Shown: one piece after another, positions 1-64,000 of the stretch | Position numbering within the stretch: position 1 is the first letter of the stretch | Layout: each line of letters starts with the position of its first letter | DNA from: Candidatus Lloydbacteria bacterium RIFCSPHIGHO2_02_FULL_50_18 | GTDB taxonomy: Bacteria; Patescibacteriota; Minisyncoccia; Phycocordibacterales; UBA6899 | Assembly (NCBI GenBank): GCA_001821395.1 | Contig: MHLM01000004.1 | Coordinates: 32,001 to 96,000 of the forward strand | DNA length: 64,000 nt | Reading direction: 5' to 3' | Position numbers and translations under genes: made by a program | The notes under the pieces: model-generated | Told to the model about the DNA's origin: nothing | The model's database searches: none | What the model saw: the letters and a program-made list of their open reading frames with translations, nothing else

Positions 1-1
1 C

Positions 2-1480
2 AATCTCGACAAAGGGAATTCCGCATTCAATTTTTGGCTTCAGGGTCCTGAATACGCCAACGAAACCGGACGAGTGACATTCATTGGAGGAAGCCAGAAC
101 AGTATCTCAGGGAAAGCTCTTCCCGTGCTCCGGATCACTTTCAAGGTGAAAGGGGCTGGACCGATCGCGATCATCTTTTCTGACGGTGCGGTTACCGCGA
201 GCGACGGAAGCGGTACGAACGTCCTTTCCGCGATGAACGGCCTGCATCTAACAAGCATCACGAAGCAGGATGCAACGTTCATTAAACCTCCCCAGATCGA
301 ACGCCCGGCAACGCCGTCGGTCGTGCTACCCGTGAAGCCGGTGATCACCGTCCCCCTCTACCCGGAACAGGAAAAATGGAGCAATGTATCCGCACGATTC
401 TTTGTAAGTTGGAAATTGCCGTCCGATGTCACCGCGGTTGCAGTGGCGCTCAATAAGACCCCTCTTTCATCACCAGCGGTGTCGGAAGGACTTTTCGAAC
501 TCAAAGAGTTCGCTCCGCTTCAGGATGGGGTCTATTATCTTCATGCGCGCTTTATGAACGACGAAGGATGGGGGAAGGCCCTCCATTATCGTATCGCTGT
601 CGACACACTGCCCCCACCGCTTTTTAAGATCGACATTGCCGCACTGAGCGATAATCCTACTCCAACAGTGGTCACAAACGTGGAGGATGCGCTTTCGGGT
701 ATCTCTAGCGTAGTATTTCTTGTTGATGACAAGGAAGTACTTCAAACTGCAAGTACGTCAGCAAAACTGCCCCCCGTAGGTCCAGGATCGCACGTATTGC
801 GGGTGAAAGTCATTGACCGTGCGGGGAATAGCTCCGAGGAGAGCACCTCATTTGAGATCACACCGCTTCCGACGCCGATCATAGAATTTCTTTCCGTTTC
901 TGCTACCCTCGAAGAACCCGTTATTGCACTTGGAAAATCCATTCCAAATGCATTCATTGATGTCAGCGTATTGAACGCTCTGCAACAGGAGATATTGAAG
1001 GATACCGTTGAAAGTGACACTTCAGGAGTCTGGAGAGTGAACCTAGGGCAATCGCTCCATTCTGGGAAATACACGCTTGCGGTAACCGCTCGGGACGTGC
1101 GTGGGGCATTAAGCTATCCCACCAAAGACGGAGCATTCAGGGTGCGACCGCAAGTGGTGCTGTCGTTCGGAGGGCTTATCGATCTTAGTTGGTTGGAGAT
1201 ATTTCTTATCACATTAGTCTTCATTATCGTTGGAGGAGGTCTTGCCGCATGGCGCTATGTTTCGGAGAAGCGGGTTCGAGAAGCGTACAAGATCGTCGTG
1301 AGCCAGGATGTTGAAAAGTTTGGCTCCATGCTCTCGTCTTCTCTGAAAGAACTTGGGGCCATACAAAGAGTTCCCGAGCCGGGTCGGTCAGCAAAGGTAG
1401 CGTCACTCGTTGCATCGATGAAAGATCGGGTCGCAAAATTGAAAAAGTATATCGGTACGGAGGTGAGTAAAATGAAGTAA
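2..1480 (+). CDS. 5'-truncated surface protein with a C-terminal transmembrane anchor, probably built from Ig-like repeats
   Basis: The ORF is open to the window start, so the gene begins upstream. It is 468+ aa of repetitive beta-rich sequence, with a single hydrophobic helix near the C-terminus (LITLVFIIVGGGLAAW) and a charged tail. A hairpin + T-run terminator follows. Confidence 0.45.
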   Translation, partial: NLDKGNSAFNFWLQGPEYANETGRVTFIGGSQNSISGKALPVLRITFKVKGAGPIAIIFSDGAVTASDGSGTNVLSAMNGLHLTSITKQDATFIKPPQIERPATPSVVLPVKPVITVPLYPEQEKWSNVSARFFVSWKLPSDVTAVAVALNKTPLSSPAVSEGLFELKEFAPLQDGVYYLHARFMNDEGWGKALHYRIAVDTLPPPLFKIDIAALSDNPTPTVVTNVEDALSGISSVVFLVDDKEVLQTASTSAKLPPVGPGSHVLRVKVIDRAGNSSEESTSFEITPLPTPIIEFLSVSATLEEPVIALGKSIPNAFIDVSVLNALQQEILKDTVESDTSGVWRVNLGQSLHSGKYTLAVTARDVRGALSYPTKDGAFRVRPQVVLSFGGLIDLSWLEIFLITLVFIIVGGGLAAWRYVSEKRVREAYKIVVSQDVEKFGSMLSSSLKELGAIQRVPEPGRSAKVASLVASMKDRVAKLKKYIGTEVSKMK

Positions 1481-1502
1481 GAATTATTTCTTTGTTCAAC
1501 AA

Positions 1503-1531
1503 AAACCAGCATGACAGTGCTGGTTTTTTAT
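1503..1531. terminator. bidirectional rho-independent terminator
   Basis: Hairpin aaaaaCCAGCAtgacagTGCTGGtttttt with A-run and T-run flanks, so it reads as a terminator on both strands. Confidence 0.6.
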
Positions 1532-1533
1532 GT

Positions 1534-1671
1534 GCGGAGGGGGCGAGATGTTCGACGCCTACTGCGTCAGTACCCGTTTCCCATTTTCTCAACATAAGAA
1601 TGTCTCGAAAATAGGGGAGAACGGCTTCGAATCTCGCACGAAAGTCGAGCAGTCGACTTTCTCTCCTCCGC
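1534..1671 (-). repeat. tRNA-3'-end mimic mini-element, instance 1
   Basis: On the minus strand it reads: GCGGAGG acceptor-like stem; hairpin AAAGTCGA-CTGC-TCGACTTT; GCGAGATTCGAA; a 77-nt insert (module B, 1549-1625); then TCTCGCCCCCTCCGCA. That last part copies the T-stem/acceptor 3' strand of the tRNA at 1710-1796 immediately upstream. Module B is about 97% identical to 45097-45171. Confidence 0.5.
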
Positions 1672-1707
1672 ATAAAAAAATCACGCTCATGCGAGCGGAT
1701 TTTTAAA

Positions 1708-1796
1708 TGCGGAGGGGGCGAGATTCGAACTCGCGGACCGTTTAACGGGTCGACAGTTTAGTAAACTGTTGATTTAAACCACTCATCCACCCCTCC
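1708..1796 (-). tRNA. type II (long variable arm), Ser-like tRNA whose canonical fold gives anticodon ACU; possibly aberrant or a pseudogene
   Basis: Manual fold: acceptor GGAGGGG/CCCCTCC, discriminator G73, D-arm GAT-GAGTGGTTTAA-ATC, anticodon stem ACAGT/ACTGT with loop TTACTAA, 17-nt variable arm, T-arm GCGAG-TTCGAAT-CTCGC. The architecture parallels tRNA-Ser(GCT) at 2392-2481. Confidence 0.55.
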
Positions 1797-1836
1797 CTGA
1801 TTCCTGTACTGTAGCATAAAATGCAGCCATGAAAGA

Positions 1837-2216
1837 GAGAGGGCGGGAATTGGTCACAAGTCATACCATCTCCAGTTAACTCTTTCTGCTCACAGAAGTT
1901 TCAAAGGTCAGTCCTTGGCCCTGCCTGCGCAGGCAGGTTTGAAAGGTCTCTCCTTGGAAACTGATTCGGAAGACCTTAACGAGAGATGGTATCACTAAGC
2001 GTATGCGGAGCAAGGCTCCTTATCCGTTAAGTGCACCACGGAGAGGGCGGGAATTTCTCGGCTTACAGCCGCAATACACCTTTGCGATTTATTCAGCATA
2101 AGAATGCTTCACAAATATCACCACGAGGAGTACTTCATTTTTCTAAGACGGAGTACCGTTAAGAAAAATTGGTCGCGCAAAGCTTTTCGAATCTCTTTGC
2201 GAGAGGGCGGATGCGG
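1837..2216 (-). repeat. array of degenerate mini-elements downstream of tRNA-Ser, each ending in a partial copy of the tRNA-Ser 3' end
   Basis: GAGAGGGCGG(GAATT) occurs at 1837-1851, 2041-2056 and 2201-2216; it is the reverse complement of the tRNA-Ser acceptor 3' strand/T-stem. An inverted copy TTCGAATCCCGCCCTCTC lies at 2329-2346. The insert next to it starts AGACGGAGGCG, as does the insert at 45256. Confidence 0.45.
2125..2178 (-). repeat. conserved intergenic hairpin repeat (family M2), copy 1
   Basis: Reads (g)AGTACTTCCATTTTTCTAAG-stem-loop-CTTAGAAAAATTGGTCGC. Two related copies lie at 34395-34449 and 35550-35600. Confidence 0.6.
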
Positions 2217-2391
2217 TCACGAGTTACTAAGCTTTTTATTTCGCTTCGCTCATAAAAATCTAAGTACTCTCGACCCCGACTCGGCTACGACCTTCGACGA
2301 GCTCAGGTCGGCTTCGCGCCTCCGTCTTTCGAATCCCGCCCTCTCGCGCAATGGCATATTAAAAAAGACCTTTCGGTCATTTTTAAGCCAT

Positions 2392-2481
2392 TGGCGGAGA
2401 GGGCGGGATTCGAACCCGCGAGGGGTTTTATCCCCTGCCACGTTAGCAGTGTGGTGCCTTCAGCCGCTCGGCCACCTCTCC
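2392..2481 (-). tRNA. tRNA-Ser(GCU), type II, with encoded CCA
   Basis: Manual fold: acceptor GGAGAGG/CCTCTCC, anticodon loop CTGCTAA (GCT), long variable arm CAGGGGATAAAACCCCTCG, T-arm GCGGG-TTCGAAT-CCCGC, G73 then CCA. Confidence 0.85.
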
Positions 2482-2581
2482 AAAATATTATTGCTCATGT
2501 AACTTAGCATATTGAGCGCTACTTATCAAAGTACCCCAAGAGAAAGCAGCATTTGGGAAGTTCTGGCTATTTCCCGCGAAC

Positions 2582-3271
2582 ATGCTAATTTGTGTCGAGA
2601 ACTATTTATGGGGGTTTCACGTGGATCTTTGTCATCTCGCGGTAGAAAAAAACGTGCGGGCGTTCATGAATATTATTGTGGAGACTTGCCGCAGGCTTGA
2701 CGTCGAGGTACTCCTCTGCGAGGGTGATCGTGTTGAATATGGCGGTATTTACAGCAATGGATATTTTGGCAACATAAGCCCTCTCTCTGTGCGTTACGCA
2801 GTTGCCGTTGGAAAGCCGACGTCTCTGTGGCTTCCTGTTGCGCTGCATGAATTCTGTCACTTGGAACAATGGGCTGAGGGCGCTCCCGTTTGGATCGATC
2901 AGGAGTTTTCAAAGACAATGTGTGCCTTTGATCTGGTGATGGAATGGTGTGGGGGTAAGGACCTGTCAAAAGAAGAGGTAATCCGACTTGTTCGCCTTGC
3001 GCGCGAGTTGGAGCGGGATTGTGAAGAACGCGCACTCCGGAAGATCACGCAGTTTGAGCTTCCGCTCGATCCTCTCGAGTACACACAAAAGGCAAATAGC
3101 TATTTGTTCTTTTATACCGCCATGATTGAGACGAAACAATGGTACGTCCGTGCGCCGTATGAGGTTCCCGAAGTGTGGACGTTGATGCCCACCATACTTT
3201 TGCCGGCGGGCGATTACGATACGCTTCCTGGGGAATACCTCGAGGCATTCAAGAAGCATCTCTTTGCATAG
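2582..3271 (+). CDS. hypothetical protein with an HExxH motif; possible metal-dependent hydrolase
   Basis: 229-aa ORF. It contains LHEFCHLEQW, reminiscent of HELCHL in DUF45/M48-like hydrolases. No other recognisable domain. Confidence 0.4.
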   Translation: MLICVENYLWGFHVDLCHLAVEKNVRAFMNIIVETCRRLDVEVLLCEGDRVEYGGIYSNGYFGNISPLSVRYAVAVGKPTSLWLPVALHEFCHLEQWAEGAPVWIDQEFSKTMCAFDLVMEWCGGKDLSKEEVIRLVRLARELERDCEERALRKITQFELPLDPLEYTQKANSYLFFYTAMIETKQWYVRAPYEVPEVWTLMPTILLPAGDYDTLPGEYLEAFKKHLFA

Positions 3272-3292
3272 CCGCGATATATTCGCGGTTTT

Positions 3293-3961
3293 TTAATGCG
3301 CGACGGCAAGCGCAAGAATACGCTTCGGTTTCCAGACCCTTACGACCCGCCGCGCCTCACTCATCGTGGCGCCGGTGGTGATGACATCGTCGATAAGGAT
3401 GACCGTTTTTCCGAATAGTTTTTCGCCGTCGCGGATGTCGAATGCATTGGCGACATTTTGGGCGCGCTTTACTCTTCCTCTCGCTTTTACCTGCTGGAGG
3501 ACCTCTTTCTTCTTATAGAGCACGTTTCTTGGGGCGGAGATGCGCATCCCATCCGCCTTTCCGCATTTTACGATAGTTTCGGCGATGATCGCTGCATGGT
3601 TGTACCCGCGCGACGCAAGCGCTTTCTTATTCGCAGGAATAGGGAGCAGTATGATCTCTTCACCAAGATGTTTCCCCCCTTTTATGAGCTGCTTGAAGAA
3701 TTCACGATAGAGTGCCGTTCCGAAATATCGTCCAAGCGCACGCCTCCGGTGGTATTTGAGTGCCCAGATCGCTTTTTTGACAAGTGGTTGTTGATAGTCA
3801 AAGAGTATCGCCGTCGTCCCCGAAAGCGCCTTCGCTTTTGTGGTAATCGCGCGTTCGCAGATGGCGCAGAGAGCGCTTCCTTCCCGACCACAGCCGATAC
3901 ACCGTTCGGGGAAAATAAACGAAAGAATGTCTTCCCATATCATATTTACCACAGTGTACAT
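3293..3961 (-). CDS. comFC: ComF family protein (ComFC, phosphoribosyltransferase-like competence protein)
   Basis: N-terminal CxxC...CxxC zinc finger (CIGCGREGSALCAICER) and a C-terminal PRTase motif (VILIDDVITTGATM). It is divergent from pilM. Confidence 0.8.
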   Translation of the reverse strand: MYTVVNMIWEDILSFIFPERCIGCGREGSALCAICERAITTKAKALSGTTAILFDYQQPLVKKAIWALKYHRRRALGRYFGTALYREFFKQLIKGGKHLGEEIILLPIPANKKALASRGYNHAAIIAETIVKCGKADGMRISAPRNVLYKKKEVLQQVKARGRVKRAQNVANAFDIRDGEKLFGKTVILIDDVITTGATMSEARRVVRVWKPKRILALAVAH

Positions 3962-4059
3962 GCCTTTATCGTCCCCGCAAGGTGGTACGCTGGCGTTCTC
4001 GCTCTTGTAGTCCCCACCTCGACTTCACTATTGATTTTATGCCGTGGTATGATTGTGTC

Positions 4060-5175
4060 ATGCCGAATCCGTTTGAAAAATTACTTGCCTCGTTCGCACC
4101 AAAAAAAGGGGGGAATGGCGTCGTGGGGGTGGACATTGGAAGCGCATTCATTAAGGTCGTAGAGTTGCACAAAAAGAATGGTAAGGCGGTGCTCGATACC
4201 TACGGCGAGATCGCTCTTGGTCCGCTTGCATCCCTTGAGGTTGGACAGGCGACAAACCTCACGACGGACAAGCTCGTTGAAGCGACGAATGATCTCTTTC
4301 TTGAAGCCAACGTCAAAAGTCGAAATCTCGTTTTTTCCCTTCCGCTTACATCGACCTTGGTGACGGTCATTGAAATGCCCGATGTCGGAGAGGCTAAATT
4401 GAAAGACATGATCCCGATGGAGGCGCGAAAGTATATCCCAACGTCTGTATCTGAAGTATCACTTTCACATTGGGTTATACCGAAGATCTCGCGTACCTAT
4501 ATCGATCCTGATAAGGCTGATGCGGAAAAAGGGGCACCTGCGAAGGTGGATGTGCTCCTTGCCGCAGTGCACAATGATGTGTTGGCAAAATACACCGATA
4601 TCGCCAAAAAACTTGGTGCAACGGCAACCGCATTTGAGATCGAGATATTTTCTACTATCCGTTCAACGATGAGCCGTGATACTACGGCGACGATGGTCGT
4701 TGATATCGGGGCGGGAAATACAAAGATCGCGATCGTTGAAGAAGGCGTTTTGCGGAGTTCTCATCTTATTAACGTAGGGTCCCAAGACGCAACGCTTGCA
4801 CTTTCACGTGCAAAAAGCATCAGCCTCCTCAGGGCGGAGGAGATAAAGCGCGAGTTCGGACTCTTGGGTGATCCGTCGGATGCATCGATCGCGGAGATCA
4901 CACGACTAGCTGTGGAACGCATCTTTTCCGAAGCAAGCCGAATTATGATGAACTACCAGCATGAAAAGCGCGTCAGTATCAATCGTGTCGTGCTTTCCGG
5001 AGGAGGGGTACTCATGAAGGGTGTCATGGATCTTGCGCAAAAAAGTTTTGAGACGACGGTGGTTAATGGTGATCCGTTTGCAAAGGTTGAGTCGCCTGCC
5101 GCCATCACTCCGCTCCTCAAGGAGTCCGGACCTGAGTTTGCGGTCGCCATTGGACTTGCGCTTCGAAATCTGTAG
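4060..5175 (+). CDS. pilM: type IV pilus assembly protein PilM (actin-like ATPase fold)
   Basis: GVDIGSAFIKVVEL N-terminal motif and the overall PilM/FtsA-like pattern. The start was chosen at MPNPFEK; the ORF is open from 3982. Confidence 0.75.
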   Translation: MPNPFEKLLASFAPKKGGNGVVGVDIGSAFIKVVELHKKNGKAVLDTYGEIALGPLASLEVGQATNLTTDKLVEATNDLFLEANVKSRNLVFSLPLTSTLVTVIEMPDVGEAKLKDMIPMEARKYIPTSVSEVSLSHWVIPKISRTYIDPDKADAEKGAPAKVDVLLAAVHNDVLAKYTDIAKKLGATATAFEIEIFSTIRSTMSRDTTATMVVDIGAGNTKIAIVEEGVLRSSHLINVGSQDATLALSRAKSISLLRAEEIKREFGLLGDPSDASIAEITRLAVERIFSEASRIMMNYQHEKRVSINRVVLSGGGVLMKGVMDLAQKSFETTVVNGDPFAKVESPAAITPLLKESGPEFAVAIGLALRNL

Positions 5176-5265
5176 TCGAGATCAAAAACCCGCATCTCTT
5201 TTTACTCAACTGTAGACAACTTCCTCGCAAAGTTTCTCTATTTCTTGTAAAATAAGGGTCTAGGA

Positions 5266-5973
5266 ATGCAAAATTCATTCGATACATCATTTATTCCGCA
5301 ACAGCCACTGCTTAAGGTGGCGGGGTTTGACCGCCGTCGCGAGTCGCTGAATCTCGCAATAGTGCTTTCGCTTGGCGCGTTTTTTATCGTACTTTTTGTC
5401 GCGGTGGGCGTCTATTTCTTTCATCGGAAGGTAGTGGGAGAGGTGCTTGCGCTTGCCGTGGAACTAGAGGATAAAGAAAAATTGATCGACATCGACGAGA
5501 TCGATCGTCTTAAGAGCGTCGATCTTCGTATCGTGGCAGCAAAAAATCTACTTCAAGATCATACGGTATTTACGATCATTCTTAATTTTCTGGAGGCGGG
5601 AACACTGAAAAACATAGGAATAACATCACTTTCCTACGCAAATAGTCCAGGCGGTTCTATTGTAAGTCTCGTCGCAGAGGCGCCAACCTACGAAGCGGTT
5701 TATTCGCAGGGAGAAACGTGGAGGAGCATGAAACCATTGGTTGAGAAAGTCGATATCTCCTCGGTTGTTCTTGCGGAAGCAACCGGTGTTGTTACTTTTA
5801 TTACAAAGATCACGATCAATCATGGTTTGACGCGTTATGCTGAATTTTTGAAGTCGGAAAAGATGAGTAAAAATGAGGAAATTACCGAGCCGGGTATTAT
5901 TCCGGTAATGAATGACCAATTCGAATTAGACGGAACGACATCATCCATACCAGTTAGTCCAGCCGCGCTATGA
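5266..5973 (+). CDS. pilN: PilN-like bitopic membrane protein
   Basis: Single N-terminal TM helix (LNLAIVLSLGAFFIVLFVAVGVYFF). Its position directly after pilM fits pilN. Confidence 0.5.
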   Translation: MQNSFDTSFIPQQPLLKVAGFDRRRESLNLAIVLSLGAFFIVLFVAVGVYFFHRKVVGEVLALAVELEDKEKLIDIDEIDRLKSVDLRIVAAKNLLQDHTVFTIILNFLEAGTLKNIGITSLSYANSPGGSIVSLVAEAPTYEAVYSQGETWRSMKPLVEKVDISSVVLAEATGVVTFITKITINHGLTRYAEFLKSEKMSKNEEITEPGIIPVMNDQFELDGTTSSIPVSPAAL

Positions 5974-6533
5974 TCAATAGATATCTCACTCCCGTGTTTC
6001 TCATGATCCTTTCGGGGGCAGTATATGTCATCTGGGTTGATGCACCATACAAAGATATTGCAGCACAACAAGCAAAGGCGGAGGTGTTGCGAGGCTACAT
6101 CGCTGATGCCGATAATGCACAGGAAGAATTACAAAAGATTGCGGCGCAGTATGATGCATTCCCCCCAGATGGTGATCGTCGTCTTCAGGTATTACTCCCC
6201 AAGGAGATCGATACCGTCCGTCTCATCATCGATGTGAATGAGATCGCCGCGCGTCATGGCATGGGCGTTAATGATCCGATGGTCGGGAAAGCGGCGACCG
6301 ATGAGTCGCGACCGCAAGCATACGTTCCGTACTCATTGAGTTTCAAAACGACCGCTACCTACGATGTATTTCGCGATTTTCTTGCTGACCTCGAACGATC
6401 GCTCGCGTTGCGTGATATTGTAACGGTGGAATTCTCTTCAGTCGCTTCTATCGCGGCTAGTAGCGGGTCGCAGCCTCCTGATGTCGCTATATTTAATTTC
6501 AGCATACATATCGTCAGTTACGGACTTCACTAA
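5970..6533 (+). CDS. pilO: PilO-like bitopic membrane protein
   Basis: Start overlaps the pilN stop (ATGA). It has an N-terminal TM helix and sits in the expected pilO position. Confidence 0.45.
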   Translation: MINRYLTPVFLMILSGAVYVIWVDAPYKDIAAQQAKAEVLRGYIADADNAQEELQKIAAQYDAFPPDGDRRLQVLLPKEIDTVRLIIDVNEIAARHGMGVNDPMVGKAATDESRPQAYVPYSLSFKTTATYDVFRDFLADLERSLALRDIVTVEFSSVASIAASSGSQPPDVAIFNFSIHIVSYGLH

Positions 6534-6534
6534 C

Positions 6535-6972
6535 ATGCATATGACCAAACAAGTTTTACTCGATATCCTTATCGTTCTCGTAGCCCCGATCATCCTCGTG
6601 GTGGGTTATTTGTATGTTGGAGCAGATAAAATGTCTTCTCTCTTTCTTGTGGCGCCACTTGATGTTGCTGCACTCCCCGGCGGAAACGGTGAAGAGATGG
6701 GGGCGAAAAGTACGGCTGCATTGAACGAACTTAGGTCAATTCATTTTGATGAAGCTCTTTTTTCTGACCCTACCTTCCAGTCGCTTATCGATTTCACCGG
6801 GTCTATCAGTACGACTACTGCTGGACGTCGCTATCCATTCTCGACACCCGATGAAGTAAAAATACTCTTGAAAAGGTCAGTCCAATCGGAGCCTGCCTCA
6901 TCGCAGAAGAATGGTGGTGCGGTAGTAAGTTCTACCGTTAAGATCGATACGGTCAAAAAGATCGCAAATTAG
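6535..6972 (+). CDS. hypothetical membrane protein, possibly a PilP-like component
   Basis: N-terminal TM helix followed by a low-complexity periplasmic region; it is the fourth gene of the pilMNO operon. Confidence 0.35.
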   Translation: MHMTKQVLLDILIVLVAPIILVVGYLYVGADKMSSLFLVAPLDVAALPGGNGEEMGAKSTAALNELRSIHFDEALFSDPTFQSLIDFTGSISTTTAGRRYPFSTPDEVKILLKRSVQSEPASSQKNGGAVVSSTVKIDTVKKIAN

Positions 6973-7247
6973 ATCGCGTTCGTTAAGGATGATGTGCGAA
7001 AAGGATGTAGTGTACGGCCTCATACTTATTCAGAACAACTGACACCGCATAACCCTTGTTTCACTTGGGGTGTTTTTTTGTTATCATAAAGCTATAGAAG
7101 ATCCGAGGTCCTTGGGCGGAAATCGTATCAGCGTTCCACGTTATCACCCACTCATATGAAGTACATGGCGGTCAAAGTATATTTACATAATCATAAGAAT
7201 GACCTTGATCTCTTACCGGGAGATAGTCATTTTTTGCCAACAACAAG

Positions 7248-8993
7248 ATGAGCTTTCCTCTATTTTTGGCACAAAAAGGATTGTTCCGCGAAGATGATAT
7301 TCCTGAATTGACGAAGGAGGCTGAAAAAGCGCTCGGAGGCATCGACGAGGTGCTTTCTCGCGGTGGTATGAGCGGAGATGATATTCTTACGCTCAAAAGT
7401 GAGTATTATGGAATGCCCGCTCGAACACTTGATGGCACCAAGATTCCCGTTGATGTGCTGAAGTATATTCCTGAAGATTCCGCACGACATTATCAGGTCG
7501 CCCCACTTTCGGTGGAAAATCAGATCCTCGAGATAGGTATCGTCGACCCTGATATGACGCAGGCGCGTGATGCCGTGCAATTCATCGCTGCGAAGCTCGG
7601 AATGCCTTTTAAATTCTTCCTCATTACGCAGACCGACTTCAATCAGATCCTTGTACAGTATCAAAATCTTTCGGGTGAGGTGGGAAAAGCGCTTTCCGAG
7701 CTGGGCACCGGAGAACATAAGGAGCTTACCGAGGCCTCGGCACAGGGTGATGTTTCAACGATCGACGAACATGCACGCGTTGATGTAAAAGGGGAGGAAT
7801 CAAGGATCGTTGAAGATGCACCGGTCACCAAAATCGTTGCCGTGATATTGAAACACGCCGTTGAGGGTAATGCGTCAGATGTGCATATCGAACATACGGG
7901 GGAGAAGGTCCGTGTGCGTTTTCGTGTCGATGGCGTCATGTATACCTCGCTTATTTTGCCCGTGAATGTCCATAGTGCCGTCGTTGCGCGCATCAAAATA
8001 TTGGCCCAGCTGAAATTGGACGAAAAGCGAAAGCCTCAGGATGGGCGCTTCTCTGCGCGGATGGATGACAAGAAAGTTGATTTCCGTGTCTCTACATTCC
8101 CAGCGTATTATGGCGAAAAGGTCGTGATGCGTATTCTGGATACCGGAAAGGGTGTAAAATCGCTCGATCAGATGGGTCTTTCCGCGGAGCATTTAAAGCT
8201 CTTGCGCGATGCGATCAGTACCCCGTACGGTCTTATTTTGGTGACGGGTCCGACCGGATCGGGAAAATCAACAACGCTGTATTCCATGCTGAACGAGCTT
8301 GATCGCGAAAAACGCAATGTGATCAGTCTTGAGGATCCGGTCGAGTACAATATCCCCGGAGTGAGCCAGTCACAAGTACGTCCCGAGATAGGGTATACCT
8401 TTGCGAGCGGACTTCGCTCGATCCTTCGTCAGGACCCCGATATCATCATGGTGGGAGAGATCCGCGATAAAGAGACTGCTCAGCTTGCGATACAGGCGGC
8501 ACTCACCGGGCATCTTGTGTTTTCGACGCTACATACGAACAACGCGGCAGGCGTCATTCCTCGTCTTATCGACATGGAAGTCGACCCATACCTCATCGCA
8601 CCAACCCTCATCATGGCGCTAGGTCAGCGACTGTTGCGTACGATGTGTCCCGAGTCGAAAAGCCCCGTACCGCTGACCGAAAGCATGAGATTGATGATCG
8701 AGAAGCAGCTTTCCGATCTCCCGAAGGAAGCACGCGACCTCATTACAATACCGGATCATGTATATGAAGCCGTCCCGTCTCCCTCGTGTCCGTCAGGAAC
8801 AAAGGGGCGCACGGCCGTATTTGAATTTTTGAAAATGGATCGAGATCTTGAGCATATTGTACTCACAAATCCTGTTGAGCAGGCGGTATATGAGGCGGCG
8901 CGGGCCAAGGGAATGCTTACTATGAAGGATGATGCCATTAAGAAGGCTTTTGAGGGCATAATTCCGTTCGAAGAGATCAACAACATCGTCTGA
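7248..8993 (+). CDS. pilB: type IV pilus assembly ATPase PilB (GspE family)
   Basis: N-terminal GSPII_E-N domain, Walker A GPTGSGKSTT and the His box VFSTLHTNNAAG; 581 aa. Confidence 0.9.
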   Translation: MSFPLFLAQKGLFREDDIPELTKEAEKALGGIDEVLSRGGMSGDDILTLKSEYYGMPARTLDGTKIPVDVLKYIPEDSARHYQVAPLSVENQILEIGIVDPDMTQARDAVQFIAAKLGMPFKFFLITQTDFNQILVQYQNLSGEVGKALSELGTGEHKELTEASAQGDVSTIDEHARVDVKGEESRIVEDAPVTKIVAVILKHAVEGNASDVHIEHTGEKVRVRFRVDGVMYTSLILPVNVHSAVVARIKILAQLKLDEKRKPQDGRFSARMDDKKVDFRVSTFPAYYGEKVVMRILDTGKGVKSLDQMGLSAEHLKLLRDAISTPYGLILVTGPTGSGKSTTLYSMLNELDREKRNVISLEDPVEYNIPGVSQSQVRPEIGYTFASGLRSILRQDPDIIMVGEIRDKETAQLAIQAALTGHLVFSTLHTNNAAGVIPRLIDMEVDPYLIAPTLIMALGQRLLRTMCPESKSPVPLTESMRLMIEKQLSDLPKEARDLITIPDHVYEAVPSPSCPSGTKGRTAVFEFLKMDRDLEHIVLTNPVEQAVYEAARAKGMLTMKDDAIKKAFEGIIPFEEINNIV

Positions 8994-9116
8994 ACTTTGT
9001 TTTTGGCGCATTGCTCGGCCTTCCCTTGGCAGGATTGGAAGCAGTATAACCCATACAGCTTCTCAATCACTGCCGCAGTCCAGACCTTCGCACTGCATCC
9101 AAAAACAAAGTTCAGA
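8992..9116. repeat. 17-bp perfect inverted repeat enclosing a ~90-nt loop, immediately after the pilB stop
   Basis: CTGAACTTTGTTTTTGG at 8992-9008 is exactly complementary to CCAAAAACAAAGTTCAG at 9100-9116. Confidence 0.7.
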
Positions 9117-9271
9117 TATTGCTCGGATATGAGCTTTTCCCGCACCTTATGATGCACCCACTTGCAGAGACGGGTCGAAAATCGCGCTACGCGCGGTCTC
9201 AGGACGGGTTGATTATTCCCTATGGTTATGAGTTGTATGAAAAGAGAGAAGTCATGATATTATAAACGCAT

Positions 9272-9673
9272 ATGCCAAAAGAAAAAAAAGAACCCACGAT
9301 CCTTATTATCGACGATGATTCATTTCTTCTCGATATGTATGCCTTAAAGTTTTCCCAGAAGAATTTTCATGTGACGACGGCATCCGGTACGCTCGAAGCT
9401 CTTGAAAAACTGCGCGGCGGATTTGTTCCGGAGATCATGGTTGTCGATCTCGTAATGCCGGCAATGGACGGGTTTGAATTCCTCGAAGTCGTGCGGGGAG
9501 AAAAGCTCGTGAAGGACTCATTGGTGATCATCCTCTCCAATCTTGGCGAACAGGAGGATATCGACCGCGGACTCGGACTTGGTGCGGCCGGGTACATCAT
9601 AAAGGCATCCGCTACGCCATCTGAGGTGGTGGAAAAAGTATCGGAAGTGCTCGGAAAGAGAGATAAAAAATAA
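9272..9673 (+). CDS. single-domain response regulator (CheY/PilH-like receiver)
   Basis: ILIIDDDSFLLDMYALKF...MPAMDGFEFLEVV matches a REC domain with the phospho-acceptor Asp. It lies between pilB and pilT. Confidence 0.8.
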   Translation: MPKEKKEPTILIIDDDSFLLDMYALKFSQKNFHVTTASGTLEALEKLRGGFVPEIMVVDLVMPAMDGFEFLEVVRGEKLVKDSLVIILSNLGEQEDIDRGLGLGAAGYIIKASATPSEVVEKVSEVLGKRDKK

Positions 9674-9687
9674 GACAAACCTATCAT

Positions 9688-10758
9688 ATGACCCAAGCTG
9701 AGTATAAAAAAGAACTAGAGGATCTCGTGCTGACGGTTATCCATGAAGGCGCTTCCGACCTGCATCTCGTTGTGGGTCGCCACCCGACGATCCGTGTTTC
9801 CGGAGAATTGATCCCGCTGGTCAAAAAACCACTACTCACACCCGAAGTGACGGAGGGATTGATAAGGGAATTGCTTACCGAAGAGATCTTCGTCAAATTC
9901 AAGCAGGATAAGGAGGTAGACTTTTCATTCTCTTTCGGTAAGGAGGCGCGTTTCCGCGGAAACGGTTTTTTTCAAAAAGGTACGATCGCAGTGGCACTCC
10001 GTCTCATTCCGAAGAAGATCAAAACTCTTCAGGAGCTTGCTTTGCCTCCGGTCTTGGAAATGTTCACCAAGCGAAAGCAAGGATTCTTTTTGGTCGTCGG
10101 TCCGGTTGGGCAGGGAAAATCGACCACACTTGCCGCAATGATCGAAATGATCAATCGCGAGCGTGCAGAGAACATCATCACCATCGAGGATCCGATCGAG
10201 TACGTGTTCACACCTGATCGTTCGATCATCAGTCAGCGTGAAGTGCATTTTGACACGAAGGATTTTCAGATCGCGTTGCATGCATGTTTTCGAGAGGACA
10301 TCGACATCATCTTGATCGGTGAAATGCGAGGACTTGAAACGATCTCGACGGCAGTGACCGCTGCTGAGACGGGGCATATGGTATTTTCGACGCTCCATAC
10401 CAACAATGCGTCACAAACGATCGACCGCATTATCGACTCATTTCCTCCTGAGCAGCAAGACCAGATCCGTGTCCAGCTTGCTGGTTCGCTCGCGGGAATA
10501 TTCTCACAACGTCTCGTTCCACGCATCTCCGGCGGTCTCGTTCCGGCATATGAACTCTTGATCAACAACAATGCAGTGGCCAACTTGATCCGTGAGCGTC
10601 GTACGCACGAGATACCGATGGTCATCGAGACGGGAATGGAGCTCGGCATGATCGATATGAACCGATCACTCGCGGAGCTCGTACGCGCAGGGGAGATCAC
10701 GGCGGAGAATGCGTATTTGCACTCCTTCAATCCGCGGTCACTCGAGCGAATGATCTAA
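9688..10758 (+). CDS. pilT: twitching-motility ATPase PilT
   Basis: Walker A GPVGQGKSTT, MVFSTLHTNNA and the PilT C-terminal AIRNLIRE-like motif (VANLIRERRTHEI); 356 aa. Confidence 0.9.
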   Translation: MTQAEYKKELEDLVLTVIHEGASDLHLVVGRHPTIRVSGELIPLVKKPLLTPEVTEGLIRELLTEEIFVKFKQDKEVDFSFSFGKEARFRGNGFFQKGTIAVALRLIPKKIKTLQELALPPVLEMFTKRKQGFFLVVGPVGQGKSTTLAAMIEMINRERAENIITIEDPIEYVFTPDRSIISQREVHFDTKDFQIALHACFREDIDIILIGEMRGLETISTAVTAAETGHMVFSTLHTNNASQTIDRIIDSFPPEQQDQIRVQLAGSLAGIFSQRLVPRISGGLVPAYELLINNNAVANLIRERRTHEIPMVIETGMELGMIDMNRSLAELVRAGEITAENAYLHSFNPRSLERMI

Positions 10759-10771
10759 CCATGACTTTCAT

Positions 10772-10875
10772 TTTTCGCGCCTCACTTTGTTACGGGGCCC
10801 CAGCGACTCGGTCAACATATATGAATATGTCTTCCTTGTCGCTTTCCCCGCGCCTCGTGACGCATCGAAAAATGA
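10772..10875. repeat. intergenic repeat A, copy 1 (about 93% identical to 35327-35440)
   Basis: TTTTCGCGCCTCACTTTGTT...CCCCAGCGACTCGGTCAACATATATGAATATGTCTTCCTTGTCGCTTTCCCCGCGCCTCGTGA(C/T)GCATCGAAAA. Both copies start within 15 nt after an ATPase-gene stop codon (pilT here; ftsE for copy 2). Confidence 0.8.
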
Positions 10876-11276
10876 AAGTCATGAAGGGTGTCGTTGTTCG
10901 ACGCCTCGCCCTGTATCAAAAAATAGGCCTCAGGTCTTATGTCGTGGGTCCGACAAACGTACTTTGAGTACGTCTGCTCGGACACCACTTCCTTGACGCC
11001 TCGTATTGCATCAGAAACCACGTCGAATTTGCATCTAATGCTCAACGCCTCGTGACGTATCGAAAAATGGAAGTGCTCTTGTGGCGCCTTGAGTACTGAA
11101 TTTTAGCAGTACGCTTATGGTATATCAAAAAATATTACTTCATATCGTTGATTGCTCGAATGTACTCCGAATATGTCTATCGGATATCGCCGCGTAAGGA
11201 GCCACCCTTCTTTGGTGGTTCGTTTTTATAAAGATGCTGTATAATATACTGGTCAGCTAAGTGACATCAACCACAT

Positions 11277-12488
11277 ATGCTTTATCGTTACAAATCCATT
11301 GATCAGTTAAGTGGAGAGGAGAAGTCCGGCACCATCGATGCGGCCTCAGTGGATATCGCGATAGGCTCGCTTCAGCGTCGAAAGTTGATCATCGTCTCTA
11401 TCGTCCCCGCAGACAACGTTCCGTTTTATGAAAAGATGATGTCGATCGGGCAAAAGGTCGCATATCGCGATGTCGTTATTTTGTCGCGCCAGATAGCGAC
11501 ACTCTTCAATGCGCAGGTCTCTGCGCTCCGTGTTTTTCAGCTACTCTCCCTTGAGGCGGAAAATGATATTCTCAAAGTACGCCTGAATGAGGTGACCGAA
11601 GATATTCAGGGCGGAATGTCTCTTTCCGATGCGCTCCATCGACATTCCGATATTTTCTCTGATTTTTATGTAAACATGGTGCGTGCGGGTGAGGAGTCAG
11701 GTAATCTTTCCAATACATTCAACTACCTCGCCGATTATCTTGATCGTTCGTTTGAACTTGTGTCAAAAACAAAGAATGCCCTGATCTACCCCGCTTTTGT
11801 TGTGGTGGTATTCATTATCGTGATGATCTTGATGCTGGTGATCGTCATACCAAAACTGTCAGCGATCATTACGGAGACCGGTAAAGAGCTTCCTTTTTAT
11901 ACAAAGGTCACGATCGGCGCCTCGAACTTTCTTATCCACTATGGCTTGTTCCTGCTCGTTATCGTGGTTATCGGAGTCTTTGCGCTCCTTCGTTTTATGA
12001 GCACTGATAAGGGAAAGGAAGCACTTTCTCAATTTTCCCTTACTCTTCCCTATATTGGCGATTTATACAAGAAGCTCTATCTCGCGCGTATCGCCGACAA
12101 CTTGAACACGATGCTTACATCGGGTATCGCCGTGGTGCGCGCGGTCGAGATAGCGGCTTCTGTCGTGGGGAATAAGGTCTATGAATCCATCCTGCTCGAG
12201 GTCTCGTCCGATGTGCGAACAGGTGTGTCGCTGTCACAGGCGATGAGTAAGCACCCAAAGGAGATTCCGGGGATCATGGTGCAGATGATCAAGGTGGGTG
12301 AGGAAACGGGAGAGGTGGGAAATATTCTTGAAACACTTTCAAAATTCTATAAACGAGAGGTTGATAACGCGGTTGAAACACTGATATCACTCATCGAGCC
12401 TGCAATGATCATCATGCTTGGACTTGGTGTGGGAGGGCTTCTGGTTTCGGTGCTGATGCCTATTTACGACATCGCCGGCTCCTTCTAG
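11277..12488 (+). CDS. pilC: type IV pilus inner-membrane platform protein PilC (GspF family)
   Basis: Duplicated GspF-type domains with conserved TM segments; 403 aa. Confidence 0.85.
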   Translation: MLYRYKSIDQLSGEEKSGTIDAASVDIAIGSLQRRKLIIVSIVPADNVPFYEKMMSIGQKVAYRDVVILSRQIATLFNAQVSALRVFQLLSLEAENDILKVRLNEVTEDIQGGMSLSDALHRHSDIFSDFYVNMVRAGEESGNLSNTFNYLADYLDRSFELVSKTKNALIYPAFVVVVFIIVMILMLVIVIPKLSAIITETGKELPFYTKVTIGASNFLIHYGLFLLVIVVIGVFALLRFMSTDKGKEALSQFSLTLPYIGDLYKKLYLARIADNLNTMLTSGIAVVRAVEIAASVVGNKVYESILLEVSSDVRTGVSLSQAMSKHPKEIPGIMVQMIKVGEETGEVGNILETLSKFYKREVDNAVETLISLIEPAMIIMLGLGVGGLLVSVLMPIYDIAGSF

Positions 12489-12745
12489 TCAAGAGTTCGC
12501 TAAGGTCGCGTCTACGTCGTTATCTGCGGAACGAACCCCGCTCGTCGTACTCCGAGTACGCCTCGGGAGGTGTCGTTCCTTGATGCCTCGTATCCACGAT
12601 CTTATCGGACTTTTGGGTGCGGCCTGCTCGCGGACCCTGTCACTTGGTCAACATATTTGCGTCAGCATCTTCCTTTTTTCCATTTTGGAACGACTTCCGT
12701 TGTTCTTTTTCTTAGGTTTGGTTAAAAAGACTCATATCGCATATA

Positions 12746-12751
12746 ATACCT
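12746..12751 (+). promoter_or_regulatory. candidate -10 box TATAAT upstream of the ABC transporter operon
   Basis: TTGGTT (12716), an 18-nt spacer, then TATAAT (12746), 15 nt before the ATG at 12767. Confidence 0.35.
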
Positions 12752-12766
12752 TCATCTATAAAGCGT

Positions 12767-13630
12767 ATGAATGCTATTGAAATTAAAAAATTATCAAAAG
12801 AGTATTATACGGTGGTTGGCACCGTGGCTGCGGTGCATGAGCTTTCGCTTACCGTTCCGAGCGGAAGCGTCTTCGGATTTCTCGGTCCGAATGGGGCCGG
12901 TAAGACGACGGCGATGAAAATGTTCGTCGGACTCACGGAGCCATCGTCGGGAGAGATCACTATCGCCGGGGGAAGCCCGAAAGACATTCTTACGAGGAAG
13001 CGCATCGGTTTTATGCCGGAGTCGCCCTCATTCTACGCGTATCTTTCGGGAAGAGAGTTTCTCGAACTGGTCGCTGCGATCTTTGGAACGGCAAATGCGA
13101 CCTCGCGTATCAATGAAGTGCTGAAAGAGGTCGACTTGGTCGGGAGGGAAGGGCGACAGATCCGCACGTACTCAAAGGGGATGCTGCAGCGGCTGGGCCT
13201 TGCACAGGCCATCCTTAATGATCCGGATATTCTCTTCCTTGATGAACCGCTTGACGGACTTGATCCGCTGGGGCGCGCGGAGATCAAGCAGGTCATCATT
13301 GCGCTCAAGGAGCGAGGGAAGACCGTTTTTCTCAATTCACACATCCTCGCCGATGTCGCAGAGATCTGTGATCAGGTCGGGATCATCGACAAGGGGTGTC
13401 TCATCGCTTGTGAGAGTCCTGAGATACTGTCAAAGGGCTATCGTGATCTTGAGGATGCATTTGTGCATATTATAAAGAACAAACGAGATATTTCAGGTGT
13501 CGGACATAAGCAAATGCAAATGGATGAAATTCGAGACGTGGGGGATGAGACGAGGAAGACGTATTCTGATACGTTGACTGAGTCTCGGGGGCCCCACAAC
13601 GAAGAAGTTCGCCATTTACATAAGTCCTAA
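12767..13630 (+). CDS. ABC transporter ATP-binding protein
   Basis: Walker A GPNGAGKTT, a signature-like YSKGMLQRLGLAQA, and Walker B ILFLDEP. Confidence 0.8.
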   Translation: MNAIEIKKLSKEYYTVVGTVAAVHELSLTVPSGSVFGFLGPNGAGKTTAMKMFVGLTEPSSGEITIAGGSPKDILTRKRIGFMPESPSFYAYLSGREFLELVAAIFGTANATSRINEVLKEVDLVGREGRQIRTYSKGMLQRLGLAQAILNDPDILFLDEPLDGLDPLGRAEIKQVIIALKERGKTVFLNSHILADVAEICDQVGIIDKGCLIACESPEILSKGYRDLEDAFVHIIKNKRDISGVGHKQMQMDEIRDVGDETRKTYSDTLTESRGPHNEEVRHLHKS

Positions 13631-13635
13631 TTATT

Positions 13636-14406
13636 ATGATGAACAGGATCCTCGCCATTGCTCGTAATACCTTTCGCGAAACGCTGCGTGACCGCATCTT
13701 GTGGTCGGCGCTCGTCGTCATGCTCGCGCTCATCGCATTTTCGCTTTTTGTCGGTTCGGTTTCATTGGGACAAGACCAGCGCATGATCATTGATTTTGGC
13801 TTGACCGCGATCTATCTGCTGCAGATCTTCGTTGCTATCTTCATCGGCTCGATGCTCATGTACCGCGAGGTTGACCGTAAGACATTCTTTCTGATCATTC
13901 CGAAGCCGATCCATCGGGAAGAGATCATTCTGGGAAAATGCCTTGGTCTCACCGCTACCACTATCGCGGTAACGGCCCTTTCGACCCTCGCACTTTTTTG
14001 TATCCTGTTCATAAGGGGGATTCATGGCGCATACCTTGCGATCCTCCTCTCGGTCCTCCTCTCGGTGTTCGAATCGGTCATTCTGATACTTCTTTCGATC
14101 TTGCTGTCGGGGCTAACCTCCCCGATCCTTGCCGCCATCTATACTATTGCCTTCTTTTTGATCGGTCATTCAAGCGACATCCTACGGACACTGATCGCTG
14201 CGCAAGAGTCGGCGGTGTCAGGTTTTTTCTTGAGTACGGCGTATTACGTCATGCCGAATCTCGAGAAATTCAACATTCGTAATGAGGTGGTGTATGGCGT
14301 GCTTCCCGATACGCGCGGTATTGCCGTTTCGGTTCTCTATGCGTTTTGCTATTCCGTCTTTCTTTTCCTTCTTGCGCGTGCCATGTTTAATAAAAAAGAG
14401 TTTTAA
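13636..14406 (+). CDS. ABC-2 family transporter permease
   Basis: Six predicted TM segments; directly downstream of the ABC ATPase. Confidence 0.6.
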   Translation: MMNRILAIARNTFRETLRDRILWSALVVMLALIAFSLFVGSVSLGQDQRMIIDFGLTAIYLLQIFVAIFIGSMLMYREVDRKTFFLIIPKPIHREEIILGKCLGLTATTIAVTALSTLALFCILFIRGIHGAYLAILLSVLLSVFESVILILLSILLSGLTSPILAAIYTIAFFLIGHSSDILRTLIAAQESAVSGFFLSTAYYVMPNLEKFNIRNEVVYGVLPDTRGIAVSVLYAFCYSVFLFLLARAMFNKKEF

Positions 14407-14472
14407 TTTCTTGCGACAAAGAGGTGATCCCTTAGCTTTGGAAGGTGTCACCTCAGAAATACCACCACTCTA

Positions 14473-15309
14473 ATGATCTTACATCCCCGCACATTCAACA
14501 TCGTCATGGTACTCGCCCCCCTCTTGTTTCTAGGCGCGTCCATCGGGGCGCAGCTTCGGTATGACGCGGTGCTGATGGAGCATTTTAACCTCCGGGAGCC
14601 GATGCATCGTTTCATCATGCCCGCTCCGGTCGTTCGCTATTTTGCTTTTGGATTTGAGAATATCCTCGCCGATTATTATTGGGTTTCCGCCATTCAGGAT
14701 CTCAACAAATGGGATAGACGTGATACATATTATCCGGAATATTTTCGTATCATTGCGACGCTCGACCCAAAATTTGAATACCCGTATACTTTTGCCGCAT
14801 TGACCATTCCGTCAAAAAAAAATCCCGAGTCGCTTACTTGGCTTGCTGATATTAGTGAGCGGGGGATGGTGGCACTCCCGTCAAGTTGGCAGATACCGTT
14901 CTACACCGGCTTAGAGTTTCACACCGTCGGGAGATTATACGAGCGAGCTGCGTATTATCTTGGTATCGCTTCTGCTATAGAATCAAGTCCGGAAGCGGCA
15001 CGTACCGCATATGGACTTTTTCTGCTTCATTCATCGACTGACTACGAGCGGTCACGCGCACTGTTCACTGCGATCTATGAAACTACCGATAGTCAGGAGA
15101 CCAAAAAGATAGCGCAAGAACGTATCATATTGCTCGATTTTATCGAAGCTGTTGATAGGGCATCGGAACTATATAAAGATCGCCATTTGATATATCCCGA
15201 ATCCCTTGAAGTGCTGGCAAGCGATGGGTTGATCCAAGTCCCTCCTGACCTCATCAAGCGATTTCCCATTGAGATAGACCTTCAAACTGGAAAAGCCTCT
15301 TTGTTGTAG
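14473..15309 (+). CDS. hypothetical protein with an N-terminal signal/TM segment
   Basis: 278-aa ORF with an N-terminal hydrophobic helix and no recognisable motifs. Confidence 0.4.
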   Translation: MILHPRTFNIVMVLAPLLFLGASIGAQLRYDAVLMEHFNLREPMHRFIMPAPVVRYFAFGFENILADYYWVSAIQDLNKWDRRDTYYPEYFRIIATLDPKFEYPYTFAALTIPSKKNPESLTWLADISERGMVALPSSWQIPFYTGLEFHTVGRLYERAAYYLGIASAIESSPEAARTAYGLFLLHSSTDYERSRALFTAIYETTDSQETKKIAQERIILLDFIEAVDRASELYKDRHLIYPESLEVLASDGLIQVPPDLIKRFPIEIDLQTGKASLL

Positions 15310-15509
15310 CCATTTCTGTGAACGGAGCAGCCGTTGCGGCCTGAGTCCCCACCCTCCTCCCTCGTGTGCAAGTACGACATAAAATACTCATGGTTATCCA
15401 CACCTCTTACATGCGGGAAATGTCCCGCGTGGTACCATTAATACATTGCCTGCTTCGGCTAATGAGGCAGATATATCTTGGTAATTATTAATTATTATTT
15501 AAATTTTTT

Positions 15510-16049
15510 ATGATGTTTATTTCATTGAAAAATCGTACGAAGGGTTTCACCCTGATCGAGCTCCTCGTTGTGATCGCGATCATCGGTATTCTGTCGTCCG
15601 TCGTGCTTGCATCGCTCTCGACTGCGCGGGCAAAGTCACGTGACGCAAAGCGCATCTCGGACCTTGGTCAGGTACAGCTTGCACTCGAGCTTTACTTCGA
15701 TTCAGCTCAAAGTTATCCGATCAGTGCGGCGGCTGCTCCGTACGTGATTCCCGCAGCTCTTGCGCCAACGTATATTCCGCTAGTTCCCGTTACTCCTGGA
15801 GGCGCGACTGCATACCAGTACCTCGGATTAGGGACTCCCGCAGCGAACATATATCCTAATTGTACCGTTGTTACGTGCAATTCGTATGGACTTTTTGCCG
15901 AGCTTGAGCGCAACGATAATACCATCGTTACGACGGACACTGACACTATCACTTCCGGCGTTGTTATCAGAGGTGATTCAGTCGCCTGTTTGGTGGCTGC
16001 TGCAGCAGCCGGTGCGGGACTTGAGCGTTGTTACGATATTAGGCCGTAA
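15510..16049 (+). CDS. pilA: type IV pilin (class III signal peptide; major pilin candidate)
   Basis: Prepilin leader MMFISLKNRTKG|FTLIELLVVIAIIGIL with G-1 and E+5. Confidence 0.8.
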   Translation: MMFISLKNRTKGFTLIELLVVIAIIGILSSVVLASLSTARAKSRDAKRISDLGQVQLALELYFDSAQSYPISAAAAPYVIPAALAPTYIPLVPVTPGGATAYQYLGLGTPAANIYPNCTVVTCNSYGLFAELERNDNTIVTTDTDTITSGVVIRGDSVACLVAAAAAGAGLERCYDIRP

Positions 16050-16080
16050 TACGGTTTTCATGGATCTCATTCGCGATTCG

Positions 16081-16116
16081 AAAAACACCCCGAGCTCATG
16101 CTCGGGGTGTTTTTTG
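16081..16116 (+). terminator. rho-independent terminator after the pilin gene
   Basis: AAAAACACCCCGAGC-tcat-GCTCGGGGTGTTTTTT: a perfect 10-bp stem followed by a T-run. Confidence 0.8.
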
Positions 16117-16422
16117 TTTCCTTGAACCCCCCTCCAATGTCAAGGTTTAACCTTGACAAAAAATGATGAAAATATGGCTATAAATGGTAAATAAAAGCGT
16201 GTCAGTAGACTTTGCTTTCGTGTGCTTGCTTTGACTTCAGAGCTTTTGGGCCGACGTAGTATCTTACTGCCATTGTATTGAGGATAGCCTGCAAATATGA
16301 AGTTTTTTGGGGACATCACTGTTGAGCGCCGATGAACGAAATTTGAACAAGGGTGAGAGATCCATTAGCACTGCGCCGTTCGTGCCCTGCATAACTGTCG
16401 CAGTGATCTGCGGTACTCATGG

Positions 16423-16428
16423 TATAAT
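16423..16428 (+). promoter_or_regulatory. TATAAT -10 box 9 nt upstream of the pilD ATG (possible leaderless transcript)
   Basis: GGTATAATTGTTGCTATATG; the ATG is at 16438. Confidence 0.35.
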
Positions 16429-16437
16429 TGTTGCTAT

Positions 16438-17265
16438 ATGGATGGTTATCATTTGGTTCTTCTTGCATTGACATTCGTTCTTGGTGTCTCTATCGGGAGC
16501 TTCGTGAACGTACTTATTTTTCGCCTGCGCAGCGGTTCTCGGCTCACTGGACGCTCTAAGTGCATGTCCTGCGGGAGGACGCTCACTCCGTGGATGCTCA
16601 TTCCGCTTTTCTCGTTTTGTTATCAGCGCGGGAAATGTGCATACTGCGGAGCGCGTATCGCACTTCAGTATCCGCTCGTAGAGATCATCCTCGGAATGCT
16701 CTACGTCGTCATTGCGCTCGTTCACGGGTACGACCCTCTTCAGACCTCGGTCAGCCAGACTTTTTTTGTGCTTGGTGACATGGTCATTTGGACGACATTG
16801 CTCGCCGTTACCGTCTACGACCTCCGACACAAGATCATACCTGATAGCTTCTCCCTTTTCCTTGCCGCTACGGCAGGTATGTTGTTGCTCGTGAAGTGGA
16901 AGTTAGGAATACTCCCCACTGCCTATTTGCCATTTTGGGAAACGATGCCCTCATGGATAGACCTTCTTGCGGGACCACTAGTGGCGGCACCGTTCGCTCT
17001 GCTCTGGTTCTTTTCGGGTGGGCGCGCGATGGGGTTAGGTGACGCGAAGCTCGTCTGGGGGATTGCTTGGTTCTTGGGTTTTGCGGAGGGCATTTCTTCC
17101 GTCATTCTTGCGTTCTGGGTCGCGTTCTTCCCCAGCCTCATGCTGTTGTTACTTCGATCAAAGCATTTTACAATGAAAAGCGAGATACCCTTTGCACCCT
17201 TTCTTGTGGCTGGAGCGTTTCTCGCATATGTATTTCAGATCAATATCTTGAATTGGACATTTTAA
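16438..17265 (+). CDS. pilD: prepilin peptidase PilD (A24 family aspartic peptidase / N-methyltransferase)
   Basis: N-terminal tetra-Cys zinc motif CMSCGRTLTPW...CAYCGARI, a multi-TM body, and conserved acidic residues. Confidence 0.85.
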   Translation: MDGYHLVLLALTFVLGVSIGSFVNVLIFRLRSGSRLTGRSKCMSCGRTLTPWMLIPLFSFCYQRGKCAYCGARIALQYPLVEIILGMLYVVIALVHGYDPLQTSVSQTFFVLGDMVIWTTLLAVTVYDLRHKIIPDSFSLFLAATAGMLLLVKWKLGILPTAYLPFWETMPSWIDLLAGPLVAAPFALLWFFSGGRAMGLGDAKLVWGIAWFLGFAEGISSVILAFWVAFFPSLMLLLLRSKHFTMKSEIPFAPFLVAGAFLAYVFQINILNWTF

Positions 17266-17308
17266 TATGCGTACATTTTTACCGATACAAAAGTGCGAGA
17301 GAAGAACG

Positions 17309-17953
17309 ATGATTAACCTCGATACTCCTTGTGGGAGGGGCACACGATCCTACCCCGTCACCGCGGGATTCACCCTTCTGGAGATGCTTGTTACACTGTC
17401 TATCTTTGTGATAATCACTTCAACGCTGTTGATCAGTTATAGTGGCTTCAATAAGCATCTCAGTGTTGATACGCTTGCGCACGAGATCGGTCAATGGATC
17501 CGTGATGCTCAGGTTTCTGCGATGAGCGTGAAGAGTGCGAGGACGGTTGCGGGAATGTATCCGGGCTATGGGGTCCATTTCACACTCAGCGATCCAGGGA
17601 AATTCATTTTTTTTGCCGACTTGGACAGCGATGATCAATACGACCCCGGTGTTTGTGGTGCGGCAGGATCGGAGTGTGAACGAGAAATAGTGTTAACCCA
17701 AGGAAATAAGATCGATGCTCTTTGCGGGGTGACCACGGGTGGTATTTTCACTGCAAAATGTCTTTCGCCGAATGGCGCATCGAGCGTGTTCGATATCGTC
17801 TTTACGCGTCCTGATCCGGATGCTGTTATCAGTGGAGACCTGAACGGTGGGGCTTCGAGCGGATACAGTAGCGCACGCATCACGATCGTTTCGCTCCAGG
17901 GGTATCGTCGCACCGTCGAAGCATGGATCACGGGGCAGATATCTATTCAATGA
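17309..17953 (+). CDS. minor pilin / pseudopilin
   Basis: Prepilin motif G|FTLLEMLVTLSIFVII. The ORF is open from 17267; the ATG was chosen at 17309. Confidence 0.7.
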   Translation: MINLDTPCGRGTRSYPVTAGFTLLEMLVTLSIFVIITSTLLISYSGFNKHLSVDTLAHEIGQWIRDAQVSAMSVKSARTVAGMYPGYGVHFTLSDPGKFIFFADLDSDDQYDPGVCGAAGSECEREIVLTQGNKIDALCGVTTGGIFTAKCLSPNGASSVFDIVFTRPDPDAVISGDLNGGASSGYSSARITIVSLQGYRRTVEAWITGQISIQ

Positions 17954-18612
17954 TCAATTCCAACATGAAATTTTCACTTCGCAACGATAATCAAAAAAAG
18001 ATCAATGACACGGGTGGGTTCACCCTGCTCGAAATGCTCGTTTCGACCTCACTCTTCATCGTCGCCATGCTCGTTATCGTGAGCGCGCTTATCTCGCTCG
18101 AGACGGCAAGTAGAAAAGCGCGAACGATCCGTATTGCCGCAGATAATGTGAGCGCCGCTGTCAGTTCGATGTCGCGTGCAATTCGCATGGGTAGTTATAT
18201 TCATTGCGGGTGCACAGGAACGCACGCAGTGCTTGCTGCGCCGCAGGACTGTGAGATCAGCGGTGCAGGTACGGGAGAGCTCCCGGCTAGTGGTGGTACC
18301 TGTCTTGCATTCGAGGCTCAGAACGGAAATCCGCTGATAGACAGTGATCAGTACGTCTATCGGTTGTGGAACAACCGCATTCAGCGCTCAGTTAATAGTG
18401 GTGACGACTGGCTCGATATGACCGCGCCGGAGATCAGGATCGATGCTCTCGCCTTTTACGTTGGGGGGACGGAACTCAACGAGAACCAGCCGTATGTGAC
18501 CATGCTCGTCCGTGGAACAGCGACCTCTCCGATTGTAAAGATTAATACAACATTCGATATCGAGACCACCGTCGCCGTGCGCACCCCAAACCTTAATCTC
18601 TTCATTCCATGA
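17950..18612 (+). CDS. minor pilin / pseudopilin
   Basis: GG|FTLLEMLVSTSLFIVAML; ATGA overlap with the upstream gene. Confidence 0.7.
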   Translation: MINSNMKFSLRNDNQKKINDTGGFTLLEMLVSTSLFIVAMLVIVSALISLETASRKARTIRIAADNVSAAVSSMSRAIRMGSYIHCGCTGTHAVLAAPQDCEISGAGTGELPASGGTCLAFEAQNGNPLIDSDQYVYRLWNNRIQRSVNSGDDWLDMTAPEIRIDALAFYVGGTELNENQPYVTMLVRGTATSPIVKINTTFDIETTVAVRTPNLNLFIP

Positions 18613-19205
18613 CTTGCATAAAAACAACCAGACCAAGCACCGCTGGATTCACCTTGATCGAAGCACTCGCCTCGATCACGCTTTTGGTGATGGCGATATC
18701 GGGGCCTATGGTGCTTTCCGCACAGAGTCTTCGCGTTTCGCGCGAAGCTCGTCTTCAACTTGAGGCGACGCAGCTTGCGGAGGAAGGTATCGAGATCGTC
18801 CATTCTTTGCGCGACGACAATTCCGCCGATGGCACACCTTGGATGACTGACATTTTGAGTGAGTGTAGTAATCCTGCTCAGCCTTGCATTGCAGATATCA
18901 CTGAACATTCCGGACTGAGCAGTACGGCGTGGCATCATAATGCACTGAAGAGCTGTGCTTCCGCTTGTGCATCCTTGGCGTCGCTCTACAAACACAATGT
19001 AAGCGGAATATATCGGCAAAAGACGAGTGGCTTTGGAGCAGGTTGGACAAAAAGTGATTTCACTCGGCTCATCACGCTGACGGAAGTTGTCGCGGGGCGT
19101 GAAGTGAAGGTGACCTCGACGGTGACGTACAAAGGCTATTCCGGTCAGACACGGACGATCACGGTGACCGGGGATCTCTATAATTGGTTCCCAGACCTCC
19201 ACTAA
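18609..19205 (+). CDS. minor pilin / pseudopilin
   Basis: TAG|FTLIEALASITLLVMAI; start overlaps the upstream stop. Confidence 0.7.
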   Translation: MTCIKTTRPSTAGFTLIEALASITLLVMAISGPMVLSAQSLRVSREARLQLEATQLAEEGIEIVHSLRDDNSADGTPWMTDILSECSNPAQPCIADITEHSGLSSTAWHHNALKSCASACASLASLYKHNVSGIYRQKTSGFGAGWTKSDFTRLITLTEVVAGREVKVTSTVTYKGYSGQTRTITVTGDLYNWFPDLH

Positions 19206-19209
19206 ATGT

Positions 19210-19743
19210 ATGCAAACAATCCGACAAAAATCGTCATGCGAAAAAAAAGAGGGATTCATCCTGCTGCTCACTGTACTGGTCACGAGTGTGATCCTGGCCA
19301 TCAGTTTTAGTATTTTTAGCATCAGTTTGAAGGAGTTGATCATGGCGTCGTTTCTAAAAAATTCCGCACAGGCATTCGCTGCCGCCGATCGCGGGGTCGA
19401 GTGCGCGCTCTTTTGGGATAGAACTCCGACCCCGGTAAATCCGCAAAGCGGAATTACTTATACGATATTTGCCACGTCGAGCGCTTATCAGGCGCCGACA
19501 AATTTATCTAATGCGACCTGTGATGGGATTCAGCTCGATACCTCTGCTTGGTTGGTAAGCGGGCTGACTACGACACAGGGGAAGACCGTATTTCAGATCT
19601 CGTTCGCAGATTTGACCTGCGTAGAGGTATCGGTGCTTAAGGATAGCGGTGAAACAACGGTGACTGCGAACGGTTTCAATACTTGCAACGCATCGAGTGA
19701 GCGAAAAACACAGCGCACTATTCAAGTTCGTACGAATCTGTGA
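19210..19743 (+). CDS. PilX-like minor pilin
   Basis: N-terminal GFILLLTVLVTSVILAISFSIFS hydrophobic segment; last gene of the minor pilin operon. Confidence 0.55.
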   Translation: MQTIRQKSSCEKKEGFILLLTVLVTSVILAISFSIFSISLKELIMASFLKNSAQAFAAADRGVECALFWDRTPTPVNPQSGITYTIFATSSAYQAPTNLSNATCDGIQLDTSAWLVSGLTTTQGKTVFQISFADLTCVEVSVLKDSGETTVTANGFNTCNASSERKTQRTIQVRTNL

Positions 19744-19819
19744 TCGGCGTGCACCTTGAGCTCTGCCCCTCACTATTTTTTGAGGATGCATTTTTTCATT
19801 CTGTGCAGTATTGCGGTGA

Positions 19820-21865
<2,046 letters not shown>

Positions 21866-21914
21866 GGTCGTATAAAAAACAAGGAGCATAATGCTCCTCG
21901 TGGGTTTTTCTGTC

Positions 21915-22223
21915 TCAGCGGTATGAGTTCAGCATGGTCACAATCTGCGCCATGATGGCGTATTGTTGGCATTGTGGCACGACTATCCATTTGTTTGATC
22001 TAAAGTCAGTTGCGTTCATGATGATCTCACGAAAGTGTGGGACCTGACTTCGTGGGATAGTCAATGGCGGAAACCCTGCTTCTTGAGGAGAAACTAATTC
22101 CGCGATCAGCTCAATTGCCTGGGCCTGGTCGGACTTACTTGATCCGCAGTTTTGCAGTTGCTTCGCTTCGGCTTGAAGCCACTCTTTGATCCCCACAAAT
22201 TGTTCCGCTGGCATCGTATTCAC
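21915..22223 (-). CDS. hypothetical small protein
   Basis: 102-aa ORF between ligA and gatC, flanked by a hairpin terminator; no recognisable motifs. Confidence 0.3.
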   Translation of the reverse strand: MNTMPAEQFVGIKEWLQAEAKQLQNCGSSKSDQAQAIELIAELVSPQEAGFPPLTIPRSQVPHFREIIMNATDFRSNKWIVVPQCQQYAIMAQIVTMLNSYR

Positions 22224-22317
22224 TGTGTGCCCCCTTGTGTTCAGTTGATTCCTGAATCTATTTACCCCAATTATGCAAATCTGTCAATCGTACGCAGTGA
22301 GGGAGAAATAGTGTAAT

Positions 22318-22611
22318 ATGAAGACCATGCTCACGAAAGATGATATCAAACACCTCTCCACACTCGCGCGGATCGCGGTTTCGGAAGCAGAGGAGGAAAG
22401 TCTTGCAAAGGACCTTGATGCTGTCCTCGGCTACGTTTCTGAGGTTGCCGCGGTCGCGACCCAAAAAGATGCTATCCCCCCGGCGGGCGATCTGCGTAAT
22501 ATCATGCGTGATGATGACGATGTCCATCCCGGCGGCGAGTTTACCGATATGATCCTCAAGAACGCGCCCGACACTGAAGACGGTTATTTCAAGGTAAAGC
22601 AGATATTTTAA
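22318..22611 (+). CDS. gatC: aspartyl/glutamyl-tRNA amidotransferase subunit C
   Basis: 97 aa with MLTKDDIKHLSTLARIAVSEAEEESLAKDL, the GatC pattern; directly upstream of gatA. Confidence 0.8.
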   Translation: MKTMLTKDDIKHLSTLARIAVSEAEEESLAKDLDAVLGYVSEVAAVATQKDAIPPAGDLRNIMRDDDDVHPGGEFTDMILKNAPDTEDGYFKVKQIF

Positions 22612-22623
22612 TTCGCGCACCGT

Positions 22624-24060
22624 ATGTCTATCGATATTTCAAAACTGACCATCACGCTTGCTGCAAAAGCGCTTCGAGCAAAAGACTTCTCGTCAAAGGA
22701 GCTCACGGAGGCGGTGCTCACGGAGGCAAAAGCAAAGAACAAAGCTATCAACGCGTATGCGGAGATCTTTGATGATGCGATGGCGCTGGCGGCACATGCG
22801 GATGATATGCTCGCGAAGGGGGATGCCCCAATATTGGCGGGTATCCCGATCGCGATCAAAGATAATATGCTCTACAAGGGGCATGAGTCGACCTCCGGCT
22901 CAAAGATATTGCGCGGACATATCGCCGCCTACAGCGGAACGGCAGTGGAGAGATTGCTCTCGTGCAGAGCGGTCATCATCGGGCGTACGAACATGGACGA
23001 GTTTGCAATGGGGAGTTCAACAGAAACATGCTCATATGGACCGGTAAAAAATCCGATTGATACTACGCGCGTACCCGGCGGCTCGTCAGGCGGATCTGCG
23101 GCATCCGTGGTGATGGGTGGGGCGCTTGGTTCTTACGGCTCTGATACCGGTGGTTCTATTCGTCAGCCAGCCTCTTTGTGCGGTCTGGTGGGGCTGAAGC
23201 CCACTTACGGAGCAGTATCGCGCTCAGGGCTTATGTCGCTTGCGTCATCCTTTGACCAGATCGGACCGTTCGGAAAGACCGTGGCCGATGCACAGCTGCT
23301 CTTTGATGCAGTCCGCGGGCATGATCCGATGGATAGTACGACGGTCCCGGAAGGGCATAGTCTGCGAAAGGCGAAGCCGCTTGGTGAAAAATTAACCATC
23401 GGTGTGCCAGAATCACTGATCGCCACGGACGGAATCGATGAAGATGTTCGTGCGAACTTCCGTGCACAGATCGCCGCACTCCGTTCACAGGGGCACACAA
23501 TAAAAAATATTGATCTTCCGCTGATCGCTCGCTCGCTCGCTGTCTACTATATTATTATGCCTGCCGAGGCATCCGCGAACCTTGCACGTTTTGACGGTAT
23601 TCGCTACGGATTCTCTAAAGAGGCGGATAAGCTCATTGAGGTGTACATGAATTCGCGAGGGGAGGGATTTGGTAAAGAGACGCGCAGGAGAATACTGCTC
23701 GGGACATATGTGCTTTCGGCCGGATACTATGATGCATACTACAATAAGGCGGTCGCCGTGCGTCGTATGATTCGTGACGAATTGGATCGAGCGTTCGAGA
23801 GTGTCGACGTGATCGCAACCCCCACCTCACCGTCTCCCGCGTTCAAGATAGGAGAAAAGATCGCTAATCCGCTCAAAATGTACATTGAAGACATTTTTAC
23901 GGTATCGGCAAACATCGCGGGGGTACCGGGAATTTCCGTCCCCGGCGGTACGGTGATCCGTGATGGTGTCTCACTTCCTGTTGGTATCCAATTCATGGCC
24001 GCAGCGTTCCAAGAGGATGCCTTGTTCCGCATGGGAACCGCCATTGAACAAAGTATATGA
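22624..24060 (+). CDS. gatA: aspartyl/glutamyl-tRNA amidotransferase subunit A (amidase signature family)
   Basis: Amidase signature GGSSGGSAASV with catalytic Ser/Lys context; 478 aa. Confidence 0.9.
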   Translation: MSIDISKLTITLAAKALRAKDFSSKELTEAVLTEAKAKNKAINAYAEIFDDAMALAAHADDMLAKGDAPILAGIPIAIKDNMLYKGHESTSGSKILRGHIAAYSGTAVERLLSCRAVIIGRTNMDEFAMGSSTETCSYGPVKNPIDTTRVPGGSSGGSAASVVMGGALGSYGSDTGGSIRQPASLCGLVGLKPTYGAVSRSGLMSLASSFDQIGPFGKTVADAQLLFDAVRGHDPMDSTTVPEGHSLRKAKPLGEKLTIGVPESLIATDGIDEDVRANFRAQIAALRSQGHTIKNIDLPLIARSLAVYYIIMPAEASANLARFDGIRYGFSKEADKLIEVYMNSRGEGFGKETRRRILLGTYVLSAGYYDAYYNKAVAVRRMIRDELDRAFESVDVIATPTSPSPAFKIGEKIANPLKMYIEDIFTVSANIAGVPGISVPGGTVIRDGVSLPVGIQFMAAAFQEDALFRMGTAIEQSI

Positions 24061-24713
24061 GCGAGGAAAAAGGAAACGATAAAGCAAAAGCGAAGCCCCC
24101 CGTCATTATCTCGACCGGGTTGGGGCAACAGGTCGGAGAGATCGTCCTCATCGTATTATTCCTTTCTATTCTTTCCGGTGCGGTAAGTTTGCTGCTCGGT
24201 TTTTTTGGTGATGGCGACATCTACGGTCTTAGGGCTACGTTCGCACATCTTTATGCGGTCGCGAATATGGTAGCAACAGTCATTGCGATGGTCGCTATCG
24301 TCATTGCAATCTATTCCTTCATGCGTATCAGTGAGATCGCGGGGGAAGAGACCAAAAAACTCGGGCTCGCACTCAATTGGAATAGTGAACGGAAGCAAAA
24401 AAATGCGCGCTGGTCGCGCGTAGAAACTTATATGACATCACTGAATCCCTCCGATTGGAAGATCGCGATACTCGAAGCGGATAATATTCTCGACGAGGTG
24501 GTTGAGCGGATGGGTTATATCGGTGAAACACTGGGTGAGCGCATGAAAAAGATCGAGGCGAGTGATTTCCCGTATCTGGAGGATGCATGGACGGCACATA
24601 AGACGCGTAATTCGATCGCGCACAAAGGAACGGATTATGAGCTTAGTCGAAGTGAGGCGGAGCGCGTGATCAACATGTATCATCGCATATTTACGGAATT
24701 GGGTTATTTGTAG
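24057..24713 (+). CDS. membrane-anchored protein with a C-terminal HEPN-like (Rx4H, DUF4145-like) domain
   Basis: Start overlaps the gatA stop (ATGA). Two N-terminal TM helices and a soluble C-terminal domain containing TRNSIAH (Rx4-6H) in a helical context. Confidence 0.45.
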   Translation: MSEEKGNDKAKAKPPVIISTGLGQQVGEIVLIVLFLSILSGAVSLLLGFFGDGDIYGLRATFAHLYAVANMVATVIAMVAIVIAIYSFMRISEIAGEETKKLGLALNWNSERKQKNARWSRVETYMTSLNPSDWKIAILEADNILDEVVERMGYIGETLGERMKKIEASDFPYLEDAWTAHKTRNSIAHKGTDYELSRSEAERVINMYHRIFTELGYL

Positions 24714-24814
24714 GAGAGATTTGATTTTGAACTGAAATATGCTATAAATTGCATACCGTCGATGTATGCAGCATACCTCGACGGTACTCGGATGAATTGG
24801 CGCTTCGCTCATTT

Positions 24815-24867
24815 TCGTGATGATGTTCATAAAAGCAAGCACGCTTTCTTTTATGAACATCATCACG
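24815..24867. terminator. long perfect hairpin (20-bp stem), probable bidirectional terminator
   Basis: TCGTGATGATGTTCATAAAAG...CTTTTATGAACATCATCACGA. Confidence 0.55.
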
Positions 24868-24902
24868 AAAGATCTGCATATTGCGCCGACTCATCATCGT
24901 TT

Positions 24903-24979
24903 GTCGACGTAGCTCAGTTGGTTAGAGCGCGGGACTCATAAGCCCGAGGTCGGAGGATCGTTCCCTCCCGTCGACACCA
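24903..24979 (+). tRNA. tRNA-Met(CAU); the anticodon stem carries three consecutive G-C pairs, so it could be the initiator
   Basis: Acceptor GTCGACG/CGTCGAC, A73, CCA encoded, anticodon loop CTCATAA, anticodon stem CGGGA/GCCCG. Confidence 0.8.
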
Positions 24980-25111
24980 TCCAATAGGCATTATCGCGTT
25001 GGTAGTGGACTATCGGTGAATAATTTGCAGTGGTAAGAAGAAAATCCTTCTTTTCACCGCGGCATTCGCAAAAAATGATAATAGATGCTATTCTCATTTT
25101 GTCGCTTATTT

Positions 25112-25185
25112 GCGGTGGTAGCTCAATTGGTTAGAGCACCCGCCTGTCACGTGGGAGGTTGCGAGTTCGAGTCTCGTCCGCCGCG
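25112..25185 (+). tRNA. tRNA-Asp(GUC)
   Basis: Acceptor GCGGTGG/CCGCCGC, anticodon loop CTGTCAC, T-arm GCGAG-TTCGAGT-CTCGT, G73; CCA not encoded. Confidence 0.85.
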
Positions 25186-25193
25186 CAAATACA

Positions 25194-25219
25194 AAAAAAC
25201 TGCTTTTGCAGTTTTTTTG
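25194..25219 (+). terminator. rho-independent terminator after tRNA-Asp
   Basis: AAAAAAACTGC-tttt-GCAGTTTTTTT. Confidence 0.7.
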
Positions 25220-25234
25220 TGTTTGCACGGTGGA

Positions 25235-25392
25235 GGAAGCATCTGCATGCTTCCGACGAGACTCGAACTCGCCATCACCATGATGAGTACTTCCAATTTC
25301 ATACTCTCTGTAGTCGTTGAAATTTAGGTCGCTCCATAAAGCCTGCGATGACGATCTCGAATAAGCTTCGCTTCTCGTCCGTCCCGTAAATA
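25235..25392 (+). repeat. tRNA-3'-end mimic mini-element, instance 3 (downstream of tRNA-Asp)
   Basis: Hairpin GGAAGCAT-CTGC-ATGCTTCC; GACGAGACTCGAA, the inverted copy of the tRNA-Asp T-loop/T-stem; a ~105-nt insert ending ACGATCTCGAATA; then TCTCGTCCGTCCCGTAAATAC, an 85% copy of the last 21 nt of tRNA-Asp including the downstream AAATAC. Confidence 0.5.
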
Positions 25393-25415
25393 CAAAAAGT
25401 ACCTAAAGGTACTTT

Positions 25416-25484
25416 TTGTTCTTGTTGCGGGACCTGGAATCGAACCAGGGCCTTCAGGTTATGAGCCTGACGAGGTACCGCTCC
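25416..25484 (-). tRNA. tRNA-Met(CAU) elongator type, or tRNA-Ile2 if lysidinylated
   Basis: Acceptor GCGGGAT, anticodon stem TCAGG/CCTGA with loop CTCATAA, T-arm CCTGG-TTCGATT-CCAGG; 69 nt, followed by a hairpin/T-run terminator at 25390-25412. Confidence 0.75.
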
Positions 25485-25588
25485 TCTATCCCGCTATATT
25501 CACACCACGGTCAACTTTGTTTGATACGCGGATTGTAGCCAAAAAATCGATTTTTCGCAAGCGCGAATCTTTGGTATGCTATAGCAGT

Positions 25589-26209
25589 ATGAACGCGCTC
25601 GAAAAATTGATGCATTCTCGCCTAGCAAACATTTTACTCGGTACCTTCCTTTTTACTCTCTGGATGCTCTTCGTGTGGGTGCATATTCGTGCATTCATTG
25701 ATACGGACAAGTTCGCGTATCTGGTCTTTTGTGTTTCAGAGTCTTTACAGGCAATTCTTTTCCTTTTCCGCTCGATGCCAAAAGTGGTATCCATGGACCC
25801 CTTCGATTGGCTCGTTGCGGGAGGGGGGACACTCACTCCGCTTTTGTTGCGTCCGACGGACGTGCTTTTATGGGGGCACGGGGACATCATCGTTGTCGGC
25901 GCGGTGATCATCCAGATCATTGCATTGCTTTCGCTCAATAGGAGTTTTGCGCTCGTCGCTGCAAACAGATCGATCAAGACGCTTGGCGCGTATCGTATTG
26001 TGAGGCATCCAATGTACGCAAGCTACATTTTTCTTTTTTCAGGATATTTTTTGCTCAATGCGTCGATGATGAATGCGGGGCTGATCATCTTTGCTTGGGT
26101 ATTCATGGGCCTTCGACTTATAAGGGAAGAGAAGCTCTTGTCGGAAGACGTTGCATACCAGGAATACAAAAAACAGGTCAAATGGAGGCTGATTCCGTTT
26201 GTTTATTGA
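25589..26209 (+). CDS. isoprenylcysteine carboxyl methyltransferase (ICMT/PEMT) family membrane methyltransferase
   Basis: C-terminal signature RIVRHPMYASYIFLFSGYFLL...EEKLLSEDVAYQEYKKQVKWRLIPFVY with multiple TM helices. Confidence 0.7.
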   Translation: MNALEKLMHSRLANILLGTFLFTLWMLFVWVHIRAFIDTDKFAYLVFCVSESLQAILFLFRSMPKVVSMDPFDWLVAGGGTLTPLLLRPTDVLLWGHGDIIVVGAVIIQIIALLSLNRSFALVAANRSIKTLGAYRIVRHPMYASYIFLFSGYFLLNASMMNAGLIIFAWVFMGLRLIREEKLLSEDVAYQEYKKQVKWRLIPFVY

Positions 26210-26302
26210 AAAATTGAACATTTAGAAGAAATAGTGTACGATTTTGCTTGTTGTTCCATTTGCCTGCTTGATATTTACTGTTCAGCTGTTTGTTGCAGAG
26301 AA

Positions 26303-26337
26303 TATTTGAAGTGCCGTCGTAGCTGTTTTGGTAGATA
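26303..26337 (+). pseudogene. degenerate tandem copy of the 5' ~30 nt of tRNA-Thr(GGU), including 10 nt of its upstream flank
   Basis: ATTTGAAGTGCCGTCGTAGCT occurs at 26303 and again at 26339. The first copy continues GTTTTGGTAGATA against CAGCTGGTAGAGC in the real tRNA. Confidence 0.6.
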
Positions 26338-26348
26338 ACATTTGAAGT

Positions 26349-26424
26349 GCCGTCGTAGCTCAGCTGGTAGAGCATCTCCATGGTAAGGAGAAGGTCCCCG
26401 GTTCGATCCCGGGCGACGGCTCCA
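26349..26424 (+). tRNA. tRNA-Thr(GGU)
   Basis: Acceptor GCCGTCG/CGACGGC, anticodon stem TCTCC/GGAGA with loop ATGGTAA, T-arm CCCGG-TTCGATC-CCGGG, CCA encoded. Confidence 0.85.
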
Positions 26425-26432
26425 TGATCGGG

Positions 26433-26500
26433 ATAGTGTGCCGCCTTAGCTCAGTTGGCAAAAGAAAGTCAGACAGCTCACTCGTTACGAGTGTTGAGGA
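26433..26500 (+). pseudogene. pseudo-tRNA: 5' part plus anticodon-arm-like copy of tRNA-Thr(CGU), lacking a T-arm
   Basis: The 26-nt ATAGTGTGCCGCCTTAGCTCAGTTGG is identical to 26529-26554. CAGCTCACTCGTTACGAG matches the CATCTCACTCGTAACGAG anticodon arm of the real tRNA. No T-arm or acceptor 3' strand follows. Confidence 0.55.
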
Positions 26501-26534
26501 AGATGGTGTAAAATAGTGAACAATTGAATAGTGT

Positions 26535-26610
26535 GCCGCCTTAGCTCAGTTGGTAGAGCATCTCACTCGTAACGAGAAGGTCCGCAGTTCGATCCTGCGA
26601 GGCGGCTCCA
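26535..26610 (+). tRNA. tRNA-Thr(CGU)
   Basis: Acceptor GCCGCCT/AGGCGGC, anticodon loop CTCGTAA, T-arm CCGCA-GTTCGAT-CCTGCG, CCA encoded. Confidence 0.85.
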
Positions 26611-26746
26611 AGTAAATAGTTTCGCTCAGTTGGTAAGCCAAGTCCGCAAAGCCAGACACTGGGTTGGCTTTTTCGTAGCAGTGTCGCCCACCGGCGACGC
26701 ACCACACAACTCGTCTTCTCCGCTACGCTGCGAAAACGATCTCGAA

Positions 26747-26800
26747 TAGAGCATCTCACTCGTAACGAGAAGGTCCGCAGTTCGATCCTGCGAGGCGGCT
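26747..26800 (+). repeat. direct duplicate of the 3' 54 nt of tRNA-Thr(CGU), an attR-like scar
   Basis: AGAGCATCTCACTCGTAACGAGAAGGTCCGCAGTTCGATCCTGCGAGGCGGCTCT is identical to 26557-26609 except the terminal CT versus CCA. It is preceded by ACGATCTCGAAT, the same module end seen at 25356. Confidence 0.8.
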
Positions 26801-26923
26801 CTAGAAAAAGAACGTAGTATTTTTTTGTCCGCCTCAAGAAAATAACTGCTTGTTTTCTGGCAGGATCGAATAGCGAAGCTAAAAAGCCGCGCATATGCGC
26901 GGCTTTGTGTACTCACTCATTTC

Positions 26924-27403
26924 TCATGAAAGTTTTCCGGAGAAGAATAAGCGTCGAAGGATGCAGGGAATGAGGAGTATATTCCCCAGCAGAAAGAGTA
27001 GCGACCCCATCCATCGGCAAATGTCTCCGATGCTGACGAGATTGACTCCTCCCTCGAAAGGGTAGTCGAGCCATTTGCCCCACCACCTGATCGCGATACC
27101 TGGCGCGCCTTCCGGTATGTACTTCTCCCAATCGGGGAAATCGACCCGAATATGATCTGCGAGAAAGAGCAGCTTTCCGTCGGAAACGAATTTGCGCGGA
27201 GTCCCGTAGTTGGTCATGATAAATCCGGGTGTTTCAGAAATGACCGGCATAACTCCGTCGTTCACTTCGACCACAACTCCGTTCATGACGATCCCCCATG
27301 CATTCAATGCCAGGCCGGTCACAACAAGAAGGGCGAGCATGGTATCAACGAGACCCCACATCGTACGATCTCTCGTCAAAGAGAGTGTGTTTTTCAATCC
27401 CAC
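26924..27403 (-). CDS. hypothetical membrane protein
   Basis: 159-aa ORF with N- and C-terminal hydrophobic segments; no catalytic motifs recognised. Confidence 0.35.
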   Translation of the reverse strand: MGLKNTLSLTRDRTMWGLVDTMLALLVVTGLALNAWGIVMNGVVVEVNDGVMPVISETPGFIMTNYGTPRKFVSDGKLLFLADHIRVDFPDWEKYIPEGAPGIAIRWWGKWLDYPFEGGVNLVSIGDICRWMGSLLFLLGNILLIPCILRRLFFSGKLS

Positions 27404-27581
27404 TGAAGTCTCCTGTGTAATTTATCTAGTGTAATTATATCTCAATTTATTCAATTTGTCAATAATACCGTAATACTTCGTAAGACTCGTATGGTCTTTC
27501 GGACGTCGGAAAACGTTGGAGATGAGTCATGATGGGCTTGTTGTTCTTTACATTTTGTTTCTCACGTGTTACTCATAGTTT

Positions 27582-28274
27582 ATGTCGAAACACCAACAAT
27601 TCTGGGATAGAGAGTATAAGACATCTGAATACTTAATGCTTTCCGATGAACCGGCTGAAGATCTGGAGAAGTTTTGCCGTTTCCTTGAACGTAATCACGG
27701 GAAGAAATATTTGAACGTCACCACACGCGTGCTCGATCTCGGGTGCGGTAACGGCCGCAACCTCATTTATCTTGTGCAGAATTACGGAATGCGAGGAGTA
27801 GGGTACGACATTTCCGGCGAGGGGATCAAAATAGCGAAACGCGCGTCAGCGGAGCTTCCGATCGTTTATACTGCGCGGACGATCGAAGGAACGATTGATA
27901 TGCCCGATCATTCGGTGGATATCGTCCTCGATATGATGACTTCGCACTTCCTTCGGGAGAAGGAGCGTGAAGCATTGCGTAATGAGATACTGCGGGTGTT
28001 GAAACCCGGCGGATGGCTCTTTTTTAAATCTTTTCTTGCCGAAGAGGACATGCATGTGAAGCGTCTGCTGAAGGAAAATCCCGCTGATGAAAAAGACTCC
28101 TATATCCACCCGGAACTTGGTCTTTATGAACACGTGTGGACAGGAGAGTCGCTCCATGAGTTTTTTTCGGCTGATTTTATGATTGAGAAGATCGAACGTT
28201 CATTCAAGCATATTCGTGACGGGAAGCCATGGAAGAGACGTACAGTATCGGTATATCTACGAAAGCCATTTTAG
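27582..28274 (+). CDS. class I SAM-dependent methyltransferase
   Basis: Motif I VLDLGCGNGRN and post-I acidic residue; followed by a strong terminator at 28264-28295. Confidence 0.7.
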   Translation: MSKHQQFWDREYKTSEYLMLSDEPAEDLEKFCRFLERNHGKKYLNVTTRVLDLGCGNGRNLIYLVQNYGMRGVGYDISGEGIKIAKRASAELPIVYTARTIEGTIDMPDHSVDIVLDMMTSHFLREKEREALRNEILRVLKPGGWLFFKSFLAEEDMHVKRLLKENPADEKDSYIHPELGLYEHVWTGESLHEFFSADFMIEKIERSFKHIRDGKPWKRRTVSVYLRKPF

Positions 28275-28394
28275 AAAAAAGACCCCAAGCGGGTCTTTTT
28301 TGACACCAAAAAGATTCTCTTGCAAAACGGTGGCACTTCGTTAGGATGATGTCAGATTGTTGTTTTACAGATTCTTCATTATGGGAGGTATGAC

Positions 28395-31013
28395 ATGTGG
28401 CCATTTAAACCTCGTAAGGAAACGCCTGAGGAAAAAAAAGAGAGCGGAGACCGGCGCGAATCGGACTTGTTCAAACGGCTCTTTCTCGCGACGTGGAACT
28501 TCATCGTTGGTATCGTGTGTTTTTTCGGACGATTGGTGAGACGATTTCTCGTCACTGTTGGTGTTATGGTGCTCCTCATCGGAGGGTGCTACTTCTTTGC
28601 CGAAGACATCATTCGCGGAATAGACAATTGGAAACCGCAATTCTTCGATGCACACATCGGAAGTGATCGGGTAGCAGTCTCGCGATTGCATGACCCCGGA
28701 TACTTTGCCGAGCAAACGGACTTTGTGTCTGAGGACCAACGGTCGGTTGCGTGTATCTCATCGCCGGAGCGCCGCGTGCTCATCACTGATCCCGCTGCTA
28801 TCCCGCCGTTATTCAAAGATGCGATCATCGCATCCGAGGACAAACGTTTTTATGAACACGAAGGTGTTGATAAGGAGGGCGTGATACGAGCAACGATCAA
28901 GCGATATTTCTTGCACACGAGTTCATCGGGTGCGTCGACGCTGACTATGCAGATGGCCAAAGACCTTCGCCACGGTGCCGGTCGCGCGTCTACTCCAAAA
29001 GAGAAGGTGGGCGATATCATCATGGCGTTGCGCATCGAGCAAGAGTTTTCCAAAGGGCAGCTGCTCGAAAAATATACGAACACCCCATACTTGGGGCGCG
29101 GGGCGTACGGGATCGAGGCCGCAAGCCGTGTGTATTTCGGTAGACCGGCGAAAGACCTCAAGCTGCACCAGGTTGCGTTCATTGTCTCATTGATCAACAA
29201 GCCGGGACTTCCGGACCGTTCGTTCGCGAACGATCGTTCGGCGAAGACTCGTGAGCAGGTCCGTGCCGCGAATTGGCAAGAGGTGAAGCATGGAACGCGT
29301 CGTGTGCTTGAGCTTATGTCCGATGAAGAAAAGATCACTGCCGATGACTATACACGTGCGGCGGATGCTATCGACAATAGTTTACGCGCGGAAGTATTAC
29401 CGCGCGGAACGAACTGTGGTACGAATGGCTACTTTGCCGAATACGTGCGTCAAGACTTGATCAAGCGTGGTTTTCGCGTCGATAAGGGTGGCTTCACCGT
29501 GCCGATCACTCGTGATGACGGTATTCAGGATGCGCTTGAAAAAGCCGTGAACATGACGACGAACACGTATCTTGCCCGACATGTTGGCGATCCGGATAAC
29601 GGAGAGTTGCGTGCCGGTGCGGTGGCGATCGAGTTTACCGGGGACGTGCTTGGTGAGGTTGGGAATATCGACTTCAGAAAATTCAAGTATGACGTGATGG
29701 CGCAAGGTTTTCGTTCGCCCGGTTCGACATTCAAGCCGTTCGTATACGCTGGGCTGATCGAACGATTGGTGGAAGAAGCGCTTGCTGCAGATCATCCACC
29801 TGAAACACTTGATGACATCGTCGCGGAGGTGACAAGAAAATGTGTTGTGCTTGATGCCCCGATCGCTGTAGGGATGGGGCGTGGTCGTGCACCAAAATGG
29901 ATCCAAAATTTTCACTCGAACAGTGAACCTTTGTATCGAGGACAGATCTCTTGCTCCCTTGCGATTGCAGAATCGCGGAATGCCGCAGCAATGCGAGCCG
30001 GACAGCAGGCGGGCATAAAGAATGTACTGAGTCTCCTGTACGATCGTTTGGGGATGCCGAGAGATCCGAACCATGTGTGTCTTCCATACCCAACGACCGC
30101 AATCGGTGCTTGTGACATGAATCCGCTCAGAATGTCCGTTGCTGCCGCGCTTGCAAATGGCGGATTTAAAGTTACGCCGCGATTCATGAACGATGTTTGC
30201 AAGGGTGGAAAGTCGTTGCTCTATAAAGATGACAATGGCGGACAGCGGGATTGTGATACGAAAGGTGATCATCGTGAGCCCTTGGAGCGCGTTATTCATC
30301 CTGCGGTCGCAGCAACGACCATTGAGATGCTGAGAGGCCCTCTTGACCAGCCAACGGGCACTGTGCACAGCTTGCGTACCGGTATTATTCCGGGGCTTGA
30401 TCCGCTCAGTCCTGAGACATGGAAGATAAAGCCCGCCGACAAAAAGAAACGGCAACTCGTATTTTCCATTGAAGAAGCGGGAGAGATCGCCGGGAAGACT
30501 GGTACTGCGACGAATGCAGACGGACGCACCTCCGATGTATGGCTCCTCTTGTTCATTCCCGGTCCGACTGCACAGCCGGAAAAAGGGATCATGCTCATCT
30601 TCTGGATGGGCAAGGACTCGAAGGATCATCCGCTCGGTGAGCGCGGGTCTACCGGAGGCAAAGGGTTTGCCGAAACAGGTGGGCGCAATTGGACCCATTC
30701 AGCAGCAACAGTGCTCGCATTCCTGCAAAAAGAGCGCGGATACCTCCAGCCCGGATTCAAGTTCCAGCCCATGATGAAGGATGAAGTGCTCTTGGGTTTT
30801 GAAGCCAAGAGATACACTGAGCCACAGCAGGAGGTCTATCCAGAGCCCGATGGGACCCCCGTTGATGGTTCGGTGGTCATTGATCCATCGGATCCGGCAA
30901 CACCCCCGGAGCTTCTTAAGGAACTTCCGGAAGAAGAGCTATCGGAACTTCCCTCCTCTACGGCCTCTGCGCCGATAGATGGAGAGCAGCCACCGGCTAT
31001 GCTGAAGGATTGA
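28395..31013 (+). CDS. bifunctional class A penicillin-binding protein (PBP1A-type glycosyltransferase + transpeptidase)
   Basis: GT51 motifs EDKRFYEHEGVD and RYFGRPAKDL; transpeptidase STFKP and KTGT(A); N-terminal TM; Pro/Glu-rich C-terminal tail. Confidence 0.9.
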   Translation: MWPFKPRKETPEEKKESGDRRESDLFKRLFLATWNFIVGIVCFFGRLVRRFLVTVGVMVLLIGGCYFFAEDIIRGIDNWKPQFFDAHIGSDRVAVSRLHDPGYFAEQTDFVSEDQRSVACISSPERRVLITDPAAIPPLFKDAIIASEDKRFYEHEGVDKEGVIRATIKRYFLHTSSSGASTLTMQMAKDLRHGAGRASTPKEKVGDIIMALRIEQEFSKGQLLEKYTNTPYLGRGAYGIEAASRVYFGRPAKDLKLHQVAFIVSLINKPGLPDRSFANDRSAKTREQVRAANWQEVKHGTRRVLELMSDEEKITADDYTRAADAIDNSLRAEVLPRGTNCGTNGYFAEYVRQDLIKRGFRVDKGGFTVPITRDDGIQDALEKAVNMTTNTYLARHVGDPDNGELRAGAVAIEFTGDVLGEVGNIDFRKFKYDVMAQGFRSPGSTFKPFVYAGLIERLVEEALAADHPPETLDDIVAEVTRKCVVLDAPIAVGMGRGRAPKWIQNFHSNSEPLYRGQISCSLAIAESRNAAAMRAGQQAGIKNVLSLLYDRLGMPRDPNHVCLPYPTTAIGACDMNPLRMSVAAALANGGFKVTPRFMNDVCKGGKSLLYKDDNGGQRDCDTKGDHREPLERVIHPAVAATTIEMLRGPLDQPTGTVHSLRTGIIPGLDPLSPETWKIKPADKKKRQLVFSIEEAGEIAGKTGTATNADGRTSDVWLLLFIPGPTAQPEKGIMLIFWMGKDSKDHPLGERGSTGGKGFAETGGRNWTHSAATVLAFLQKERGYLQPGFKFQPMMKDEVLLGFEAKRYTEPQQEVYPEPDGTPVDGSVVIDPSDPATPPELLKELPEEELSELPSSTASAPIDGEQPPAMLKD

Positions 31014-31199
31014 GCAATAGCGTATCTTTGTTTGACCCACTCCGAGTATGAATATACTCGGAGTTTTTTTGTATTTACCATTATGAAAAGTATATCGGTC
31101 GATATATATTACATAATTGTTTTCATGGGTATGGGGCAGGTTGCTTTTTTGTGTATGAACGTTAGTGTGGAGAGAGAATCGTTTTTTGAAAAGGCATTC

Positions 31200-32582
31200 A
31201 TGCAAAAGATCATTTTACGGATCATTGCGGTACTGATGTGCAGTGCCCCGCTTCATGCACTCTGTGCGAATGAAGCTGTGGAGCCACTGTCTCGTGCCGA
31301 ATACATCCTCGCAAAGATCAAAGAAGGTGATGCAGTCTGTGCGAACGCCCCGCTTACTCCAGCGGTCGAAGTTGATGTCGAAAAGGGAGTTAAAAATAGT
31401 GCGCCTACGAGCCGCATTACTGAGCGCCCAGTCGTACTTTGTGCATATAGTGAGCAAATGAAGACTTGGCAGGTCATAGAATTGCGCATGCAATATCCTG
31501 TGCCGAAGGATTACGTTACGTGTGTGAAAAACGCACCGACCATCGATCTCCGCAAGGATTGCGTTTTGCCTTACCGGGTGGTGACTCCCGGCTACCGCGT
31601 CCTCCACCTTCGTGGGTATGGAATCACGCGGATGATTTTCGATGTGTATGCGGACAATGCGTCGAGTGAGAAACTCACCGTATATCGCACGCGGCACCTG
31701 TGGCTCGATGATGTTGCGCTTGCATCGGGTGATGTCGAGCGCATTATCGCCACGGCTGGTGCAAAAAATTACACGCCGTATCATCCTGATCTCGGCGATC
31801 CCGAATTGGTAGACATTGGTACGCAATTCTTGTATGAGACGATAGCGGCGGTGAGACAAGAGCTGGGTAGTGACGTGTCGGACCCACTAACGGTCCGCTC
31901 ACGGGCGTTCCCCGATCGTGCGCTTGCGGACGTCGTTCCTTGGGAGACACCCTTGGCGCTTGCGGTCATCGAGCAGATGGACGACAAAACATTTCTCGAA
32001 GACAAAAAGCTTGCGACGGAAGCAGTACTCATTGAGTACGCACTTAATCACGAAAGAGCTTTTCGCTACAGCCAGTCGGGAGCGAATGCTATTGGACCCC
32101 TGCAGTTCACGGACGGTGGCGGCAACGGAACTTATAGCGCGATGGTAAGGGGGTATCCCGGTGCGAATATTCACCCTCAATTTCAAGAGGGTGCACGTGA
32201 CCTGCATAATGTCCTGAAGGCAGCGATTGCCTTGATCGATCATGAGGTCATGCAATTTCCTCAAATTCAGGGATTGTTTCAGGAAAACCCAAGGCTCGGG
32301 GGAGCGTTTCCTGTCGCTGCATACAATGGTGGTCCCGCTTCAGCGAAGGCACTTTATGCATGGTTCAAGAGGCGCGGTATCAGCGTCCTTCATGAGGAGG
32401 TAGCACTTCCGTCGTCGCTTGCGATGAAGCGTACCCAAAAGTGCCCGTGCAAAAAAGTAATCGTAAAGGGAAAAAAGAAGCGCACCGTCGAGCATATCGT
32501 GGTCAACGTGCGAAACTCGGAGACACCGGGGTACGTGATGAAGTATTTTTATCTATTGAACTATCTCGCCGATAGGGAGTGA
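31200..32582 (+). CDS. hypothetical secreted protein
   Basis: Signal-peptide-like MQKIILRIIAVLMCSAPLHALCANEA. The ORF is open from 31032, which probably lies upstream of the true start. Followed by a terminator at 32590-32615. Confidence 0.45.
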   Translation: MQKIILRIIAVLMCSAPLHALCANEAVEPLSRAEYILAKIKEGDAVCANAPLTPAVEVDVEKGVKNSAPTSRITERPVVLCAYSEQMKTWQVIELRMQYPVPKDYVTCVKNAPTIDLRKDCVLPYRVVTPGYRVLHLRGYGITRMIFDVYADNASSEKLTVYRTRHLWLDDVALASGDVERIIATAGAKNYTPYHPDLGDPELVDIGTQFLYETIAAVRQELGSDVSDPLTVRSRAFPDRALADVVPWETPLALAVIEQMDDKTFLEDKKLATEAVLIEYALNHERAFRYSQSGANAIGPLQFTDGGGNGTYSAMVRGYPGANIHPQFQEGARDLHNVLKAAIALIDHEVMQFPQIQGLFQENPRLGGAFPVAAYNGGPASAKALYAWFKRRGISVLHEEVALPSSLAMKRTQKCPCKKVIVKGKKKRTVEHIVVNVRNSETPGYVMKYFYLLNYLADRE

Positions 32583-32619
32583 GCATAACAAAACCCGCAA
32601 GGAAACTTGCGGGTTATTT

Positions 32620-33297
32620 TCATATAGGAAACAGCTCGGGTCTGTCGGTGAAGATGCGTTCCGCTCCCCAATCGTGAACGCGTCGCGCGACGGAAAGGTC
32701 ATTCACGGTAAAGACAAAGACGTGCAGACCGAGTTTCCGGGCTTGCTTCATGAAGAGGGAGCCGTACTGCATATCCATGTCGGCATTCATCCATTCAACG
32801 TGGAGATTGTCGATCCCATTCCGGGCGAGCATCGTGATATATCGCGGAAGCGGGATAGCATCCATGATCGCCGCGACGCATATCTCCGGAAAATGTTTTT
32901 TGATAAGGACTGCAGTCGGATGGTGAAATGTCGAGAGCATGAACTGTTCCGGCCTCCATCCGTCGTATTCAATGTACCAGCGTACTAGCTCAAGCACTTG
33001 TTTCCAGATGATCGGATCCTTTATCTCGATATTCACGTCGCATCGTGCGTTCACGGCATCGAGCACGTCAACGATCGTTGGAGTCTCCCCGCAAGAGGCG
33101 GCATCATGAGCGATGATGGGGAAATGCGCTTTTCCGAGGGGGTTCCGTCGCGCATCGAACTCGACCATGGTCGCCTTCTCGTCGATCGCACTGCGAAATG
33201 CTTGGAGCGAATTTTCAGAAACAATGACGGAATTGTCATCCCGTGTGACGTTTCCATGACGCCCACGATGATAGATCAGGTTGTCGTGCAGGAACAT
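32620..33297 (-). CDS. glycerophosphodiester phosphodiesterase family protein
   Basis: HRGRHG...ENSLQAF...VEFDARR, IIAHD, NIEIK, FTVND and GAERIFTD motifs of the GDPD family. Confidence 0.75.
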   Translation of the reverse strand: MFLHDNLIYHRGRHGNVTRDDNSVIVSENSLQAFRSAIDEKATMVEFDARRNPLGKAHFPIIAHDAASCGETPTIVDVLDAVNARCDVNIEIKDPIIWKQVLELVRWYIEYDGWRPEQFMLSTFHHPTAVLIKKHFPEICVAAIMDAIPLPRYITMLARNGIDNLHVEWMNADMDMQYGSLFMKQARKLGLHVFVFTVNDLSVARRVHDWGAERIFTDRPELFPI

Positions 33298-33353
33298 GCG
33301 TCGCTCCTTTTTCTTGTCTGTGCCTATTCAACCCGTGTTTGCGTATTGAGTCA

Positions 33354-34280
33354 ATGAGCGCGGAATTCCTCCGCTTTGCTATACTGTTTATTATGATCGA
33401 ACAAGAAGAACCGAATGCCAAGCGCATTAAAGAATTGGAGGACGCCATGCAAGCGGCTGATTTTTGGGTGAATAAAGAGAAGGCGCAGGCGGAGATCCGT
33501 GAGTTGCAGGAATTGAAGAATGTTGCCGAGGGAGGAGGAAGATATGACAAGGCCAATGCAATCATCACCATCTTCTCCGGTGCCGGAGGAGATGACTCTG
33601 AAGATTTCTCCGCTATGCTTGTGCGGATGTATTTCAAGTATTGTGAGCGGAGAGGGTGGGGCTATGAGGTCCTGCATGAGAACGAGAACGATCATGGCGG
33701 GTATCGCAATATCACCTTTGAGGTGAGGGGGAGCGCCTCATACGGAGAGCTGAAGAACGAGTCCGGCGTGCATCGTCTTGTGCGTATCTCACCGTTCAAC
33801 GCGAATGCGAAGCGTCACACGTCGTTCTCGATGGTTGAGGTGATCCCGAAATTCAAGAAAGGGGAGATCGAGGCACTTCCTGAGGGCGAAGTGCGTTTTG
33901 AATATTCGCGCTCGGGCGGTGCGGGTGGACAGAATGTGAACAAGCGCGAGACCGCGGTGCGCGCGATACATGAGCCGACGGGGCTTGCTGTGCACTGTTC
34001 GACGGGGCGTTCCCAGTTACATAATCGTGAAATGGCTCTTGAATTGCTGACGGCAAAAGTATTTCACTTACGTGAGTCACTCACCAATGCGGAAAAGGAG
34101 AAGATGTATGTCTCGAAAACGACAAAAGTCGAATGGGGAAATCAGATACGTTCGTACGTCCTCCATCCGTACAAAATGGTGAAGGATCATCGTACCGATG
34201 TGGAGACGTCAAAGGTCGACGCCGTCCTCGAAGACGGTGAGATCGACGAGTTCATCAAAGCAGAGAGGGATCTCAAGTAA
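33354..34280 (+). CDS. prfB: peptide chain release factor 2, in one continuous frame
   Basis: GGQ motif RSGGAGGQNVNK, SPF tripeptide (RISPFNANAK) and the RF2-type domain order. The ORF is open from 33339 (TTG); ATG candidates lie at 33354 and 33393. Domain 1 is about 50 aa shorter than in E. coli RF2. Confidence 0.85.
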   Translation: MSAEFLRFAILFIMIEQEEPNAKRIKELEDAMQAADFWVNKEKAQAEIRELQELKNVAEGGGRYDKANAIITIFSGAGGDDSEDFSAMLVRMYFKYCERRGWGYEVLHENENDHGGYRNITFEVRGSASYGELKNESGVHRLVRISPFNANAKRHTSFSMVEVIPKFKKGEIEALPEGEVRFEYSRSGGAGGQNVNKRETAVRAIHEPTGLAVHCSTGRSQLHNREMALELLTAKVFHLRESLTNAEKEKMYVSKTTKVEWGNQIRSYVLHPYKMVKDHRTDVETSKVDAVLEDGEIDEFIKAERDLK

Positions 34281-34282
34281 AA

Positions 34283-34375
34283 GGTGTTAAACCCCGGGGC
34301 AAGCCCTGGACTCGCAATCTGCTCGCAAAGCCTCGCGCGAGTCCGCGGCAGAGCCGCGGGGTATTAAACCTTTTT
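34283..34375 (+). other. highly structured ~95-nt element (nested stem-loops) immediately after the prfB stop
   Basis: Outer arms AAGGTGTTAAACCCCGGGG and CCGCGGGGTATTAAACCTT are near-complementary; inner arms GGACTCGC and GCGAGTCC. Confidence 0.4.
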
Positions 34376-34394
34376 AGCTCTCCTCGGCACCACG

Positions 34395-34449
34395 GAGAGT
34401 ACTTCCATTTTTCTAAGTGGATGACCACTAAGAAAAATTGGTCGCTCGG
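34395..34449 (-). repeat. hairpin repeat family M2, copy 2
   Basis: GAGAGTACTTCCATTTTTCTAAGTGG-atga-CCACTAAGAAAAATTGGTCGCTCGG. Confidence 0.6.
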
Positions 34450-34638
34450 AAATGAAAAAGAAGATTTTTTCATTTCGCTCGCTCTACGTCGGCAATAAAA
34501 AAGCGCTATCGTCTCTTCCGTTGTTTGAGTTATTTTGTCTACCTAGGAACTTTTTCGTGAGTGTTCTTCTTCGGCAAATTCATTTATCGGTGAAGCAGGA
34601 TCCGGGACTCCTAGAAACTCGAATGGCATTACTGTATA

Positions 34639-35325
34639 ATGTCGCTAATGATCTATTTCGATAATGTGACGAAACTATACTCTGACCACGCCGCGGTGTC
34701 GGACGTTACCTTTGGCATTGAGTCGGGGGAATTCCTCTCGATTGTAGGGCATTCGGGTGCCGGGAAAACGTCGCTGTTGCGCCTTCTTTTGGTAGAAGAT
34801 AGGCCGACGTCAGGTGCCGTTTTTTTTGAAAAAACCGATATCCATCGTATCAAGGCCGCTCATGTGCCGGAATATCGCAGACGCATCGGTACTGTTTTTC
34901 AGGATTTTCGGCTGTTTCCCAATAAGACTGCGTATGAGAATATTGCGTTCGCACTTGAGGCTGCCGGACGTACCGATGAGGAGATCCGCTCCGATGTTCC
35001 GCAGGTGCTCGAGCTTGTCGATCTTGCGTCAAAAGCGCTGCATTTTCCGCACGAGCTCTCCGGAGGGGAGAAGCAACGTGTCGCCATCGCGCGTGCTATC
35101 ATTTCGCAACCCGATGTACTGATCGCCGACGAGCCGACGGGAAATCTCGACCCGGTGAATACCTACGACATCATTCAGATATTGAAGAAGATCAATGACA
35201 TGGGAACAACGATCATTTTGACGACGCACAACAAGGGGATCATCGACGCGCTGAAGAAGCGGGTGGTGACGATGGAGAATGGGAAGGTTATACGTGACGA
35301 TGCTCACGGCAAATATATTCTCTAA
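34639..35325 (+). CDS. ftsE: cell division ATP-binding protein FtsE
   Basis: Walker A GHSGAGKTS, ABC signature LSGGEKQRVAIARA, Walker B VLIADEPTGNLD; 228 aa. Confidence 0.85.
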   Translation: MSLMIYFDNVTKLYSDHAAVSDVTFGIESGEFLSIVGHSGAGKTSLLRLLLVEDRPTSGAVFFEKTDIHRIKAAHVPEYRRRIGTVFQDFRLFPNKTAYENIAFALEAAGRTDEEIRSDVPQVLELVDLASKALHFPHELSGGEKQRVAIARAIISQPDVLIADEPTGNLDPVNTYDIIQILKKINDMGTTIILTTHNKGIIDALKKRVVTMENGKVIRDDAHGKYIL

Positions 35326-35326
35326 T

Positions 35327-35440
35327 ATTTTCGCGCCTCACTTTGTTGTAAGGCAGCGCACTTATGCCCCAGCGACTCGGTCAACATATATGAATATGTC
35401 TTCCTTGTCGCTTTCCCCGCGCCTCGTGATGCATCGAAAA
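35327..35440. repeat. intergenic repeat A, copy 2
   Basis: About 93% identical to 10772-10875; begins 2 nt after the ftsE stop. Confidence 0.8.
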
Positions 35441-35549
35441 TATTCGAGAATATTTCCTGCATGGCTTCGCTCTTTATCCAAAATCTTAAAGAATGATACA
35501 TAGAACTTCAACCAACACTGACACTAGAGGACGCGTTGCGCCTCGTGAT

Positions 35550-35600
35550 GTGACCAATTTTTCTCAGCGGTACTCCGCTTTAGAAAAATGAAATGCCCTC
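35550..35600 (+). repeat. hairpin repeat family M2, copy 3
   Basis: GTGACCAATTTTTCTCAGCGG-tact-CCGCTTTAGAAAAATGAAATGCC. It is directly preceded by GCGCCTCGTGATG, a member of the GCCTCGT motif family. Confidence 0.6.
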
Positions 35601-35694
35601 TGTGGTACATCAAAAATATTTCGGCCGGCATATTGACATAATCAGTTATTTTCATAGGATGAGTATTGGAAGAGTTTGAAAAGGAGAATTGACC

Positions 35695-35895
35695 ATGAAA
35701 CTGAAGCAGGGTTCGGTAAGGCGTGCATGCGCTCTTTTTGCGACTTTTTGTGCCGCAGTGGCAATGACCGGACTTATCATTTGGGGTTTAGACTTGCTGG
35801 TGGTGAAGGCCGTCGAGATCGCTCCGACATTCATTCCGGTCGAGCTCTATCCTCCGCATCATGCTTGTGTTGACATCATTCCTCTATGCCCTTAG
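35695..35895 (+). CDS. small predicted membrane/secreted protein (66 aa)
   Basis: Strong SD AAGGAG 8 nt upstream of the ATG; N-terminal basic residues then a hydrophobic stretch ALFATFCAAVAMTGLIIWGLDLLVV. Confidence 0.3.
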   Translation: MKLKQGSVRRACALFATFCAAVAMTGLIIWGLDLLVVKAVEIAPTFIPVELYPPHHACVDIIPLCP

Positions 35896-36178
35896 ACTCG
35901 TTAAAGGAACTGTTCTCGGACCGAACCAGAAGGGGAGGATAATCCTCGACAGGGTAAACCGACAGAGGGAAACGAAAAGATCTCAAGCGGCATGCTCGCG
36001 TGGATGCACGCGTAATGCCAAGGGCTTAGCCGTAACGGGGCGCGCCAGCACCTGACATCCCGTAGGGGACGAGGGTTTGAGAGATCAGCCATAAAACGGG
36101 TGCCTTATCATCCGTGGCAAATCGCCGGAGAATAGTTCTGCCATTTCAAACGTCGCATACTCGTGCGGCGTTTTTTCT
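35896..36178 (+). other. ~280-nt hairpin-rich non-coding stretch ending in a terminator-like hairpin; candidate structured RNA or long 3' UTR
   Basis: Multiple short GC hairpins (CGCGTG-gat-GCACGCG, CCG-taa-CGG, CCC-gta-GGG) and a terminal CGTCGCAtactcgTGCGGCG + T6 at about 36152-36178. Confidence 0.25.
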
Positions 36179-36253
36179 TTTCCGAGGACCACCCAAACAT
36201 GGTGAATTTCTTTATTTCGGGATTCTCGTGATTCGGTCGCCATGCATGAGTGA

Positions 36254-37240
36254 ATGGCCTCACCTGTCCACTTCGCTTTTCTGGTCAATTCATGCGAAAA
36301 TACCCTCATGGGAATGTTCACTAGTACGCGCCGCATCGTGAGAGCGGGATTCATTAATTTCTGGAGGAATGCTGTTGTCTCCTTATCGGCCATCTTTGTC
36401 ATGAGCATCGCGCTCTTTGTGGTTGGTTCCACGATCCTTTTTTCAAACTTTCTTGATTCAACCCTAGAGGAGATCAAGAACAAGGTTGATGTGAACGTAT
36501 ATTTTAATCCTGACGCGCAGGAATCCGATATCTTTTTGATGAAGCGCTCTCTCGAAGAGCTTCCGGAGGTCAAGTCGATAGAATATATTTCTCGCGATCA
36601 GGCAATCGCGAATTTCAAAGCACGTCACAGTAATGACTACCTTATGACTCAGGCACTCGATGAGCTGATCGATAATCCACTCGGGGCAATTTTGAACATC
36701 AAGGCGAAAGACACGTCTCAATATGAAGCGATCGCCAAGCGCATCAAGAGCGATCAGGAGACGGCCGGTCCCGGAGGGAATCTGATCTATAGTGTTAATT
36801 TCAGCAAGAACAAAGTGGTCATCGACAAATTGACCGATATCACGAATGGGGTTGAAAAAGTATCTTTTGCCATACTGCTCGTACTGATCGCAATCGCGAT
36901 CGTGATCACCTTCAATACAATCCGCTTGGCGATCTATGTTTCCCGCGAAGAGATCGCTATCATGCGTCTCGTCGGGGCCAATAATTCGTTCGTGCGAGGA
37001 CCGTTCATCGTCGAGGGCATCATGTACGGCATGGTTGCGGCGATCGTTGCGACCGCACTGCTTTATCCGGTGACACATTGGCTTCGTGATGCGACACAGA
37101 ATTTCTATGGCGGAGTCGACTTCTTCTTCTCCTATTACATCAATCATCTCAATCAGATCTTCGCCATTTTGCTGGTTGGCGGAGTGTTCCTAGGCGCAGT
37201 TTCATCGTTCCTTGCGGTGCGGAGATACTTAAAAGTTTAA
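36254..37240 (+). CDS. ftsX: cell division permease FtsX
   Basis: N-terminal cytoplasmic segment, TM1, large extracytoplasmic domain and three C-terminal TM helices. The true start is probably near 36308 (MGMFTSTRRIVRAG). Confidence 0.8.
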   Translation: MASPVHFAFLVNSCENTLMGMFTSTRRIVRAGFINFWRNAVVSLSAIFVMSIALFVVGSTILFSNFLDSTLEEIKNKVDVNVYFNPDAQESDIFLMKRSLEELPEVKSIEYISRDQAIANFKARHSNDYLMTQALDELIDNPLGAILNIKAKDTSQYEAIAKRIKSDQETAGPGGNLIYSVNFSKNKVVIDKLTDITNGVEKVSFAILLVLIAIAIVITFNTIRLAIYVSREEIAIMRLVGANNSFVRGPFIVEGIMYGMVAAIVATALLYPVTHWLRDATQNFYGGVDFFFSYYINHLNQIFAILLVGGVFLGAVSSFLAVRRYLKV

Positions 37241-37268
37241 TCAAAGCGGGACCTCCCGCTTTTTTAAT

Positions 37269-38933
37269 ATGGCAAAAGCGCACAAGTACATTTTCGTTGC
37301 AGGTGGGGTCATGAGCGGGGTGGGAAAGGGTGTCGCAACGTCTTCGATCGCACTTTTGCTTCAGGCGCGCGGGTTCAAGATCTCGCCCATAAAGATCGAT
37401 CCGTATCTGAACGTCGACGCGGGCACGATGAATCCCACTGAACACGGCGAAGTATTTGTCCTCAAGAGCGGACTCGAGACCGATCAAGACATGGGTTCCT
37501 ACGAACGTTTCTTGGGCAGAGACCTGAATACCGAGAACTATATGACGGGAGGACTCATTTACAAAACCGTTATCGACCGCGAGCGTGCACTCGGCTATGG
37601 AGGCCGCTGCGTTGAGCCGGTGCCGCACATCCCCGAAGAGGTGATCCGTCGTATTAAGGACGCAGGGGAGAAGGATAAGTCGGATATTACGATCGTTGAG
37701 ATCGGCGGCACGCTTGGAGAATATCAGAGCGTCATGTTCATCGAGGCGGCACGCACCTTGAAAATGGCGAATCCCGATGATGTGCTCTTTGTGCTTGTAA
37801 CCTATCTTCCTGTACCCGGCAAGCTGGGTGAAATGAAGACGAAGCCGACGCAGTATGCGGTACGCACAATGAATTCATACGGGGTGCAGCCGGATATCAT
37901 CATTGCCCGCGGTGAGGTGCCCGTTGATATGAAGCGTAAAGAGAAGATCGCGTCATCGTCGGGGATGCGCGTCGAGCAGGTCATTTCCGCGCCGGATGTC
38001 GATAGTGTGTATGATGTGCCGCTCAATTTTGAGGCGGATAATATCGCGACGATCGTCATGAAATTACTCAAGCTGAAGTCAAAGAAACCCGTCGATCTCG
38101 CTCCGTGGAAAGGCTTTGTGCGGAAGACAAAGAACACGAAGGGCGAAGTGCGTATCGGGATGGTGGGGAAATATTTTGCAACAGGCGATTTCGTTCTTGC
38201 CGACTCTTACCTCTCGGTCATTGAAGCGCTCAAGTATGCGGCATTTCATGCGGGAAAGAGGCCGGTCATCGACTGGATCGCTGCAACGGATTTTGAGGGA
38301 ACAAACGCGGCGAAGAATTGTGCAAAGCTTGCGCAGTATGACGGCATCGTTGTACCGGGAGGATTCGGCGCACGCGGTATTGAGGGTAAATTGAACGTCA
38401 TAAAATACGTGCGCACGCACAAGATCCCGTATTTCGGGCTTTGCTACGGTATGCAGCTTATGGTCGCAGAGTATGCGAGGAATGTCCTCGGACTGAAGGG
38501 GGCCATCACTACCGAGATCGATCCGAAGACGAAGTACCCCGTGGTCGCGGTCATGCCGGATCAGCAGGTGAAGCTCGATGCAGGTGACTATGGCGGCTCC
38601 ATGCGTCTCGGCTCGTACCCCGCTTATCTCAAGGAAGGAACCGTTGCACGCGGTGCATACAAAGCGGAGATGGTTCACGAGCGTCATCGTCATCGCTATG
38701 AAGTGAATCCGGAATACGTTGCTGCAATCGAAAAAGCAGGACTTGTTTTCTCGGGTATTTCGCCTGATGAAAAGTTGATGGAGATCGCCGAGCTTCCGAA
38801 GTTGAAGCATCCGTTCTTCCTTGGTACGCAATTCCACCCCGAGTTCACCGCACGACCGCTCACGTCACATCCGCTTTTTGATGCATTCATCAAGGCCTGC
38901 GTAAGCAGTCGGGCGACAAGCAAGAAGAAATAA
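37269..38933 (+). CDS. pyrG: CTP synthase
   Basis: N-terminal synthetase domain (KYIFVAGGVMSGVGKG) and a C-terminal class I glutamine amidotransferase domain with GLCYGMQ and the His/Glu dyad; 554 aa. Confidence 0.95.
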   Translation: MAKAHKYIFVAGGVMSGVGKGVATSSIALLLQARGFKISPIKIDPYLNVDAGTMNPTEHGEVFVLKSGLETDQDMGSYERFLGRDLNTENYMTGGLIYKTVIDRERALGYGGRCVEPVPHIPEEVIRRIKDAGEKDKSDITIVEIGGTLGEYQSVMFIEAARTLKMANPDDVLFVLVTYLPVPGKLGEMKTKPTQYAVRTMNSYGVQPDIIIARGEVPVDMKRKEKIASSSGMRVEQVISAPDVDSVYDVPLNFEADNIATIVMKLLKLKSKKPVDLAPWKGFVRKTKNTKGEVRIGMVGKYFATGDFVLADSYLSVIEALKYAAFHAGKRPVIDWIAATDFEGTNAAKNCAKLAQYDGIVVPGGFGARGIEGKLNVIKYVRTHKIPYFGLCYGMQLMVAEYARNVLGLKGAITTEIDPKTKYPVVAVMPDQQVKLDAGDYGGSMRLGSYPAYLKEGTVARGAYKAEMVHERHRHRYEVNPEYVAAIEKAGLVFSGISPDEKLMEIAELPKLKHPFFLGTQFHPEFTARPLTSHPLFDAFIKACVSSRATSKKK

Positions 38934-38934
38934 T

Positions 38935-39207
38935 ATGGCGCAAATAGTAAAAAAAATTCTCACTGAACATTTTGATCTCGTCGCAAATGGGAAGAAGAGA
39001 TACGAATTACGTTTGGGTGATTTTATCGCAAATGAAGGAGATGAATTGGTGCTGCAAGAATGGGATTCGAAGAGCGGGTCATATACGGGACGCGCAGTGA
39101 CGAAAAAAATAAATTTCGTTCGCAAGTTCTCACTTGAGGAGCTCTATCAGTTTTGGCCAAAAAAAGAGATCGAACAATACGGCATACAGATCCTTCAGCT
39201 TGATTGA
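38935..39207 (+). CDS. small ASCH/DUF3850-like (PUA-fold) protein
   Basis: 90 aa, ...FDLVANGKKRYELRLGDF...GDELVLQEW..., typical of DUF3850/ASCH mini-proteins. Its start is 2 nt after the pyrG stop and 28 nt before the Pif1 helicase. Confidence 0.45.
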   Translation: MAQIVKKILTEHFDLVANGKKRYELRLGDFIANEGDELVLQEWDSKSGSYTGRAVTKKINFVRKFSLEELYQFWPKKEIEQYGIQILQLD

Positions 39208-39234
39208 GTCCGCGAAAGCAGGTACGCTTGTGCA

Positions 39235-41130
39235 ATGATTCAAGAGACCGCTCTTACTATTATGAAAACGGGGGCGAATGTATTCCTCACGGGGGAGCCC
39301 GGGAGCGGTAAAACGCATACCGTAAACGCATATATCCGCTACCTCCGCGAGCACAACGTCAATCCTTCGATCACTGCTTCAACGGGTATCGCCGCGACGC
39401 ACGTCGGCGGGATGACCATTCATTCATGGAGCGGTATCGGCATCAAGCGTGCGCTCACCGAATATGACCTCGATGCGCTGTCCTCGAACGAAGGACTTGT
39501 GAAGCGTATCGCCAATGCAAAGGTGCTTATCATCGATGAGATATCGATGCTCGACGGCAACACGCTGGTCATGGTGGAGGCGGTCACGCGAACGCTTCGT
39601 CGCAAGCACGAGCCTTTCGGCGGACTGCAGATAATTTTCGTCGGCGATTTCTTTCAGCTGCCTCCCATCGCGGACCGGGCAAGCGGTGTTCGTGCGCAGT
39701 TTTGTTTCGAATCAACAGCATGGCGAGTGGCGAATCCCATAGTGTGCTATCTCTCCGAGCAGCACCGTCAGGAAGACACCGCGTTTCTCTCTACGCTTGG
39801 CGCCATTCGCCGCGGAGAGCTCGAGGATAGCGTCTTTGAATATATCGGCGAGAGGCACGTGCTCCCAGGTGAGCATCCACACGACATTCCGCAGCTCTAT
39901 ACGCACAACATTGATGTCGACAAAAAGAATACGGAAGAGCTCGCAAAACTTGAAACGGAAGAAAAGGTCTTTCTCATGAGCACGAAGGGGACGAGCAATC
40001 GCGTGGAGCAGCTGATCAAGGGCTGTCTTTCACCCGAGGAACTGGTGTTGAAAGAAGGCGCATCGGTGATGTTCACCAAAAATAATTTTGAAAACGGCTA
40101 TGTGAACGGCACATTGGGGACGGTGGTGGGATTCGACGAGGACAATGGTTTTCCAATTGTTGAAACATCGGGCGGAGAAAATATTACCGCGCTTCCTTCC
40201 GAATGGGCCGTTGATGATTCTGGGAAAGTGCTCGCCACCATCACTCAGGTACCGCTCCGACTCGCGTGGGCTATTACCGTGCACAAGAGCCAGGGGATGA
40301 GCCTTGATGCCGCGACGATGGATCTCTCGCGCGCATTTGAATACGGGCAAGGGTATGTGGCACTCTCTCGTGTACGCGCATTCTCGGGATTGCACATCCT
40401 CGGCATCAATCAGCGCGCATTCGAGGTGCACCCTCTTGTGCTTGAGCGCGACCTCGCGTTTCACGAGCGTTCGGATGAAGCGGAGGCGGGGTTTCTCGAC
40501 ATGTCGGACGCCGACCTCCGGAAGTTACACGAGAACTTTTTACTCGCCATTGGAGGGAATCTGGCGAAAAAAGAAATCATTGCCAAGGCATTCGGTGTTC
40601 CAAAACTGAGTACGTATGAAGAAACGCTCGCGCTCCTCAGCCCCGGGATGACGCTCGCCGCGATTGCCAAGCGTCGGGACGTGACCGAGGGGACGATCGT
40701 GGGCCATATCGAAGAACTCGCGCTACTCGGAAAGCTCCCGTCGATAGACATCGCCGCCTTTGCCGAGCTTCCTGCGTCGGTGGTGAAGGAGATAACGCAA
40801 ACGATCGAGACGATCGGAGGAGAATTTCTCAAGCCGCTCTACCTTGAATTGGATGAACGTTATTCTTATGAAACGATCCGTCTTGTTCGATTCGGAGCGG
40901 GCATTGCTCCGAAGCAAAAAGACGCCGTCGTTGCGAAAAAAGAAAAGGTAAAAAAGGTGTCACATGAAAAACCCGCAAAGCTCGGAGCGAAGTGGGGAAA
41001 GGAAGAGGAAGAACGACTCACAAAAATGTTCAAAGAGGGAAAGAAGACGAAGGACATCGCACAGACACTTGAACGGCAGTCGGGGGGTATCCGTGCTCGT
41101 TTGAAGAAGCTGGGGCTGATAAAAAAATAG
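39235..41130 (+). CDS. Pif1-family (RecD-like SF1B) ATP-dependent DNA helicase with a C-terminal HTH-like tail
   Basis: Walker A GEPGSGKTH, the Pif1 signature ITASTGIAATHVGGMTIHSWSGIG, Walker B LIIDEISM, FQLPPI and AITVHKSQGMSLD; the C-terminal region is basic with an HTH_40-like shape. Confidence 0.8.
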   Translation: MIQETALTIMKTGANVFLTGEPGSGKTHTVNAYIRYLREHNVNPSITASTGIAATHVGGMTIHSWSGIGIKRALTEYDLDALSSNEGLVKRIANAKVLIIDEISMLDGNTLVMVEAVTRTLRRKHEPFGGLQIIFVGDFFQLPPIADRASGVRAQFCFESTAWRVANPIVCYLSEQHRQEDTAFLSTLGAIRRGELEDSVFEYIGERHVLPGEHPHDIPQLYTHNIDVDKKNTEELAKLETEEKVFLMSTKGTSNRVEQLIKGCLSPEELVLKEGASVMFTKNNFENGYVNGTLGTVVGFDEDNGFPIVETSGGENITALPSEWAVDDSGKVLATITQVPLRLAWAITVHKSQGMSLDAATMDLSRAFEYGQGYVALSRVRAFSGLHILGINQRAFEVHPLVLERDLAFHERSDEAEAGFLDMSDADLRKLHENFLLAIGGNLAKKEIIAKAFGVPKLSTYEETLALLSPGMTLAAIAKRRDVTEGTIVGHIEELALLGKLPSIDIAAFAELPASVVKEITQTIETIGGEFLKPLYLELDERYSYETIRLVRFGAGIAPKQKDAVVAKKEKVKKVSHEKPAKLGAKWGKEEEERLTKMFKEGKKTKDIAQTLERQSGGIRARLKKLGLIKK

Positions 41131-41186
41131 ACAAAAATTTGAAAGCGAGAGGTATTTGACAAGTGCGATAAACTACTGCAGGATTG
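41073..41186 (+). repeat. direct repeat L (helicase 3' end plus a promoter-like 34-mer)
   Basis: About 90% identical to 42906-43018. The 34-nt core GGTATTTGACAAGTGCGATAAACTACTGCAGGAT is 100% identical in both copies and contains TTGACA. Confidence 0.8.
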
Positions 41187-41220
41187 ACGGTAGACATACA
41201 TTTCATTGAAAGAAAATATC

Positions 41221-42831
41221 ATGAGAACAATCGGTTTTCTCAGAGCTTTCTTCTCCATCTTCAAGGAGATGCGCACCTCGTATCTCCCTCCGCTCATGGT
41301 ATACATGGCTGCGGGTGTTTCCGGGATTACTGCCATCGTTGGCACGTTCTACGTGAAGGAGCGACTCGGGCTTTCTGCGGAATTTCTGAGTGCGCTCGGT
41401 TTTTGGATTGGTTTGCCGTGGGTACTCAAGATGCCTATTGGTCACCTTGTCGATCTTCTGTGGCGGTGGAAAAGCGCATTCGTAATTCTCGGAGCAGGAT
41501 TGATTGCGTCGAGCCTCGGCATTATGGTCGGACTTCTTGGTTATACCGATGCGATGCGCGAAGTTGCCAGAGTGGAAGCGTGGTATGTCATCGCGGTTCT
41601 GCTTGCGCCGATCGGGTATGTGCTCCAAGATATCGTTGCGGATGCGATGACGGTCGAAGCAGTTCCGCGCATGAATCTTGACGGCACCGCGGTGAGCGAC
41701 GCCGATCTCAAGCTGATGCACACGACCATGCAGACACTTGGTCGCATTGCGATCATCGGCGGTGGTATCCTGGTATCTCTCGTAAATATCTTTCTGCTCA
41801 CTGGTGTTGGAGATCTTCCGCCGGCGGAAAAAGCGGCTACGTATCTTTTTGTATACCAGCTTGCCCTCGCCATCCCGATGATCTCAGTGCTCGGTGTCTT
41901 GCTTGCATCGGTGTTTCGTTGGAGTGACGTACGGACGCTCGTTGCGCAAGGAAAAACGAAAGCTGAGGCCCGGGCATTTCTCGATCGAGCATGTAAGGCT
42001 CCCGCGATAAACTGGGTGTTACTTGGTGGCGGGCTTGCGTTCGCAATTGCTGCCATTACGATCGGATTGAGCAAGATCGATGGAGGCCAGGAGATTGTTT
42101 TTGGTATCTCACTTCTTATCATTCTCTTCCTCATGAATCAACTCATGAAGGAGATCAGCAAGGAGGGTCGCAGGACGCTCATTGTCACGGCGCTCCTCAT
42201 TTTCGTCTATCGCGCGATGCCGGGAGTTGGACCGGGGATAGAGTGGTGGCAGATTGATGAATTGCACTTCGATCAGGAATTCTTTGCGAAGCTGTCATTC
42301 ATCGGCAGCACGCTCGTCCTCCTCGGGATGCTCGGTTTTCGTCGTTTTATTGCTGAGCGGTCTATGGCATATGTGCTCGGATTCCTGACGGTTGCGGGAA
42401 CGTTGCTGTCGCTTCCGACAATTGGCATGTATTACGGATTGCATGAGTGGACGGCCGCTATGACCGGAGGAGTCGTCGACGCACGCTTTATTGCGATCGT
42501 CGATACGGCAATTTCATCTCCTCTAGGGCAGGTCGCAATGATTCCCATGCTTGCGTGGATCGCAAACTCGGCACCGGAGCAGCTCAAGGCGACATTCTTT
42601 GCGGTCATGGCATCGTTTACGAACCTTGCACTCTCCGCGTCCAGCCTCGGAACGAAGTATTTGAATCAGGTCTTCGTGGTGACTCGTGAAGTGAGAGACG
42701 AAGCGACGAATGCCATCATTACACAGGCGAACTACGCTGAATTGGGAACCTTGCTCATCGTGGCAACCGCACTCGGATTCGTTGTGCCAATGCTTGCCGT
42801 TTGGCTTTTGCGAAAAAAGACCAGTTACTAA
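41221..42831 (+). CDS. multi-pass membrane transporter (MFS-like, about 12 TM; family uncertain)
   Basis: About 536 aa, highly hydrophobic with 11-12 predicted TM helices. Bracketed by direct repeats L and R and followed by a terminator at 42841-42867. Confidence 0.45.
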   Translation: MRTIGFLRAFFSIFKEMRTSYLPPLMVYMAAGVSGITAIVGTFYVKERLGLSAEFLSALGFWIGLPWVLKMPIGHLVDLLWRWKSAFVILGAGLIASSLGIMVGLLGYTDAMREVARVEAWYVIAVLLAPIGYVLQDIVADAMTVEAVPRMNLDGTAVSDADLKLMHTTMQTLGRIAIIGGGILVSLVNIFLLTGVGDLPPAEKAATYLFVYQLALAIPMISVLGVLLASVFRWSDVRTLVAQGKTKAEARAFLDRACKAPAINWVLLGGGLAFAIAAITIGLSKIDGGQEIVFGISLLIILFLMNQLMKEISKEGRRTLIVTALLIFVYRAMPGVGPGIEWWQIDELHFDQEFFAKLSFIGSTLVLLGMLGFRRFIAERSMAYVLGFLTVAGTLLSLPTIGMYYGLHEWTAAMTGGVVDARFIAIVDTAISSPLGQVAMIPMLAWIANSAPEQLKATFFAVMASFTNLALSASSLGTKYLNQVFVVTREVRDEATNAIITQANYAELGTLLIVATALGFVVPMLAVWLLRKKTSY

Positions 42832-42905
42832 GAAGTAACAAACCCGCGTTCGCGCGGGTTTTTTTGCGCTATTTTTCTCTTCCAATGGGTACCCTCGGAT
42901 TGCAA

Positions 42906-43018
42906 TGAACGCCAGTCGGGAGGTATTCGCTCTCGTTTGAAAAAGCTGGGGCTGATAAAAAAAAGACATACATTTGAAGGCAAGGAGGTATTTGACAAGT
43001 GCGATAAACTACTGCAGG
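42906..43018 (+). repeat. direct repeat R, including an in-frame pseudo-fragment of the helicase C-terminus
   Basis: Would encode NERQSGGIRSRLKKLGLIKK against LERQSGGIRARLKKLGLIKK in the helicase. Four of five nucleotide differences in that stretch are synonymous. The 34-nt promoter-like core is identical. Confidence 0.8.
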
Positions 43019-43063
43019 ATGAAACAAGATCGTTTTCTTTGACGAAACTCTAAGGAGTCTGTG

Positions 43064-44053
43064 ATGATCAAAGCATTTTTTGGAGACAAGAAGTGGTTCT
43101 GGTGGGCGTACGGCGGACTTGTGTTCTTGCTCTGTTCGCTCTATGCGCAGGTGCACATGACGGTGCTTTTGAATGACTGGTATGGACGCTTCTACGACAT
43201 GATGGGCGATGTGTCAGCGCACAATCTCGACCAATTCTGGAAAGAGTTGATGAATTTCTTTTACATTGCGATCCCATATTCAATCCTTGCCAGTATTACT
43301 GGGTATTTTACAAGGCACTATGGGTTTGCGTGGAGGGAGGCAATCACTATGAGCTACCTTCCTAAATGGCGGAATGTGAAAATTGAGATCGAGGGAGCAA
43401 GCCAGCGTATCCAAGAGGACGCATCGCGTTTTGCAAAGATCGTCGAGTCACTCGGACTTCAGGTTGCTCGTGCCGTCATGGTACTCATTGCATTCCTTCC
43501 TGTGCTTTGGACATTGAGTTCACATATTCCGCTTCCATATTTCGGGCCCGTAGCTGGTTCGCTGGTGTGGGTGGCGCTGTGCACAAGCTTGGGTGGCATG
43601 ACGATTTCTTGGTTCGTCGGATATTATCTTCCGAAGCTGCAGTATAACAATGACGTTGTCGAGGCGCGCTTTCGCAAGGAGCTCGTGTATGGCGAAGATG
43701 ATAAGCAAAATCACGCGTCGATTCCGACACTACTCGAGATGTTCACCAGCGTGCGACTCAACTATCGGCGACTGTTCCTGCATTACGGGTATTTTGATCT
43801 CTGGTCTAATTTGTACGGTCAGATTATGGTACTTGTGCCGTTCATGATCGCAGGGCCGAACCTCTTTCTCCCCGCAGGTACCACAGGATTGATCACACTT
43901 GGAGTGCTGATGAAGGTCAGTAATGCCTTTGATAAGGTGCATTCGAGCTTTTCGCTTTTCATCGACAATTGGACGACGGTGACGGAACTCAGGAGTATCT
44001 GGAGGCGCCTGCATGAGTTTGAGCGAAACATCGACAAGCATCAGATGACATAA
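43064..44053 (+). CDS. sbmA: SbmA/BacA family inner-membrane transporter (peptide/antibiotic uptake family)
   Basis: Matches SbmA at NDWYGRFYD (vs NAWYAPFYD), GASQRIQEDASRFA...LIAFLPVLWTLSSHI, RKELVYGEDD and NWTTVTELRSIWRRLHEFE. SD AAGGAG upstream. Confidence 0.85.
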   Translation: MIKAFFGDKKWFWWAYGGLVFLLCSLYAQVHMTVLLNDWYGRFYDMMGDVSAHNLDQFWKELMNFFYIAIPYSILASITGYFTRHYGFAWREAITMSYLPKWRNVKIEIEGASQRIQEDASRFAKIVESLGLQVARAVMVLIAFLPVLWTLSSHIPLPYFGPVAGSLVWVALCTSLGGMTISWFVGYYLPKLQYNNDVVEARFRKELVYGEDDKQNHASIPTLLEMFTSVRLNYRRLFLHYGYFDLWSNLYGQIMVLVPFMIAGPNLFLPAGTTGLITLGVLMKVSNAFDKVHSSFSLFIDNWTTVTELRSIWRRLHEFERNIDKHQMT

Positions 44054-44096
44054 GAAAAACACCGAAGACACAATTCCCGCTTCACGGCGGGGATTT

Positions 44097-44444
44097 TTAT
44101 TTGCACTTTGGTTTTTTGGCCAGCAGACTCGCGTCGACTGCGTCTTCAATCCAGATCGAAAGGAGGTCGGGGTTTTCCATAATTTCTTCAGGAAGCGTGA
44201 AATAGCTCAGCGTTACCTTTTTTCCTTTTGCTTTGTACACAAAAGGCGTGCTCCCATATTTTTCGTATTGCGATTGATTAACCCCATCAACTTTGAAATA
44301 GAGTACGCCATTTAGAACCAGCGCAAAGATGACCCCGTCTAAGTAAACACCATAGCCGCCAAACATGGCACACGAGGTAATGCCGGGAATATGACCCATC
44401 AGGTCATGCACGATAAAATCATGGAATTCACTATTGCGCTTCAT
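44097..44444 (-). CDS. TfoX/Sxy N-terminal domain protein (competence-associated)
   Basis: FGGYGVYLDGVIFALVLNGVLYFKVD matches the TfoX_N core; 115 aa. Confidence 0.6.
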   Translation of the reverse strand: MKRNSEFHDFIVHDLMGHIPGITSCAMFGGYGVYLDGVIFALVLNGVLYFKVDGVNQSQYEKYGSTPFVYKAKGKKVTLSYFTLPEEIMENPDLLSIWIEDAVDASLLAKKPKCK

Positions 44445-44445
44445 G

Positions 44446-44841
44446 TCACCGGTTCATCCACGTGATGGTGAGTTGAAGTATCGTTGCGAAGGAGACCCAG
44501 AGAAAATAGGGTATATTCACATACGCGACCCATCGTGCGATCGGGAATATCGCCCACATCGCCCATGCGAGGGTGATGAGCACGAGGATGATGTCGAGCG
44601 AAGCTAGGGGAAGGTTTTTGATCCCGAATTGGATCGGCGTGAAGGCGAGATTGAAGATGATGTTCAAAATAAACGGAAGCAGCACCGCAAAGGGGATGCG
44701 CTTTAAGTAAAAAAGATAGCCGACGTATCCGAATGAGCCGGCGATGATGAGGTAGAGCACACTCCACACGGGTCCGAATATCCAGGCGGGGGGCGCAAAG
44801 AAGGGCTTCACGAGGGCAGCATATGATTCGTATGTTTTCAT
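44446..44841 (-). CDS. tspO: TspO/MBR family tryptophan-rich sensory protein
   Basis: KPFFAPPAWIFGPVWSVLYLIIAGSFGY signature; five TM helices, Trp-rich. Confidence 0.75.
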   Translation of the reverse strand: MKTYESYAALVKPFFAPPAWIFGPVWSVLYLIIAGSFGYVGYLFYLKRIPFAVLLPFILNIIFNLAFTPIQFGIKNLPLASLDIILVLITLAWAMWAIFPIARWVAYVNIPYFLWVSFATILQLTITWMNR

Positions 44842-44941
44842 GATGATCTCATTATAATCCCATGATGACTTGAAAAATAGGGCGAATTGGCTATACTGAG
44901 CCGACTGTTCTAAGACGGTTTTGTTTTAGGCTTTATATCAT

Positions 44942-45014
44942 TGCGGGTTCGTCTAATGGTAGGACATCGCCCTCTGGAGGCGAGTATTGGGGTTCGAGTC
45001 CCTGACCCGCAGCA
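44942..45014 (+). tRNA. tRNA-Gln(CUG)
   Basis: U1-A72 acceptor (TGCGGGT/ACCCGCA), anticodon stem TCGCC/GGCGA with loop CTCTGGA, T-arm TGGGG-TTCGAGT-CCCTG, G73. Followed by hairpin GAAAACACCCC-ttttaat-GGGGGTGTTTTC. Confidence 0.85.
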
Positions 45015-45051
45015 AATGAAAACACCCCTTTTAATGGGGGTGTTTTCATTT

Positions 45052-45189
45052 GCGAGGAGAGGAAGCCATCTGCATGGCTTCCGGCAGGGACTCGAAGCCG
45101 TTCTCCCATATTTTCGAGACATTCTTATGTTGAGAAAATAGGAAACGGGTACTGACGCAGTAGGCGTCGAGATTCCCTGACCCGCAGCA
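45052..45189 (+). repeat. tRNA-3'-end mimic mini-element, instance 2 (downstream of tRNA-Gln), carrying module B
   Basis: Hairpin GGAAGCCAT-CTGC-ATGGCTTCC; CAGGGACTCGAA, the inverted copy of the tRNA-Gln T-loop/T-stem; module B at 45097-45171, about 97% identical to 1549-1625 in the opposite orientation; then ATTCCCTGACCCGCAGCA, the tRNA-Gln T-stem/acceptor 3' strand. Confidence 0.55.
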
Positions 45190-45234
45190 GCCGCACAAAA
45201 CCACTCTGTATGGAGTGGTTTTGTTTTGCGGTTG

Positions 45235-45442
45235 CTCGCGGGTCAGGGACTCGAAAGACGGAGGCGGTCTACGCCGCCACTTTCCTAAGTGCGGTGTCGC
45301 CGAGCGACATTGTTTTCTTATGAGTAAGCGAGTTAGAAAACAAGAAGTACTCTTGTGGTGCCGGGGTCGAGAGCACTTAGGCTTTTGGCTGCCTTGCGCC
45401 AAAATATTTAGTGACTCGTGATCAAGTTTGACCCGTAGACAT
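45235..45442 (+). repeat. second tRNA-Gln-derived mini-element with a different insert (module C)
   Basis: CTCGCGGGTCAGGGACTCGAA (inverted copy); an insert starting AGACGGAGGCG, as at 2217-2326 in reverse complement; a degenerate terminal copy TTTGACCCGTAGACA. Preceded by a long hairpin at 45175-45232 built from the tRNA-Gln 3' end and its complement. Confidence 0.4.
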
Positions 45443-45547
45443 GTCGTGCTCTTATGATGCGCGTTCTTTTTTAAAAAATATTTTGAGAACAAAAAGAAGC
45501 CTATTTTGTGGTTAAAAAAACCGCAAGCCTTTACTTGCGGTGATATT

Positions 45548-45826
45548 TCAGGGAACACTAATGGTATTGCGGCCGAATGGCCACGACGTGCAGACATAAA
45601 GGGTTATACTTTTTCCTTGCGGCGAAGTTGCCGAGACAGTTAGGCGCGCCGAGTCGCCTCGTACACAACCAGACATGATAAGTATTGATTTGTCGATGAC
45701 TTTTATGTTCGTATAGCCGAACGGCTCGAGTGTCTGGTTGGCGATGTCATCATTTACAAAATAGCCCCGGGTGCCAAGCGCAAGTATCATCAACAATGTG
45801 AATGCTACGCCGATTTTGTGTAACAT
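45548..45826 (-). CDS. small secreted hypothetical protein
   Basis: GGAGGG SD 8 nt upstream of the ATG; signal-peptide-like MLHKIGVAFTLLMILALGTRG; terminator at 45500-45540. Confidence 0.45.
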   Translation of the reverse strand: MLHKIGVAFTLLMILALGTRGYFVNDDIANQTLEPFGYTNIKVIDKSILIMSGCVRGDSARLTVSATSPQGKSITLYVCTSWPFGRNTISVP

Positions 45827-46040
45827 AGACAAAACCCTCCTCGTGAACAAACCGCCATAAATAGTACACCAGTAGCTTTGAGAGTCAAGAATGATCAGAA
45901 AATGTAGCAAGTGCACCTAGTGCTCTTCGTATCAGATATATCGACACCAAGTCATCCGACCAAGGTGGGCTTGACTGACCACGGTTTTATCTAGGGTCGG
46001 CCAGCTTTTAAAAACAGAAAAGCGGTATAATTCAGAGTAT

Positions 46041-46394
46041 ATGAATATTTCTAAGAAAAAATTTGTTGCCCTCTTCCTCATTTCTGCGTTTGCCTTTCAA
46101 TTCATCTCCAACTCACTTTTTGGGTCAGACGTTCGACTCTTTCCTCAGAAAGGGGAGTCTTTGTTGGGGACGGATCCACAAATAGGCTGGAAGAGTGCCG
46201 GATACAAAATTCAATTGCCTATCAAAATTGTTTTGATGGGACCCATGCTGCTTTCTACTGATTTTTTGCGAGATGATCCACCACCTCCATTTGTTGCCGC
46301 TGTATTTGCTCTCTACTGGTCGATCCTTGCCTTATTTATTTACTATCTTATCGGTATTATAAGTAGAAGACATCCTCTATGTGTTTCTGCTTGA
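46041..46394 (+). CDS. hypothetical membrane/secreted protein
   Basis: 117 aa with N- and C-terminal hydrophobic segments. Confidence 0.35.
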
Positions 46395-46548
46395 GTGCTT
46401 GGGTAATTTTGTGAGCAAGGAGGAGAGATGGGTTATATCTGTTTTGTTCAAGCGAAATAATTGTTTGTCTGGTTACTCCTGCAAGTTCAGCAAGTTTTTC
46501 TTGCGTAAGGTTTAATTTATTTCGATAAAGAGCAATGTTTGTTTCCAT
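46357..46548 (-). CDS. XRE-family HTH transcriptional regulator
   Basis: 63 aa, [35 protein letters not shown]: a classic Cro/C1-type HTH. Confidence 0.8.
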
Positions 46549-46550
46549 TT

Positions 46551-46979
46551 TTAATTTTTCTTATCTAAATAGAAATTTGAAGCGGCTTTAACGATAGTAC
46601 CAACGATGAGAGCTAATAAGATCACCGGATCAACTCTCGTGATCTCGTTTACAACAATGCCTGCGGCAATCTGATAACCGATGCCTGCGGTGAGCACTAC
46701 TAAGATAGCCCAAAGGGCATTTCGCTCAGAGATCGCTTCGTGTATTATATCCCGCTCGTCTTTCGGCACATGAACCATCATAGCTATGAAATCGATACCA
46801 AAAACGATCGCCCACAATGAGAGCAATACTACTTGCGTTGACCCAATGACATTCATTTCAGTTATGACAATTATCGGCAGTATCATAACGACAATATATG
46901 CCCAGCCTTGCCAAGTAGAAGGTGTCAGCCCCCAGCCCGTATACTTTCTTCTTTTGAACCACTCCGGTTTTGCGATCAT
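46551..46979 (-). CDS. DUF2975-like multi-TM membrane protein (usual partner of small XRE regulators)
   Basis: Four TM helices. Its start follows 3 nt after the XRE gene stop; the start was chosen at MIAKPEWF (the ORF is open to 47036). Confidence 0.45.
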
Positions 46980-47278
46980 ATAATTATGTTTATTACTAAT
47001 GTAATATATACTATACGTAAAATATATATTACACAAGCGCTATTGCGGATAACTTGCATTACGGGTAAAAGTTTCACTGCGGATATTGAATGCTAAGTCA
47101 GGAGATCGTTTTGGGCGGTCTTCCGGGGTGCCTCTTCGTGAGACCCTGAAAGGTAGTTTGTAGGGCAATGCGTCGTCTTCACTCCATCTTTTTCGCCTCT
47201 AATATTTATGCTTCTTCTAACTTAAATAGGTTCCAGTTTGTTCCTGACGCGCAGTATTTTTTTTGGTATGCTCATTTT

Positions 47279-47605
47279 ATGAAGATAGTAAATCCAAGAG
47301 TCGTCCCTGATGTAGCTCAAAAATATATCATCGCCAAGATTTTCAATAGCGATGAACTTCTGCTTTGGGGCGATCCAGAAATCGAATGGCATAAGGACAT
47401 TGCAGAAGAAATGGGTGACGCAGGCCTCGTTGTTGAATGGGTAAGGGGAGGAGGAAGATTGAAATTCGTGACTGATTCGAAAACTATTTATGTCTGGGGT
47501 AAAAGTAGTATGTATGGAGCCGCGTCATTTCGGGAAGCGAAGAACATTTTGAGGATCGCTTATTCTGACTATGACATTCTTAATGAGATCCCTCCAGAAG
47601 AATAG
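47279..47605 (+). CDS. hypothetical protein
   Basis: ORF open from 47168, with the start chosen at MKIVNPR; no known motifs. Confidence 0.35.
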   Translation: MKIVNPRVVPDVAQKYIIAKIFNSDELLLWGDPEIEWHKDIAEEMGDAGLVVEWVRGGGRLKFVTDSKTIYVWGKSSMYGAASFREAKNILRIAYSDYDILNEIPPEE

Positions 47606-47684
47606 TTCCAACGTCGTCCCCTGCATCTAATTTGATAAATGCGCTAATCTTGCTGATTGGCATTTTTTAAAGCCAATGTCTGTT

Positions 47685-47990
47685 TTATGAAAAATCTCGT
47701 TTCCCTTCCCAGGGGATACCCCCGTAGTCCAATAATAGTTCTTCACCAGATCGAATATCTCTTGAGGAGATAAAATAAAATTTATCTCCATTTTGTAACA
47801 GCCCTATGTTGGGATCTTGTGAATGATTTATTTTCTCTCCGAGGCTCGTTCTCGCATAATCCACATCAGGATTTCCCGTGGTGCTAATTCTTTTGAATCC
47901 TAACCCGATATTCTCACCGCAGACGATATTATCTCTAGTGAAAACTCCATGCCCCGCAATATTTGATCCCTTTATTTCGAGGTTGACCAT
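47685..47990 (-). CDS. minimal SET-domain protein (putative protein-lysine methyltransferase)
   Basis: 101 aa with NHSQDPN (SET NHSC(D/N)PN motif) and a C-terminal GEELLLDYG (SET ELxFDY motif). Confidence 0.6.
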   Translation of the reverse strand: MVNLEIKGSNIAGHGVFTRDNIVCGENIGLGFKRISTTGNPDVDYARTSLGEKINHSQDPNIGLLQNGDKFYFISSRDIRSGEELLLDYGGIPWEGKRDFS

Positions 47991-48020
47991 TGCTTTGATT
48001 ATAGCTTTTTGTTAATTTCC

Positions 48021-48506
48021 TCATCGTCTCCATCCCGCATCATCGAATCGTGCGCCATCTCCGTTGAGGTATTTTTGCATCATTTCCTTTGCTGGCCCTC
48101 GGCGCACCCATGCATCATTGACTCCCGTCATGTCGACAAGAATACCTGCAGTGATGATTGCAACAATGAATCCCGCGATGATGATCTTGAAATCTATCTT
48201 GTAGGAAAAATCATAGCGTCGGAGCAACCATATTCCGAGAACGAGTCCGAGTATCGCAAATACGGGCGCCCACCACGGGAAACTCGAAAGAAATTGCTCA
48301 AGGCGATATTCTCCCATTGGTCCGTGCGACCGAGAAAGAAAACGCAGTAATCCAAAAAGGAAAACTGAGACAACTATTGAAGAGACCAACCCCAAGAAGG
48401 TGAGTAGTGATCCGAGAATAAAGTATATCTTTGGGCGGGGTTTTATCTGCTCACCATGGATCTTTCCCATGATGGTGTCGGTGATGTTGTTTAATTCTTT
48501 TGACAT
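48021..48506 (-). CDS. membrane protein, putative anti-sigma factor
   Basis: Immediately downstream of, and overlapping, the ECF sigma gene; N-terminal cytoplasmic segment followed by four TM helices. Confidence 0.4.
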   Translation of the reverse strand: MSKELNNITDTIMGKIHGEQIKPRPKIYFILGSLLTFLGLVSSIVVSVFLFGLLRFLSRSHGPMGEYRLEQFLSSFPWWAPVFAILGLVLGIWLLRRYDFSYKIDFKIIIAGFIVAIITAGILVDMTGVNDAWVRRGPAKEMMQKYLNGDGARFDDAGWRR

Positions 48507-49033
48507 AAGTGTTTCATTAAGGCTTTTGCGCGACTTACGCGCGTCGCAACGGTACCCATTGGTATGCGCAGGATGTCGCTGATCTCTGCATACGACTTCT
48601 CTTCTATATAATACAACGTGAGCGGTTCAGCGTAGAGGAGGGGTATCTGTTCGAGGCACTTCGTCACCATCTCCACTGTTTCTTTTTGCTCGAATTCCTT
48701 TTCGATGTCTTCATCACTTACAAAATCCGCAGTATCCAAGAGAGGGACTTCACTCGGATATTTTTTGATGATGTTGAGTGCCACATTATGTGCAATACGA
48801 TATATCCAGCTCGAAAATTTCTTTTTTACGTCAAAACCGTTGAGATTGATGTACGCGTTAATGAAGGCTTCCTGGACGACGTCGGTCGCCATGTGTTCAT
48901 CCTTGATGAGGTGAGTGACGTAGCGGAGTAGTTTGTGTTGATATCGCTCAATGAGTATAGCGTAAAGATCCCGATCAGTTGATCGAACTTTTTCAACTAT
49001 TGCTTCATCTGAAAGTTTTTCGTTCTCGTCCAT
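48491..49033 (-). CDS. ECF-type RNA polymerase sigma-70 factor
   Basis: Region 2 (YRIAHNVALNIIKK) and region 4 HTH (YAEISDILRIPMGTVATRVSRAKALM); 180 aa. Confidence 0.8.
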   Translation of the reverse strand: MDENEKLSDEAIVEKVRSTDRDLYAILIERYQHKLLRYVTHLIKDEHMATDVVQEAFINAYINLNGFDVKKKFSSWIYRIAHNVALNIIKKYPSEVPLLDTADFVSDEDIEKEFEQKETVEMVTKCLEQIPLLYAEPLTLYYIEEKSYAEISDILRIPMGTVATRVSRAKALMKHLCQKN

Positions 49034-49120
49034 ATAAAAATTCTACTCAGTATTATTGATCATGTACACTAAATCCCCGATCGTGACTCGGGGTAGTGTG
49101 CTTGGGGGTTGTGCTTTTGC

Positions 49121-49492
49121 TTAACGATTCATGTGCCTGCCCATCCCTTTTCCTCGTCCTTCTCCACCTCCAACACCGAGGCCAAGTTCTTGGCGGATCT
49201 TTTGTGCTTCAGCGATCTTTCCTTGCTCTGCCAATTCATGAGCCTCAGCAAATTTTGCAAAGTTCCCCTGATTGATGACTTCCGTTGCTCGTCCTCGTCC
49301 TTGCATCAGCTCTTTCCATGCATTGTAATCCTTCTGCTCAAATACCTTCTCCATTGCCTCATGGCGCTCTGTGCTGTAGTTTGGACCTTTAACGCTAGGG
49401 TCTCCTCTATATGCAAGCGCAGCGCTCGCGGATACCCCGAGTCCTCCAAGGACAAGTGCTGCAACTCCTAAGCCGAATAGTTTTTTGTTCAT
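49121..49492 (-). CDS. small secreted Lys/Glu-rich protein
   Basis: Signal peptide MNKKLFGLGVAALVLGGLGVSASAALA followed by a helical charged region and a G-rich tail. Confidence 0.45.
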   Translation of the reverse strand: MNKKLFGLGVAALVLGGLGVSASAALAYRGDPSVKGPNYSTERHEAMEKVFEQKDYNAWKELMQGRGRATEVINQGNFAKFAEAHELAEQGKIAEAQKIRQELGLGVGGGEGRGKGMGRHMNR

Positions 49493-49741
49493 ATGTGTTT
49501 CTCTTTAGATCAATGATTAATTTCAACCCCCTCCACTATTAATACAAGCTCAGGGAGTATTTTCTTTCATCGGTGAAAATTGCCCGAATTTCAACGTTTA
49601 TTCTCGGTCTTTACGATGGTCTTTTCCGTTGCGAGGGAGGAATGACCCGTGTGAGCTACGATCAGCGGATCGAATGACGCCTGTTGACAGTCGTTGTCTT
49701 CTTTTGACACACTTACTGAGTGAGAAGCAGGTAAAGAAATC

Positions 49742-50815
49742 ATGCATAAAGGGTACAAGCCGATAAAATTCCCGGAAGATGAATCAATCCACGATTATAT
49801 CGTTGAGTGGTGGTATTTTAACGGCCACCTGAAAGATGCAGATGGCAATGAATATCCTTTTATGGACTGTCTGTTCAAGGTGGATATGAAGAAGGTGAAA
49901 AGACCTTTTTTGAGTCGGCTGCGGATCAAAACAGCCTACTTCTCTCATTTCTCTCTTTCGGACCTAACGAATAAAAGTTTTAATCAGCGGATAGCTCCTC
50001 TTTCGCTTGTTTCCGACGATAGCTTTTCTAAACCGCTCCTCTACATTAGTTATATCAATCCCACCGTCAAAAATAGTTACACGAACTGTGTCATTGAAAA
50101 AATAGGTGAGTCAGTTTATCATCTAAAAAATGAGGACATTGATCTCCAGTTAACGTCAGTGAAGGAGCCGCTGCTCGAAGGGGGAAACGGATTTCTCGAT
50201 TTCCATTCTCGGACAACCTATTATTACTCCTTAACGAATCTCAGAACGGTAGGAAAAATAAAGGTCAATGACAAATGGATAACTGTTACCGGCAAGTCCT
50301 GGATGGATCACCAATGGGCGGATGCGAGTTATTCCGTGAATAGGTGGGATTGGTTCTCGGTGCAATTCGATGATGATACGGAAATGGTCTGCTGTGTATA
50401 TGACGATGGCAAGGTCAAGACTTTTTTTGCCGACATTTCGTATCCGGATGGTACAGAGGGGCATTACACTGAGATCGAGATCATTCCTTTGGATAAGCAT
50501 TGGACAAGTCCAAAAAGCAAGGCGGTCTATCCAGTCTCATGGAGCATTACGATACCGGAAAAAAACATAGAGGTGAATCTGACTGCAGTGATCGAAGGTC
50601 AGGAAATGCTTTTTGGGTCAATTAATTATTGGGAGGGTCCGCTTAAGGTGGAGGGTTCATTCGGGGATAAGAGGGTAATCGGTGTCGGCTTCATGGAATT
50701 GGTCGGCTATCCATCAGAGTACAGTAATGTGAGATATCTCAAGGATGAGATCGGTAAGGTCGCAAGTTGGTTTATGTTAGCAATAAGGAAAAGGGCCCCC
50801 ACCCGTGGCTCGTAG
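49742..50815 (+). CDS. CrtC/AttH-like (hydroxyneurosporene synthase-like, lipocalin-fold) protein
   Basis: N-terminal FPEDESIHDYIVEWWYFNGHL matches the P..H...EWWY.TG.L signature of the CrtC/AttH family. Confidence 0.55.
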   Translation: MHKGYKPIKFPEDESIHDYIVEWWYFNGHLKDADGNEYPFMDCLFKVDMKKVKRPFLSRLRIKTAYFSHFSLSDLTNKSFNQRIAPLSLVSDDSFSKPLLYISYINPTVKNSYTNCVIEKIGESVYHLKNEDIDLQLTSVKEPLLEGGNGFLDFHSRTTYYYSLTNLRTVGKIKVNDKWITVTGKSWMDHQWADASYSVNRWDWFSVQFDDDTEMVCCVYDDGKVKTFFADISYPDGTEGHYTEIEIIPLDKHWTSPKSKAVYPVSWSITIPEKNIEVNLTAVIEGQEMLFGSINYWEGPLKVEGSFGDKRVIGVGFMELVGYPSEYSNVRYLKDEIGKVASWFMLAIRKRAPTRGS

Positions 50816-50821
50816 TATAAT
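50816..50821 (+). promoter_or_regulatory. TATAAT -10 box 8 nt upstream of the MFS ATG
   Basis: TAG TATAAT GGTAGGTA ATG. Confidence 0.3.
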
Positions 50822-50829
50822 GGTAGGTA

Positions 50830-52032
50830 ATGAAAAAAGGACCGTTGAATGTTCATCCTGACGTCATAAAATTGGGTATCGTCAGCTTTTTGACCGACCT
50901 CAGTTCCGAGGCGATCTTTTCGGTCTTCTCCCTATTTTTTACCGTCGTGGCGGGTGCTTCAACCTCTCTCCTCGGTTTGATCGAGGGTCTTGCTGACCTG
51001 TCTGCATCTTCGCTCAACTATTTTTCCGGTTGGTTGTCAGATCGCTACGGGAAGAGAAAGCCCCTTGCCGTAGCGGGGTATGGGTTTTCAACGGTGGCAA
51101 AGACGATACTTCTTTTTGGCACATCCGTCCTCGCTCTCGGTTCTTTCAGGGTAATTGAACGTTTGGGAAAAAGCTTTCGAGGTCCGCCCAAAGATGCATG
51201 GCTCGCAGAAATGACGGATGAGTCAACGAAAGGGTATGTTTTTGGTCTGCACAAGGCGATGGACAAAGCGGGCGCCGTGCTCGGTCCGCTTGTCGCATAT
51301 TTTTTACTTCGCGTGCTCGGAGAGAGCACGGGTACGTTCCATGTGATCTTTTTTTTGGCCGTGATAACGGCTGCACTATCGGTCGTTGTGCTTTTGTTCA
51401 TAAAAGATCGTCCGGGTATTTCTCATGAACGCGAAAATATGTTTAAGGCGTGGGGAACATTAAGTCCGCAATTTCGATCGTATCTTATTCCTGCGGGAAT
51501 TTTTTCTTTAGCATATTTCAGTTTCGGGTTTCTTCTGTTGCGGGCTTATTCCATAGGTTTTTCAATGGGTGACGTGGTACTGCTTTACGCACTTTTCAAC
51601 GTTTCGTTCGTCATAATTTCCATCCCGATAGGAAAACTCGGTGACATATTCGGGCGAAAGTACATTGTTGCTTTAGGATATGTTACATATATCATCATGT
51701 CTTTAGGCTTTGTCTTTGCCACTGAAAAATGGGAGGTGGTCATCTTGTTCCTGTTGTTTGGTATTTTTTACAGTATTGATGACGCCCAAAGCAAGGCATT
51801 TATTATGGATATAGAAAAAGACAGACGGGCCACTGCCATCGGCGTGTATAACTTCGTCACCGGCTTGATCTATCTTCCCGCTTCTGTTATTGCAGGCGTT
51901 CTTTGGGTCATGAATCCCGCATATGCATTCATTTTTGCAGCTATCGTCACGAGTATCGCCATGGGCGTTTTTATCGTGTTGCGTCCCTGGAATCAAAATT
52001 TATCACAACAAGATATCACCGAGAACTACTGA
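50830..52032 (+). CDS. MFS transporter
   Basis: 12 TM helices, with the GxLaDrxGrkxxl-like loop LSDRYGKRKPL between TM2 and TM3. Confidence 0.7.
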   Translation: MKKGPLNVHPDVIKLGIVSFLTDLSSEAIFSVFSLFFTVVAGASTSLLGLIEGLADLSASSLNYFSGWLSDRYGKRKPLAVAGYGFSTVAKTILLFGTSVLALGSFRVIERLGKSFRGPPKDAWLAEMTDESTKGYVFGLHKAMDKAGAVLGPLVAYFLLRVLGESTGTFHVIFFLAVITAALSVVVLLFIKDRPGISHERENMFKAWGTLSPQFRSYLIPAGIFSLAYFSFGFLLLRAYSIGFSMGDVVLLYALFNVSFVIISIPIGKLGDIFGRKYIVALGYVTYIIMSLGFVFATEKWEVVILFLLFGIFYSIDDAQSKAFIMDIEKDRRATAIGVYNFVTGLIYLPASVIAGVLWVMNPAYAFIFAAIVTSIAMGVFIVLRPWNQNLSQQDITENY

Positions 52033-52041
52033 CGTCGCAGG

Positions 52042-52932
52042 TCACTGTTCCGCCCGCCCCATTTTGTCCAGTGTCTTTTTGAAACCCTCAATGCGACCCA
52101 TCAGCACCATGTGGAGTAGCTCTACGGGGTCAAGGTCGGCATGTTTTTCAAAAGCATCATGTGACGTGAAAACCTCCGTCGCGGGAGCGGCGCTTGCGGC
52201 AATGATCGAGCGAAAAAATTCTTTCCCCTCCTCACCTGCAAATCGCTCATGAAGTTCGGATAATTTTTCTTTCAGATGCGCGATCGTTTCAGGACTCATG
52301 AACTGCAATCGTGCGATGAGCGAATCACGATTCGTGGGAGCTCGAAGAAAATTATCCGCATCCTCGCCAAAGTCAAAGTGGACCATTTTTCCATCTTTAT
52401 ATGTGGCATTGTTCGCCCAATTACTCTGCGGATTGAAAAGGTGATCCTTGCTGTTGAAGAGATACTCGAGGAGTAATTGCTCAGACGCGAGCTCTTCTTT
52501 TGAAGTGTCGTTCTCGATCTTTTGGAGCGGCATTTTTCGTGAATAGTATCGTTCTTTTCCTTCTTCATCCGGAACGGTCACGACGTCGGCTACGTTAAGT
52601 ACGCCTTTCAGCATACGTGCGACCACCTGCTGCCCTCGTGGGTCATTTTTATTCGAAAGTTCATAATATGTTTCCCCATCGGCTGTTCGGACGGGAAGGC
52701 TGTATTCATTGAGCGGACGAATGAGTTTGACGCGCATCTCATCGGGGGGGAGCATGGAATATGTCGTTGGGTCGGCCTCGTTGGTGGCTTCATTCACCCC
52801 CGTTTTCACCTCGTCGTCTTGTGCATTGAATGATTCATTTCTCATTGCTTCAGCGTACGAGAGAAAAGAGAAATACTCAAGCGCAAAAGCAGTTCCGGGG
52901 TCGCCGAAGGCACTCGCAAAACTCTTTCCCAC
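52042..52932 (-). CDS. hypothetical protein
   Basis: 296-aa soluble acidic protein; no recognised domain. Confidence 0.35.
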   Translation of the reverse strand: MGKSFASAFGDPGTAFALEYFSFLSYAEAMRNESFNAQDDEVKTGVNEATNEADPTTYSMLPPDEMRVKLIRPLNEYSLPVRTADGETYYELSNKNDPRGQQVVARMLKGVLNVADVVTVPDEEGKERYYSRKMPLQKIENDTSKEELASEQLLLEYLFNSKDHLFNPQSNWANNATYKDGKMVHFDFGEDADNFLRAPTNRDSLIARLQFMSPETIAHLKEKLSELHERFAGEEGKEFFRSIIAASAAPATEVFTSHDAFEKHADLDPVELLHMVLMGRIEGFKKTLDKMGRAEQ

Positions 52933-52994
52933 GTATCGACACCTATGTCGCGATTATGTAGTATGACCGACGGATTCATTCAAGGGGGATACTC

Positions 52995-53672
52995 ATGATC
53001 TTTCCAACACTGAAGGGGCAAATGCCCGGTTACGTCGATCTCGATGAGTACGCGCGCGGATGGTTGTTGCGGAATGGCTATTGTCGCATCCGCTCAGGGG
53101 CGGTCGGGTACCCGAAGATCAGCCCGCTGCTTGATCCCACCATCTGTCAATTCATGGTCCTCGAGTGTCATGCGAAACTCGGCCTCGACTTTTCCTACGG
53201 CGGATGGCTCGAAGATCGTTCCGTTCTGTGGAGCGGCAGTTATCTTGATCTGGGCAGCAAGTACATTCACTTGGGACTCGACATCAATACGAAAGCCGGC
53301 ACGCCGATCGCGCTCGATATGCCGGGCGAGATCGTGCTCGTCGACAATGACCATCCGCTTGTCGGAGGCTGGGGGACCCGGGTCATGGTCAAGCTCGATG
53401 ATGCGCCGATCGTGCTTATCTACGGTCACTTGGCTCATGTGAGGCATGTGGTGGGTGCGACACTCAAGCGCGGTGATATCTTTGCCGCGGTCGGTCCTTC
53501 TTCTTCGAATGGTGCTTGGTACACGCACGCACACGTGCAGGCAATGACCTTGCAAGCGTATGAATGTTTCCTCGATAAGTCGCTCGAGCTCGACGGGTAC
53601 GGAAGGCATGATGACATTTCGCGGCTAGCGAGGTTGTTTCCCGATCCTATGCAATTCATCGAGCTAGGGTAG
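52995..53672 (+). CDS. M23 family (LytM-like) metallopeptidase
   Basis: HLGLD (HxxxD), IYGHL and HAH (HxH) motifs in the usual order. Confidence 0.7.
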   Translation: MIFPTLKGQMPGYVDLDEYARGWLLRNGYCRIRSGAVGYPKISPLLDPTICQFMVLECHAKLGLDFSYGGWLEDRSVLWSGSYLDLGSKYIHLGLDINTKAGTPIALDMPGEIVLVDNDHPLVGGWGTRVMVKLDDAPIVLIYGHLAHVRHVVGATLKRGDIFAAVGPSSSNGAWYTHAHVQAMTLQAYECFLDKSLELDGYGRHDDISRLARLFPDPMQFIELG

Positions 53673-53776
53673 TGATGGCGGCGGACACAATGGTGTCCGC
53701 TTTTTCATGTCGACATCAAAAAAACCGCCTCATTTCCTGAGGCGGTTTATTATATTTCCGAGCGTCTCGGACAAAC

Positions 53777-54121
53777 TCACGTGACGATGGTAGCCGATGC
53801 GAGCATTTGCATGGCGATATGTTTCGTCTGCGGATCGAGAAAATCCAAAGAGAATTCGCCATTTTGCGCGGTCTTCCAAACGAAGTCGGTGCCGTACTCG
53901 AGGCCGAATTTTCCGAGGACGTTTGCGGCGCGCGCAACTGCCTCAACAGTCCGATAGTTCGCATTCAGTCCGCCGCCCCCGCCGAACGATTGGTTGATCT
54001 CACGTGAGAATTCTTCGCGTCGGGAGAAGTTACCGGTCTTAAGCGTCGCGGAGCAACCAGGCTGTTTCCAGTTTTTCAGTTCAAATGCCATGTGGCCTCC
54101 ATGTGCTGTTGTTTCCTTCAT
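53777..54121 (-). CDS. hypothetical protein
   Basis: 114-aa ORF, no motifs. Confidence 0.25.
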   Translation of the reverse strand: MKETTAHGGHMAFELKNWKQPGCSATLKTGNFSRREEFSREINQSFGGGGGLNANYRTVEAVARAANVLGKFGLEYGTDFVWKTAQNGEFSLDFLDPQTKHIAMQMLASATIVT

Positions 54122-54286
54122 TAGAATACTGGCGCGCGTTGCTTTGTCAAACGGGCCAAGTGTAAAGCGGCATGAGAGGGAAACATGAGCTACTGCAGTT
54201 CGGGATCGAACCTCTCCGGAACGCGGAGTAAAATGAGTTGACGCTGGTGATCTATTCGTGATTTACGGTATAATCACTATACATTT

Positions 54287-55264
54287 ATGAACAACACATT
54301 GAAGATCGGCGGGTTAACGTTATTACTCATTCTCATAAGCGTGCTTTCATACGCGTTCTTTTCGCAACCCGAAACAATTACCCTTGCTCGGGAGGAAGCG
54401 ATAGATACGATCATCGGTGCGTATCCTGAATTAGCCGCGTACAAAGTAGTTTCGCTTCCACCAAGTTTCATAGAAGCAAAAAGGGCAGATGCGGGATGGG
54501 ATGTGGGATTTATTGAACTAGGAAGCGGAGTCCCCGGGGTACTGAGTGCAACGTGTTATCATGTTACAGACGCAAAAGCTGTTGTCTTGATCGGTGTATA
54601 TGCACAATTGAACGATAAGACTGCGGAGCGTATCGAGCTCACGACGTGCGAGCCGGTGTTCGCGGAGCAGACAGCCCCGGCGGCACCTATCACAGCCCCC
54701 GTGATTCCGCCAGTAACGCAAGATACTGTTTTGCCTTATGGCGATGTAACGCTTCGTCTGGGTCAGATCGCGACATTTAAGGATCTCTCCATGCGCCCGA
54801 TTGCTATCGAGGAAGATAGCCGTTGTCCCAATGATGTGCAGTGTATCCAGGCGGGGACGGTGCGCGTGAAGGTATCCGTCACCACAGGGGGAAGATCACG
54901 AGTGAGTATTCTTAAGCTCGGTGAGATCGTTGCGGCAGACAACGAAACAATATTGCTTGCCCACGTCCTGCCCGAGCAGAATTCCAAGATCACGGAAACC
55001 GATGCAGATTATCAGCTTCAGTTCACCGTGTTGCCGCAAGAACCCAAAGTTACCCCCTCCGTATTGGGTAAATGCTTCATCGGTGGTTGTTCGGGGCAAC
55101 TATGTACCGAGAGACCCGATGCCATCTCAACGTGCGAATACAACGCCGCATATGCATGTTATCAATCCGGGGTCTGCGAGCGACAGCCAAGCGGCACCTG
55201 TGGCTGGACGGAGACTCCGGAACTTGCCGCCTGCCTTCTGAATTCAGCGTCGGCGACATTATAA
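54287..55264 (+). CDS. secreted Cys-rich hypothetical protein
   Basis: N-terminal TM/signal helix; about 10 Cys clustered in the C-terminal third. Confidence 0.4.
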   Translation: MNNTLKIGGLTLLLILISVLSYAFFSQPETITLAREEAIDTIIGAYPELAAYKVVSLPPSFIEAKRADAGWDVGFIELGSGVPGVLSATCYHVTDAKAVVLIGVYAQLNDKTAERIELTTCEPVFAEQTAPAAPITAPVIPPVTQDTVLPYGDVTLRLGQIATFKDLSMRPIAIEEDSRCPNDVQCIQAGTVRVKVSVTTGGRSRVSILKLGEIVAADNETILLAHVLPEQNSKITETDADYQLQFTVLPQEPKVTPSVLGKCFIGGCSGQLCTERPDAISTCEYNAAYACYQSGVCERQPSGTCGWTETPELAACLLNSASATL

Positions 55265-55379
55265 GTCAGCATGCGAGAGTTGGAGCGGGGTGCATGAGTG
55301 TTTCGTCGCTGCCCCGAGTTTCATGCGGCATTTCACTGTCATTTTTATTAATCTTACCCATAGACCTCAAATAACCTAC

Positions 55380-55859
55380 ATGAATACCACGGAAGAACAC
55401 ATGAATTTTATGCGCGTCGCAGTCGAGCATTCAAAAGCATCGGTCAGAACGGGTGGTGGTCCATTCGGCGCCGTCATCATGCAAAACGGCGTCATCGTGG
55501 GTGAGGGGAATAACATGGTTACGATAATGAATGACCCGACCGCACACGCTGAGGTTGTGGCGATCAGGAACGCCTGCGCGAAACTCAATACGTTTCAGCT
55601 GACGGACTGTACGCTCTACACGAGCTGCGAGCCCTGCCCGATGTGTCTCGGAGCTATCTACTGGGCTCGTCTCGGAAAAGTCTACTTCGGATGCGGAAGG
55701 ACCGATGCAGAGCAGATCGGGTTTGACGATGCGTTCATCTATACGGAGATAAATCGCGAACATGGCGAACGAGCAATAGCATTCGAGCAGTTGCTGCGCG
55801 ATGAAGCACTGGAGGCATTCGCGTTGTGGACCAAGAAGGAAGACAAGACGTCCTACTAA
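55380..55859 (+). CDS. CDA-fold deaminase, guanine deaminase (GuaD)-like
   Basis: GGPFGAVI...NDPTAHAEVVAIRNA...LYTSCEPCPMCLGAIYWAR: Zn-binding H(A)E and PC..C, and near colinear with B. subtilis GuaD from memory. Confidence 0.7.
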   Translation: MNTTEEHMNFMRVAVEHSKASVRTGGGPFGAVIMQNGVIVGEGNNMVTIMNDPTAHAEVVAIRNACAKLNTFQLTDCTLYTSCEPCPMCLGAIYWARLGKVYFGCGRTDAEQIGFDDAFIYTEINREHGERAIAFEQLLRDEALEAFALWTKKEDKTSY

Positions 55860-55899
55860 AGTGCAAAATAGATAAAGTCCGCCATGATCAAAGTTTGTT

Positions 55900-56856
55900 T
55901 TGATCGACCTATCGCGAAGGTGTCTCGTGTCTTCCGCTCAGGTAGTTTATACTTACTTCATGCCCGTGTCCGTTAAGCATCATTTGATCGTCGTCGGTAT
56001 TTTGATGACGGTGGTCATCGCACTTTTGGGCGTGCTTGTCGTACTCACCAAGCAGCTCGGCTTACTAGAAAAAGAACCGTTGTTTCCTGCCATGGAATAC
56101 ATCAACGAAGAAGAGATCGTTGTCATTTCGCCAAGTGACGGTCAAAAAGAAGAGGTCGTCCTCCCCGTATCAAAGGTACTTTTTGAATACATCGAAGTTA
56201 CCGACGGATGCGGGCCGCATTTCGCAGGAACGTGTTTGAACGTCCGCTCCGGACCCGGAGAGGATTATCCTGTGGTGACGCAGCTTCGGACCGGCGTCGT
56301 GCTAAAAGTTGGGGGGAAGGTGGAGCGTGACGGACGCGTGTGGTATAAGATCGCGTTCAATGAATGGATCCGCTACCCTCTGCGTGTGGTGGGGGATTGG
56401 TATGTCTCTGCTGATTACGTGAACGCGCTCATGAATGAGGGTGATCGTGACCATTCGGACGGGCAAAATGGAACAAGTACGAAGCGCATCATCGTAGAGC
56501 GTTGGACGCAAAAACTGTACGCATACGAGGGTGAGGAATTATTCATGGAAGCAAAGATCTCTACTGGCGTTGAGCTCACGCCCACACCGCGGGGAACATT
56601 CACTGTTTTCAAAAAAACACCGAGCCGCTACATGCAGGGTCCTATTCCCGGTATTGCGGAAGAATACTACGATCTTCCCGGAGTGCCATGGAATCTCTAT
56701 TTCACCCATGATGGCGCGGTCATCCATGGGGCGTACTGGCATGACAATTTTGGACGCAGGTCGTCGCATGGTTGTGTAAATCTGCCGCCCGATCTGGCAA
56801 AAAAACTTTATCTTTGGGCTGATGTGGGGATGCAGGTGATTGTCCGAGATAAATAA
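55900..56856 (+). CDS. L,D-transpeptidase (YkuD family)
   Basis: Catalytic HGAYWHDNFGRRSSHGCVNLPP, an N-terminal TM helix and a possible SH3b-like middle domain. Confidence 0.75.
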   Translation: MIDLSRRCLVSSAQVVYTYFMPVSVKHHLIVVGILMTVVIALLGVLVVLTKQLGLLEKEPLFPAMEYINEEEIVVISPSDGQKEEVVLPVSKVLFEYIEVTDGCGPHFAGTCLNVRSGPGEDYPVVTQLRTGVVLKVGGKVERDGRVWYKIAFNEWIRYPLRVVGDWYVSADYVNALMNEGDRDHSDGQNGTSTKRIIVERWTQKLYAYEGEELFMEAKISTGVELTPTPRGTFTVFKKTPSRYMQGPIPGIAEEYYDLPGVPWNLYFTHDGAVIHGAYWHDNFGRRSSHGCVNLPPDLAKKLYLWADVGMQVIVRDK

Positions 56857-56883
56857 CGTCGACACAGAAAAGGGTCGCTATTA

Positions 56884-57579
56884 TTGCGTTTGTGTGGTAG
56901 AACTCTCCGCATGATAATCAGTACCACCCTTTTCCTGAATTTTCTCATTGGCGCCTCCGTTTTGGCTTCCGGTGTTGAAGCAGAGCCATTTTTCGATATT
57001 TCTGGCCCGTCCTTCGTCGTTCCGACCGCGATGAGTTTCTCTGCTGTTCCTCTTGCTCCGCTTAATTTGAGCATTTCGGCGACGGTGCCGACCGTTCCAT
57101 TCTATTCCCAATTCGCGGACATTCATGAGGCGAAATGGCAGAAGGTTGGCTGCGGAGTGACTAGTCTTGCGATGATTATTGAATATTATCGCCCCGGGAC
57201 GGTCTCGGTGGATACATTGCTCCGAGAGGGTATCGCATCAGGTGCATATCTTTCGAATGCCGGATGGAAACATCGCGAGCTTGCCCTCTTAAGCGAGCGG
57301 TACGGTTTGGAAGGCAGGAGCTACGACTTTGCTCGTGAGACAAGAGTTGATGCATTTGCTCATCTTCAGGAATCATTGGACGTAGGCCCGGTCATTGCAT
57401 CGGTGCATTATAAGTTCGATCCGAAAAGCACGATCCCGCATCTCGTTGTCATCACAGGAATTGAGCGTGACCGCGTATACTACAATGATCCGGCCGGGCA
57501 CACTCCCGGTCAGTCGGTTGCTACCGATGATTTTCTTAAGAGTTGGAAAAAGAGATTTATTACCATACGGCCGGCATAA
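56884..57579 (+). CDS. secreted C39-like papain-fold cysteine peptidase domain protein
   Basis: Signal peptide; KVGCGVTSLAMIIEYY matches the C39_2 catalytic Cys context; His downstream (IPHLVVITG). Confidence 0.5.
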   Translation: MRLCGRTLRMIISTTLFLNFLIGASVLASGVEAEPFFDISGPSFVVPTAMSFSAVPLAPLNLSISATVPTVPFYSQFADIHEAKWQKVGCGVTSLAMIIEYYRPGTVSVDTLLREGIASGAYLSNAGWKHRELALLSERYGLEGRSYDFARETRVDAFAHLQESLDVGPVIASVHYKFDPKSTIPHLVVITGIERDRVYYNDPAGHTPGQSVATDDFLKSWKKRFITIRPA

Positions 57580-57605
57580 GAAACACGGTTTGTGTCTATC
57601 AACGA

Positions 57606-58496
57606 TCACCGCACGGCATCAGTGAATACGACCAACCTCTCTGAATAGCTTAATTGTCCCGGATTCCAGGTGCCTTCACAGGTAATGATATTTAGATGTG
57701 CACCGCCATCTGCCGATACAAAAACAGTAGTAGCATCGGAATTTGGATCATAGAGACGACTCTCACGAACTGCGTATGTGAACGACTCTCCTCTGTCGTT
57801 AGTCACCGATAATCTGTCTCCCGCACGCAGCTCCCTTAGGTTCATGAAGACGCCCGGCTTCGTCAGCACTCCTCCGCGTATCTGGGCAACATGACCGGTC
57901 ATGACGGCGGTACCTATTTCTCCCGGTTGCGCACTTCCGGTGAACCATCCCACGTCGACAATGTTGTTTGGTATTTCCATTGCCCCGGCTTGTGTGAGAC
58001 CGTTGTGTTGAACATTTGCATCGACATTGAGCTTGGGGATATTGAGACGAATCGGTAATCCGCTATTGGTGTCGACCATCGGGATGGTTGTCGTTCCTGC
58101 AGTCGGTGCTGTTGTCGTCCCGACGATGATGTCCGGTATACGAATCACACTGATCGGAACTGCAGTGGTAGTGATATATAATTTTGCTCTCGAAATTGGG
58201 CCAAAAAAACCGACTGAAGGAGCAATGTCCATTGACGCCTGCCATTTCCCGAGCGCGGTCCTTGTGAGTGCTCCAAAGTAGCCAGTTGGGGTAGCAATGT
58301 TGAGAAATCCACCCGCAATCAAAAATTGTTGCAGTGCTGACACGTCACTCCCTCGAGCTCCCACCGTAAGGTTGCGCGTGAAGGTAAGTTCAGCAGCTGA
58401 GAAGGCAGAAGGTGCACTTTCCGCACTTGCATTACTTCCCAGCATTGAAGCAGCAAGCAGTAACGCGATAAGGTGTATTTTAGTTGATTGTCTCAT
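57606..58496 (-). CDS. peptidoglycan-binding domain + sortase-fold transpeptidase-like protein
   Basis: Signal peptide, a PG_binding_1-like segment (LQQFLIAGGFLNIATPTGYFGALTRTAL), then VMTGH...LNIITCEG...ERLVVFTDAVR resembling the sortase His/TLxTC/Arg motifs. Confidence 0.55.
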   Translation of the reverse strand: MRQSTKIHLIALLLAASMLGSNASAESAPSAFSAAELTFTRNLTVGARGSDVSALQQFLIAGGFLNIATPTGYFGALTRTALGKWQASMDIAPSVGFFGPISRAKLYITTTAVPISVIRIPDIIVGTTTAPTAGTTTIPMVDTNSGLPIRLNIPKLNVDANVQHNGLTQAGAMEIPNNIVDVGWFTGSAQPGEIGTAVMTGHVAQIRGGVLTKPGVFMNLRELRAGDRLSVTNDRGESFTYAVRESRLYDPNSDATTVFVSADGGAHLNIITCEGTWNPGQLSYSERLVVFTDAVR

Positions 58497-58512
58497 TGGG
58501 GTAGTATGCCAT

Positions 58513-58881
58513 TTATTCGCATGGAGCGAAATTGCAATCTGGAGGCAGGCGCAATGAGAATGAGCCATCCGGGCAACTTCTCGCGTCTGCGGTACACGTG
58601 ACGACGAGTCCTTCCGCCGTCGATGCCTTGGGCACGTCGGACACTCCGTTTGTTATCGCAAACGTAATCTGCTCATTGGGGCATCGATCAAATGTACAAT
58701 CGGGACCGGTGCGACCCACCGCGGATCCGTCAGGGCATATCTTTGCTTCAGCAGTGCAGGAACCAGCAGTTACACCAGTGCTGGGATACCATGGTAGTAT
58801 GAACGCGAAGATGAGGATGATGAGCGATACAATGATACCGACCTTACCGAGCACGATGACCTTCTTTTTCTCTAACTTCAT
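58513..58881 (-). CDS. small secreted Cys-rich protein
   Basis: TM/signal helix then repeated CP(D)GS units (CTAEAKICPDGS, CTFDRCP, CTADARSCPDGS, CNFAPCE). Confidence 0.35.
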   Translation of the reverse strand: MKLEKKKVIVLGKVGIIVSLIILIFAFILPWYPSTGVTAGSCTAEAKICPDGSAVGRTGPDCTFDRCPNEQITFAITNGVSDVPKASTAEGLVVTCTADARSCPDGSFSLRLPPDCNFAPCE

Positions 58882-58951
58882 TAGTATAGTATATGCCTCA
58901 CAAGCGAAAAATGCATCTTGAGAAGGTGCACCGCTTGCTCCATGAGAACCC

Positions 58952-59455
58952 ATGCGAGATGATATTTATTCCGCGTTAATGATCCTGCGACCCATGATAA
59001 TAAAAGAAAAATGGCGAGAGCATCCTTTGTATAAGCAGGGGAAAATAGAATTAGTGCCGACCGATTGGGTCTGGCAATACTTCGGGCGCGACGTCTCACC
59101 GGAGGCGGATCTGATGGACGGTACGCTCGTCTCCATGGATACGCTATGGGAAAATATTTGCGAAGAGGGATTGTATGATCCGCTCATCATGCGCATCGGG
59201 CTAGGGAATAAGAAGTTTCGTCTCGAGTCCGGTAATCACCGCATCCAAGTCTTTCATGAGCACGGAGTAGCGATGGTGCCCCTCACGGTTGAAGTGAGAG
59301 AAGCGTGCGGACCGGAGCTCCCCGATGTGATGACTGACGCGACGCACAATTTTGATGCTCCGGACGGATTTCTTATTTCAGTGATCACGGATGCACACAT
59401 GAAGCCAAGTGAAGTTTTTCAAGATATTAAAGATATGCAGAACAATAACTCATGA
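58952..59455 (+). CDS. ParB/Srx-fold-like hypothetical protein
   Basis: DPLIMRIGLGNKKFRLESGNHRIQ resembles the ParB-nuclease P..V.....f.L.dG.HR core. Confidence 0.3.
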   Translation: MRDDIYSALMILRPMIIKEKWREHPLYKQGKIELVPTDWVWQYFGRDVSPEADLMDGTLVSMDTLWENICEEGLYDPLIMRIGLGNKKFRLESGNHRIQVFHEHGVAMVPLTVEVREACGPELPDVMTDATHNFDAPDGFLISVITDAHMKPSEVFQDIKDMQNNNS

Positions 59456-59856
59456 ATATCGTTGAACGAGTAAAAAAACTGGATCTTCCCGCGGGGGAAT
59501 ATGTCGTCGTTGGGAGTGGTATTCTTGATGCCCTTCACATACGAGAGGCACAAGATATTGATATTGCAGTAGTGCCGGCATTGCTGGCACGACTCCGTGC
59601 TAAAGGAGGATGGGAAGAGGAGGAGCGCTATGGAAAAGTATTTCTTAAAAAGGGTGATATTGAGATCATTCCTCAGCTTTCTTGGGAAGATTATCCTACA
59701 ACCACTGAAGAAGCTATTGATTCAGCAATGATCATTGAGGGAGTGCCGTTCATGAACTTAGCGGAGTTGTGCAAATTTAAAAAGGCCCTTGGGCGAGAAA
59801 AGGACCAAACGGATATTGCGTTGATCAATGCATATAAAGAAGCGCACGCTTTGTAG
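59452..59856 (+). CDS. nucleotidyltransferase-fold (MNT/pol-beta-like) protein
   Basis: Start overlaps the upstream stop (ATGA). GEYVVVGSGILDAL...DIDIAVV is a minimal NTase signature (GS...D.D). Confidence 0.5.
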   Translation: MNIVERVKKLDLPAGEYVVVGSGILDALHIREAQDIDIAVVPALLARLRAKGGWEEEERYGKVFLKKGDIEIIPQLSWEDYPTTTEEAIDSAMIIEGVPFMNLAELCKFKKALGREKDQTDIALINAYKEAHAL

Positions 59857-59912
59857 GATGGATAGATCCCGCGCGCCCATACAAAAAATTCGAAACTCGC
59901 TATACTGCATTC

Positions 59913-60518
59913 ATGGTGAATATTTTTATTGCGCGGCACGGGCAAGACGTCGACAATCGTAATGGTATCCTGAATGGTCATCGCGACCTGCCGCTCACTG
60001 AAAAGGGAATCGCAGAAGCGCACCAGGTTGCTGATCTCATCAGTGCGGCAAAGTTGCATTTTGATGCAGTCTACACCTCGCCGCTTTTGCGTGCGTCTGA
60101 AACGGCAGCGATCATCACAACGGTACAGGGAGGCCCAATGCCCATAAAAGAAGACCTGCTCATCGAGCGCGACTTTGGCATTATGACCGGGAAAAAGGTC
60201 GCCGATATCTCCATGCTCTGTGCATCGGACATACTCATCACGGATATGGCCACGTACTTTCTCGAGCCGTTCGGTGCGGAAACATTTCCCGATCTCTTAA
60301 AGCGATCACGGCTTCTGCTCGACAAGCTCGAAAAGCTTCATCCGTCCGGGAATATTCTCCTCGTTGCTCATGGTGATATTGGAAAGATGCTTTACGCGGA
60401 ATATTATCATTTGCATTGGGAAGAAGTGCTCATGCAGTTTCATTTCGGCAATTGCGATCTACTCCTTCTCTCCGCAGATTCGCCGGCGAGCGCATCTCAC
60501 GTTTTTCAGATCCGTTAA
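59913..60518 (+). CDS. histidine phosphatase family (phosphoglycerate-mutase-like) protein
   Basis: IARHGQDVDN...GHRDLPLTEKG (RHG motif) and TSPLLRASETA. Confidence 0.7.
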   Translation: MVNIFIARHGQDVDNRNGILNGHRDLPLTEKGIAEAHQVADLISAAKLHFDAVYTSPLLRASETAAIITTVQGGPMPIKEDLLIERDFGIMTGKKVADISMLCASDILITDMATYFLEPFGAETFPDLLKRSRLLLDKLEKLHPSGNILLVAHGDIGKMLYAEYYHLHWEEVLMQFHFGNCDLLLLSADSPASASHVFQIR

Positions 60519-60662
60519 CACGATCATTGATCTCATGCGTTATCTCACGTCCCCCAGTACCCTCGGGGTTCCCTGCGCGACAGAGGTTTTTGGAGTACAG
60601 TGAATTCAAAAAAGGTAATTAAAAACCCCGCAGAGAATGCGGGGTGAAATGAACGAGAACGA

Positions 60663-61181
60663 TCACTTGGGAACTACGGCGAAACGCACCTGCTCATGCC
60701 ATCCGAGTACTCCCGCTCCGATGGGGTAGATCATCCGAATGCTGGTCTCTGCTTTGGTTGCCGTGCGCATGAGGATGACCGCAATGTGTCCGTTCTTGTT
60801 AAGCCAAGGAGAGCCGAGTGCGATGATCGGAGGACCACTCTTATTAAGCAATGTCGGATCTGCCGCGATCATTGCAAGTGTCTCATGGAGTGTTGCCGGA
60901 CGGTAACCCATTAGTGCGATCTTCTTCAACGCTTCGTCACCGACCACGTACTGGTCAATCGAAATGAGTTCGACCGCAACCACGATCTTCCCTTTTTCCA
61001 TCCTCGGGAAGTTCTCTTCCTTGACGGCCGGTCCGACATCATCAAACCTTGCGTTCGTGATCATCTGTCGAAGTGACTGGCTGTAGTCAACAGTGACCGT
61101 GTATCTTTCTGCGAATGCCGGGGATATCGGCAAGAAGCAGAGCAAAGATACGAATACGCTGGCAAGCATACGCTGGAACAT
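60663..61181 (-). CDS. secreted hypothetical protein
   Basis: Signal peptide MFQRMLASVFVSLLCFLPISPAFA; 172 aa. Confidence 0.45.
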   Translation of the reverse strand: MFQRMLASVFVSLLCFLPISPAFAERYTVTVDYSQSLRQMITNARFDDVGPAVKEENFPRMEKGKIVVAVELISIDQYVVGDEALKKIALMGYRPATLHETLAMIAADPTLLNKSGPPIIALGSPWLNKNGHIAVILMRTATKAETSIRMIYPIGAGVLGWHEQVRFAVVPK

Positions 61182-61359
61182 AACAGATCTCCTTAATGGT
61201 GAACAACGTTGAACTCTGCCCCATTGTTTATCACCTCTCTATTCCCGTGTCAAACGTTATGGCAAAATAAGCCGTACGATGTCCGGATAAATGAATGACG
61301 CTTTACGAGTAAATTATTGGCGCGTACCATTGTCTCTATGTTATCATCATTTTTGTCGT

Positions 61360-61368
61360 GGGGGGGGG
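61360..61368. repeat. G9 homopolymeric tract in a 460-bp divergent intergenic region
   Basis: GTCGTGGGGGGGGGCTCG. Three overlapping short ORFs in different frames surround it. Confidence 0.6.
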
Positions 61369-61644
61369 CTCGATGGCGACGCAAAGATCGCTCAGTGGAA
61401 AAAACAGGTGGAAGGATTTATGCCTATCATTTCCGGCGCACGCATGGAAGAGGATTATCTCAATTTTGCTTTTCTGCAAAAAATCAGCACTCCCGCATCG
61501 GGAAAAGCATCTGCATAGCGGTTTCGGTCGGTATGTACTCGGTCATTTTAGTTGCATAATGAGTGCGCGCAAGTGCCTTCTTGCTTGGAATTGGCCGAAT
61601 GGGGTGGTACAGTTAACCCGTAGTTAATTACATAATAAAAAGAT

Positions 61645-61980
61645 ATGGCAGCAAAAAAAGTAGCAGCAAAAAAGGCAGTCGCTAAAAAAGCAGTAGCAAA
61701 AAAGGCGGTCGCAAAGAAACCTGCAGCAAAAAAGGTCAATTCCGCATTTATGAAACCAATGACGATCAGCGCCGAGCTTGCTCTTGTCGTCGGAAAAGGT
61801 CCGATGCCTCGTTCAGAGGTCGTGAAGAAGCTCTGGGTTTATATCAAGAAGCATGATCTTCAGGATGCAAAAAATAAGCGCAATATCAACGGCGATGCGG
61901 CATTGGTTGCGGTATTCGGCGGAAAGAAGACCGTCAACATGTTTGAAATGACGAAGCTTGTGTCGAAACATCTTTCATAA
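61645..61980 (+). CDS. SWIB/MDM2-domain protein with an N-terminal histone-H1-like KAAK repeat tail (putative nucleoid-associated protein)
   Basis: N-terminus is (A)KKAVAKK x5. The C-terminus TISAELALVVGKGPMPRSEVVKKLWVYIKKHDLQD...KRNINGDAAL..VFG...V.MFEM.KLVSKHL matches the SWIB fold consensus. CATAAT lies 8 nt upstream of the ATG. Confidence 0.7.
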   Translation: MAAKKVAAKKAVAKKAVAKKAVAKKPAAKKVNSAFMKPMTISAELALVVGKGPMPRSEVVKKLWVYIKKHDLQDAKNKRNINGDAALVAVFGGKKTVNMFEMTKLVSKHLS

Positions 61981-62080
61981 GACAAACTTAAGTATGAGCA
62001 AAAGCCCGCAATGTCTGCCTCTGCAGACAGGCGGGCTTTTGTGTTTCTTGTGCGCAGTTCTGTTATAATTTGCGCATTCT

Positions 62081-62398
62081 ATGACTATATTTACTGAGCG
62101 CGTGATAAGGGCGGCACTTTCGATACCGAGGGGGAGGGTGACCACGTATGGCCGTATTGCCCGTGCTGCGGGAGGTGGCGGCATGTCGGCGCGTAGTGTG
62201 ACGGGGATACTCGGAAAAGCCTATGATGCGGGTGAGACACGAATACCTTTCCACCGTATTATTTACGCCGACGGAAAGGTCTGGGTGGATGATGCGCATC
62301 GGGCAAAACGCATGAAACTTTATAAAGAGGAGGGGGTCATGCTCGACAAGGGTGACCGAGTGAAAAATTTCGCCGACATTGTCTTTGATTTTAAATAA
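62081..62398 (+). CDS. alkyltransferase-like (ATL) protein: MGMT DNA-binding domain with Phe in place of the acceptor Cys
   Basis: RGRVTTYGRIA...RIPFHRIIYADG: the PCHRV active-site motif is PFHRI here. Confidence 0.65.
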   Translation: MTIFTERVIRAALSIPRGRVTTYGRIARAAGGGGMSARSVTGILGKAYDAGETRIPFHRIIYADGKVWVDDAHRAKRMKLYKEEGVMLDKGDRVKNFADIVFDFK

Positions 62399-62407
62399 CA
62401 GAAGCAG

Positions 62408-63112
62408 ATGCAAACAGCGTTACATATTGAACGTGCATTGAAGAAGGTGGGCACCGCAAAGAGGGCCGCTTCTTCTGCGAGGTTTTTTAAAACAGGAAAA
62501 GGAGAGTATGGTCAGGGTGACATATTTGTCGGGGTCACCGTACCCGAACAGCGCAAGCTCGCGAAGGAGTACGCAACGCTTCCGCAGGGTGAGATCGCCA
62601 AACTCCTGAAGCGTCGCATCCATGAATGCCGATTGACCGCACTCATCTTATTGATCGGACAGTACAAGAGTGGGGATGAGGCTGCGCGCACGAAGATCGC
62701 GAGGTTTTATCTCGCCCGCACGAAGTACGTCAACAGCTGGGATCTGGTCGATGTATCTGCGGGTGCAATTCTTGGTACGCACTTACTCACGCGTGATCGC
62801 AGGATCCTTTATCGTCTTGCGCGTTCAAAGAACATCTGGGAACGTCGGATCGCCATCATCGCAACACTCGCGTTCATCAAAGCGGGTGACGTTCATGACA
62901 CACTCCTGCTTGCTGAACTCTTACTCGCGGATACGCACGACCTCATGCACAAGGCGGTCGGCTGGATGCTCCGTGAGGTGGGCAAGCAGGCTCGTCCCGC
63001 GTTGGTCTGTTTCTTGAAAATCAATGCGGCGCATATGCCTCGCACCGCTTTGCGCTACGCAATCGAGCATTTCGGTGAAGCGGAGCGTAAGAAATTTTTA
63101 CGTGCAACATAA
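62408..63112 (+). CDS. DNA alkylation repair enzyme (AlkD/AlkC-type HEAT-like repeat glycosylase family)
   Basis: RFFKTGKGEYGQGDIFVGVTVP...WDLVD...MHKAVGWMLRE pattern of PF08713; 234 aa. Confidence 0.65.
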   Translation: MQTALHIERALKKVGTAKRAASSARFFKTGKGEYGQGDIFVGVTVPEQRKLAKEYATLPQGEIAKLLKRRIHECRLTALILLIGQYKSGDEAARTKIARFYLARTKYVNSWDLVDVSAGAILGTHLLTRDRRILYRLARSKNIWERRIAIIATLAFIKAGDVHDTLLLAELLLADTHDLMHKAVGWMLREVGKQARPALVCFLKINAAHMPRTALRYAIEHFGEAERKKFLRAT

Positions 63113-63363
63113 AGCTTTGAAAGTGGTCGCTATCGTTGGGGTTTGCCTTTGTGGTGTGGGTTACGTTATTATGTGATGGCTCGGCTACGACGTAGCCTGA
63201 TCAAAGAGCTACGATAAGAGATTGTCTCTATTTAATAATTTCATTTGCATATATGGAGCAGCAGCACGAACACGAGGTTGAGGAGAGAATAGAAGCAGAG
63301 GTACCCGCATCTGTTTCGGACAATGAGCCGAAGGAGGCTGTATCGAAAGGAAAAGGAGAGTTT

Positions 63364-63942
63364 ATGATTAGCAAGAAGATGATTCTCATGGTTGCGGTCG
63401 TCGTCCTCATCGCGTTGGTTGCATATTACTATCGCGGAGTGTTCGTCGCGGCGACGGTGAATGGTAGTCCGATCAGTCGTCTCGAAGTCATCCGTGCGCT
63501 TGAAAAGGCTTCCGGAAAACAGGTGCTTGAATCGCTCATTGTTCAGAGGGTACTTGTTGCTGAGGCAAAGTCGCTTGGCGTCACGGTGACGAGTGATGAA
63601 ATACAGGCGGAAATTGCGCGGATCGAAAAACAGGTCGGCGCGCAAGGTGGAACACTTGAAGACGCGCTTGCCGCACAAGGGCTCTCGCTTGCTGATTTTA
63701 CCAAGCAGGTGGTCATGCAGATCCAGGTGGAAAAGATGCTCGGCGAGAAGGTTGCCGTCACCCCGGCTGAAGTTGATGCGTATATTGAGACAAGTAAACT
63801 GAAGATCCCCGAGGAGCAGATGGAGCTCGCACGAACATCCATTGCCGACCAGTTAAAGCGGGACAAGATGAACAAAGAAGGACAGGCATTTGTCGATTCA
63901 TTGCGCACAAAAGCGAAGGTTTCTCTATTTGTCCAGTACTAA
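63364..63942 (+). CDS. membrane-anchored SurA-N/PpiC-type chaperone-like protein
   Basis: N-terminal TM helix then ATVNGSPISRLEVIRALEK...QVLESLIVQRVLVAEAKSLGVTVTSDEIQAEI, resembling a SurA N-domain. An alternative start lies at 63253. Confidence 0.4.
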   Translation: MISKKMILMVAVVVLIALVAYYYRGVFVAATVNGSPISRLEVIRALEKASGKQVLESLIVQRVLVAEAKSLGVTVTSDEIQAEIARIEKQVGAQGGTLEDALAAQGLSLADFTKQVVMQIQVEKMLGEKVAVTPAEVDAYIETSKLKIPEEQMELARTSIADQLKRDKMNKEGQAFVDSLRTKAKVSLFVQY

Positions 63943-64000
63943 ACAGCTCGTGCCGCTTCTGTCGGCACAATGCAATGCAATATTCTGTCTATATCCTTCG

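Follow-up and report, generated by a model that had tools for sequence, protein, structure and literature searches.

Non-coding modules carrying inverted copies of tRNA gene ends in Patescibacteria: possible tRNA-anchored, non-autonomous DNA elements

The DNA analysed here, referred to below as the window, is a 64,000-nt stretch of contig MHLM01000004.1 from a Candidatus Lloydbacteria MAG (GCA_001821395.1). Non-coding modules of approximately 140-210 bases lie 3' of the tRNA genes in this ultra-small CPR/Patescibacteria host, and all tRNA transcription-unit ends in the window share one module syntax (Table 1). The order of parts from the tRNA outwards is a trailer palindrome, a Watson-Crick complement of the tRNA acceptor-3' strand, a hairpin of 7-12 bp in which CTGC is a frequent loop, and a complement of the T-stem 3' strand and T-loop (...TCGAA). 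A palindromic core that is conserved comes next, and the tRNA 3' end, copied directly but only in part, closes the module. The inverted arm repeats the tRNA gene from T54 to the discriminator in inverted orientation, with exact Watson-Crick complementarity, and extends through the trailer; the tRNA 3' end, the terminator and the inverted arm form a single palindrome of 35-50 bp, which the conserved hairpin splits at the acceptor/T-stem junction. A few conserved palindromic core types occur, with one core 3' of each arm followed by the partial direct copy. Viewed against REP/REPIN sequences, each core is a constant palindrome bearing a GTAC/GTA signature, yet the arms are locus-specific. By inspection, the junction sequences read ...TCGAA and ...GTCGA. 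The sequence features quoted in the initial annotation of this DNA are all present, at or a few bases from where it had placed them.

Table 1. Positions of the tRNA genes and module features in the window
Feature	Position	Strand	Parts	Match or remark
Second terminator-like hairpin, closing the Ser(ACT) module	1500-1529	-		
Type-A module Ser(ACT)	1533-1673	-	acceptor complement 1661-1673; CTGC hairpin 1641-1660; T-stem 3' strand plus T-loop complement 1626-1639; core 1552-1625; direct copy of tRNA 3' end 1533-1549 (17/17)	covariance model 119 bits, E=1.6e-30 (1533-1672); fold z=-5.8
Trailer palindrome / terminator-like hairpin between tRNA-Ser(ACT) and inverted arm	1674-1704	-		
tRNA-Ser, anchor of module A-Ser	1709-1796	-		ARAGORN, anticodon ACT
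Three-unit array 3' of tRNA-Ser(GCT)	1835-2384	-	trailer hairpin 2361-2384; continuous inverted arm 2328-2349	
Ser(GCT) unit 1		-	type-B core 2213-2327; direct copy D1 2198-2212	
Ser(GCT) unit 2		-	T arm 2186-2196; end of A-like core 2056-2080; D2 2039-2054	model R1 at 2037-2164, E=3e-6
Ser(GCT) unit 3	1851-2038	-	D3 1835-1850	
tRNA-Ser(GCT), anchor of the array	2392-2481	-		
tRNA-Asp(GTC), anchor	25112-25186	+		
Asp module	25186-25393	+	trailer palindrome 25186-25225; acceptor complement 25226-25234; CTGC hairpin 25235-25254; T complement 25255-25267 (18/18 inverted match to tRNA-Asp); divergent core 25268-25372; direct copy 25373-25393, including AAATAC	weak R1 match 25224-25305; homologous hairpin in relative L006
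Second tRNA-Thr(CGT) copy	26624-26803	+		degenerate 5' strand; outside module family
Minimal module of tRNA-Thr(CGT)	26827-26903	+	acceptor complement 26827-26835; CTGC hairpin 26836-26858; T complement 26859-26870; GCGAAGC mini-hairpin; terminator 26881-26903; no core, no direct copy	covariance model E=0.05
tRNA-Gln(CTG), anchor	44942-45013	+		promoter-like site 44870-44897
Type-A module Gln-1	45012-45189	+	trailer palindrome 45012-45053; acceptor complement 45049-45061; CTGC hairpin 45062-45081; T complement 45084-45096; core 45097-45170; direct copy 45174-45189 (16/16)	covariance model 125 bits, E=4e-32 (45050-45189); fold z=-4.9
Type-B module Gln-2	45190-45441	+	palindrome 45190-45235; continuous 18-nt inverted arm 45238-45255 (18/18 to tRNA-Gln); core B 45256-45423; degenerate direct copy 45427-45441	Rfam-scan long-hairpin matches 45153-45257

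The Ser(ACT) and Gln-1 modules have a common 79-nt core with 97.5% identity and differing arms. The modules of the window had initially been taken to be of one type, but Gln-2 and the first Ser(GCT) module carry a type-B core, in which the inverted arm is continuous and has no hairpin. The segment from 26613 to 26800, originally listed as a further instance, proved to be a second tRNA-Thr(CGT) copy with a D-loop insert of approximately 107 nt and a final 55 nt identical to the gene; the true module-type arm lies at 26827-26870 and consists of an acceptor complement, a CTGC hairpin and GGCAGGATCGAA. A low-GC accessory region is found 3' of the Gln modules. When the modules were folded, a check suggested at the outset, the structures matched the prediction, with z scores of -4.9 to -7.5 relative to shuffled sequences. 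Pairing of the arm with the tRNA acceptor-3' strand in a single extended hairpin is seen for 50 of 62 modules (dG -30 to -53 kcal/mol). In the folds, the core, or a three-way junction, takes the place of the T-loop.

Metagenomes were scanned using one 22-nt core motif as the query, and at least 126 matches were obtained. Of the 126 matches listed, 79 are downstream of a tRNA on the same strand. Among the tRNA-linked matches listed, 69 of 79 are located no more than 200 nt from the tRNA, the core motif is on the tRNA strand in 79 of 79, and about 20 tRNA specificities, or nearly all, are represented. The genomes of these matches span 36-52% GC, and over this range the 22-nt junction motif hardly varies. 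A covariance model trained on metagenomic module copies was then run on the window, giving the two strongest scores of Table 1. Over all loci, an inverted T part was present within 220 nt downstream of 107 of 189 tRNAs, compared to 11 in the upstream control, and both inverted parts were present downstream of 54 of the 189 and upstream of 0. The covariance-model scores and these downstream/upstream counts indicate that the association of modules with tRNAs is not due to chance. Within a less biased subset, occupancy was partial, an arm being present at just 31 of 82 terminal tRNAs.

In the Rfam comparison only tRNAs reached the gathering threshold, and E-value scans of the module regions gave just hairpin-like chance matches. 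Searching a viral collection with the motif produced a single chance match, within coding DNA. A literature search found no description of such tRNA-linked elements, and tRNA sites are unmentioned in a paper on gene exchange in Patescibacteria. The proposal made from the window, of a non-coding family that is regular in build and anchored on the T-arms and 3' ends of tRNAs, was borne out. The family has no Rfam match, is widespread and is apparently undescribed to date.

A terminator-like hairpin with a T-run precedes 46 of 62 modules, and no promoter-like sites were found ahead of modules. Together with the partial occupancy, these features indicate that modules are not obligatory for tRNA expression. 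Some modules (L067, L087) must be transcribed, since they are situated between co-oriented tRNA genes with no terminator.

The inverted arm follows the tRNA gene closely. Wherever the direct copy differs from the real tRNA, the inverted arm matches the tRNA, at 36 positions against 0 that match the direct copy, and the direct copy is often truncated and decays without compensation, so that a 'tRNA-3'-end mimic' with conserved pairing between inverted and direct copies, as first suggested, does not describe these modules. Nor is tRNA identity reproduced: at non-Watson-Crick (G.U) positions of the acceptor stem, including G3.U70 of tRNA-Ala, the arm complements the 3' strand and never copies the 5' strand (20:0). 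T-loop variants are also complemented in the arm, TTCAAAT as ATTTGAA and TGCGATT as AATCGCA, and the Asp arm, when the window is compared to L006, co-varies with a species-specific T-stem change next to a clearly homologous hairpin. Mismatches were counted at 47 of 1136 arm positions (7 G.T, 9 A.C and 31 others), with no wobble bias. Across the three conserved stems 96.3% of cells pair, double changes are seen in 17 of 19 pairs, G.U occurs in 2 of 587 cells, and there are no one-sided changes. Such strong, strictly Watson-Crick covariation is a caution for RNA-motif discovery, as it is not on its own proof of an RNA. Of 68 modules, 53 gave a better fold for the tRNA-sense than for the antisense strand (p=3e-9). 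The terminator, one conserved T.G pair and the closing stems account for this asymmetry, and the variable stems do not, since they favour neither strand (38 vs 40); for that reason the advantage of the sense strand does not decide between RNA and DNA.

Several observations bear on the turnover of the modules. Between strains that are 99% identical, a 127-nt unit flanked by a 16-nt T-arm repeat is present in one and absent in the other, although this polymorphism could represent a deletion instead of an insertion. When loci were compared in pairs to find filled and empty sites, L040/L084 was the one informative case and the other differences were unrelated indels; the same-strain contigs L001-L005 showed no polymorphism. 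Neither empty sites nor free forms or circular junctions were observed. Tandem arrays of modules were observed, with a 95-nt direct repeat in L088, and different tRNA loci have exchanged cores. Five related species differ in both the types and the order of cores at their orthologous tRNA-Asp locus, and this genome carries the Met-Asp block in the opposite orientation to that of its relatives. In one case (L028) a normal 2-kb island extends from tRNA-Glu to a displaced tRNA 3' fragment and is followed by a module, and in another (L127) small accessory ORFs alternate with modules 3' of tRNA-Asn, an array of this kind being seen once. The strain difference, the tandem arrays, the long direct repeat and the core common to two tRNAs give the propagation of the modules a recombination-generated look, as had been suspected. 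No integrase or transposase family was found among the 25 most frequent families of the 150 ORFs within 3 kb of modules, and no recombinase was found among the window ORFs tested.

The modules were compared to known systems that use or resemble tRNA sequences. Like tRNA-integrating islands, prophages and CIME-type elements, they target the 3' part of a tRNA from the T-loop onwards, leave the gene intact, place a displaced direct copy downstream and accrete in tandem at one tRNA; the direct repeat of the tRNA 3' segment expected of an att scar is exact over 16-17 nt in the window and reaches the full length noted above in L088. However, they measure 140-210 bp and not kilobases, and they possess an inverted copy of the tRNA end, a fixed hairpin, a shared core and locus-specific arms. 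Integron attC sites and CTX-phage attP(+) are likewise imperfect palindromes, of about 60-150 nt, in which the folded single strand provides a duplex recombination site; extrahelical features lie on one strand, arrays build up beside a fixed site, and the CTX hairpin imitates its chromosomal target. The modules differ in having no intI/attI or dif/Xer context and no R''/R' boxes (RYYYAAC/GTTRRRY), and in a hairpin that copies the end of a tRNA gene, and any activity of theirs as a folded single strand is putative.

REP/BIME/REPIN, Correia, BOX and ERIC sequences are also short, structured, extragenic palindromes that follow genes and terminators, and they share with the modules a mosaic build, many copies per genome, strictly paired stems and an association with assembly breaks. 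Their own sequence is fixed, whereas two arm segments of each module are templated from the adjacent tRNA. REP/REPIN palindromes are mobilised by a genomic RAYT (Y1 transposase) gene. A classical MITE, which had been one of the initial candidates, does not fit because the arms vary by locus and there is neither a fixed terminal repeat nor a target-site duplication. Among tRNA-like RNAs (the tmRNA domain, YrlA, viral TLS and mascRNA) the likeness consists of stacked acceptor-like and T-like helices with a hairpin replacing the D and anticodon arms; in the modules, by contrast, a three-way junction replaces the T-loop, pairing of the 5' strand extends to the discriminator and trailer, A-U stands in for G.U identity pairs, and the 3' strand is often truncated. 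Retroviral and LTR primer-binding sites similarly complement the 3' end of a specific tRNA as far as the T-loop, but the modules include no CCA complement unless it is genome-encoded, are interrupted by a hairpin and have no reverse transcriptase, and their complementarity enters the genomic trailer, meaning that the gene was copied and not the mature tRNA.

Five candidates were rejected. A by-eye comparison of the junction with the hammerhead core and other small ribozymes failed since the arrangement of CUGA and GAA is wrong and is gone in a second variant of the motif. An aminoacylatable minihelix or tRNA identity mimic is incompatible with the replacement of G3.U70 by A-U and the decay of the 3' strand, and a mature-tRNA primer-binding site with complementarity that follows the genomic trailer instead of a CCA end. 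A T-box-type cis-regulatory leader would need co-oriented downstream genes, which are absent. Frequent inversion of the core between arms, as in Xer 'dif modules', does not agree with the constant strand of the motif among the tRNA-linked matches listed.

Taken as a whole, the modules behave more like small recombining DNA elements than like tRNA-mimicking RNAs, and we give about an even chance to the reading that the family consists of non-autonomous, tRNA-anchored palindromic DNA elements of Patescibacteria. Counted against such DNA elements are the tRNA-sense fold advantage, the modules without terminators between co-oriented tRNAs, the lack of an integrase or transposase family in the neighbouring and window ORFs surveyed, a motif that does not occur in viral contigs, and the failure to observe empty sites, free forms or circular junctions. 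The near-invariant junction motif, and the many compensatory changes by which the hairpin and stem 1 stay paired, also count against them, since they imply selection on a folded single strand, to which a purely passive repeat would not be subject. The modules are possibly functional RNAs instead: genes or transcribed spacers for a structured RNA, made with the tRNA by read-through or in polycistronic precursors, with a three-way junction containing conserved GGUACUGACCCUGUAAGGGUCGA and a 5' arm that is antisense to the tRNA 3' third. Conceivable roles of such an RNA lie in the processing or quality control of tRNA 3' ends, for instance by sequestering the 3' third of read-through precursors or by generating sites for RNase P, RNase Z or RNase III. 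The low fold z scores, the covariation of three helices, a junction motif invariant in diverse genomes, the fixed orientation and distance relative to the tRNA, the better folding of the sense strand and the modules that must be transcribed all speak for an RNA. We nonetheless consider it unlikely, as G.U pairs are nearly absent and one-sided changes lacking, which is unusual in an RNA helix under selection, neither strand is favoured in the variable stems, and most modules follow a terminator-like hairpin and T-run with no promoter-like site. Partial occupancy, uncompensated decay of the 3' closing strand and the lack of matching Rfam families point the same way, and a cis-regulatory role is improbable given that downstream genes are not co-oriented.

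Two explanations based on DNA were also weighed. The initial annotation had raised an attR-type scar, and attL/attR remnants of ordinary integrase-mediated island or prophage insertions and deletions at tRNA genes would account for direct repeats of the tRNA 3' end downstream of the gene, the 2-kb island of L028, the alternating ORFs of L127 and the low-GC region after the window Gln modules. Random deletion remnants, however, would not yield a common 80-nt core at different tRNAs or a syntax conserved over about 20 tRNA types and many genomes; integrase att sites do not include an inverted tRNA end that bears a hairpin at a constant place, and integrase families are not enriched among the 150 neighbouring ORFs. 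A simple scar of an integrase-borne island is accordingly very improbable. Alternatively, the host may keep the structure, either as an extended bidirectional terminator or insulator or as a palindrome that protects the 3' third of a single-copy tRNA gene by conversion, in which case the cores would be passengers. This would agree with an arm that tracks its tRNA over evolutionary time, with the terminator always lying inside the palindrome, and with the arm at each tRNA unit end of the window, including the core-less tRNA-Thr version. Against it, occupancy in other genomes is partial, the conservation of hairpin and cores is left unexplained, protection would be limited to the tRNA 3' third, and a long palindrome over an essential gene would more probably harm than help, making host maintenance quite unlikely. 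In the reading as DNA elements, a putative benefit to the host, be it as insulator or terminator or as a template for conversion of a single-copy tRNA gene, would come second.

If the modules are DNA elements, they would be maintained by arm-to-arm templating together with recombination at the T-loop. Intrastrand template switching, or gene conversion of quasi-palindromes, may hold the inverted arm to the tRNA sequence, with the selected tRNA serving as the master copy; template switching has been reported to correct imperfect inverted repeats preferentially to perfect ones (PMC5941160). The direct copy would then be a decaying by-product of insertion or duplication. Colonisation of new tRNA loci, at which the element would acquire arms for the new tRNA, might proceed through microhomology provided by the near-universal, partly palindromic T-loop box GGTTCGAATCC. 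It might otherwise involve a putative recombinase supplied in trans, acting on a folded single strand at the T-loop TCGA, with the hairpin of tRNA end, trailer and inverted arm presenting a duplex copy of the target as in integron attC and CTX-phage attP. A bolder proposal, which we put forward tentatively and hold to be unlikely, is a mobile element of a new kind, one that has no fixed target specificity and copies it from the target itself. Its conserved scaffold, a hairpin and palindromic core, would lie between two arm segments, each rewritten at the landing site from the tRNA gene there. The folded single strand would be a duplex replica of the 3' end of that gene and would be recombined at the T-loop by a putative trans-acting enzyme, and that enzyme would be widespread in Patescibacteria. 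An RNA version of the same proposal, a family of tRNA-specific antisense RNAs with one per tRNA, is possible.

Patescibacteria make up a large share of bacterial diversity and have tiny genomes in which tRNA genes are mostly single-copy. A dense element family at many of these genes, conserved yet turning over rapidly, is an unreported feature of their genome architecture. Contig ends are frequent at module loci, and assemblies break at tRNA loci because these elements are there. As inverted repeats, the modules are able to invert tRNA blocks, and they create hot spots adjacent to tRNAs where small accessory genes accumulate. If it is true that the arms are rewritten from the target, these modules would be a natural example of site specificity that reprograms itself.

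The window is part of a bacterial chromosome of the CPR/Patescibacteria, Parcubacteria group. A 206-aa methyltransferase whose gene lies between two of the tRNA loci matches a protein of a 'Candidatus Lloydbacteria bacterium RIFCSPHIGHO2_01_FULL' MAG at 100% identity, and identical contigs are found in several groundwater metagenomes. Eight tRNA genes were called concordantly by ARAGORN and Rfam: Ser(ACT) and Ser(GCT), both on the minus strand, Met, Asp, a second Met on the minus strand, Thr(GGT), Thr(CGT) and Gln. As the initial annotation had claimed, non-coding modules of regular syntax lie 3' of tRNA-Ser(ACT), tRNA-Asp and tRNA-Gln. Read in the tRNA sense, each begins with an A/T-rich trailer palindrome, followed by 9-13 nt complementary to the acceptor-3' strand, a hairpin of 8-9 bp with a CTGC loop and a locus-specific stem sequence, 13 nt complementary to the T-stem 3' strand and T-loop with TCGAA at the 3' end, a structured insert (the core), and a copy of the tRNA 3' end. 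The exact inverted repeats are 18/18 at both Asp and Gln, and the exact direct repeats are 16-17 nt at Gln and Ser.

Cores are exchanged between tRNA loci. The inserts of the Ser(ACT) and Gln-1 modules (core type A) are 97.5% identical over 79 nt with unrelated arms, and type B (TCGAAAGACGGAGGCG ... GGGGTCGAGAGYACTTAG ... TTAGTRACTCGTGAYC) is common to Gln-2 and the first of three successive units 3' of tRNA-Ser(GCT), the inverted arm of both type-B units being continuous and without a hairpin. At Thr(CGT) an arm and CTGC hairpin are present with no core or direct copy 3' of them, and the minus-strand tRNA-Met is convergent on the Asp module, which the two genes share; an inverted arm is therefore found at every tRNA transcription-unit end in the window, which bears out the claim that all its tRNA loci carry modules. 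The region 26613-26800, also put forward as a module, is instead a second tRNA-Thr(CGT) copy with a D-loop insert. Folding with RNA parameters reproduced the expected closing stem, hairpin and T-like stem (z = -4.9 to -7.5), together with a three-way junction from which a long, variably tipped stem and a 7-bp mini-stem closed by a GUA loop emerge. Comparison of the modules with Rfam gave no family match.

Coordinates of modules and other features in the window and in related contigs
Feature	Location	Strand	Remarks
Ser(ACT) module	1533-1673	-	core type A
tRNA-Ser(ACT)	1709-1796	-	type II, A34
Ser(GCT) array	1835-2384	-	three units
Met-Asp tRNA pair with module	24903-25423		inverted in some relatives
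Palindrome	24813-24870		58 nt
Asp module	25186-25393	+	
tRNA-Thr(CGT) 5' fragment	26433-26458		upstream of gene
tRNA-Thr(CGT) second copy	26624-26803		downstream of gene; D-loop insert of ~107 nt
Thr(CGT) arm and CTGC hairpin	26827-26870		
Gln-1 module	45012-45189	+	core type A
Gln-2 module	45190-45441	+	core type B
Dispersed short repeats	2119-2176; 34388-34445		intergenic, away from tRNAs
Dispersed short repeat	35552-35592	-	intergenic, away from tRNAs
Dispersed short repeats	10797-10871; 35366-35440		intergenic, away from tRNAs
Dispersed short repeats	10851-10879; 11046-11074		intergenic, away from tRNAs
115-nt repeat	41070-41184; 42906-43020		90% identity
Low-GC stretch	46000-50000		GC 0.41-0.45 against ~0.50
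Cassette regions in L027	3380-3540; 4380-4980		compared with L070
Cassette regions in L070	1560-2110; 2950-3090		compared with L027
tRNA-Met without module, L018	4576-4720		
tRNA-Met without module, L023	2294-2800		

Several other features of the window were observed. A34 is unusual among bacteria outside tRNA-Arg; the type-II tRNA-Ser(ACT) lies beside a normal tRNA-Ser(GCT), and since the ACT anticodon was also called in the metagenomic relatives L097 and L100, it is probably not an error. The Met-Asp pair and its module are inverted relative to three related species, L006, L009 and L012 (Asp, Met and Met all on the opposite strand), with breakpoints at module or palindrome sequences including the 58-nt palindrome; L017 and L020 share the orientation of the window. 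The insert of the downstream tRNA-Thr(CGT) copy is apparently flanked by a TA duplication, and its 3' end, ACGATCTCGAATA, resembles the end of the Asp module core. The dispersed repeats include a hairpin element (CACCACGRRGAGTACTTC...TTGGTCGC) and a separate 75-nt repeat of 98.7% identity, and some contain sub-motifs of module cores, a hint that the genome's repertoire of mosaic repeats is wider. One copy of the 115-nt repeat overlaps a 631-aa ORF at its 3' end and extends into the intergenic DNA that follows, and the other is intergenic, 5' of an SbmA/BacA-like gene. Small accessory genes occupy the low-GC stretch directly 3' of the tRNA-Gln modules, with products that include a SET-domain protein, an ECF-type sigma factor and a Janus/Ocnus-like protein; the stretch yielded no recombinase and may be an old island.

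The relation of the arms to the tRNA was examined by aligning three sequences: the end of the tRNA itself (D0), its direct copy further downstream (D1) and the reverse-complemented inverted arm (I). I agreed with D0 at a mean of 18.8 of 24 positions and D1 at 14 of 24, the direct copy being decayed and frequently shortened to the T-stem strand. Where D1 departs from D0, I matched D0 at 36 positions and D1 at none. At non-Watson-Crick acceptor positions, including Ala G3.U70, I was the complement of the 3' strand in 20 cases and a copy of the 5' strand in none; these acceptor counts were relied on, as those at the T-stem are inflated by register errors. Uncommon T-loop variants are likewise complemented in the arm, and complementarity extends past the discriminator into the trailer, so that a single hairpin of -30 to -53 kcal/mol unites tRNA 3' strand, trailer hairpin and arm in 50 of 62 modules. 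The Asp hairpins of the window (GGAAGCAT-CTGC-ATGCTTCC) and L006 (GGAAGCAC-TTAC-GTGCTTCC) are clearly homologous, and their T arms differ exactly as the T-stems of the two tRNAs do, indicating that the arm tracks its tRNA through time. In essence, then, the arm is templated on the end of the real tRNA gene and copies it in inverted orientation. The initial proposal that the two arms pair with each other to mimic a tRNA was not supported, given the 36:0 agreement of I with D0 and the degraded state of D1.

Relatives were recovered by the conserved synteny ligA-gatC-gatA-hypothetical-tRNAs-methyltransferase, and every one carried modules 3' of tRNA-Asp, with core types and order varying (A followed by B in L006, a variant of A in L009, B leading in L012, and in L017 a third type ahead of A). 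A scan of metagenome contigs with the mini-stem motif GTACYGWCSCNGTARGSGWMGA, a set biased to that one motif, gave at least 126 matches at at least 119 loci. Among the matches listed, 79 had a same-strand tRNA upstream; 69 of these (68 unique) were no more than 200 nt away from it, the usual distance from the tRNA end being 100-150 nt. Anchors among the matches listed were tRNAs for Arg, Ala, Gly, Val, Pro, Lys, Ile, Ser, Met, Leu, Trp, Asn, Gln, Glu and Asp, and one with a TTA anticodon; approximately 14 matches were chance occurrences in high-GC coding DNA, and the remainder were mostly modules too, at contig edges or as later array units. Module-bearing loci ranged from 36% to 52% GC, one 36%-GC contig belonging to another Paceibacterota/Parcubacteria lineage, and no modules were found in the viral collection scanned. 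A covariance model of 31 copies recovered two copies in the window (125 and 119 bits), the second Ser(GCT) unit (E=3e-6) and copies at loci of nine relatives. The consensus order is tRNA, trailer palindrome, complement of the acceptor-3' strand and discriminator, and hairpin (often AGCAAG-n4-loop-n4-CTTGCG, stems of 7-12 bp, CTGC loop in 16 of 58). The hairpin is followed by the sequence complementary to the T-stem 3' strand and T-loop, then by stem 1 and stem 1' enclosing a variable hairpin, and by GGTACTGACCCTGTAAGGGTCGA. Either 0-3 nt or one more small hairpin comes next, and last a repeat of the T-stem 3' strand, to which the acceptor 3' strand may or may not be attached. The TTA-anticodon tRNA, in metagenome contig L073 (Ga0172379_10055532), adjoins tRNA-Leu(TAG), has its own module and was called 'Stop' by ARAGORN; an ochre suppressor is one possibility, a wrongly called Leu-type tRNA another. 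The tRNA-Met of L018 and L023 lacks a module, and in one of the two strains an additional 366 nt lies within what, by eye only, resembles a decaying homing-endonuclease-type ORF immediately 3' of the tRNA.

Units are gained or lost between close relatives. L040 and L084 are 99% identical, yet L084 has an extra 127-nt unit (type-B core, T-stem copy and T arm), on either side of which 16 nt of the T arm are directly repeated. The tRNA and A module recur in a third strain, L082, which has no B unit. The B units of L040 and L084 lie inside D1 at the T-stem/acceptor junction, the position that the hairpin occupies on the inverted arm. Tandem duplication was seen in L088 (1.6 units, a 95-nt direct repeat, the terminator-loop centre flipped from G to C between copies), and tandem arrays in L071, L078 and L090; 3' of tRNA-Asn in L127, modules alternate with a 273-aa nucleotidyltransferase-like ORF and an 85-aa ORF, the third module being followed by more small ORFs. 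By a strict 9-mer match on sequence fragments, the inverted T part followed 31 of 82 terminal and 5 of 30 internal tRNAs in a less biased set outside the scan-motif selection, so that occupancy is substantial, not universal. Two small cassettes, each of promoter-like sequence, a short ORF and a terminator, with a duplicated terminator hairpin at both flanks, are present or absent between contigs L027 and L070 (~93% identity), the hairpin loop being flipped (GTGA vs TCAC); recombination in these genomes seems generally to concentrate at terminator hairpins.

The best-supported reading, to which we give about an even chance, is that the modules are a family of non-autonomous palindromic DNA elements anchored at tRNA gene 3' ends. 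The three conserved helices had 96.3% of cells paired, double changes at 17 of 19 pairs, no one-sided changes and G.U in 2 of 587 cells, with a covariation score of 0.71 against 0.17 in shuffles and at most 0.12 in slid registers; wobble bias was absent among 47 arm mismatches. The palindromes are read as kept by arm-to-arm copying, a DNA-level process, and selection would act on a folded single strand, either ssDNA or RNA. A co-transcribed structured RNA is rather unlikely. Folding energy favoured the tRNA-sense strand in 53 of 68 modules, as did G.U pairs in the predicted structures (224 vs 134); this asymmetry is absent from the variable stems (38 vs 40) and arises in the terminator, in the closing stems and at a single conserved T.G pair. 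In the window, as in 46 of 62 cases, T-run terminator-like hairpins separate tRNA from module, and no promoter-like site was found 5' of the modules. GCGAAGC mini-hairpins, exceptionally stable when DNA, are repeated among the cores; a few modules lie between co-oriented tRNAs without a terminator and so must be transcribed, and these, with a 22-nt junction motif showing almost no variation, count against a pure DNA reading.

A DNA structure kept for the host is less probable than a structured RNA, and that the modules are plain integrase scars is very doubtful. They resemble tRNA-integrating islands in target and direct repeats, attC and CTX attP in folded palindrome and array logic, and REP/BIME in extragenic mosaic palindrome style. 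They fail defining tests of the islands and of attC, as well as those of tRNA-like RNAs, all Rfam families and MITEs, so the MITE-like reading first suggested is not upheld; they lack the dif/Xer context of CTX attP, and their locus-specific arms set them apart from REP/BIME. No recombinase family was among the 25 most frequent in 150 ORFs within 3 kb of modules; the top families were HD domains, SpoU methylases, CCA-adding enzymes and translation GTPases, probably reflecting conserved synteny. Conserved synteny with particular tRNAs is probably also why genes for CCA-adding enzymes (4-5), SpoU methylases (5) and excisionase-type HTH_17 proteins (4) recurred among these ORFs (alignment A3).

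For the anchored palindromic elements, arm perfection would be upheld by template switching or gene conversion between palindrome arms, which is documented for bacterial inverted repeats (PMC5941160). Perfect direct copies would be lost or counter-selected because they promote deletion. New tRNAs might be reached via the universal T-loop box as microhomology, or via a trans-acting recombinase that, by analogy with attC and CTX attP, would act on a folded strand imitating the tRNA gene end. A literature search found no description of such elements. The modules are classified as a kind of small non-autonomous repeat or integrative element, unusual in having arms that copy the adjoining tRNA and so differ from locus to locus.

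Follow-up and report, generated by a model that had tools for sequence, protein, structure and literature searches.

A tRNA gene with the serine anticodon ACU, found in a 64-kb stretch of Candidatus Lloydbacteria DNA (64,000 nucleotides, hereafter the window), raises the question of whether a natural tRNA with adenosine at the wobble position 34 can decode the two-fold Ser-AGY box in bacteria, or whether such a gene is a relic, mobile cargo or a molecule with another use. The reason for the exclusion of A34 from split boxes is an open question that has been studied experimentally with engineered tRNAs. A review describes A34 in the Ser-Arg split box as "universally missing" and phages as being without the same tRNAs (PMC8007984), and a survey of 4,047 bacteria in GtRNAdb found ANN tRNAs of two-fold boxes only sporadically (bioRxiv 10.64898/2026.05.15.725136). 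The initial annotation, which remarked that A34 hardly occurs except in tRNA-Arg(ACG), agrees with this literature (PMC8007984; bioRxiv 10.64898/2026.05.15.725136), but the literature itself proves incomplete for the CPR (Patescibacteria) and for uncultured phages. We present evidence that the window harbors what is probably a working serine isoacceptor gene with anticodon ACU, belonging to a family that is widespread in Patescibacteria and usually resides beside tRNA-Ser(GCU). In the literature that we searched, including work on Patescibacteria tRNA genes and phage tRNAs, we found no report of this family, and a report elsewhere is possible.

Two methods, ARAGORN and the Rfam tRNA model, agree on a type II tRNA-Ser(ACU) at 1709/1710-1796 of the minus strand (the initial annotation had left the strand unstated). 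ARAGORN reports a tRNA-Ser with anticodon act at 1709-1796, placing the anticodon at position 35, and RF00005 aligns end to end (model positions 1-71) with 1796-1710 at 55.8 bits (E = 2.4e-10; gathering score 29), with the neighboring tRNA-Ser(GCU) scoring slightly lower at 54.1 bits; ARAGORN and Infernal concur on both the fold and the anticodon. The acceptor stem comprises seven Watson-Crick pairs (GGAGGGG/CCCCUCC) and is followed by U8 and G9, the 3-bp D stem (GAU/AUC) closes an 11-nt D loop, GAGUGGUUUAA, containing the GG dinucleotide (G18G19), and the anticodon stem is formed by five Watson-Crick pairs (ACAGU/ACUGU). The anticodon loop, UUACUAA, supplies U33, the anticodon A34 C35 U36 (window 1762-1760) and A37; the variable region, CGACCCGUUAAACGGUCC, includes a 4-bp stem, and the T arm reads GCGAG-UUCGAAU-CUCGC, with G73 as the discriminator followed by CAU, such that CCA is not encoded. 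A26 is present, as are U8, A14, G18G19 and T54-Psi55-C56. All 25 stem pairs are of the Watson-Crick type, and the gene displays neither the broken stems nor the low score of a pseudogene. The cloverleaf of the initial annotation (7-bp acceptor stem, G73, 3-bp D stem with a GG loop and standard T arm) and its TTACTAA loop with U33, A37 and anticodon ACU are thus borne out by ARAGORN and the sequence, and the cloverleaf also by Rfam; the long variable arm stands, but measures 18 nt rather than the 17 nt given there. The serine identity set of E. coli SerRS consists of G73, G1-C72, G2-C71 and A3-U70, with no need for the anticodon. This set is complete in the window copy.

The window carries genes such as are typical of Patescibacteria (CPR), with pilM/B/T/C, comFC, an NAD-dependent ligase, PBP1, CTP synthase and GatA, and ARAGORN finds eight tRNA genes in it, including tRNA-Ser(act) and tRNA-Ser(gct), both on the minus strand. 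The neighbors of tRNA-Ser(ACU) are a Big_13 surface protein, comFC and a type IV pilus operon. A promoter/terminator scan revealed a terminator-like hairpin with a U-run 12 nt past the end of the gene; the same simple scan returned no sigma-70-like promoter for it. The features of the locus are collected in Table 1.

Table 1. Features of the tRNA-Ser locus, in window coordinates
Feature	Coordinates	Strand	Basis
tRNA-Ser(ACU) gene, type II, 87 nt to discriminator G73, no CCA	1710..1796	minus	ARAGORN, RF00005, sequence, family covariation
Anticodon ACU (plus-strand AGT) in loop UUACUAA	1760..1762	minus	ARAGORN, sequence
Partner tRNA-Ser(GCU), encodes CCA; starts 683 nt upstream of the start of tRNA-Ser(ACU)	2392..2481	minus	ARAGORN, Rfam 54.1 bits
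Intrinsic-terminator-like hairpin CGCUC-GCAU-GAGCG, then UGAUUUUUUU	1674..1697	minus	Promoter/terminator scan
Inverted copy of tRNA-Ser(ACU) 3' acceptor strand and trailer	1665..1682		Complementary to 1698-1715 (18 nt, 89%)
Type 2 tail unit (element 1 of the initial annotation)	1535..1708	minus	Repeat search; alignment with L091, L054, L022, L106
Type 1 tail unit behind tRNA-Ser(GCU)	2199..2391	minus	Repeat search, BLAST, alignment of 16 units
Direct copy of tRNA-Ser(GCU) 3' tail, ending a further unit	2039..2057	minus	Repeat search
Last direct copy of tRNA-Ser(GCU) 3' tail, ~40 nt upstream of tRNA-Ser(ACU) 5' end	1837..1853	minus	Repeat search

A reading in which the gene is a decaying paralog, i.e., a G34A copy of tRNA-Ser(GCU) drifting amid tRNA-derived debris, could draw on an anticodon that is a single transition away from GCU, on the unencoded CCA and the partial tRNA-tail copies around the gene, and on the abundance of the same body with a GCU anticodon in other bacteria (see below). 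Against this, its stems are perfect, its score equals that of the canonical neighbor, and its identity to the neighboring GCU gene is just 67%, which is incompatible with a recent copy; across CPR loci, the ACU and GCU genes inside one genome share a mean identity of 64%. The 112 unique CPR-type tRNA-Ser(ACU) sequences gathered from the matches listed (see below) display 97-100% canonical pairing in every stem, with many pair types. For 25 diverse CPR copies, RNAalifold yields the cloverleaf with the long arm, 99.2% of the stem cells are paired and both-side, compensatory changes are seen in 17 of the 25 pairs; their covariation score of 0.653 compares with 0.195 in shuffles (none of 500 reaching it) and with at most 0.12 when the partners are slid. 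The stem of the variable arm likewise covaries in the family, and the anticodon loop and stem are among its most conserved parts. The identity pairs G1-C72, G2-C71 and A3-U70 do not vary among the 25 aligned copies, and all CPR copies displayed, a subset of the 112, have G at position 73. An encoded CCA, for its part, is absent from most members of the family (the 112 sequences end in ...CGC in 72 cases and in CCA in 32), which speaks against decay. Conservation of the stems with compensatory changes, which extends over more than 100 genomes, indicates purifying selection on a working tRNA; accordingly, the pseudogene reading fails, and we consider it scarcely credible.

The body of the tRNA points to its origin. 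The CPR tRNA-Ser(ACU) consensus, GGAgg..TGG.TGAGTGGtTtAAa.CA.CgGTTTACTAAACcGtC, differs from that of the CPR GCU partner. When the body signature TGGNTGAGTGGNTNAANNCANCNGTTT...AAACNGNC of the CPR ACU genes was searched in metagenome contigs with the anticodon left free, the 122 matches had the anticodons GCT (111), ACT (6) and CGA (5). Since GCT predominates in this manner, tRNA-Ser(ACU) is built on an ordinary bacterial tRNA-Ser(GCU) body in which G34 has changed to A. The same search had been considered as a test of selection on the anticodon; as it mostly returned ordinary tRNA-Ser(GCU) genes, it speaks to the origin of the body only and was dropped for that purpose. Pairwise identities of the ACU and GCU genes across the CPR classes lie at 0.81-0.82 both within and between classes and hold no usable signal of horizontal transfer.

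The debris invoked by the decay reading proves to have an organization of its own. Both Ser tRNAs lie in a 1.1-kb gap, bounded by the Big_13 surface-protein gene and the ORF at 2582-3271, together with several units of 140-230 nt. Each unit combines a terminator-like hairpin, the tail of the local tRNA in inverted copy, a structured core and the same tail in direct copy. The inverted copy covers half of the T loop, the 3' strand of the T stem and the 3' strand of the acceptor stem. The type 2 unit behind tRNA-Ser(ACU) comprises the terminator, the inverted tail (an arrangement that recurs in L091, L054 and L022), a hairpin that covaries, then GUGCGAGAUUCGAA and another hairpin; at its end, 1535-1551, the tail of tRNA-Ser(ACU) is repeated directly as AUCUCGCCCCCUCCGCA. 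The copy of the 3' end of this tRNA that the initial annotation had placed in its element 1 is indeed there, with 1522-1549 repeating 1697-1724 at 89% identity. In the type 1 unit behind tRNA-Ser(GCU), an inverted tail copy (2328-2358), a conserved core (2209-2283) that is 94.5% identical to that of L079 and, at 2199-2216, a degenerate direct copy of the tail can be distinguished. The hairpin stems of the units covary and their tail copies track the sequence of the local tRNA. A direct tail copy is found 125-220 nt downstream of 13 of 88 ACU and 12 of 67 GCU genes in CPR loci, and in one of 108 phage loci; further, a homolog of element 1 follows tRNA-Ser(GCU) in L374, and homologs of 2199-2391 follow the GCU genes of L372 and L373. 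As canonical tRNA-Ser(GCU) genes are also followed by such units, their presence identifies a tRNA-Ser gene as a target rather than a wreck, and the "mimic-element graveyard" that had been taken to fit a decaying tRNA loses its force, given in addition a score as good as that of the canonical neighbor and a structure under selection. Within the window, the GCU tail is copied solely in the interval between the two tRNAs. The simplest history is one in which a GCU-ACU tandem was split by insertions at the 3' end of the GCU gene, with one more unit inserted at the 3' end of the ACU gene; with such a history, both tRNAs look like targets and neither like debris. The units may represent a miniature integrative element at the T-loop position, a MITE with terminal inverted repeats that copy the tRNA tail, or a structured RNA.

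We surveyed the phyletic spread of the gene with a pattern that accepts any type II tRNA with a YUACUAA anticodon loop and a GUUCGAAUC T loop; this generic pattern gave no matches in 100 shuffles of the window. A scan of one genome per GTDB species with the ACU pattern recovered at least 120 loci, and ARAGORN identifies tRNA-Ser(act) in 119 of the 120 listed. By their labels, 94 of the listed loci are from the CPR (39 Saccharibacteria, 44 of the Paceibacteria/Parcubacteria type and 11 "Patescibacteria group"), 14 are unlabelled and 12 come from other phyla. Some of the non-CPR pattern matches are hybrid tRNA-like sequences at integrase junctions, as in Polynucleobacter (L036), where a phage-type integrase directly adjoins a tRNA-like sequence with ACU. 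A tRNA-Ser(gct) is present in the same 8-kb locus in 78 of the 120 listed loci, within 1 kb in 58 of these 78; the 58 close pairs are mostly divergent (41); in 15, the two genes share a strand and GCU leads, which is the arrangement of the window, and in two, ACU leads. Hence, the gene is a recurrent companion of tRNA-Ser(GCU) among the matches listed. In a published table of tRNAscan-SE counts per amino acid (PMC13011429), the complete Patescibacteria genomes considered have mostly four Ser tRNAs, and these counts likewise argue against universality. The family is thus widespread in the CPR but probably not universal.

An alternative that takes this patchiness at face value is that the gene is recent cargo of a mobile element or phage, delivered to a hot spot at tRNA-Ser(GCU) and with little or no role in host translation. 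The best named relatives of the window ComFC come from Parcubacteria-type MAGs (e.g., a Candidatus Lloydbacteria genome, 59% identity), and in five relatives with comFC/tRNA-Ser(GCU) synteny (L371-L375; ComFC identity 59-65%), tRNA-Ser(ACU) was not found within at least 7 kb. From its absence at this locus in the five relatives, the gene is either not universal in the window lineage or resides elsewhere in the genome. The DNA downstream of tRNA-Ser(GCU) in the relatives is a variable island with restriction-modification genes, a DGR-like reverse transcriptase and LAGLIDADG, which speaks for cargo. The contigs of the three closest relatives break inside tRNA-Ser(GCU) or within ~130 nt after it, such that synteny via ComFC homologs cannot settle the orthology of tRNA-Ser(ACU) in the window lineage, and a gain by transfer in that lineage is conceivable. 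The lower GC content of the gene (53% versus 66% for the neighboring tRNA), the common occurrence of tRNA-Ser(ACU) in phage tRNA arrays (see below) and the integrase-abutting sequence of Polynucleobacter also lend themselves to this reading. On the other hand, no integrase or phage gene adjoins tRNA-Ser(ACU) in the window, where it is flanked solely by the short non-coding tail units, and the final direct copy of the GCU tail (Table 1) precedes it, which, under an integration model, puts it in the place of the original chromosomal neighbor. Moreover, among the matches listed, 15 other CPR loci have the same-strand tandem of GCU followed by ACU, and 78 have the pair as such, and the CPR sequence signature appears in merely four of the 120 listed phage copies. 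In light of these observations, we regard recent cargo as quite unlikely, and return to a resident serine isoacceptor as the preferred account.

The viral copies nevertheless constitute a large set in their own right. A scan of IMG/VR with the pattern returned at least 120 viral loci, with tRNA-Ser(act) confirmed in all 120 listed. Among these matches, the gene usually lies inside tRNA arrays of up to 27 members, and none of the 120 has tRNA-Ser(gct) in the same locus. The ORFs beside the viral genes code for a phage DNA polymerase, a DnaB-like helicase, ligases and an exonuclease. All stems covary in the 107 unique viral sequences from the matches listed, 99 of which have G73. Control scans with other anticodons, which covered the viral collection in full, recovered 51 loci with Ser(AGA) and one with Tyr(AUA); for the AGY box, these 52 loci rely on GCU in 22 instances and on ACU in two. 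In GenBank phage genomes, two anticodon-arm queries, in which every 28-mer seed covers A34, had no exact match, in keeping with the absence of such tRNAs that has been asserted from cultured phages. Ordinary BLAST against GenBank phages returned Ser(UGA) and Ser(GCU) genes; it is blind to the anticodon and was set aside.

We next consider what the tRNA would read. Window AGA codons align in translated CPR loci with K (0.30), R (0.26) and rarely S (0.06), and AGG with K (0.33) and R (0.21), while AGU and AGC together align with S/T/A/N; the window uses 164 AGU, 157 AGC, 91 AGA and 87 AGG codons. As AGA and AGG correspond to Lys/Arg positions in relatives, the AGN codons have their standard meaning and there is no reassignment to Ser. 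This bears on the prospect, raised in the initial annotation, that A34 is deaminated to inosine and the tRNA reads AGU, AGC and AGA. A TadA-like enzyme would in that case make it a broad AGY decoder, or one with ambiguous, weak decoding of AGA. The loop does share U33-A34-C35 and A37-A38 with tRNA-Arg(ACG), phage arrays can hold both Arg(ACG) and Ser(ACU), and relaxed deaminase specificity is conceivable given that A34 to I34 conversion was reported for an engineered E. coli tRNA-Phe(AAA), likewise of a two-fold box (bioRxiv 10.64898/2026.05.15.725136). However, the TadA-substrate motif U33-A34-C35-G36 is not present in tRNA-Ser(ACU), which has U at position 36, and work in E. coli found inosine in no anticodons other than ANG, with ACU unmodified (PMC11066159). 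In the same study, an orthogonal tRNA(ACU) read AGU at 9.4% and AGG at 0.36%, with AGC and AGA below detection (PMC11066159). The sole TadA-like ORF in the 64-kb window (55290-55859), a TadA candidate by tblastn and NCBIfam, matches TadA at ~1e-22 over part of its length and is instead a homolog of guanine deaminase (PDB 1WKQ, E = 1.5e-49 over the full length). Finally, two CPR carrier loci (L043 and L079) have, beside Ser(ACU), tRNA-Arg(GCG), as would be expected of an organism that does without I34, which hints that some CPR make no use of I34 at all. We therefore disfavor the inosine reading as unlikely and hold that A34 is most likely unmodified.

A second functional alternative is that the charged tRNA is used off the ribosome, donating its serine in cell-envelope or other aminoacyl-transfer reactions, for instance. 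Non-proteinogenic tRNAs serve the peptidoglycan bridges of staphylococci in such a manner, and in the CPR, the required decoding capacity is already given by tRNA-Ser(GCU). Yet the anticodon loop and stem are as conserved as expected of a decoder, phages hold the gene within ordinary decoding arrays, in place of Ser(GCU), and AGU is favored in the carrier genomes, all of which make an off-ribosome role very improbable. The CPR and phage carrier loci have a GC3 of 0.34 and 0.31, respectively, and an AGU/AGY fraction of 0.68-0.69, against a GC3 of 0.54 and an AGU/AGY of 0.40 in loci where this tRNA body bears GCU instead. The window itself, with an intermediate AGU/AGY of 0.51 and a GC3 of 0.56, has no AGU bias. 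Within the carrier genomes, the U-fraction of the AGY box is no higher than that of the other NNY boxes, and codon demand alone thus fails to single out Ser.

What may single out serine is its synthetase. SerRS ignores the anticodon, while the synthetases for Asn, Asp, His, Tyr, Phe and Cys use anticodon bases. Because of this blindness of SerRS, the change of G34 to A would be free of charging cost only for Ser, and Ser-AGY, as a pyrimidine-ending split box with an anticodon-blind synthetase, would be open to it where the boxes of those six amino acids are not. The rarity of Tyr(AUA) in phages would fit this idea.

Accordingly, we favor the following model for the window gene, in line with the reading in the initial annotation of a functional AGU-reading Ser tRNA, which is upheld by the intact fold, the Ser identity elements, the terminator and the compensatory changes in over 100 genomes. 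The tRNA would be transcribed up to its own hairpin/U-run terminator, with CCA added post-transcriptionally. SerRS is predicted to charge it via the long variable arm, G1-C72/G2-C71/A3-U70 and G73, leaving the anticodon unread. At the ribosome, A34, probably unmodified because position 36 is U where TadA needs G, would pair with U3 of the codon in Watson-Crick geometry, such that the tRNA serves AGU, and tRNA-Ser(GCU) would cover AGC plus AGU by wobble. Judging from the sequence, therefore, the gene is most likely a functional and selected AGU decoder and not a decaying copy. A bolder version posits that wobble decoding has been rewired in Patescibacteria, with no I34, CGY being read via tRNA-Arg(GCG) and the ACU tRNA being essential for AGU as the diverged tRNA-Ser(GCU) reads U poorly; this would be the first natural lineage-wide exception for A34 in a split box, with phages having arrived independently at the same solution. 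We offer it as a tentative idea that we think doubtful in full.

The gene is thus real and most likely functional, and represents an isoacceptor class that was thought nonexistent. A natural, structurally constrained and syntenic tRNA-Ser(ACU) in a large radiation and in phage arrays provides a natural test case for the exclusion of A34, which is evidently not absolute, and points to an anticodon-blind synthetase and escape from TadA as the conditions that permit it. The tRNA would be directly testable in cultivable, genetically tractable Saccharibacteria. It also serves as a warning to annotators that such genes should not be dropped as pseudogenes.

Compared with known systems, tRNA-Ser(ACU) is closest to canonical bacterial tRNA-Ser(GCU) of the E. 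coli serV type, with which it shares the type II architecture, the 3-bp D stem, the long arm, G73 and G1-C72/G2-C71/A3-U70; it differs in having A and not G at position 34 and, in the CPR, in coexisting with a second, differently built tRNA-Ser(GCU). With tRNA-Arg(ACG), the TadA substrate that becomes ICG, it has in common an encoded A34, U33-A34-C35 and A37-A38, but it features U36 in place of G, is of type II and serves a split box in which I34 would misread AGA. Other lineage-conserved A34 tRNAs are Leu(AAG) and Thr(AGU) of Lactobacillales/Leuconostocaceae and Mollicutes, which have AT-rich genomes (PMC8007984; bioRxiv 10.64898/2026.05.15.725136); these belong to four-fold boxes, where wobble is harmless, and replace the G34 tRNA, whereas CPR Ser(ACU) belongs to a two-fold box and is kept along with the G34 tRNA. 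The phage tRNA-Ser(ACU) genes of IMG/VR have the same anticodon, type II fold, G73 and structural selection, but a different body sequence, and they replace Ser(GCU) (both occur together in none of the 120 loci listed), unlike the CPR copy that stands beside it. The same anticodon was also engineered into E. coli, as the M. jannaschii orthogonal tRNA(ACU) and as serV G34A, and overexpression of Ser-tRNA(ACU) improved growth there (bioRxiv 10.64898/2026.05.15.725136). Those tRNAs read AGU only, were free of inosine and left growth neutral or better (PMC11066159; bioRxiv 10.64898/2026.05.15.725136); they are artificial, whereas the window gene is natural and conserved.

Immediately 3′ of tRNA-Ser(ACU) and tRNA-Ser(GCU) genes in CPR genomes, including those of the window, we found a family of units of 140-230 nt each. 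Every unit combines a terminator-like hairpin with two copies of the local tRNA tail, one inverted and one direct (the tail being the T-loop half and the 3′ strands of the T-stem and acceptor), and displays a core of one of two conserved types with covarying hairpins. The units had no match in Rfam. Candidate identities are miniature integrative elements, MITEs and a structured RNA mimicking the acceptor/T arm.

In the closest relatives (ComFC identity 85-96%), the contigs stop within tRNA-Ser(GCU) or at most ~130 nt past the gene, where, in the window, the series of repeated tail copies begins. These contig ends look like either an assembly break at the repeat or a strain-variable hot spot. 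The window also carries a 229-aa ORF that has no match in Pfam and lacks a homolog in all ten relatives examined; in L366, the 96%-identical relative, tRNA-Ser(GCU) comes ~170 nt after comFC, and the ORF is therefore a strain-specific insertion. In a further relative (L371), the variable DNA that follows tRNA-Ser(GCU) contains reverse transcriptase fragments together with a bAvd-like gene, a combination resembling a diversity-generating retroelement. Elsewhere in the window, a stretch with a GC content of 0.40-0.45, versus ~0.50 in the remainder, is dominated by short ORFs in mixed orientation and is a possible island.

Coordinates of the features discussed
Feature	Locus	Position	Strand
Tail units	window	1535-2414	
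Tail units	L001, L003, L004, L018, L022, L040, L043, L054, L061, L068, L081, L084, L088, L091, L094, L119, L372-L374		
ORF, 229 aa	window	2582-3271	+
Low-GC stretch	window	46001-52000	
CDA-fold deaminase	window	55290-55859	+
Contig end at tRNA-Ser(GCU)	L366	6631-6703	
Contig end at tRNA-Ser(GCU)	L367	5332-5419	
Contig end at tRNA-Ser(GCU)	L368, L369	contig ends	
Reverse transcriptase fragments, bAvd-like gene	L371	13869-15303	
tRNA-Arg(GCG)	L043	542-614	
tRNA-Arg(GCG)	L079	5649-5721	
Phage tRNA array	L144	1-5600	
ACU tRNA-Ser-like sequence, integrase	L036	3195-4658	

A tRNA-Ser-like sequence with ACU lies immediately ahead of a P4-type tyrosine integrase in the cultured Polynucleobacter sp. 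31A-FELB. Its acceptor strands (GGAAACG versus CCUCUCC) are unpaired, and the sequence probably represents a hybrid tRNA at the junction of an island.

Besides Ser(ACU), the tRNA arrays of uncultured phages hold other A34 tRNAs: the viral contigs L376-L427 display Ser(AGA) at 51 loci, Thr(AGU) five times and Tyr(AUA) once (L427), and the matches listed for the first viral set include at least three Leu(AAG), at least two Phe(AAA) and at least one Gly(ACC). One 238-kb phage contig (UViG; L144) features an array of 16 tRNAs, among them a tRNA-Ser(ACU) of the CPR type; an RNA ligase gene (phrog_968) lies within this array.

The window further codes for a CDA-fold deaminase that resembles TadA in BLAST and in NCBIfam (85.6 bits against a cut-off of 150); we rejected this identity, as the protein is a full-length homolog of the Bacillus subtilis guanine deaminase (PDB 1WKQ, E = 1.5e-49). 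In two CPR genomes, tRNA-Ser(ACU) is adjoined by tRNA-Arg(GCG). The usual bacterial set comprises Arg(ACG) plus TadA, without Arg(GCG); accordingly, this departure from it suggests that some CPR may not use wobble inosine.

Follow-up and report, generated by a model that had tools for sequence, protein, structure and literature searches.

Our results suggest that the region at positions 2201-2346 of the window (the whole stretch of 64,000 nucleotides analyzed here, from a Candidatus Lloydbacteria contig) is one copy of a family of small elements, located in tRNA gene tails of Patescibacteria (CPR), that encode no protein and would instead specify a structured RNA embedded in a tRNA minihelix. 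We incline to this reading with some reserve. In the window and at at least 118 metagenome loci, the parts follow a constant order, namely, the tRNA gene, a terminator-like hairpin, an inverted copy of the tRNA 3' end (IR), a core, and a direct copy (DR) that begins at C56 of the tRNA.

RESULTS

Shared words in the tRNA tails

The word AGACGGAGGCG (module C) is present in exactly two copies in the 64 kb, at 2317-2327 on the minus strand and 45256-45266 on the plus strand. Both lie in tRNA tails, directly after ...TTCGAA or ...CTCGAA, the reverse complement of the T loop of the upstream tRNA. Simple arithmetic predicts about 0.03 exact matches against the two observed, and a window scan allowing one mismatch added one site against 0.92 expected. 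The word ACGATCTCGAATA (module D) occurs exactly in the window only at 25351-25363 and 26736-26748, again in two tRNA tails, with an expectation of about 0.002 for exact matches (0.13 with up to one mismatch) against two observed. Both copies adjoin the direct tRNA fragment, and the match extends to 19 of 21 positions (CTGCGA, TG or AA, then ACGATCTCGAATA; also given as CTGCGANNACGATCTCGAATA) at 25343-25363 and 26728-26748 (repeat family D16). Module D is a true 21-nt repeat. The inserts behind tRNA-Asp and tRNA-Thr(CGT) that carry it have nothing else in common, neither finds the other or anything else, and module D is absent from the 216 loci examined, except for one chance viral match.

The preliminary description had reported these words as shared between the Ser and Gln tails and between the Asp and Thr tails, and each is indeed exact and found twice in the 64 kb. 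It had proposed that a similar frequency throughout coding sequence would mark them as chance matches; this was not the case, as neither AGACGGAGGCG nor ACGATCTCGAATA occurs in the coding sequence of the window. Its "shared insert end" is an accurate description of the 21-nt repeat found at both insert ends, and a direct tRNA copy does follow module D, at coordinates that differ by a few bases from those first given.

Module C is the invariant 5' edge (the first 11 nt) of a complete conserved C-type core of approximately 95 to 125 nt. The two C cores of the window occupy 2216-2327 (minus strand) and 45256-45423 (plus strand). A profile HMM aligns 2332-2214 end to end and the Gln copy in two pieces, 45251-45304 and 45361-45424, with an H module of 56 nt nested between them. 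Homology between the Ser(GCT) element and the second Gln element extends along the whole core, and the notion that module C is an end module joined to unrelated interiors does not hold. The inserts had also been taken for mosaics of a recombining family rather than unrelated spacers. This survives in part: families C, A and H and the E hairpin do recur, combined and nested, behind different tRNAs, while the role assigned to C as an end module falls away. No support was obtained for module ends as recombination sites; what flanks the inserts is sequence of the local tRNA, copied once inverted and once direct, rather than a crossover site in duplicate.

Organization of the tRNA-Ser tails

The tRNA-Ser(GCT) gene, the parent of the element studied, lies at 2392-2481 on the minus strand (ARAGORN; Rfam tRNA, 54.1 bits), as do all parts of its tail except the H module. 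Its trailer, with a terminator-like A-tract, hairpin and T-tract (2350-2391), forms the apex of a palindrome of about 87 nt made by the tRNA 3' end and its inverted copy (inverted repeat I5, arms at 2328-2358 and 2384-2414, 87% complementary). Rfam matches to 2350-2391 were below threshold and only of miRNA-precursor type, which means a long hairpin. The IR follows at 2328-2349 (GCGCGAGAGGGCGGGATTCGAA; local alignment score of 19 against the tRNA 3' end), and its end is the reverse complement of T-loop positions 54 to 59. Next come the 112-nt C-type core at 2216-2327 (AGACGGAGGCG...CCGAGTCGGGGTCGAGAG...CTCGTGAC; nhmmer, 76.4 bits over the full model), whose RNA fold has an energy of -68.1 kcal/mol (z = -4.5), and DR1 at 2199-2215 (CGCATCCGCCCTCTCGC), a direct, slightly decayed tRNA copy from C56.

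Further units are stacked beyond DR1. An H module (CACCACGAGGAGTACTTC-hairpin-TGGTCGC) lies at 2119-2176 on the plus strand, antisense to the tRNA here; repeat families D10, D13, I2 and I3 and a regex survey place other H copies at 25276-25332, 34388-34445, 35552-35606 (minus strand) and 45305-45360 (minus strand). A degenerate A-type core at 2057-2118, within 2039-2118 (blastn, 71% identity to both A copies; nhmmer, E = 0.011), is followed by DR2 (2039-2056), a second direct copy of the tRNA-Ser(GCT) 3' end identified from the sequence. A third unit, read from the sequence at 1835-2038, has a C-core-like end (...CTTGTGACC) and is closed by a third direct copy, DR3 (1835-1851), also read from the sequence.

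Behind tRNA-Ser(ACT) is an A-type element at 1533-1672 on the minus strand (nhmmer, 62.1 bits), of which 136 nt match the Gln copy at 82% as inverted repeat I1. It consists of an acceptor complement (1665-1672), an E hairpin with a CUGC loop (1640-1661), a T-stem complement with TTCGAA (1626-1637), the A core (1552-1625), and a direct copy (1533-1555).

Elements behind tRNA-Gln, tRNA-Asp, and tRNA-Thr(CGT)

All of these elements are on the plus strand. The A-type element behind tRNA-Gln(CTG) (45052-45189) folds at -57.8 kcal/mol (z = -4.1) with a tRNA-like junction and comprises a left arm with the E hairpin at 45061-45082, the IR (45083-45096), the A core (45097-45172), and a direct copy (45173-45189). 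Over 74 positions, this A core and the one behind tRNA-Ser(ACT) show two differences, whereas the terminators, E stems, and tRNA parts around them bear no relation to one another. The second Gln element is of the C type (45232-45440; exact module C at 45256-45266; split nhmmer matches to model positions 1 to 52 and 53 to 110). It is made up of IR2 (45232-45255), the 5' domain of the core (45256-45304), the nested H module (45305-45360), the 3' domain of the core (45361-45423), and a decayed direct copy (45424-45440). Of the two units in this array, the one nearer the tRNA has been preserved better, and the sequence copied in IR2 is that of the tRNA, not of the adjacent DR1.

The element behind tRNA-Asp (25225-25386; repeats I7, I10, D9, and D16) contains an acceptor complement (25225-25234), an E hairpin (25235-25254), a complement of the whole T arm (25255-25272), the H module (25276-25332), module D (25343-25363), and a direct copy (25367-25386). 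Behind tRNA-Thr(CGT) is a pseudo-copy split in the D loop (26624-26801; repeat family D2; blastn, 100% identity over 55 nt). Its 5' piece GCTCAGTTGGTA (26624-26635) is separated by a 111-nt insert (26636-26746), with module D (26728-26748) at the insert end and TA on both sides, from a 55-nt exact copy of tRNA positions ~20 to 76 (26747-26801). An E-type left arm for the same tRNA is present at 26828-26870 (acceptor complement, CUGC hairpin at 26837-26858, and GGCAGGATCGAA; inverted repeats I21 and I22), and neither a core nor a direct copy comes after it.

Occurrence in metagenomes and linkage to tRNA genes

A metagenome scan with the gapped pattern AGACGGAGGCG-N22-42-CCGAGTCGGGGT identified at least 118 loci. 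The scan required both core motifs exactly, so their conservation is partly ascertainment. Among the matches listed, 85 of 121 core matches had a same-strand tRNA upstream, usually ending 62 to 72 nt before the core, and 31 different anticodons were represented. The carriers were sampled from groundwater, lakes, and marine sediment, and the junction nucleotides are extremely conserved across these environments. At the loci found with the C pattern, the IR was present at 71 of 140 tRNAs and the DR at 82 of 140. A GatA-based search of GTDB genomes for orthologous loci returned only distant relatives (at most 57% identity), with the source genome absent from the loci retained. It yielded loci L036, L034, and L061 and served as a negative control: at the loci fetched in this way, which are mostly non-CPR, the IR was found at none of 39 tRNAs. 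On the carrier contigs themselves, 31 tRNAs have neither copy, and several of these have a plain terminator hairpin alone.

In viral contigs, the bare 16-mer TCGAAAGACGGAGGCG gave only chance matches in coding DNA, and neither the gapped C pattern nor an E-hairpin probe had a match in IMG/VR; on these grounds, we discarded a phage origin. "Orphan" cores far from a tRNA were also considered. At least one of them, at L107, arose when a 5.3-kb island with a large serine recombinase, which uses a tRNA 3' end, came to separate the tail from its tRNA. At L118, 2.6 kb intervenes, and the IR of the orphan tail still complements the tRNA-Ala gene perfectly over 21 nt. Exact-protein look-up, aimed at strain-level presence or absence, gave only contigs of one strain, which break at tRNA-Gln; contig L224 is an assembly chimera.

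The tRNA-derived flanks

The IR is an inverted copy of the last ~21 nt of the tRNA plus trailer; it extends the terminator palindrome and ends in ...YYGAA. Both copies match the cognate tRNA, with median local scores of 15 (IR) and 16 (DR) versus 7 and 6 for noncognate tRNAs. The DR starts at C56 and in 30 of 34 cases stops at the tRNA 3' end, with unrelated sequence beyond. In only 4 of 34 does the trailer after the DR resemble the tRNA's own trailer, and at least two of these (L036 and L123) are tandem arrays; duplication or inverted triplication by template switching that includes the terminator was rejected on this count. Where the DR differs from the tRNA, the IR follows the tRNA at 181 sites and the DR at 29.

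At L104, which has a nonpalindromic T loop, the flanks ...GGATTTG/AA and C/AAGTCC pair as a helix right up to the core. Such pairing with a nonpalindromic T loop indicates that the flanks are inverted, not direct. A target-site duplication (CG or CGAA) was rejected because, at such T loops, one side is the complement of the other and not a repeat of it. No terminal inverted repeats were found, the core ends AGACGGAG... and ...YGTGAC being noncomplementary.

IR/DR pairing probability falls to background beyond ~15 bp. We looked for compensatory evolution of the IR/DR helix and did not find it; IR and DR decay independently. These two observations raise the possibility that the minihelix is a by-product of flank formation rather than a selected structure. 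The same scaffold is also used by A cores, "G" cores, and the E hairpin, which has a covarying stem of 8 to 9 bp and a fixed CUGC loop, stands at the acceptor/T-stem junction, and is present in four copies in the window and at at least eight other loci.

Secondary structure of the C core

On the tRNA-sense strand only, the C core folds into a three-way junction with covariation. Helix Pa (GAC/GUC) is followed by a GGA/GA internal loop; helix Pb (GGCG/CGCC) has a variable cap, with GGG at the junction; and helix Pc (GGUCG.../...GUGACC) has an invariant G.U pair, a bulged A, and a variable cap. Pairing of the inverted with the direct tRNA copy closes the junction. Across 58 homologues, 87.3% of cells were paired versus 31 to 40% with slid partners, the covariation score was 0.300 versus 0.07 to 0.13, and none of 500 shuffles reached the observed values. 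The pair G88.U162 is present in 57 of 58 sequences, and helix 6 is 97.7% paired with five covarying pairs. The sense fold was better than the antisense fold in 89 of 89 cores (-39.4 versus -29.0 kcal/mol). The core thus has the covariation-supported, strand-specific secondary structure that is generic to structured RNAs.

Strand-specific folding with G.T pairs is also expected of a single-stranded-DNA transposition substrate. No sigma-70-like promoter was found between tRNA and element; one is present upstream of tRNA-Gln. The hairpin between tRNA and element looks terminator-like, which counts against read-through.

Turnover of units

That the units turn over is shown by their tandem arrays, by exchanges of core type, and by their similarity within a genome. 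L146 contains a 186-nt unit repeated 2.2 times at 99% identity and a 56-nt H unit repeated five times at 100%, and L036 contains at least three identical units. The syntenic Ser(GCT)/Ser(ACT) pair at L187 carries A then C, whereas the window carries C then A, and the tRNA-Ser(GCT) of L108 has no element. Core pairs within a locus have a median identity of 0.885 versus 0.675 between loci. This comparison is based on only six within-locus pairs; near-identical contigs supplied two of these, and a tandem array one. In their amplification, core-type replacement, nesting, and within-genome similarity, the cores behave as exchangeable, spreading units.

Search for associated enzymes and known families

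No recurrent protein cluster was found near 78 loci, and the top 25 families of 114 neighboring proteins included no recombinase or tnpA/tnpB-like family. Likewise, no recombinase, transposase, or reverse transcriptase was found near the elements, and the elements, at 100 to 200 nt, encode no enzyme in cis. With Rfam 15, only tRNAs reached threshold across the whole window; the unmatched families include the hammerhead, twister, hatchet, pistol, and HDV-like ribozymes, group I/II introns, IS605-orfB, HEARO, and tmRNA. Rfam E-value scans of 1400-2600, 24850-26950, and positions 8400-10560 of L146 gave only weak hairpin- or terminator-type matches; a permuted tmRNA match of 14 bits covers only a hairpin.

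A hammerhead ribozyme (CUGANGA ... GAAA around three helices) was considered for the C core and rejected, as the junction strands are AAA, GGG, and none and Rfam gave no match. For the A core, CUGACGC...GCGUCGAA, read from the sequence, lacks G8/A9. HDV-like and hairpin-ribozyme readings of the conserved strings were dismissed by eye because the core signatures are missing. A full-text literature search, motif strings included, returned no description of these elements. The family matches no catalogued RNA or mobile-element family and is apparently undescribed.

DISCUSSION

In the reading that we favor, a tRNA-tail family that encodes a minihelix-embedded RNA, the tRNA promoter would drive transcription of the element by read-through. 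In the transcript, the acceptor/T-stem minihelix of the neighboring tRNA would form again from the two tRNA copies, with the core replacing the T loop; in the A-type, "G"-type, and Asp relatives, a 9-bp CUGC hairpin would take the place of the D and anticodon arms. From such a rebuilt tRNA-like minihelix, it follows that RNase P, 3' trimming, or CCA addition could act on the element RNA. The flanks are copied anew from the local tRNA. The most likely route, in our view, would be fold-back or copy-choice synthesis, for which the terminator palindrome and the T loop, itself quasi-palindromic, would provide the sites.

Alternative explanations

That unrelated tRNA-downstream spacers resemble one another by chance has a practically negligible probability. 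The words are short (11 and 13 nt), but each was observed twice against the exact expectations given above, homology runs over the whole core, and at least 118 independent loci share the same context; for module C, chance is already refuted. It is unlikely that the units are miniature integrative cassettes, each consisting of tRNA positions 56 to 76, the trailer hairpin, the IR, and the core. They would move as a small circle, inserted at T55/C56 by a trans-acting site-specific recombinase that restores the tRNA and displaces its old 3' end, much as T-loop-class integrase islands or integron cassettes; the hairpin of tRNA 3' end and IR would be an attC-like site, and the RNA structure would be incidental. 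Such insertion agrees with a direct copy that starts exactly at C56 and mostly ends with the tRNA, with the tandem arrays of identical units, with the better preserved tRNA-proximal unit of the Gln array and its tRNA-derived IR2, and with the serine recombinase island on a tRNA 3' end in a carrier genome. However, the A units of the window share only their core, with no relation between the terminators, the E stems, or the tRNA parts. What is conserved is therefore not the circle proposed, and a whole-unit minicircle is excluded as the mobile entity for the A copies. Nor would a sequence-specific integrase explain one core type with 31 anticodons. No recurrent recombinase family was seen near the 78 loci or among the 114 neighboring proteins, and covariation with frequent G.U pairs, together with the uniform preference for the sense fold, points to selection on one strand.

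Another reading takes the elements for a set of nonmobile host RNA genes, vertically inherited 3' companions whose stems are matched by gene conversion since their function needs tRNA mimicry. They could serve as a processing signal, could regulate tRNA-binding enzymes or toxins or act as decoys for them, or could be a sponge of the 3'-external-transcribed-spacer type. The conserved junction nucleotides from groundwater to lakes to marine sediment, the covariation-supported structure, the tRNA-like design, CUGC hairpin included, and the orphan IR of L118 all suit this idea. We consider it rather unlikely, as homologous tRNAs differ in content (C, A, or none), 31 tRNAs on carrier contigs lack both copies, and IR and DR decay independently; moreover, perfect tandem copies, modules nested in either orientation, and stacked decayed remnants look like selfish turnover. 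Very unlikely is a nonautonomous, PATE-like element of the IS200/IS605 type. A Y1 transposase encoded at another site would mobilize it in single-stranded form, with insertion 3' of a T-loop-like ...YGAA at the tip of a DNA hairpin. Such an element would account for the lack of terminal inverted repeats and target-site duplication, the subterminal hairpins at both ends, the strict orientation, the strand-specific folding, and the constant left flank ...TYGAA. Yet the end hairpins Pb and Pc are unlike in sequence and architecture, the left-flank motif is fully explained by tRNA T-loop conservation, and none of the 31 tRNAs lacking both copies showed a coreless IR/DR hairpin of the kind that would be targeted; no IS605-related Rfam motif and no tnpA/tnpB-like family was found among the neighbors.

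Anatomy also prompts the suggestion, which we hold to be quite unlikely, that a new small RNA with catalytic or ligating ability is represented by the C core, and perhaps also by the A core and the H unit. Helix Pc is predicted to stack directly on the tRNA-mimic helix without a linker at the boundary between core and C56, a geometry that would suit self-cleavage, or sealing, at precisely the start of the spare tRNA 3' fragment. If this were true, unit-length RNAs excised from tandem arrays might be circularized in a viroid-like manner, and the 3' fragment (positions 56 to 76) might serve as a spare part, which RtcB or another RNA ligase would join to a tRNA broken in its T loop, in a kind of repair system.

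Comparison with known systems

As Williams is said to have described in 2002, integrative elements attach at tRNA genes, at T-loop and 3'-end sublocations. Like these elements, the tails have a direct copy of the tRNA 3' segment from the T loop at the far end and stackable units, and a functional tRNA is kept. They differ from tRNA-targeting islands in having no integrase in cis, units of 100 to 200 nt rather than kilobases, an extra inverted copy, one core for 31 anticodons, and a covarying, strand-specific core fold. In integron attC sites, RYYYAAC ... GTTRRRY boxes and IntI/attI are expected; here the arms are tRNA specific, only T-loop sequence is common, and no integrase is nearby. REP/BIME/REPIN and BOX-type repeats and MITEs are likewise small, noncoding, hairpin forming, modular or nested, and multicopy, and G.U-containing stems suggest a role when transcribed. 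Unlike them, the present elements are strictly tied to tRNA 3' ends. REPINs conserve their arms and leave the loop free to vary, whereas here the core (loop) is conserved and the arms vary with the tRNA; the terminal inverted repeats and direct target-site duplication of MITEs (DDE-transposon derivatives) are absent. With IS200/IS605 PATEs and guide-RNA scaffolds, they share the lack of inverted ends and duplication, subterminal hairpins, strand specificity, and an RNA-like, structured scaffold of ~100 nt with ~20 nt of flank after it, but here the two end hairpins do not resemble each other, neither a transposase nor TnpB is encoded nearby, and Rfam gives no IS605 or HEARO match.

The tRNA-like RNA modules include the tRNA-like domain of tmRNA, YrlA, mascRNA, and viral tRNA-like structures. 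They too join an acceptor/T-stem mimic to a foreign domain and may use tRNA-processing enzymes; the present elements differ in that a particular neighboring tRNA is copied, with pairing even of discriminator and trailer, the foreign domain takes the place of the T loop, and there are many copies per genome. Downstream of Escherichia coli tyrT are 178-bp units, each beginning with the last 19 nt of tRNA-Tyr. These resemble the present arrays in being tandem units behind a tRNA gene, each with a tRNA 3' copy, but they represent a single locus and are not known to have an inverted copy or a structured core common to different tRNAs. Group I introns of Patescibacteria tRNA genes lie in the anticodon loop at 35/36, are detectable as group I, and are self-splicing (PMC13011429). 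They share with the present elements the host phylum, the tie of RNA elements to tRNA genes, and the absence of cis-encoded proteins (PMC13011429); the elements described here lie outside the intact tRNA, measure ~100 nt, and match no Rfam family.

Implications

The repeats break metagenome assemblies at tRNA genes, can create chimeric contigs, and look like partial tRNAs to annotation tools. They also pose the puzzle of one core flanked by an inverted and a direct copy of whichever tRNA precedes it; we know of no transposition or integration scheme that explains inverted plus direct target copies. The invariant junction of the C core is a putative candidate for ribozyme or protein-binding activity. 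To our knowledge, few noncoding RNAs have been known from Patescibacteria; if our reading is correct, the phylum would have at least three new conserved RNA structures (the C core, the A core, and the CUGC hairpin), and the tRNA genes of a very large minimal-genome radiation would commonly carry a second, hidden RNA element in their tails.

RESULTS

Anatomy of the elements. The window, from a metagenome-assembled genome of Patescibacteria type, contains eight tRNA genes. Downstream of tRNA-Ser(GCT) (2481-2392), the tail unit consists of the trailer with an A-tract, hairpin, and T-tract (2391-2350), an inverted copy of the tRNA 3' end (IR; GCGCGAGAGGGCGGGATTCGAA, 2349-2328), a C-type core of 112 nt that starts with module C (2327-2216), and a direct copy of the tRNA from C56 (DR; 2215-2199), all on the minus strand. 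The tRNA 3' end, hairpin, and inverted copy form an ~87-nt palindrome, recovered by an inverted-repeat search, and this palindrome accounts for all of the weak, miRNA-precursor-like Rfam matches, the only ones at this tail. Beyond the first unit, sequence reading and blastn identified an H module and a decayed core of the A type, which a second direct copy follows (2056-2039, minus strand); by sequence, a third unit ending in ...CTTGTGACC comes next, and after it the third direct copy (1851-1835, minus strand). An A-type element (45052-45189) and, second behind the same gene, a C-type element (45232-45440) lie 3' of tRNA-Gln on the plus strand, and a further A-type element lies 3' of tRNA-Ser(ACT) (1672-1533, minus strand). 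The tRNA-Asp element (25225-25386, plus strand) carries an H module and module D, and a pseudo-copy of tRNA-Thr(CGT) (26624-26801, plus strand) has its D loop split by a 111-nt insert ending in module D.

The tRNA-Ser with anticodon ACT (A34; 1709-1796, minus strand), an anticodon unusual in bacteria, adjoins tRNA-Ser(GCT), and the pair is also present in two carrier contigs, L187 (5606-5693) and L108 (9543-9629). The 5' ends of both tRNA-Thr genes, with upstream bases, are partially duplicated at 26290-26361 and 26433-26553, where 26433-26458 and 26528-26553 are 100% identical and 69 nt apart; thus, 5' as well as 3' portions of tRNAs have been duplicated in the window.

Modules C and D. The preliminary description had noted module C as common to the Ser and Gln elements and module D as common to the Asp and Thr elements. 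This is borne out: the exact 11-nt AGACGGAGGCG occurs at 2317-2327 (minus strand) and 45256-45266 (plus strand), and the exact 13-nt ACGATCTCGAATA at 25351-25363 and 26736-26748, with no other site in the window (~0.03 and ~0.002 exact matches expected, respectively), and on reading the sequence their surroundings are also as described. Module C is, however, not the end module that it was taken for but the edge of an entire conserved core. A C-core profile of 58 homologues aligned 2332-2214 end to end (76.4 bits) and the Gln C-type copy as two segments, 45251-45304 and 45361-45424, separated by 56 nt that are a copy of the H module. The two elements are therefore homologous throughout; what had passed for different interiors amounts to variable hairpin caps and a single nested insertion. 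The view of the inserts as mosaics remains apt, since different core types and the E hairpin share one scaffold and the H module can be nested in either orientation, with the correction that entire structured modules, rather than end pieces, are its units.

The 21-mer containing module D is a genuine repeat with two copies in the window. Both are followed by sequence that resembles a D stem's 3' strand (TAGAGC... for Thr; AGC and then the T loop for Asp), a context suggesting that a second type of insertion occurs at D-loop position 20/21. Module D includes CTGC, resembling the E-hairpin loop, and GATCTCGAA, resembling a T-arm complement; a search of the fetched loci and of carrier inserts found no extension of it and no copy elsewhere.

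Structure of the cores. The 58 cores were aligned with MAFFT, without fitting to any structure, and a structure was then imposed on the alignment. It comprises a 14-pair IR/DR helix; Pa (GAC/GUC); an internal loop (GGA/GA); Pb (GGCG/CGCC) with a 5-pair extension; and Pc (GGUCG/...GUGAC(C)) with a 7-pair extension past a bulged invariant A. Paired cells amounted to 87.3%, versus 31 to 40% when partners were slid by 1 to 3 columns, and the covariation score was 0.300 versus 0.07 to 0.13; none of 500 shuffles matched the observed paired fraction, the cells changed on both sides, or the covariation score. Pairing in the outer Pc extension reaches 97.7%, and five of its pairs covary; 57 of the 58 sequences have a wobble at G88.U162, and other pair positions alternate among G-C, G.U, and A-U. 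RNAalifold found Pa, Pb, and Pc independently. The junction strands (AAA, GGG, and zero nucleotides linking Pc to the flank helix) are invariant. The fold of the sense (tRNA) strand was stronger than that of the antisense strand in all 89 cores compared (means, -39.4 versus -29.0 kcal/mol), and the window copies had fold z scores of -4.5 (C) and -4.1 (A). The modeled structure has the look of a functional RNA; a top-strand single-stranded DNA substrate would look the same.

Many inverted copies (for example, those of L107, L109, L114, L132, L136, L138, and L143, all fetched loci outside the window) start with TTTTGTAGC opposite a tRNA end ...GCACAAAA, so that an extra A opposite the discriminator region recurs across different tRNAs; this A could be an extrahelical recognition base.

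The common scaffold also underlies A-type cores (the window copies and five fetched loci, L157, L158, L192, L182, and L121) and a "G" type, GGCGGAG...GAGCCGCGUCCAG...ACUUA...UUAGUAA...GGGAC. The E hairpin splits the left arm of A-type, "G"-type, and Asp elements exactly between the acceptor and T-stem complements; it has a covarying stem of 8 to 9 bp and a CUGC loop throughout (four copies in the window, at least eight elsewhere); the predicted A-type RNA with this hairpin folds as a tRNA-shaped junction. The H module, without a match in Rfam, occurs in either orientation; it sits within cores and also off tRNAs, and five perfect 56-nt copies stand in tandem beside a C element on fetched contig L146 (10033-10314). 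Its off-tRNA copies in the window (CACCACNRGAGTACTTCC-hairpin-TGGTCGC; 34388-34445, plus strand; 35552-35606, minus strand) bracket an ORF (34639-35325) in opposite orientations.

Another intergenic repeat family, not associated with tRNAs, contains CGCCTCGTGAYGCATCGAAAA (10797-10871 and 35366-35440; 75 nt, 99% identity), with related pieces at 11046-11074 and 12629-12659. Repeats at 41070-41184 and 42906-43020 (58 nt at 90% and 36 nt at 100% identity) cover the 3' ends of adjacent ORFs (39235-41130 and 41206-42831) and slightly beyond, probably reflecting a tandem gene duplication.

Distribution and turnover. Scanning metagenomes with AGACGGAGGCG-N22-42-CCGAGTCGGGGT gave at least 118 loci; the gapped C pattern had no match in IMG/VR. 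Among the matches listed, sources were groundwater, lake, sediment, and other samples; a same-strand tRNA lay upstream in 85 of 121 hits, usually ending 62 to 72 nt before the core; and 31 different anticodons were represented. Again among the matches listed, both IR and DR matched the cognate tRNA in 51 elements with an upstream tRNA (median local scores of 15 and 16, versus 7 and 6 for other tRNAs), and of 140 tRNAs on contigs with C hits, 71 had an inverted and 82 a direct copy. None of 39 tRNAs on comparison loci fetched with GatA, mostly non-CPR, had an inverted copy. The carriers with a taxonomic label (L034, L036, and L061) are all Patescibacteria. In L036, a GTDB genome of Candidatus Paceibacterota whose GatA is 48% identical to that of the window, tRNA-Asp is followed by a C core that is repeated in three or more identical tandem units. 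The window's 872-aa penicillin-binding protein is identical on MHLI01000005.1 (GCA_001818945.1) and on a JGI groundwater contig.

Tandem units at 99 to 100% identity occur on L036 and L146. At the syntenic Ser(GCT)/Ser(ACT) pair, L187 has A and then C, versus C and then A in the window, and Ser(GCT) of L108 has no element. Median core-pair identity was 0.885 on one contig (six same-contig pairs only) versus 0.675 for random pairs. Between the window's two A cores, 2 of 74 positions differ, and all of their surroundings are unrelated.

Cores lying kilobases from their tRNA are explained, on L107 at least, by DNA that later entered between the tRNA and its tail. There (347-5902), a 5.3-kb island separates tRNA-Tyr from its displaced C-type tail. 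It carries genes for a large serine recombinase (4303-5832, which overlaps the 3' end of the tRNA) and for a Schlafen/AlbA_2 plus HATPase_c_4 protein, and is a classical case of integration at the very 3' end of a tRNA. On L118, 2.6 kb lie between a tRNA and its tail. Short-read assemblies of the strain all break at tRNA-Gln: nine independent ones (L218 to L226; window 44969-45092) end within or right after it. One of these, L224 (1-109), continues from the shared T arm into another tRNA-Gln tail, where the core is a variant, AGGCGCAGGCGG...CGCCGAGC. Its acceptor strands fail to pair, so this contig is an assembly chimera, with the join in the T arm.

DISCUSSION

Our results describe elements with an ordered anatomy and cognate flanks that encode no enzymes in cis and turn over, and whose core has a conserved, strand-specific, and covarying fold. 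Chance is hardly conceivable as their origin. That they are non-autonomous elements of the IS200/IS605 type, for which a single-stranded DNA fold would be in keeping, is very improbable. We consider miniature integrative cassettes quite unlikely and a purely host-serving RNA, which the conserved fold would suit, unlikely. The cores have no terminal inverted repeats. No protein recurs near 78 loci, and no recombinase, transposase, or reverse transcriptase family is among the top 25 families of 114 neighboring proteins. No target-site duplication was found at the core flanks: IR and DR pair with each other up to the core edge, even with non-palindromic T loops, and are therefore inverted, not direct, repeats. 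In 30 of 34 cases, the direct copy stops where the tRNA itself stops, which argues against simple duplication including the terminator. IR and DR do not covary jointly against the tRNA (29 sites versus 181 and 248); each has been copied independently from the tRNA.

The elements have no Rfam family match in the window or in the L146 region, and, in the comparison with known families, they passed only as a generic class, by their covariation-supported structure. The single related report found deals with group I introns that interrupt the anticodon loop of tRNAs in Patescibacteria (PMC13011429). The literature searched, motif strings included, holds no account of these elements, and we rate the family as new relative to the databases and openly accessible literature covered.

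We lean, with modest confidence, toward a composite of transcription in the tRNA trailer, a core embedded in a tRNA minihelix, and core exchange with re-derived flanks. A promoter-like site is present upstream of tRNA-Gln and no separate one was found for the elements, which would be carried on the tRNA transcript, in its 3' trailer. Cores would spread or be exchanged among tRNA tails, with flanks derived anew from the local tRNA, possibly by copy-choice, for which the terminator palindrome and the quasi-palindromic T loop would be the sites; small inversions of 3 to 4 nt within several inverted copies hint at template switching. IR and DR together would re-form the acceptor/T-stem minihelix of the neighboring tRNA and the core would occupy the T-loop position, an arrangement in which tRNA-processing enzymes may handle the RNA.
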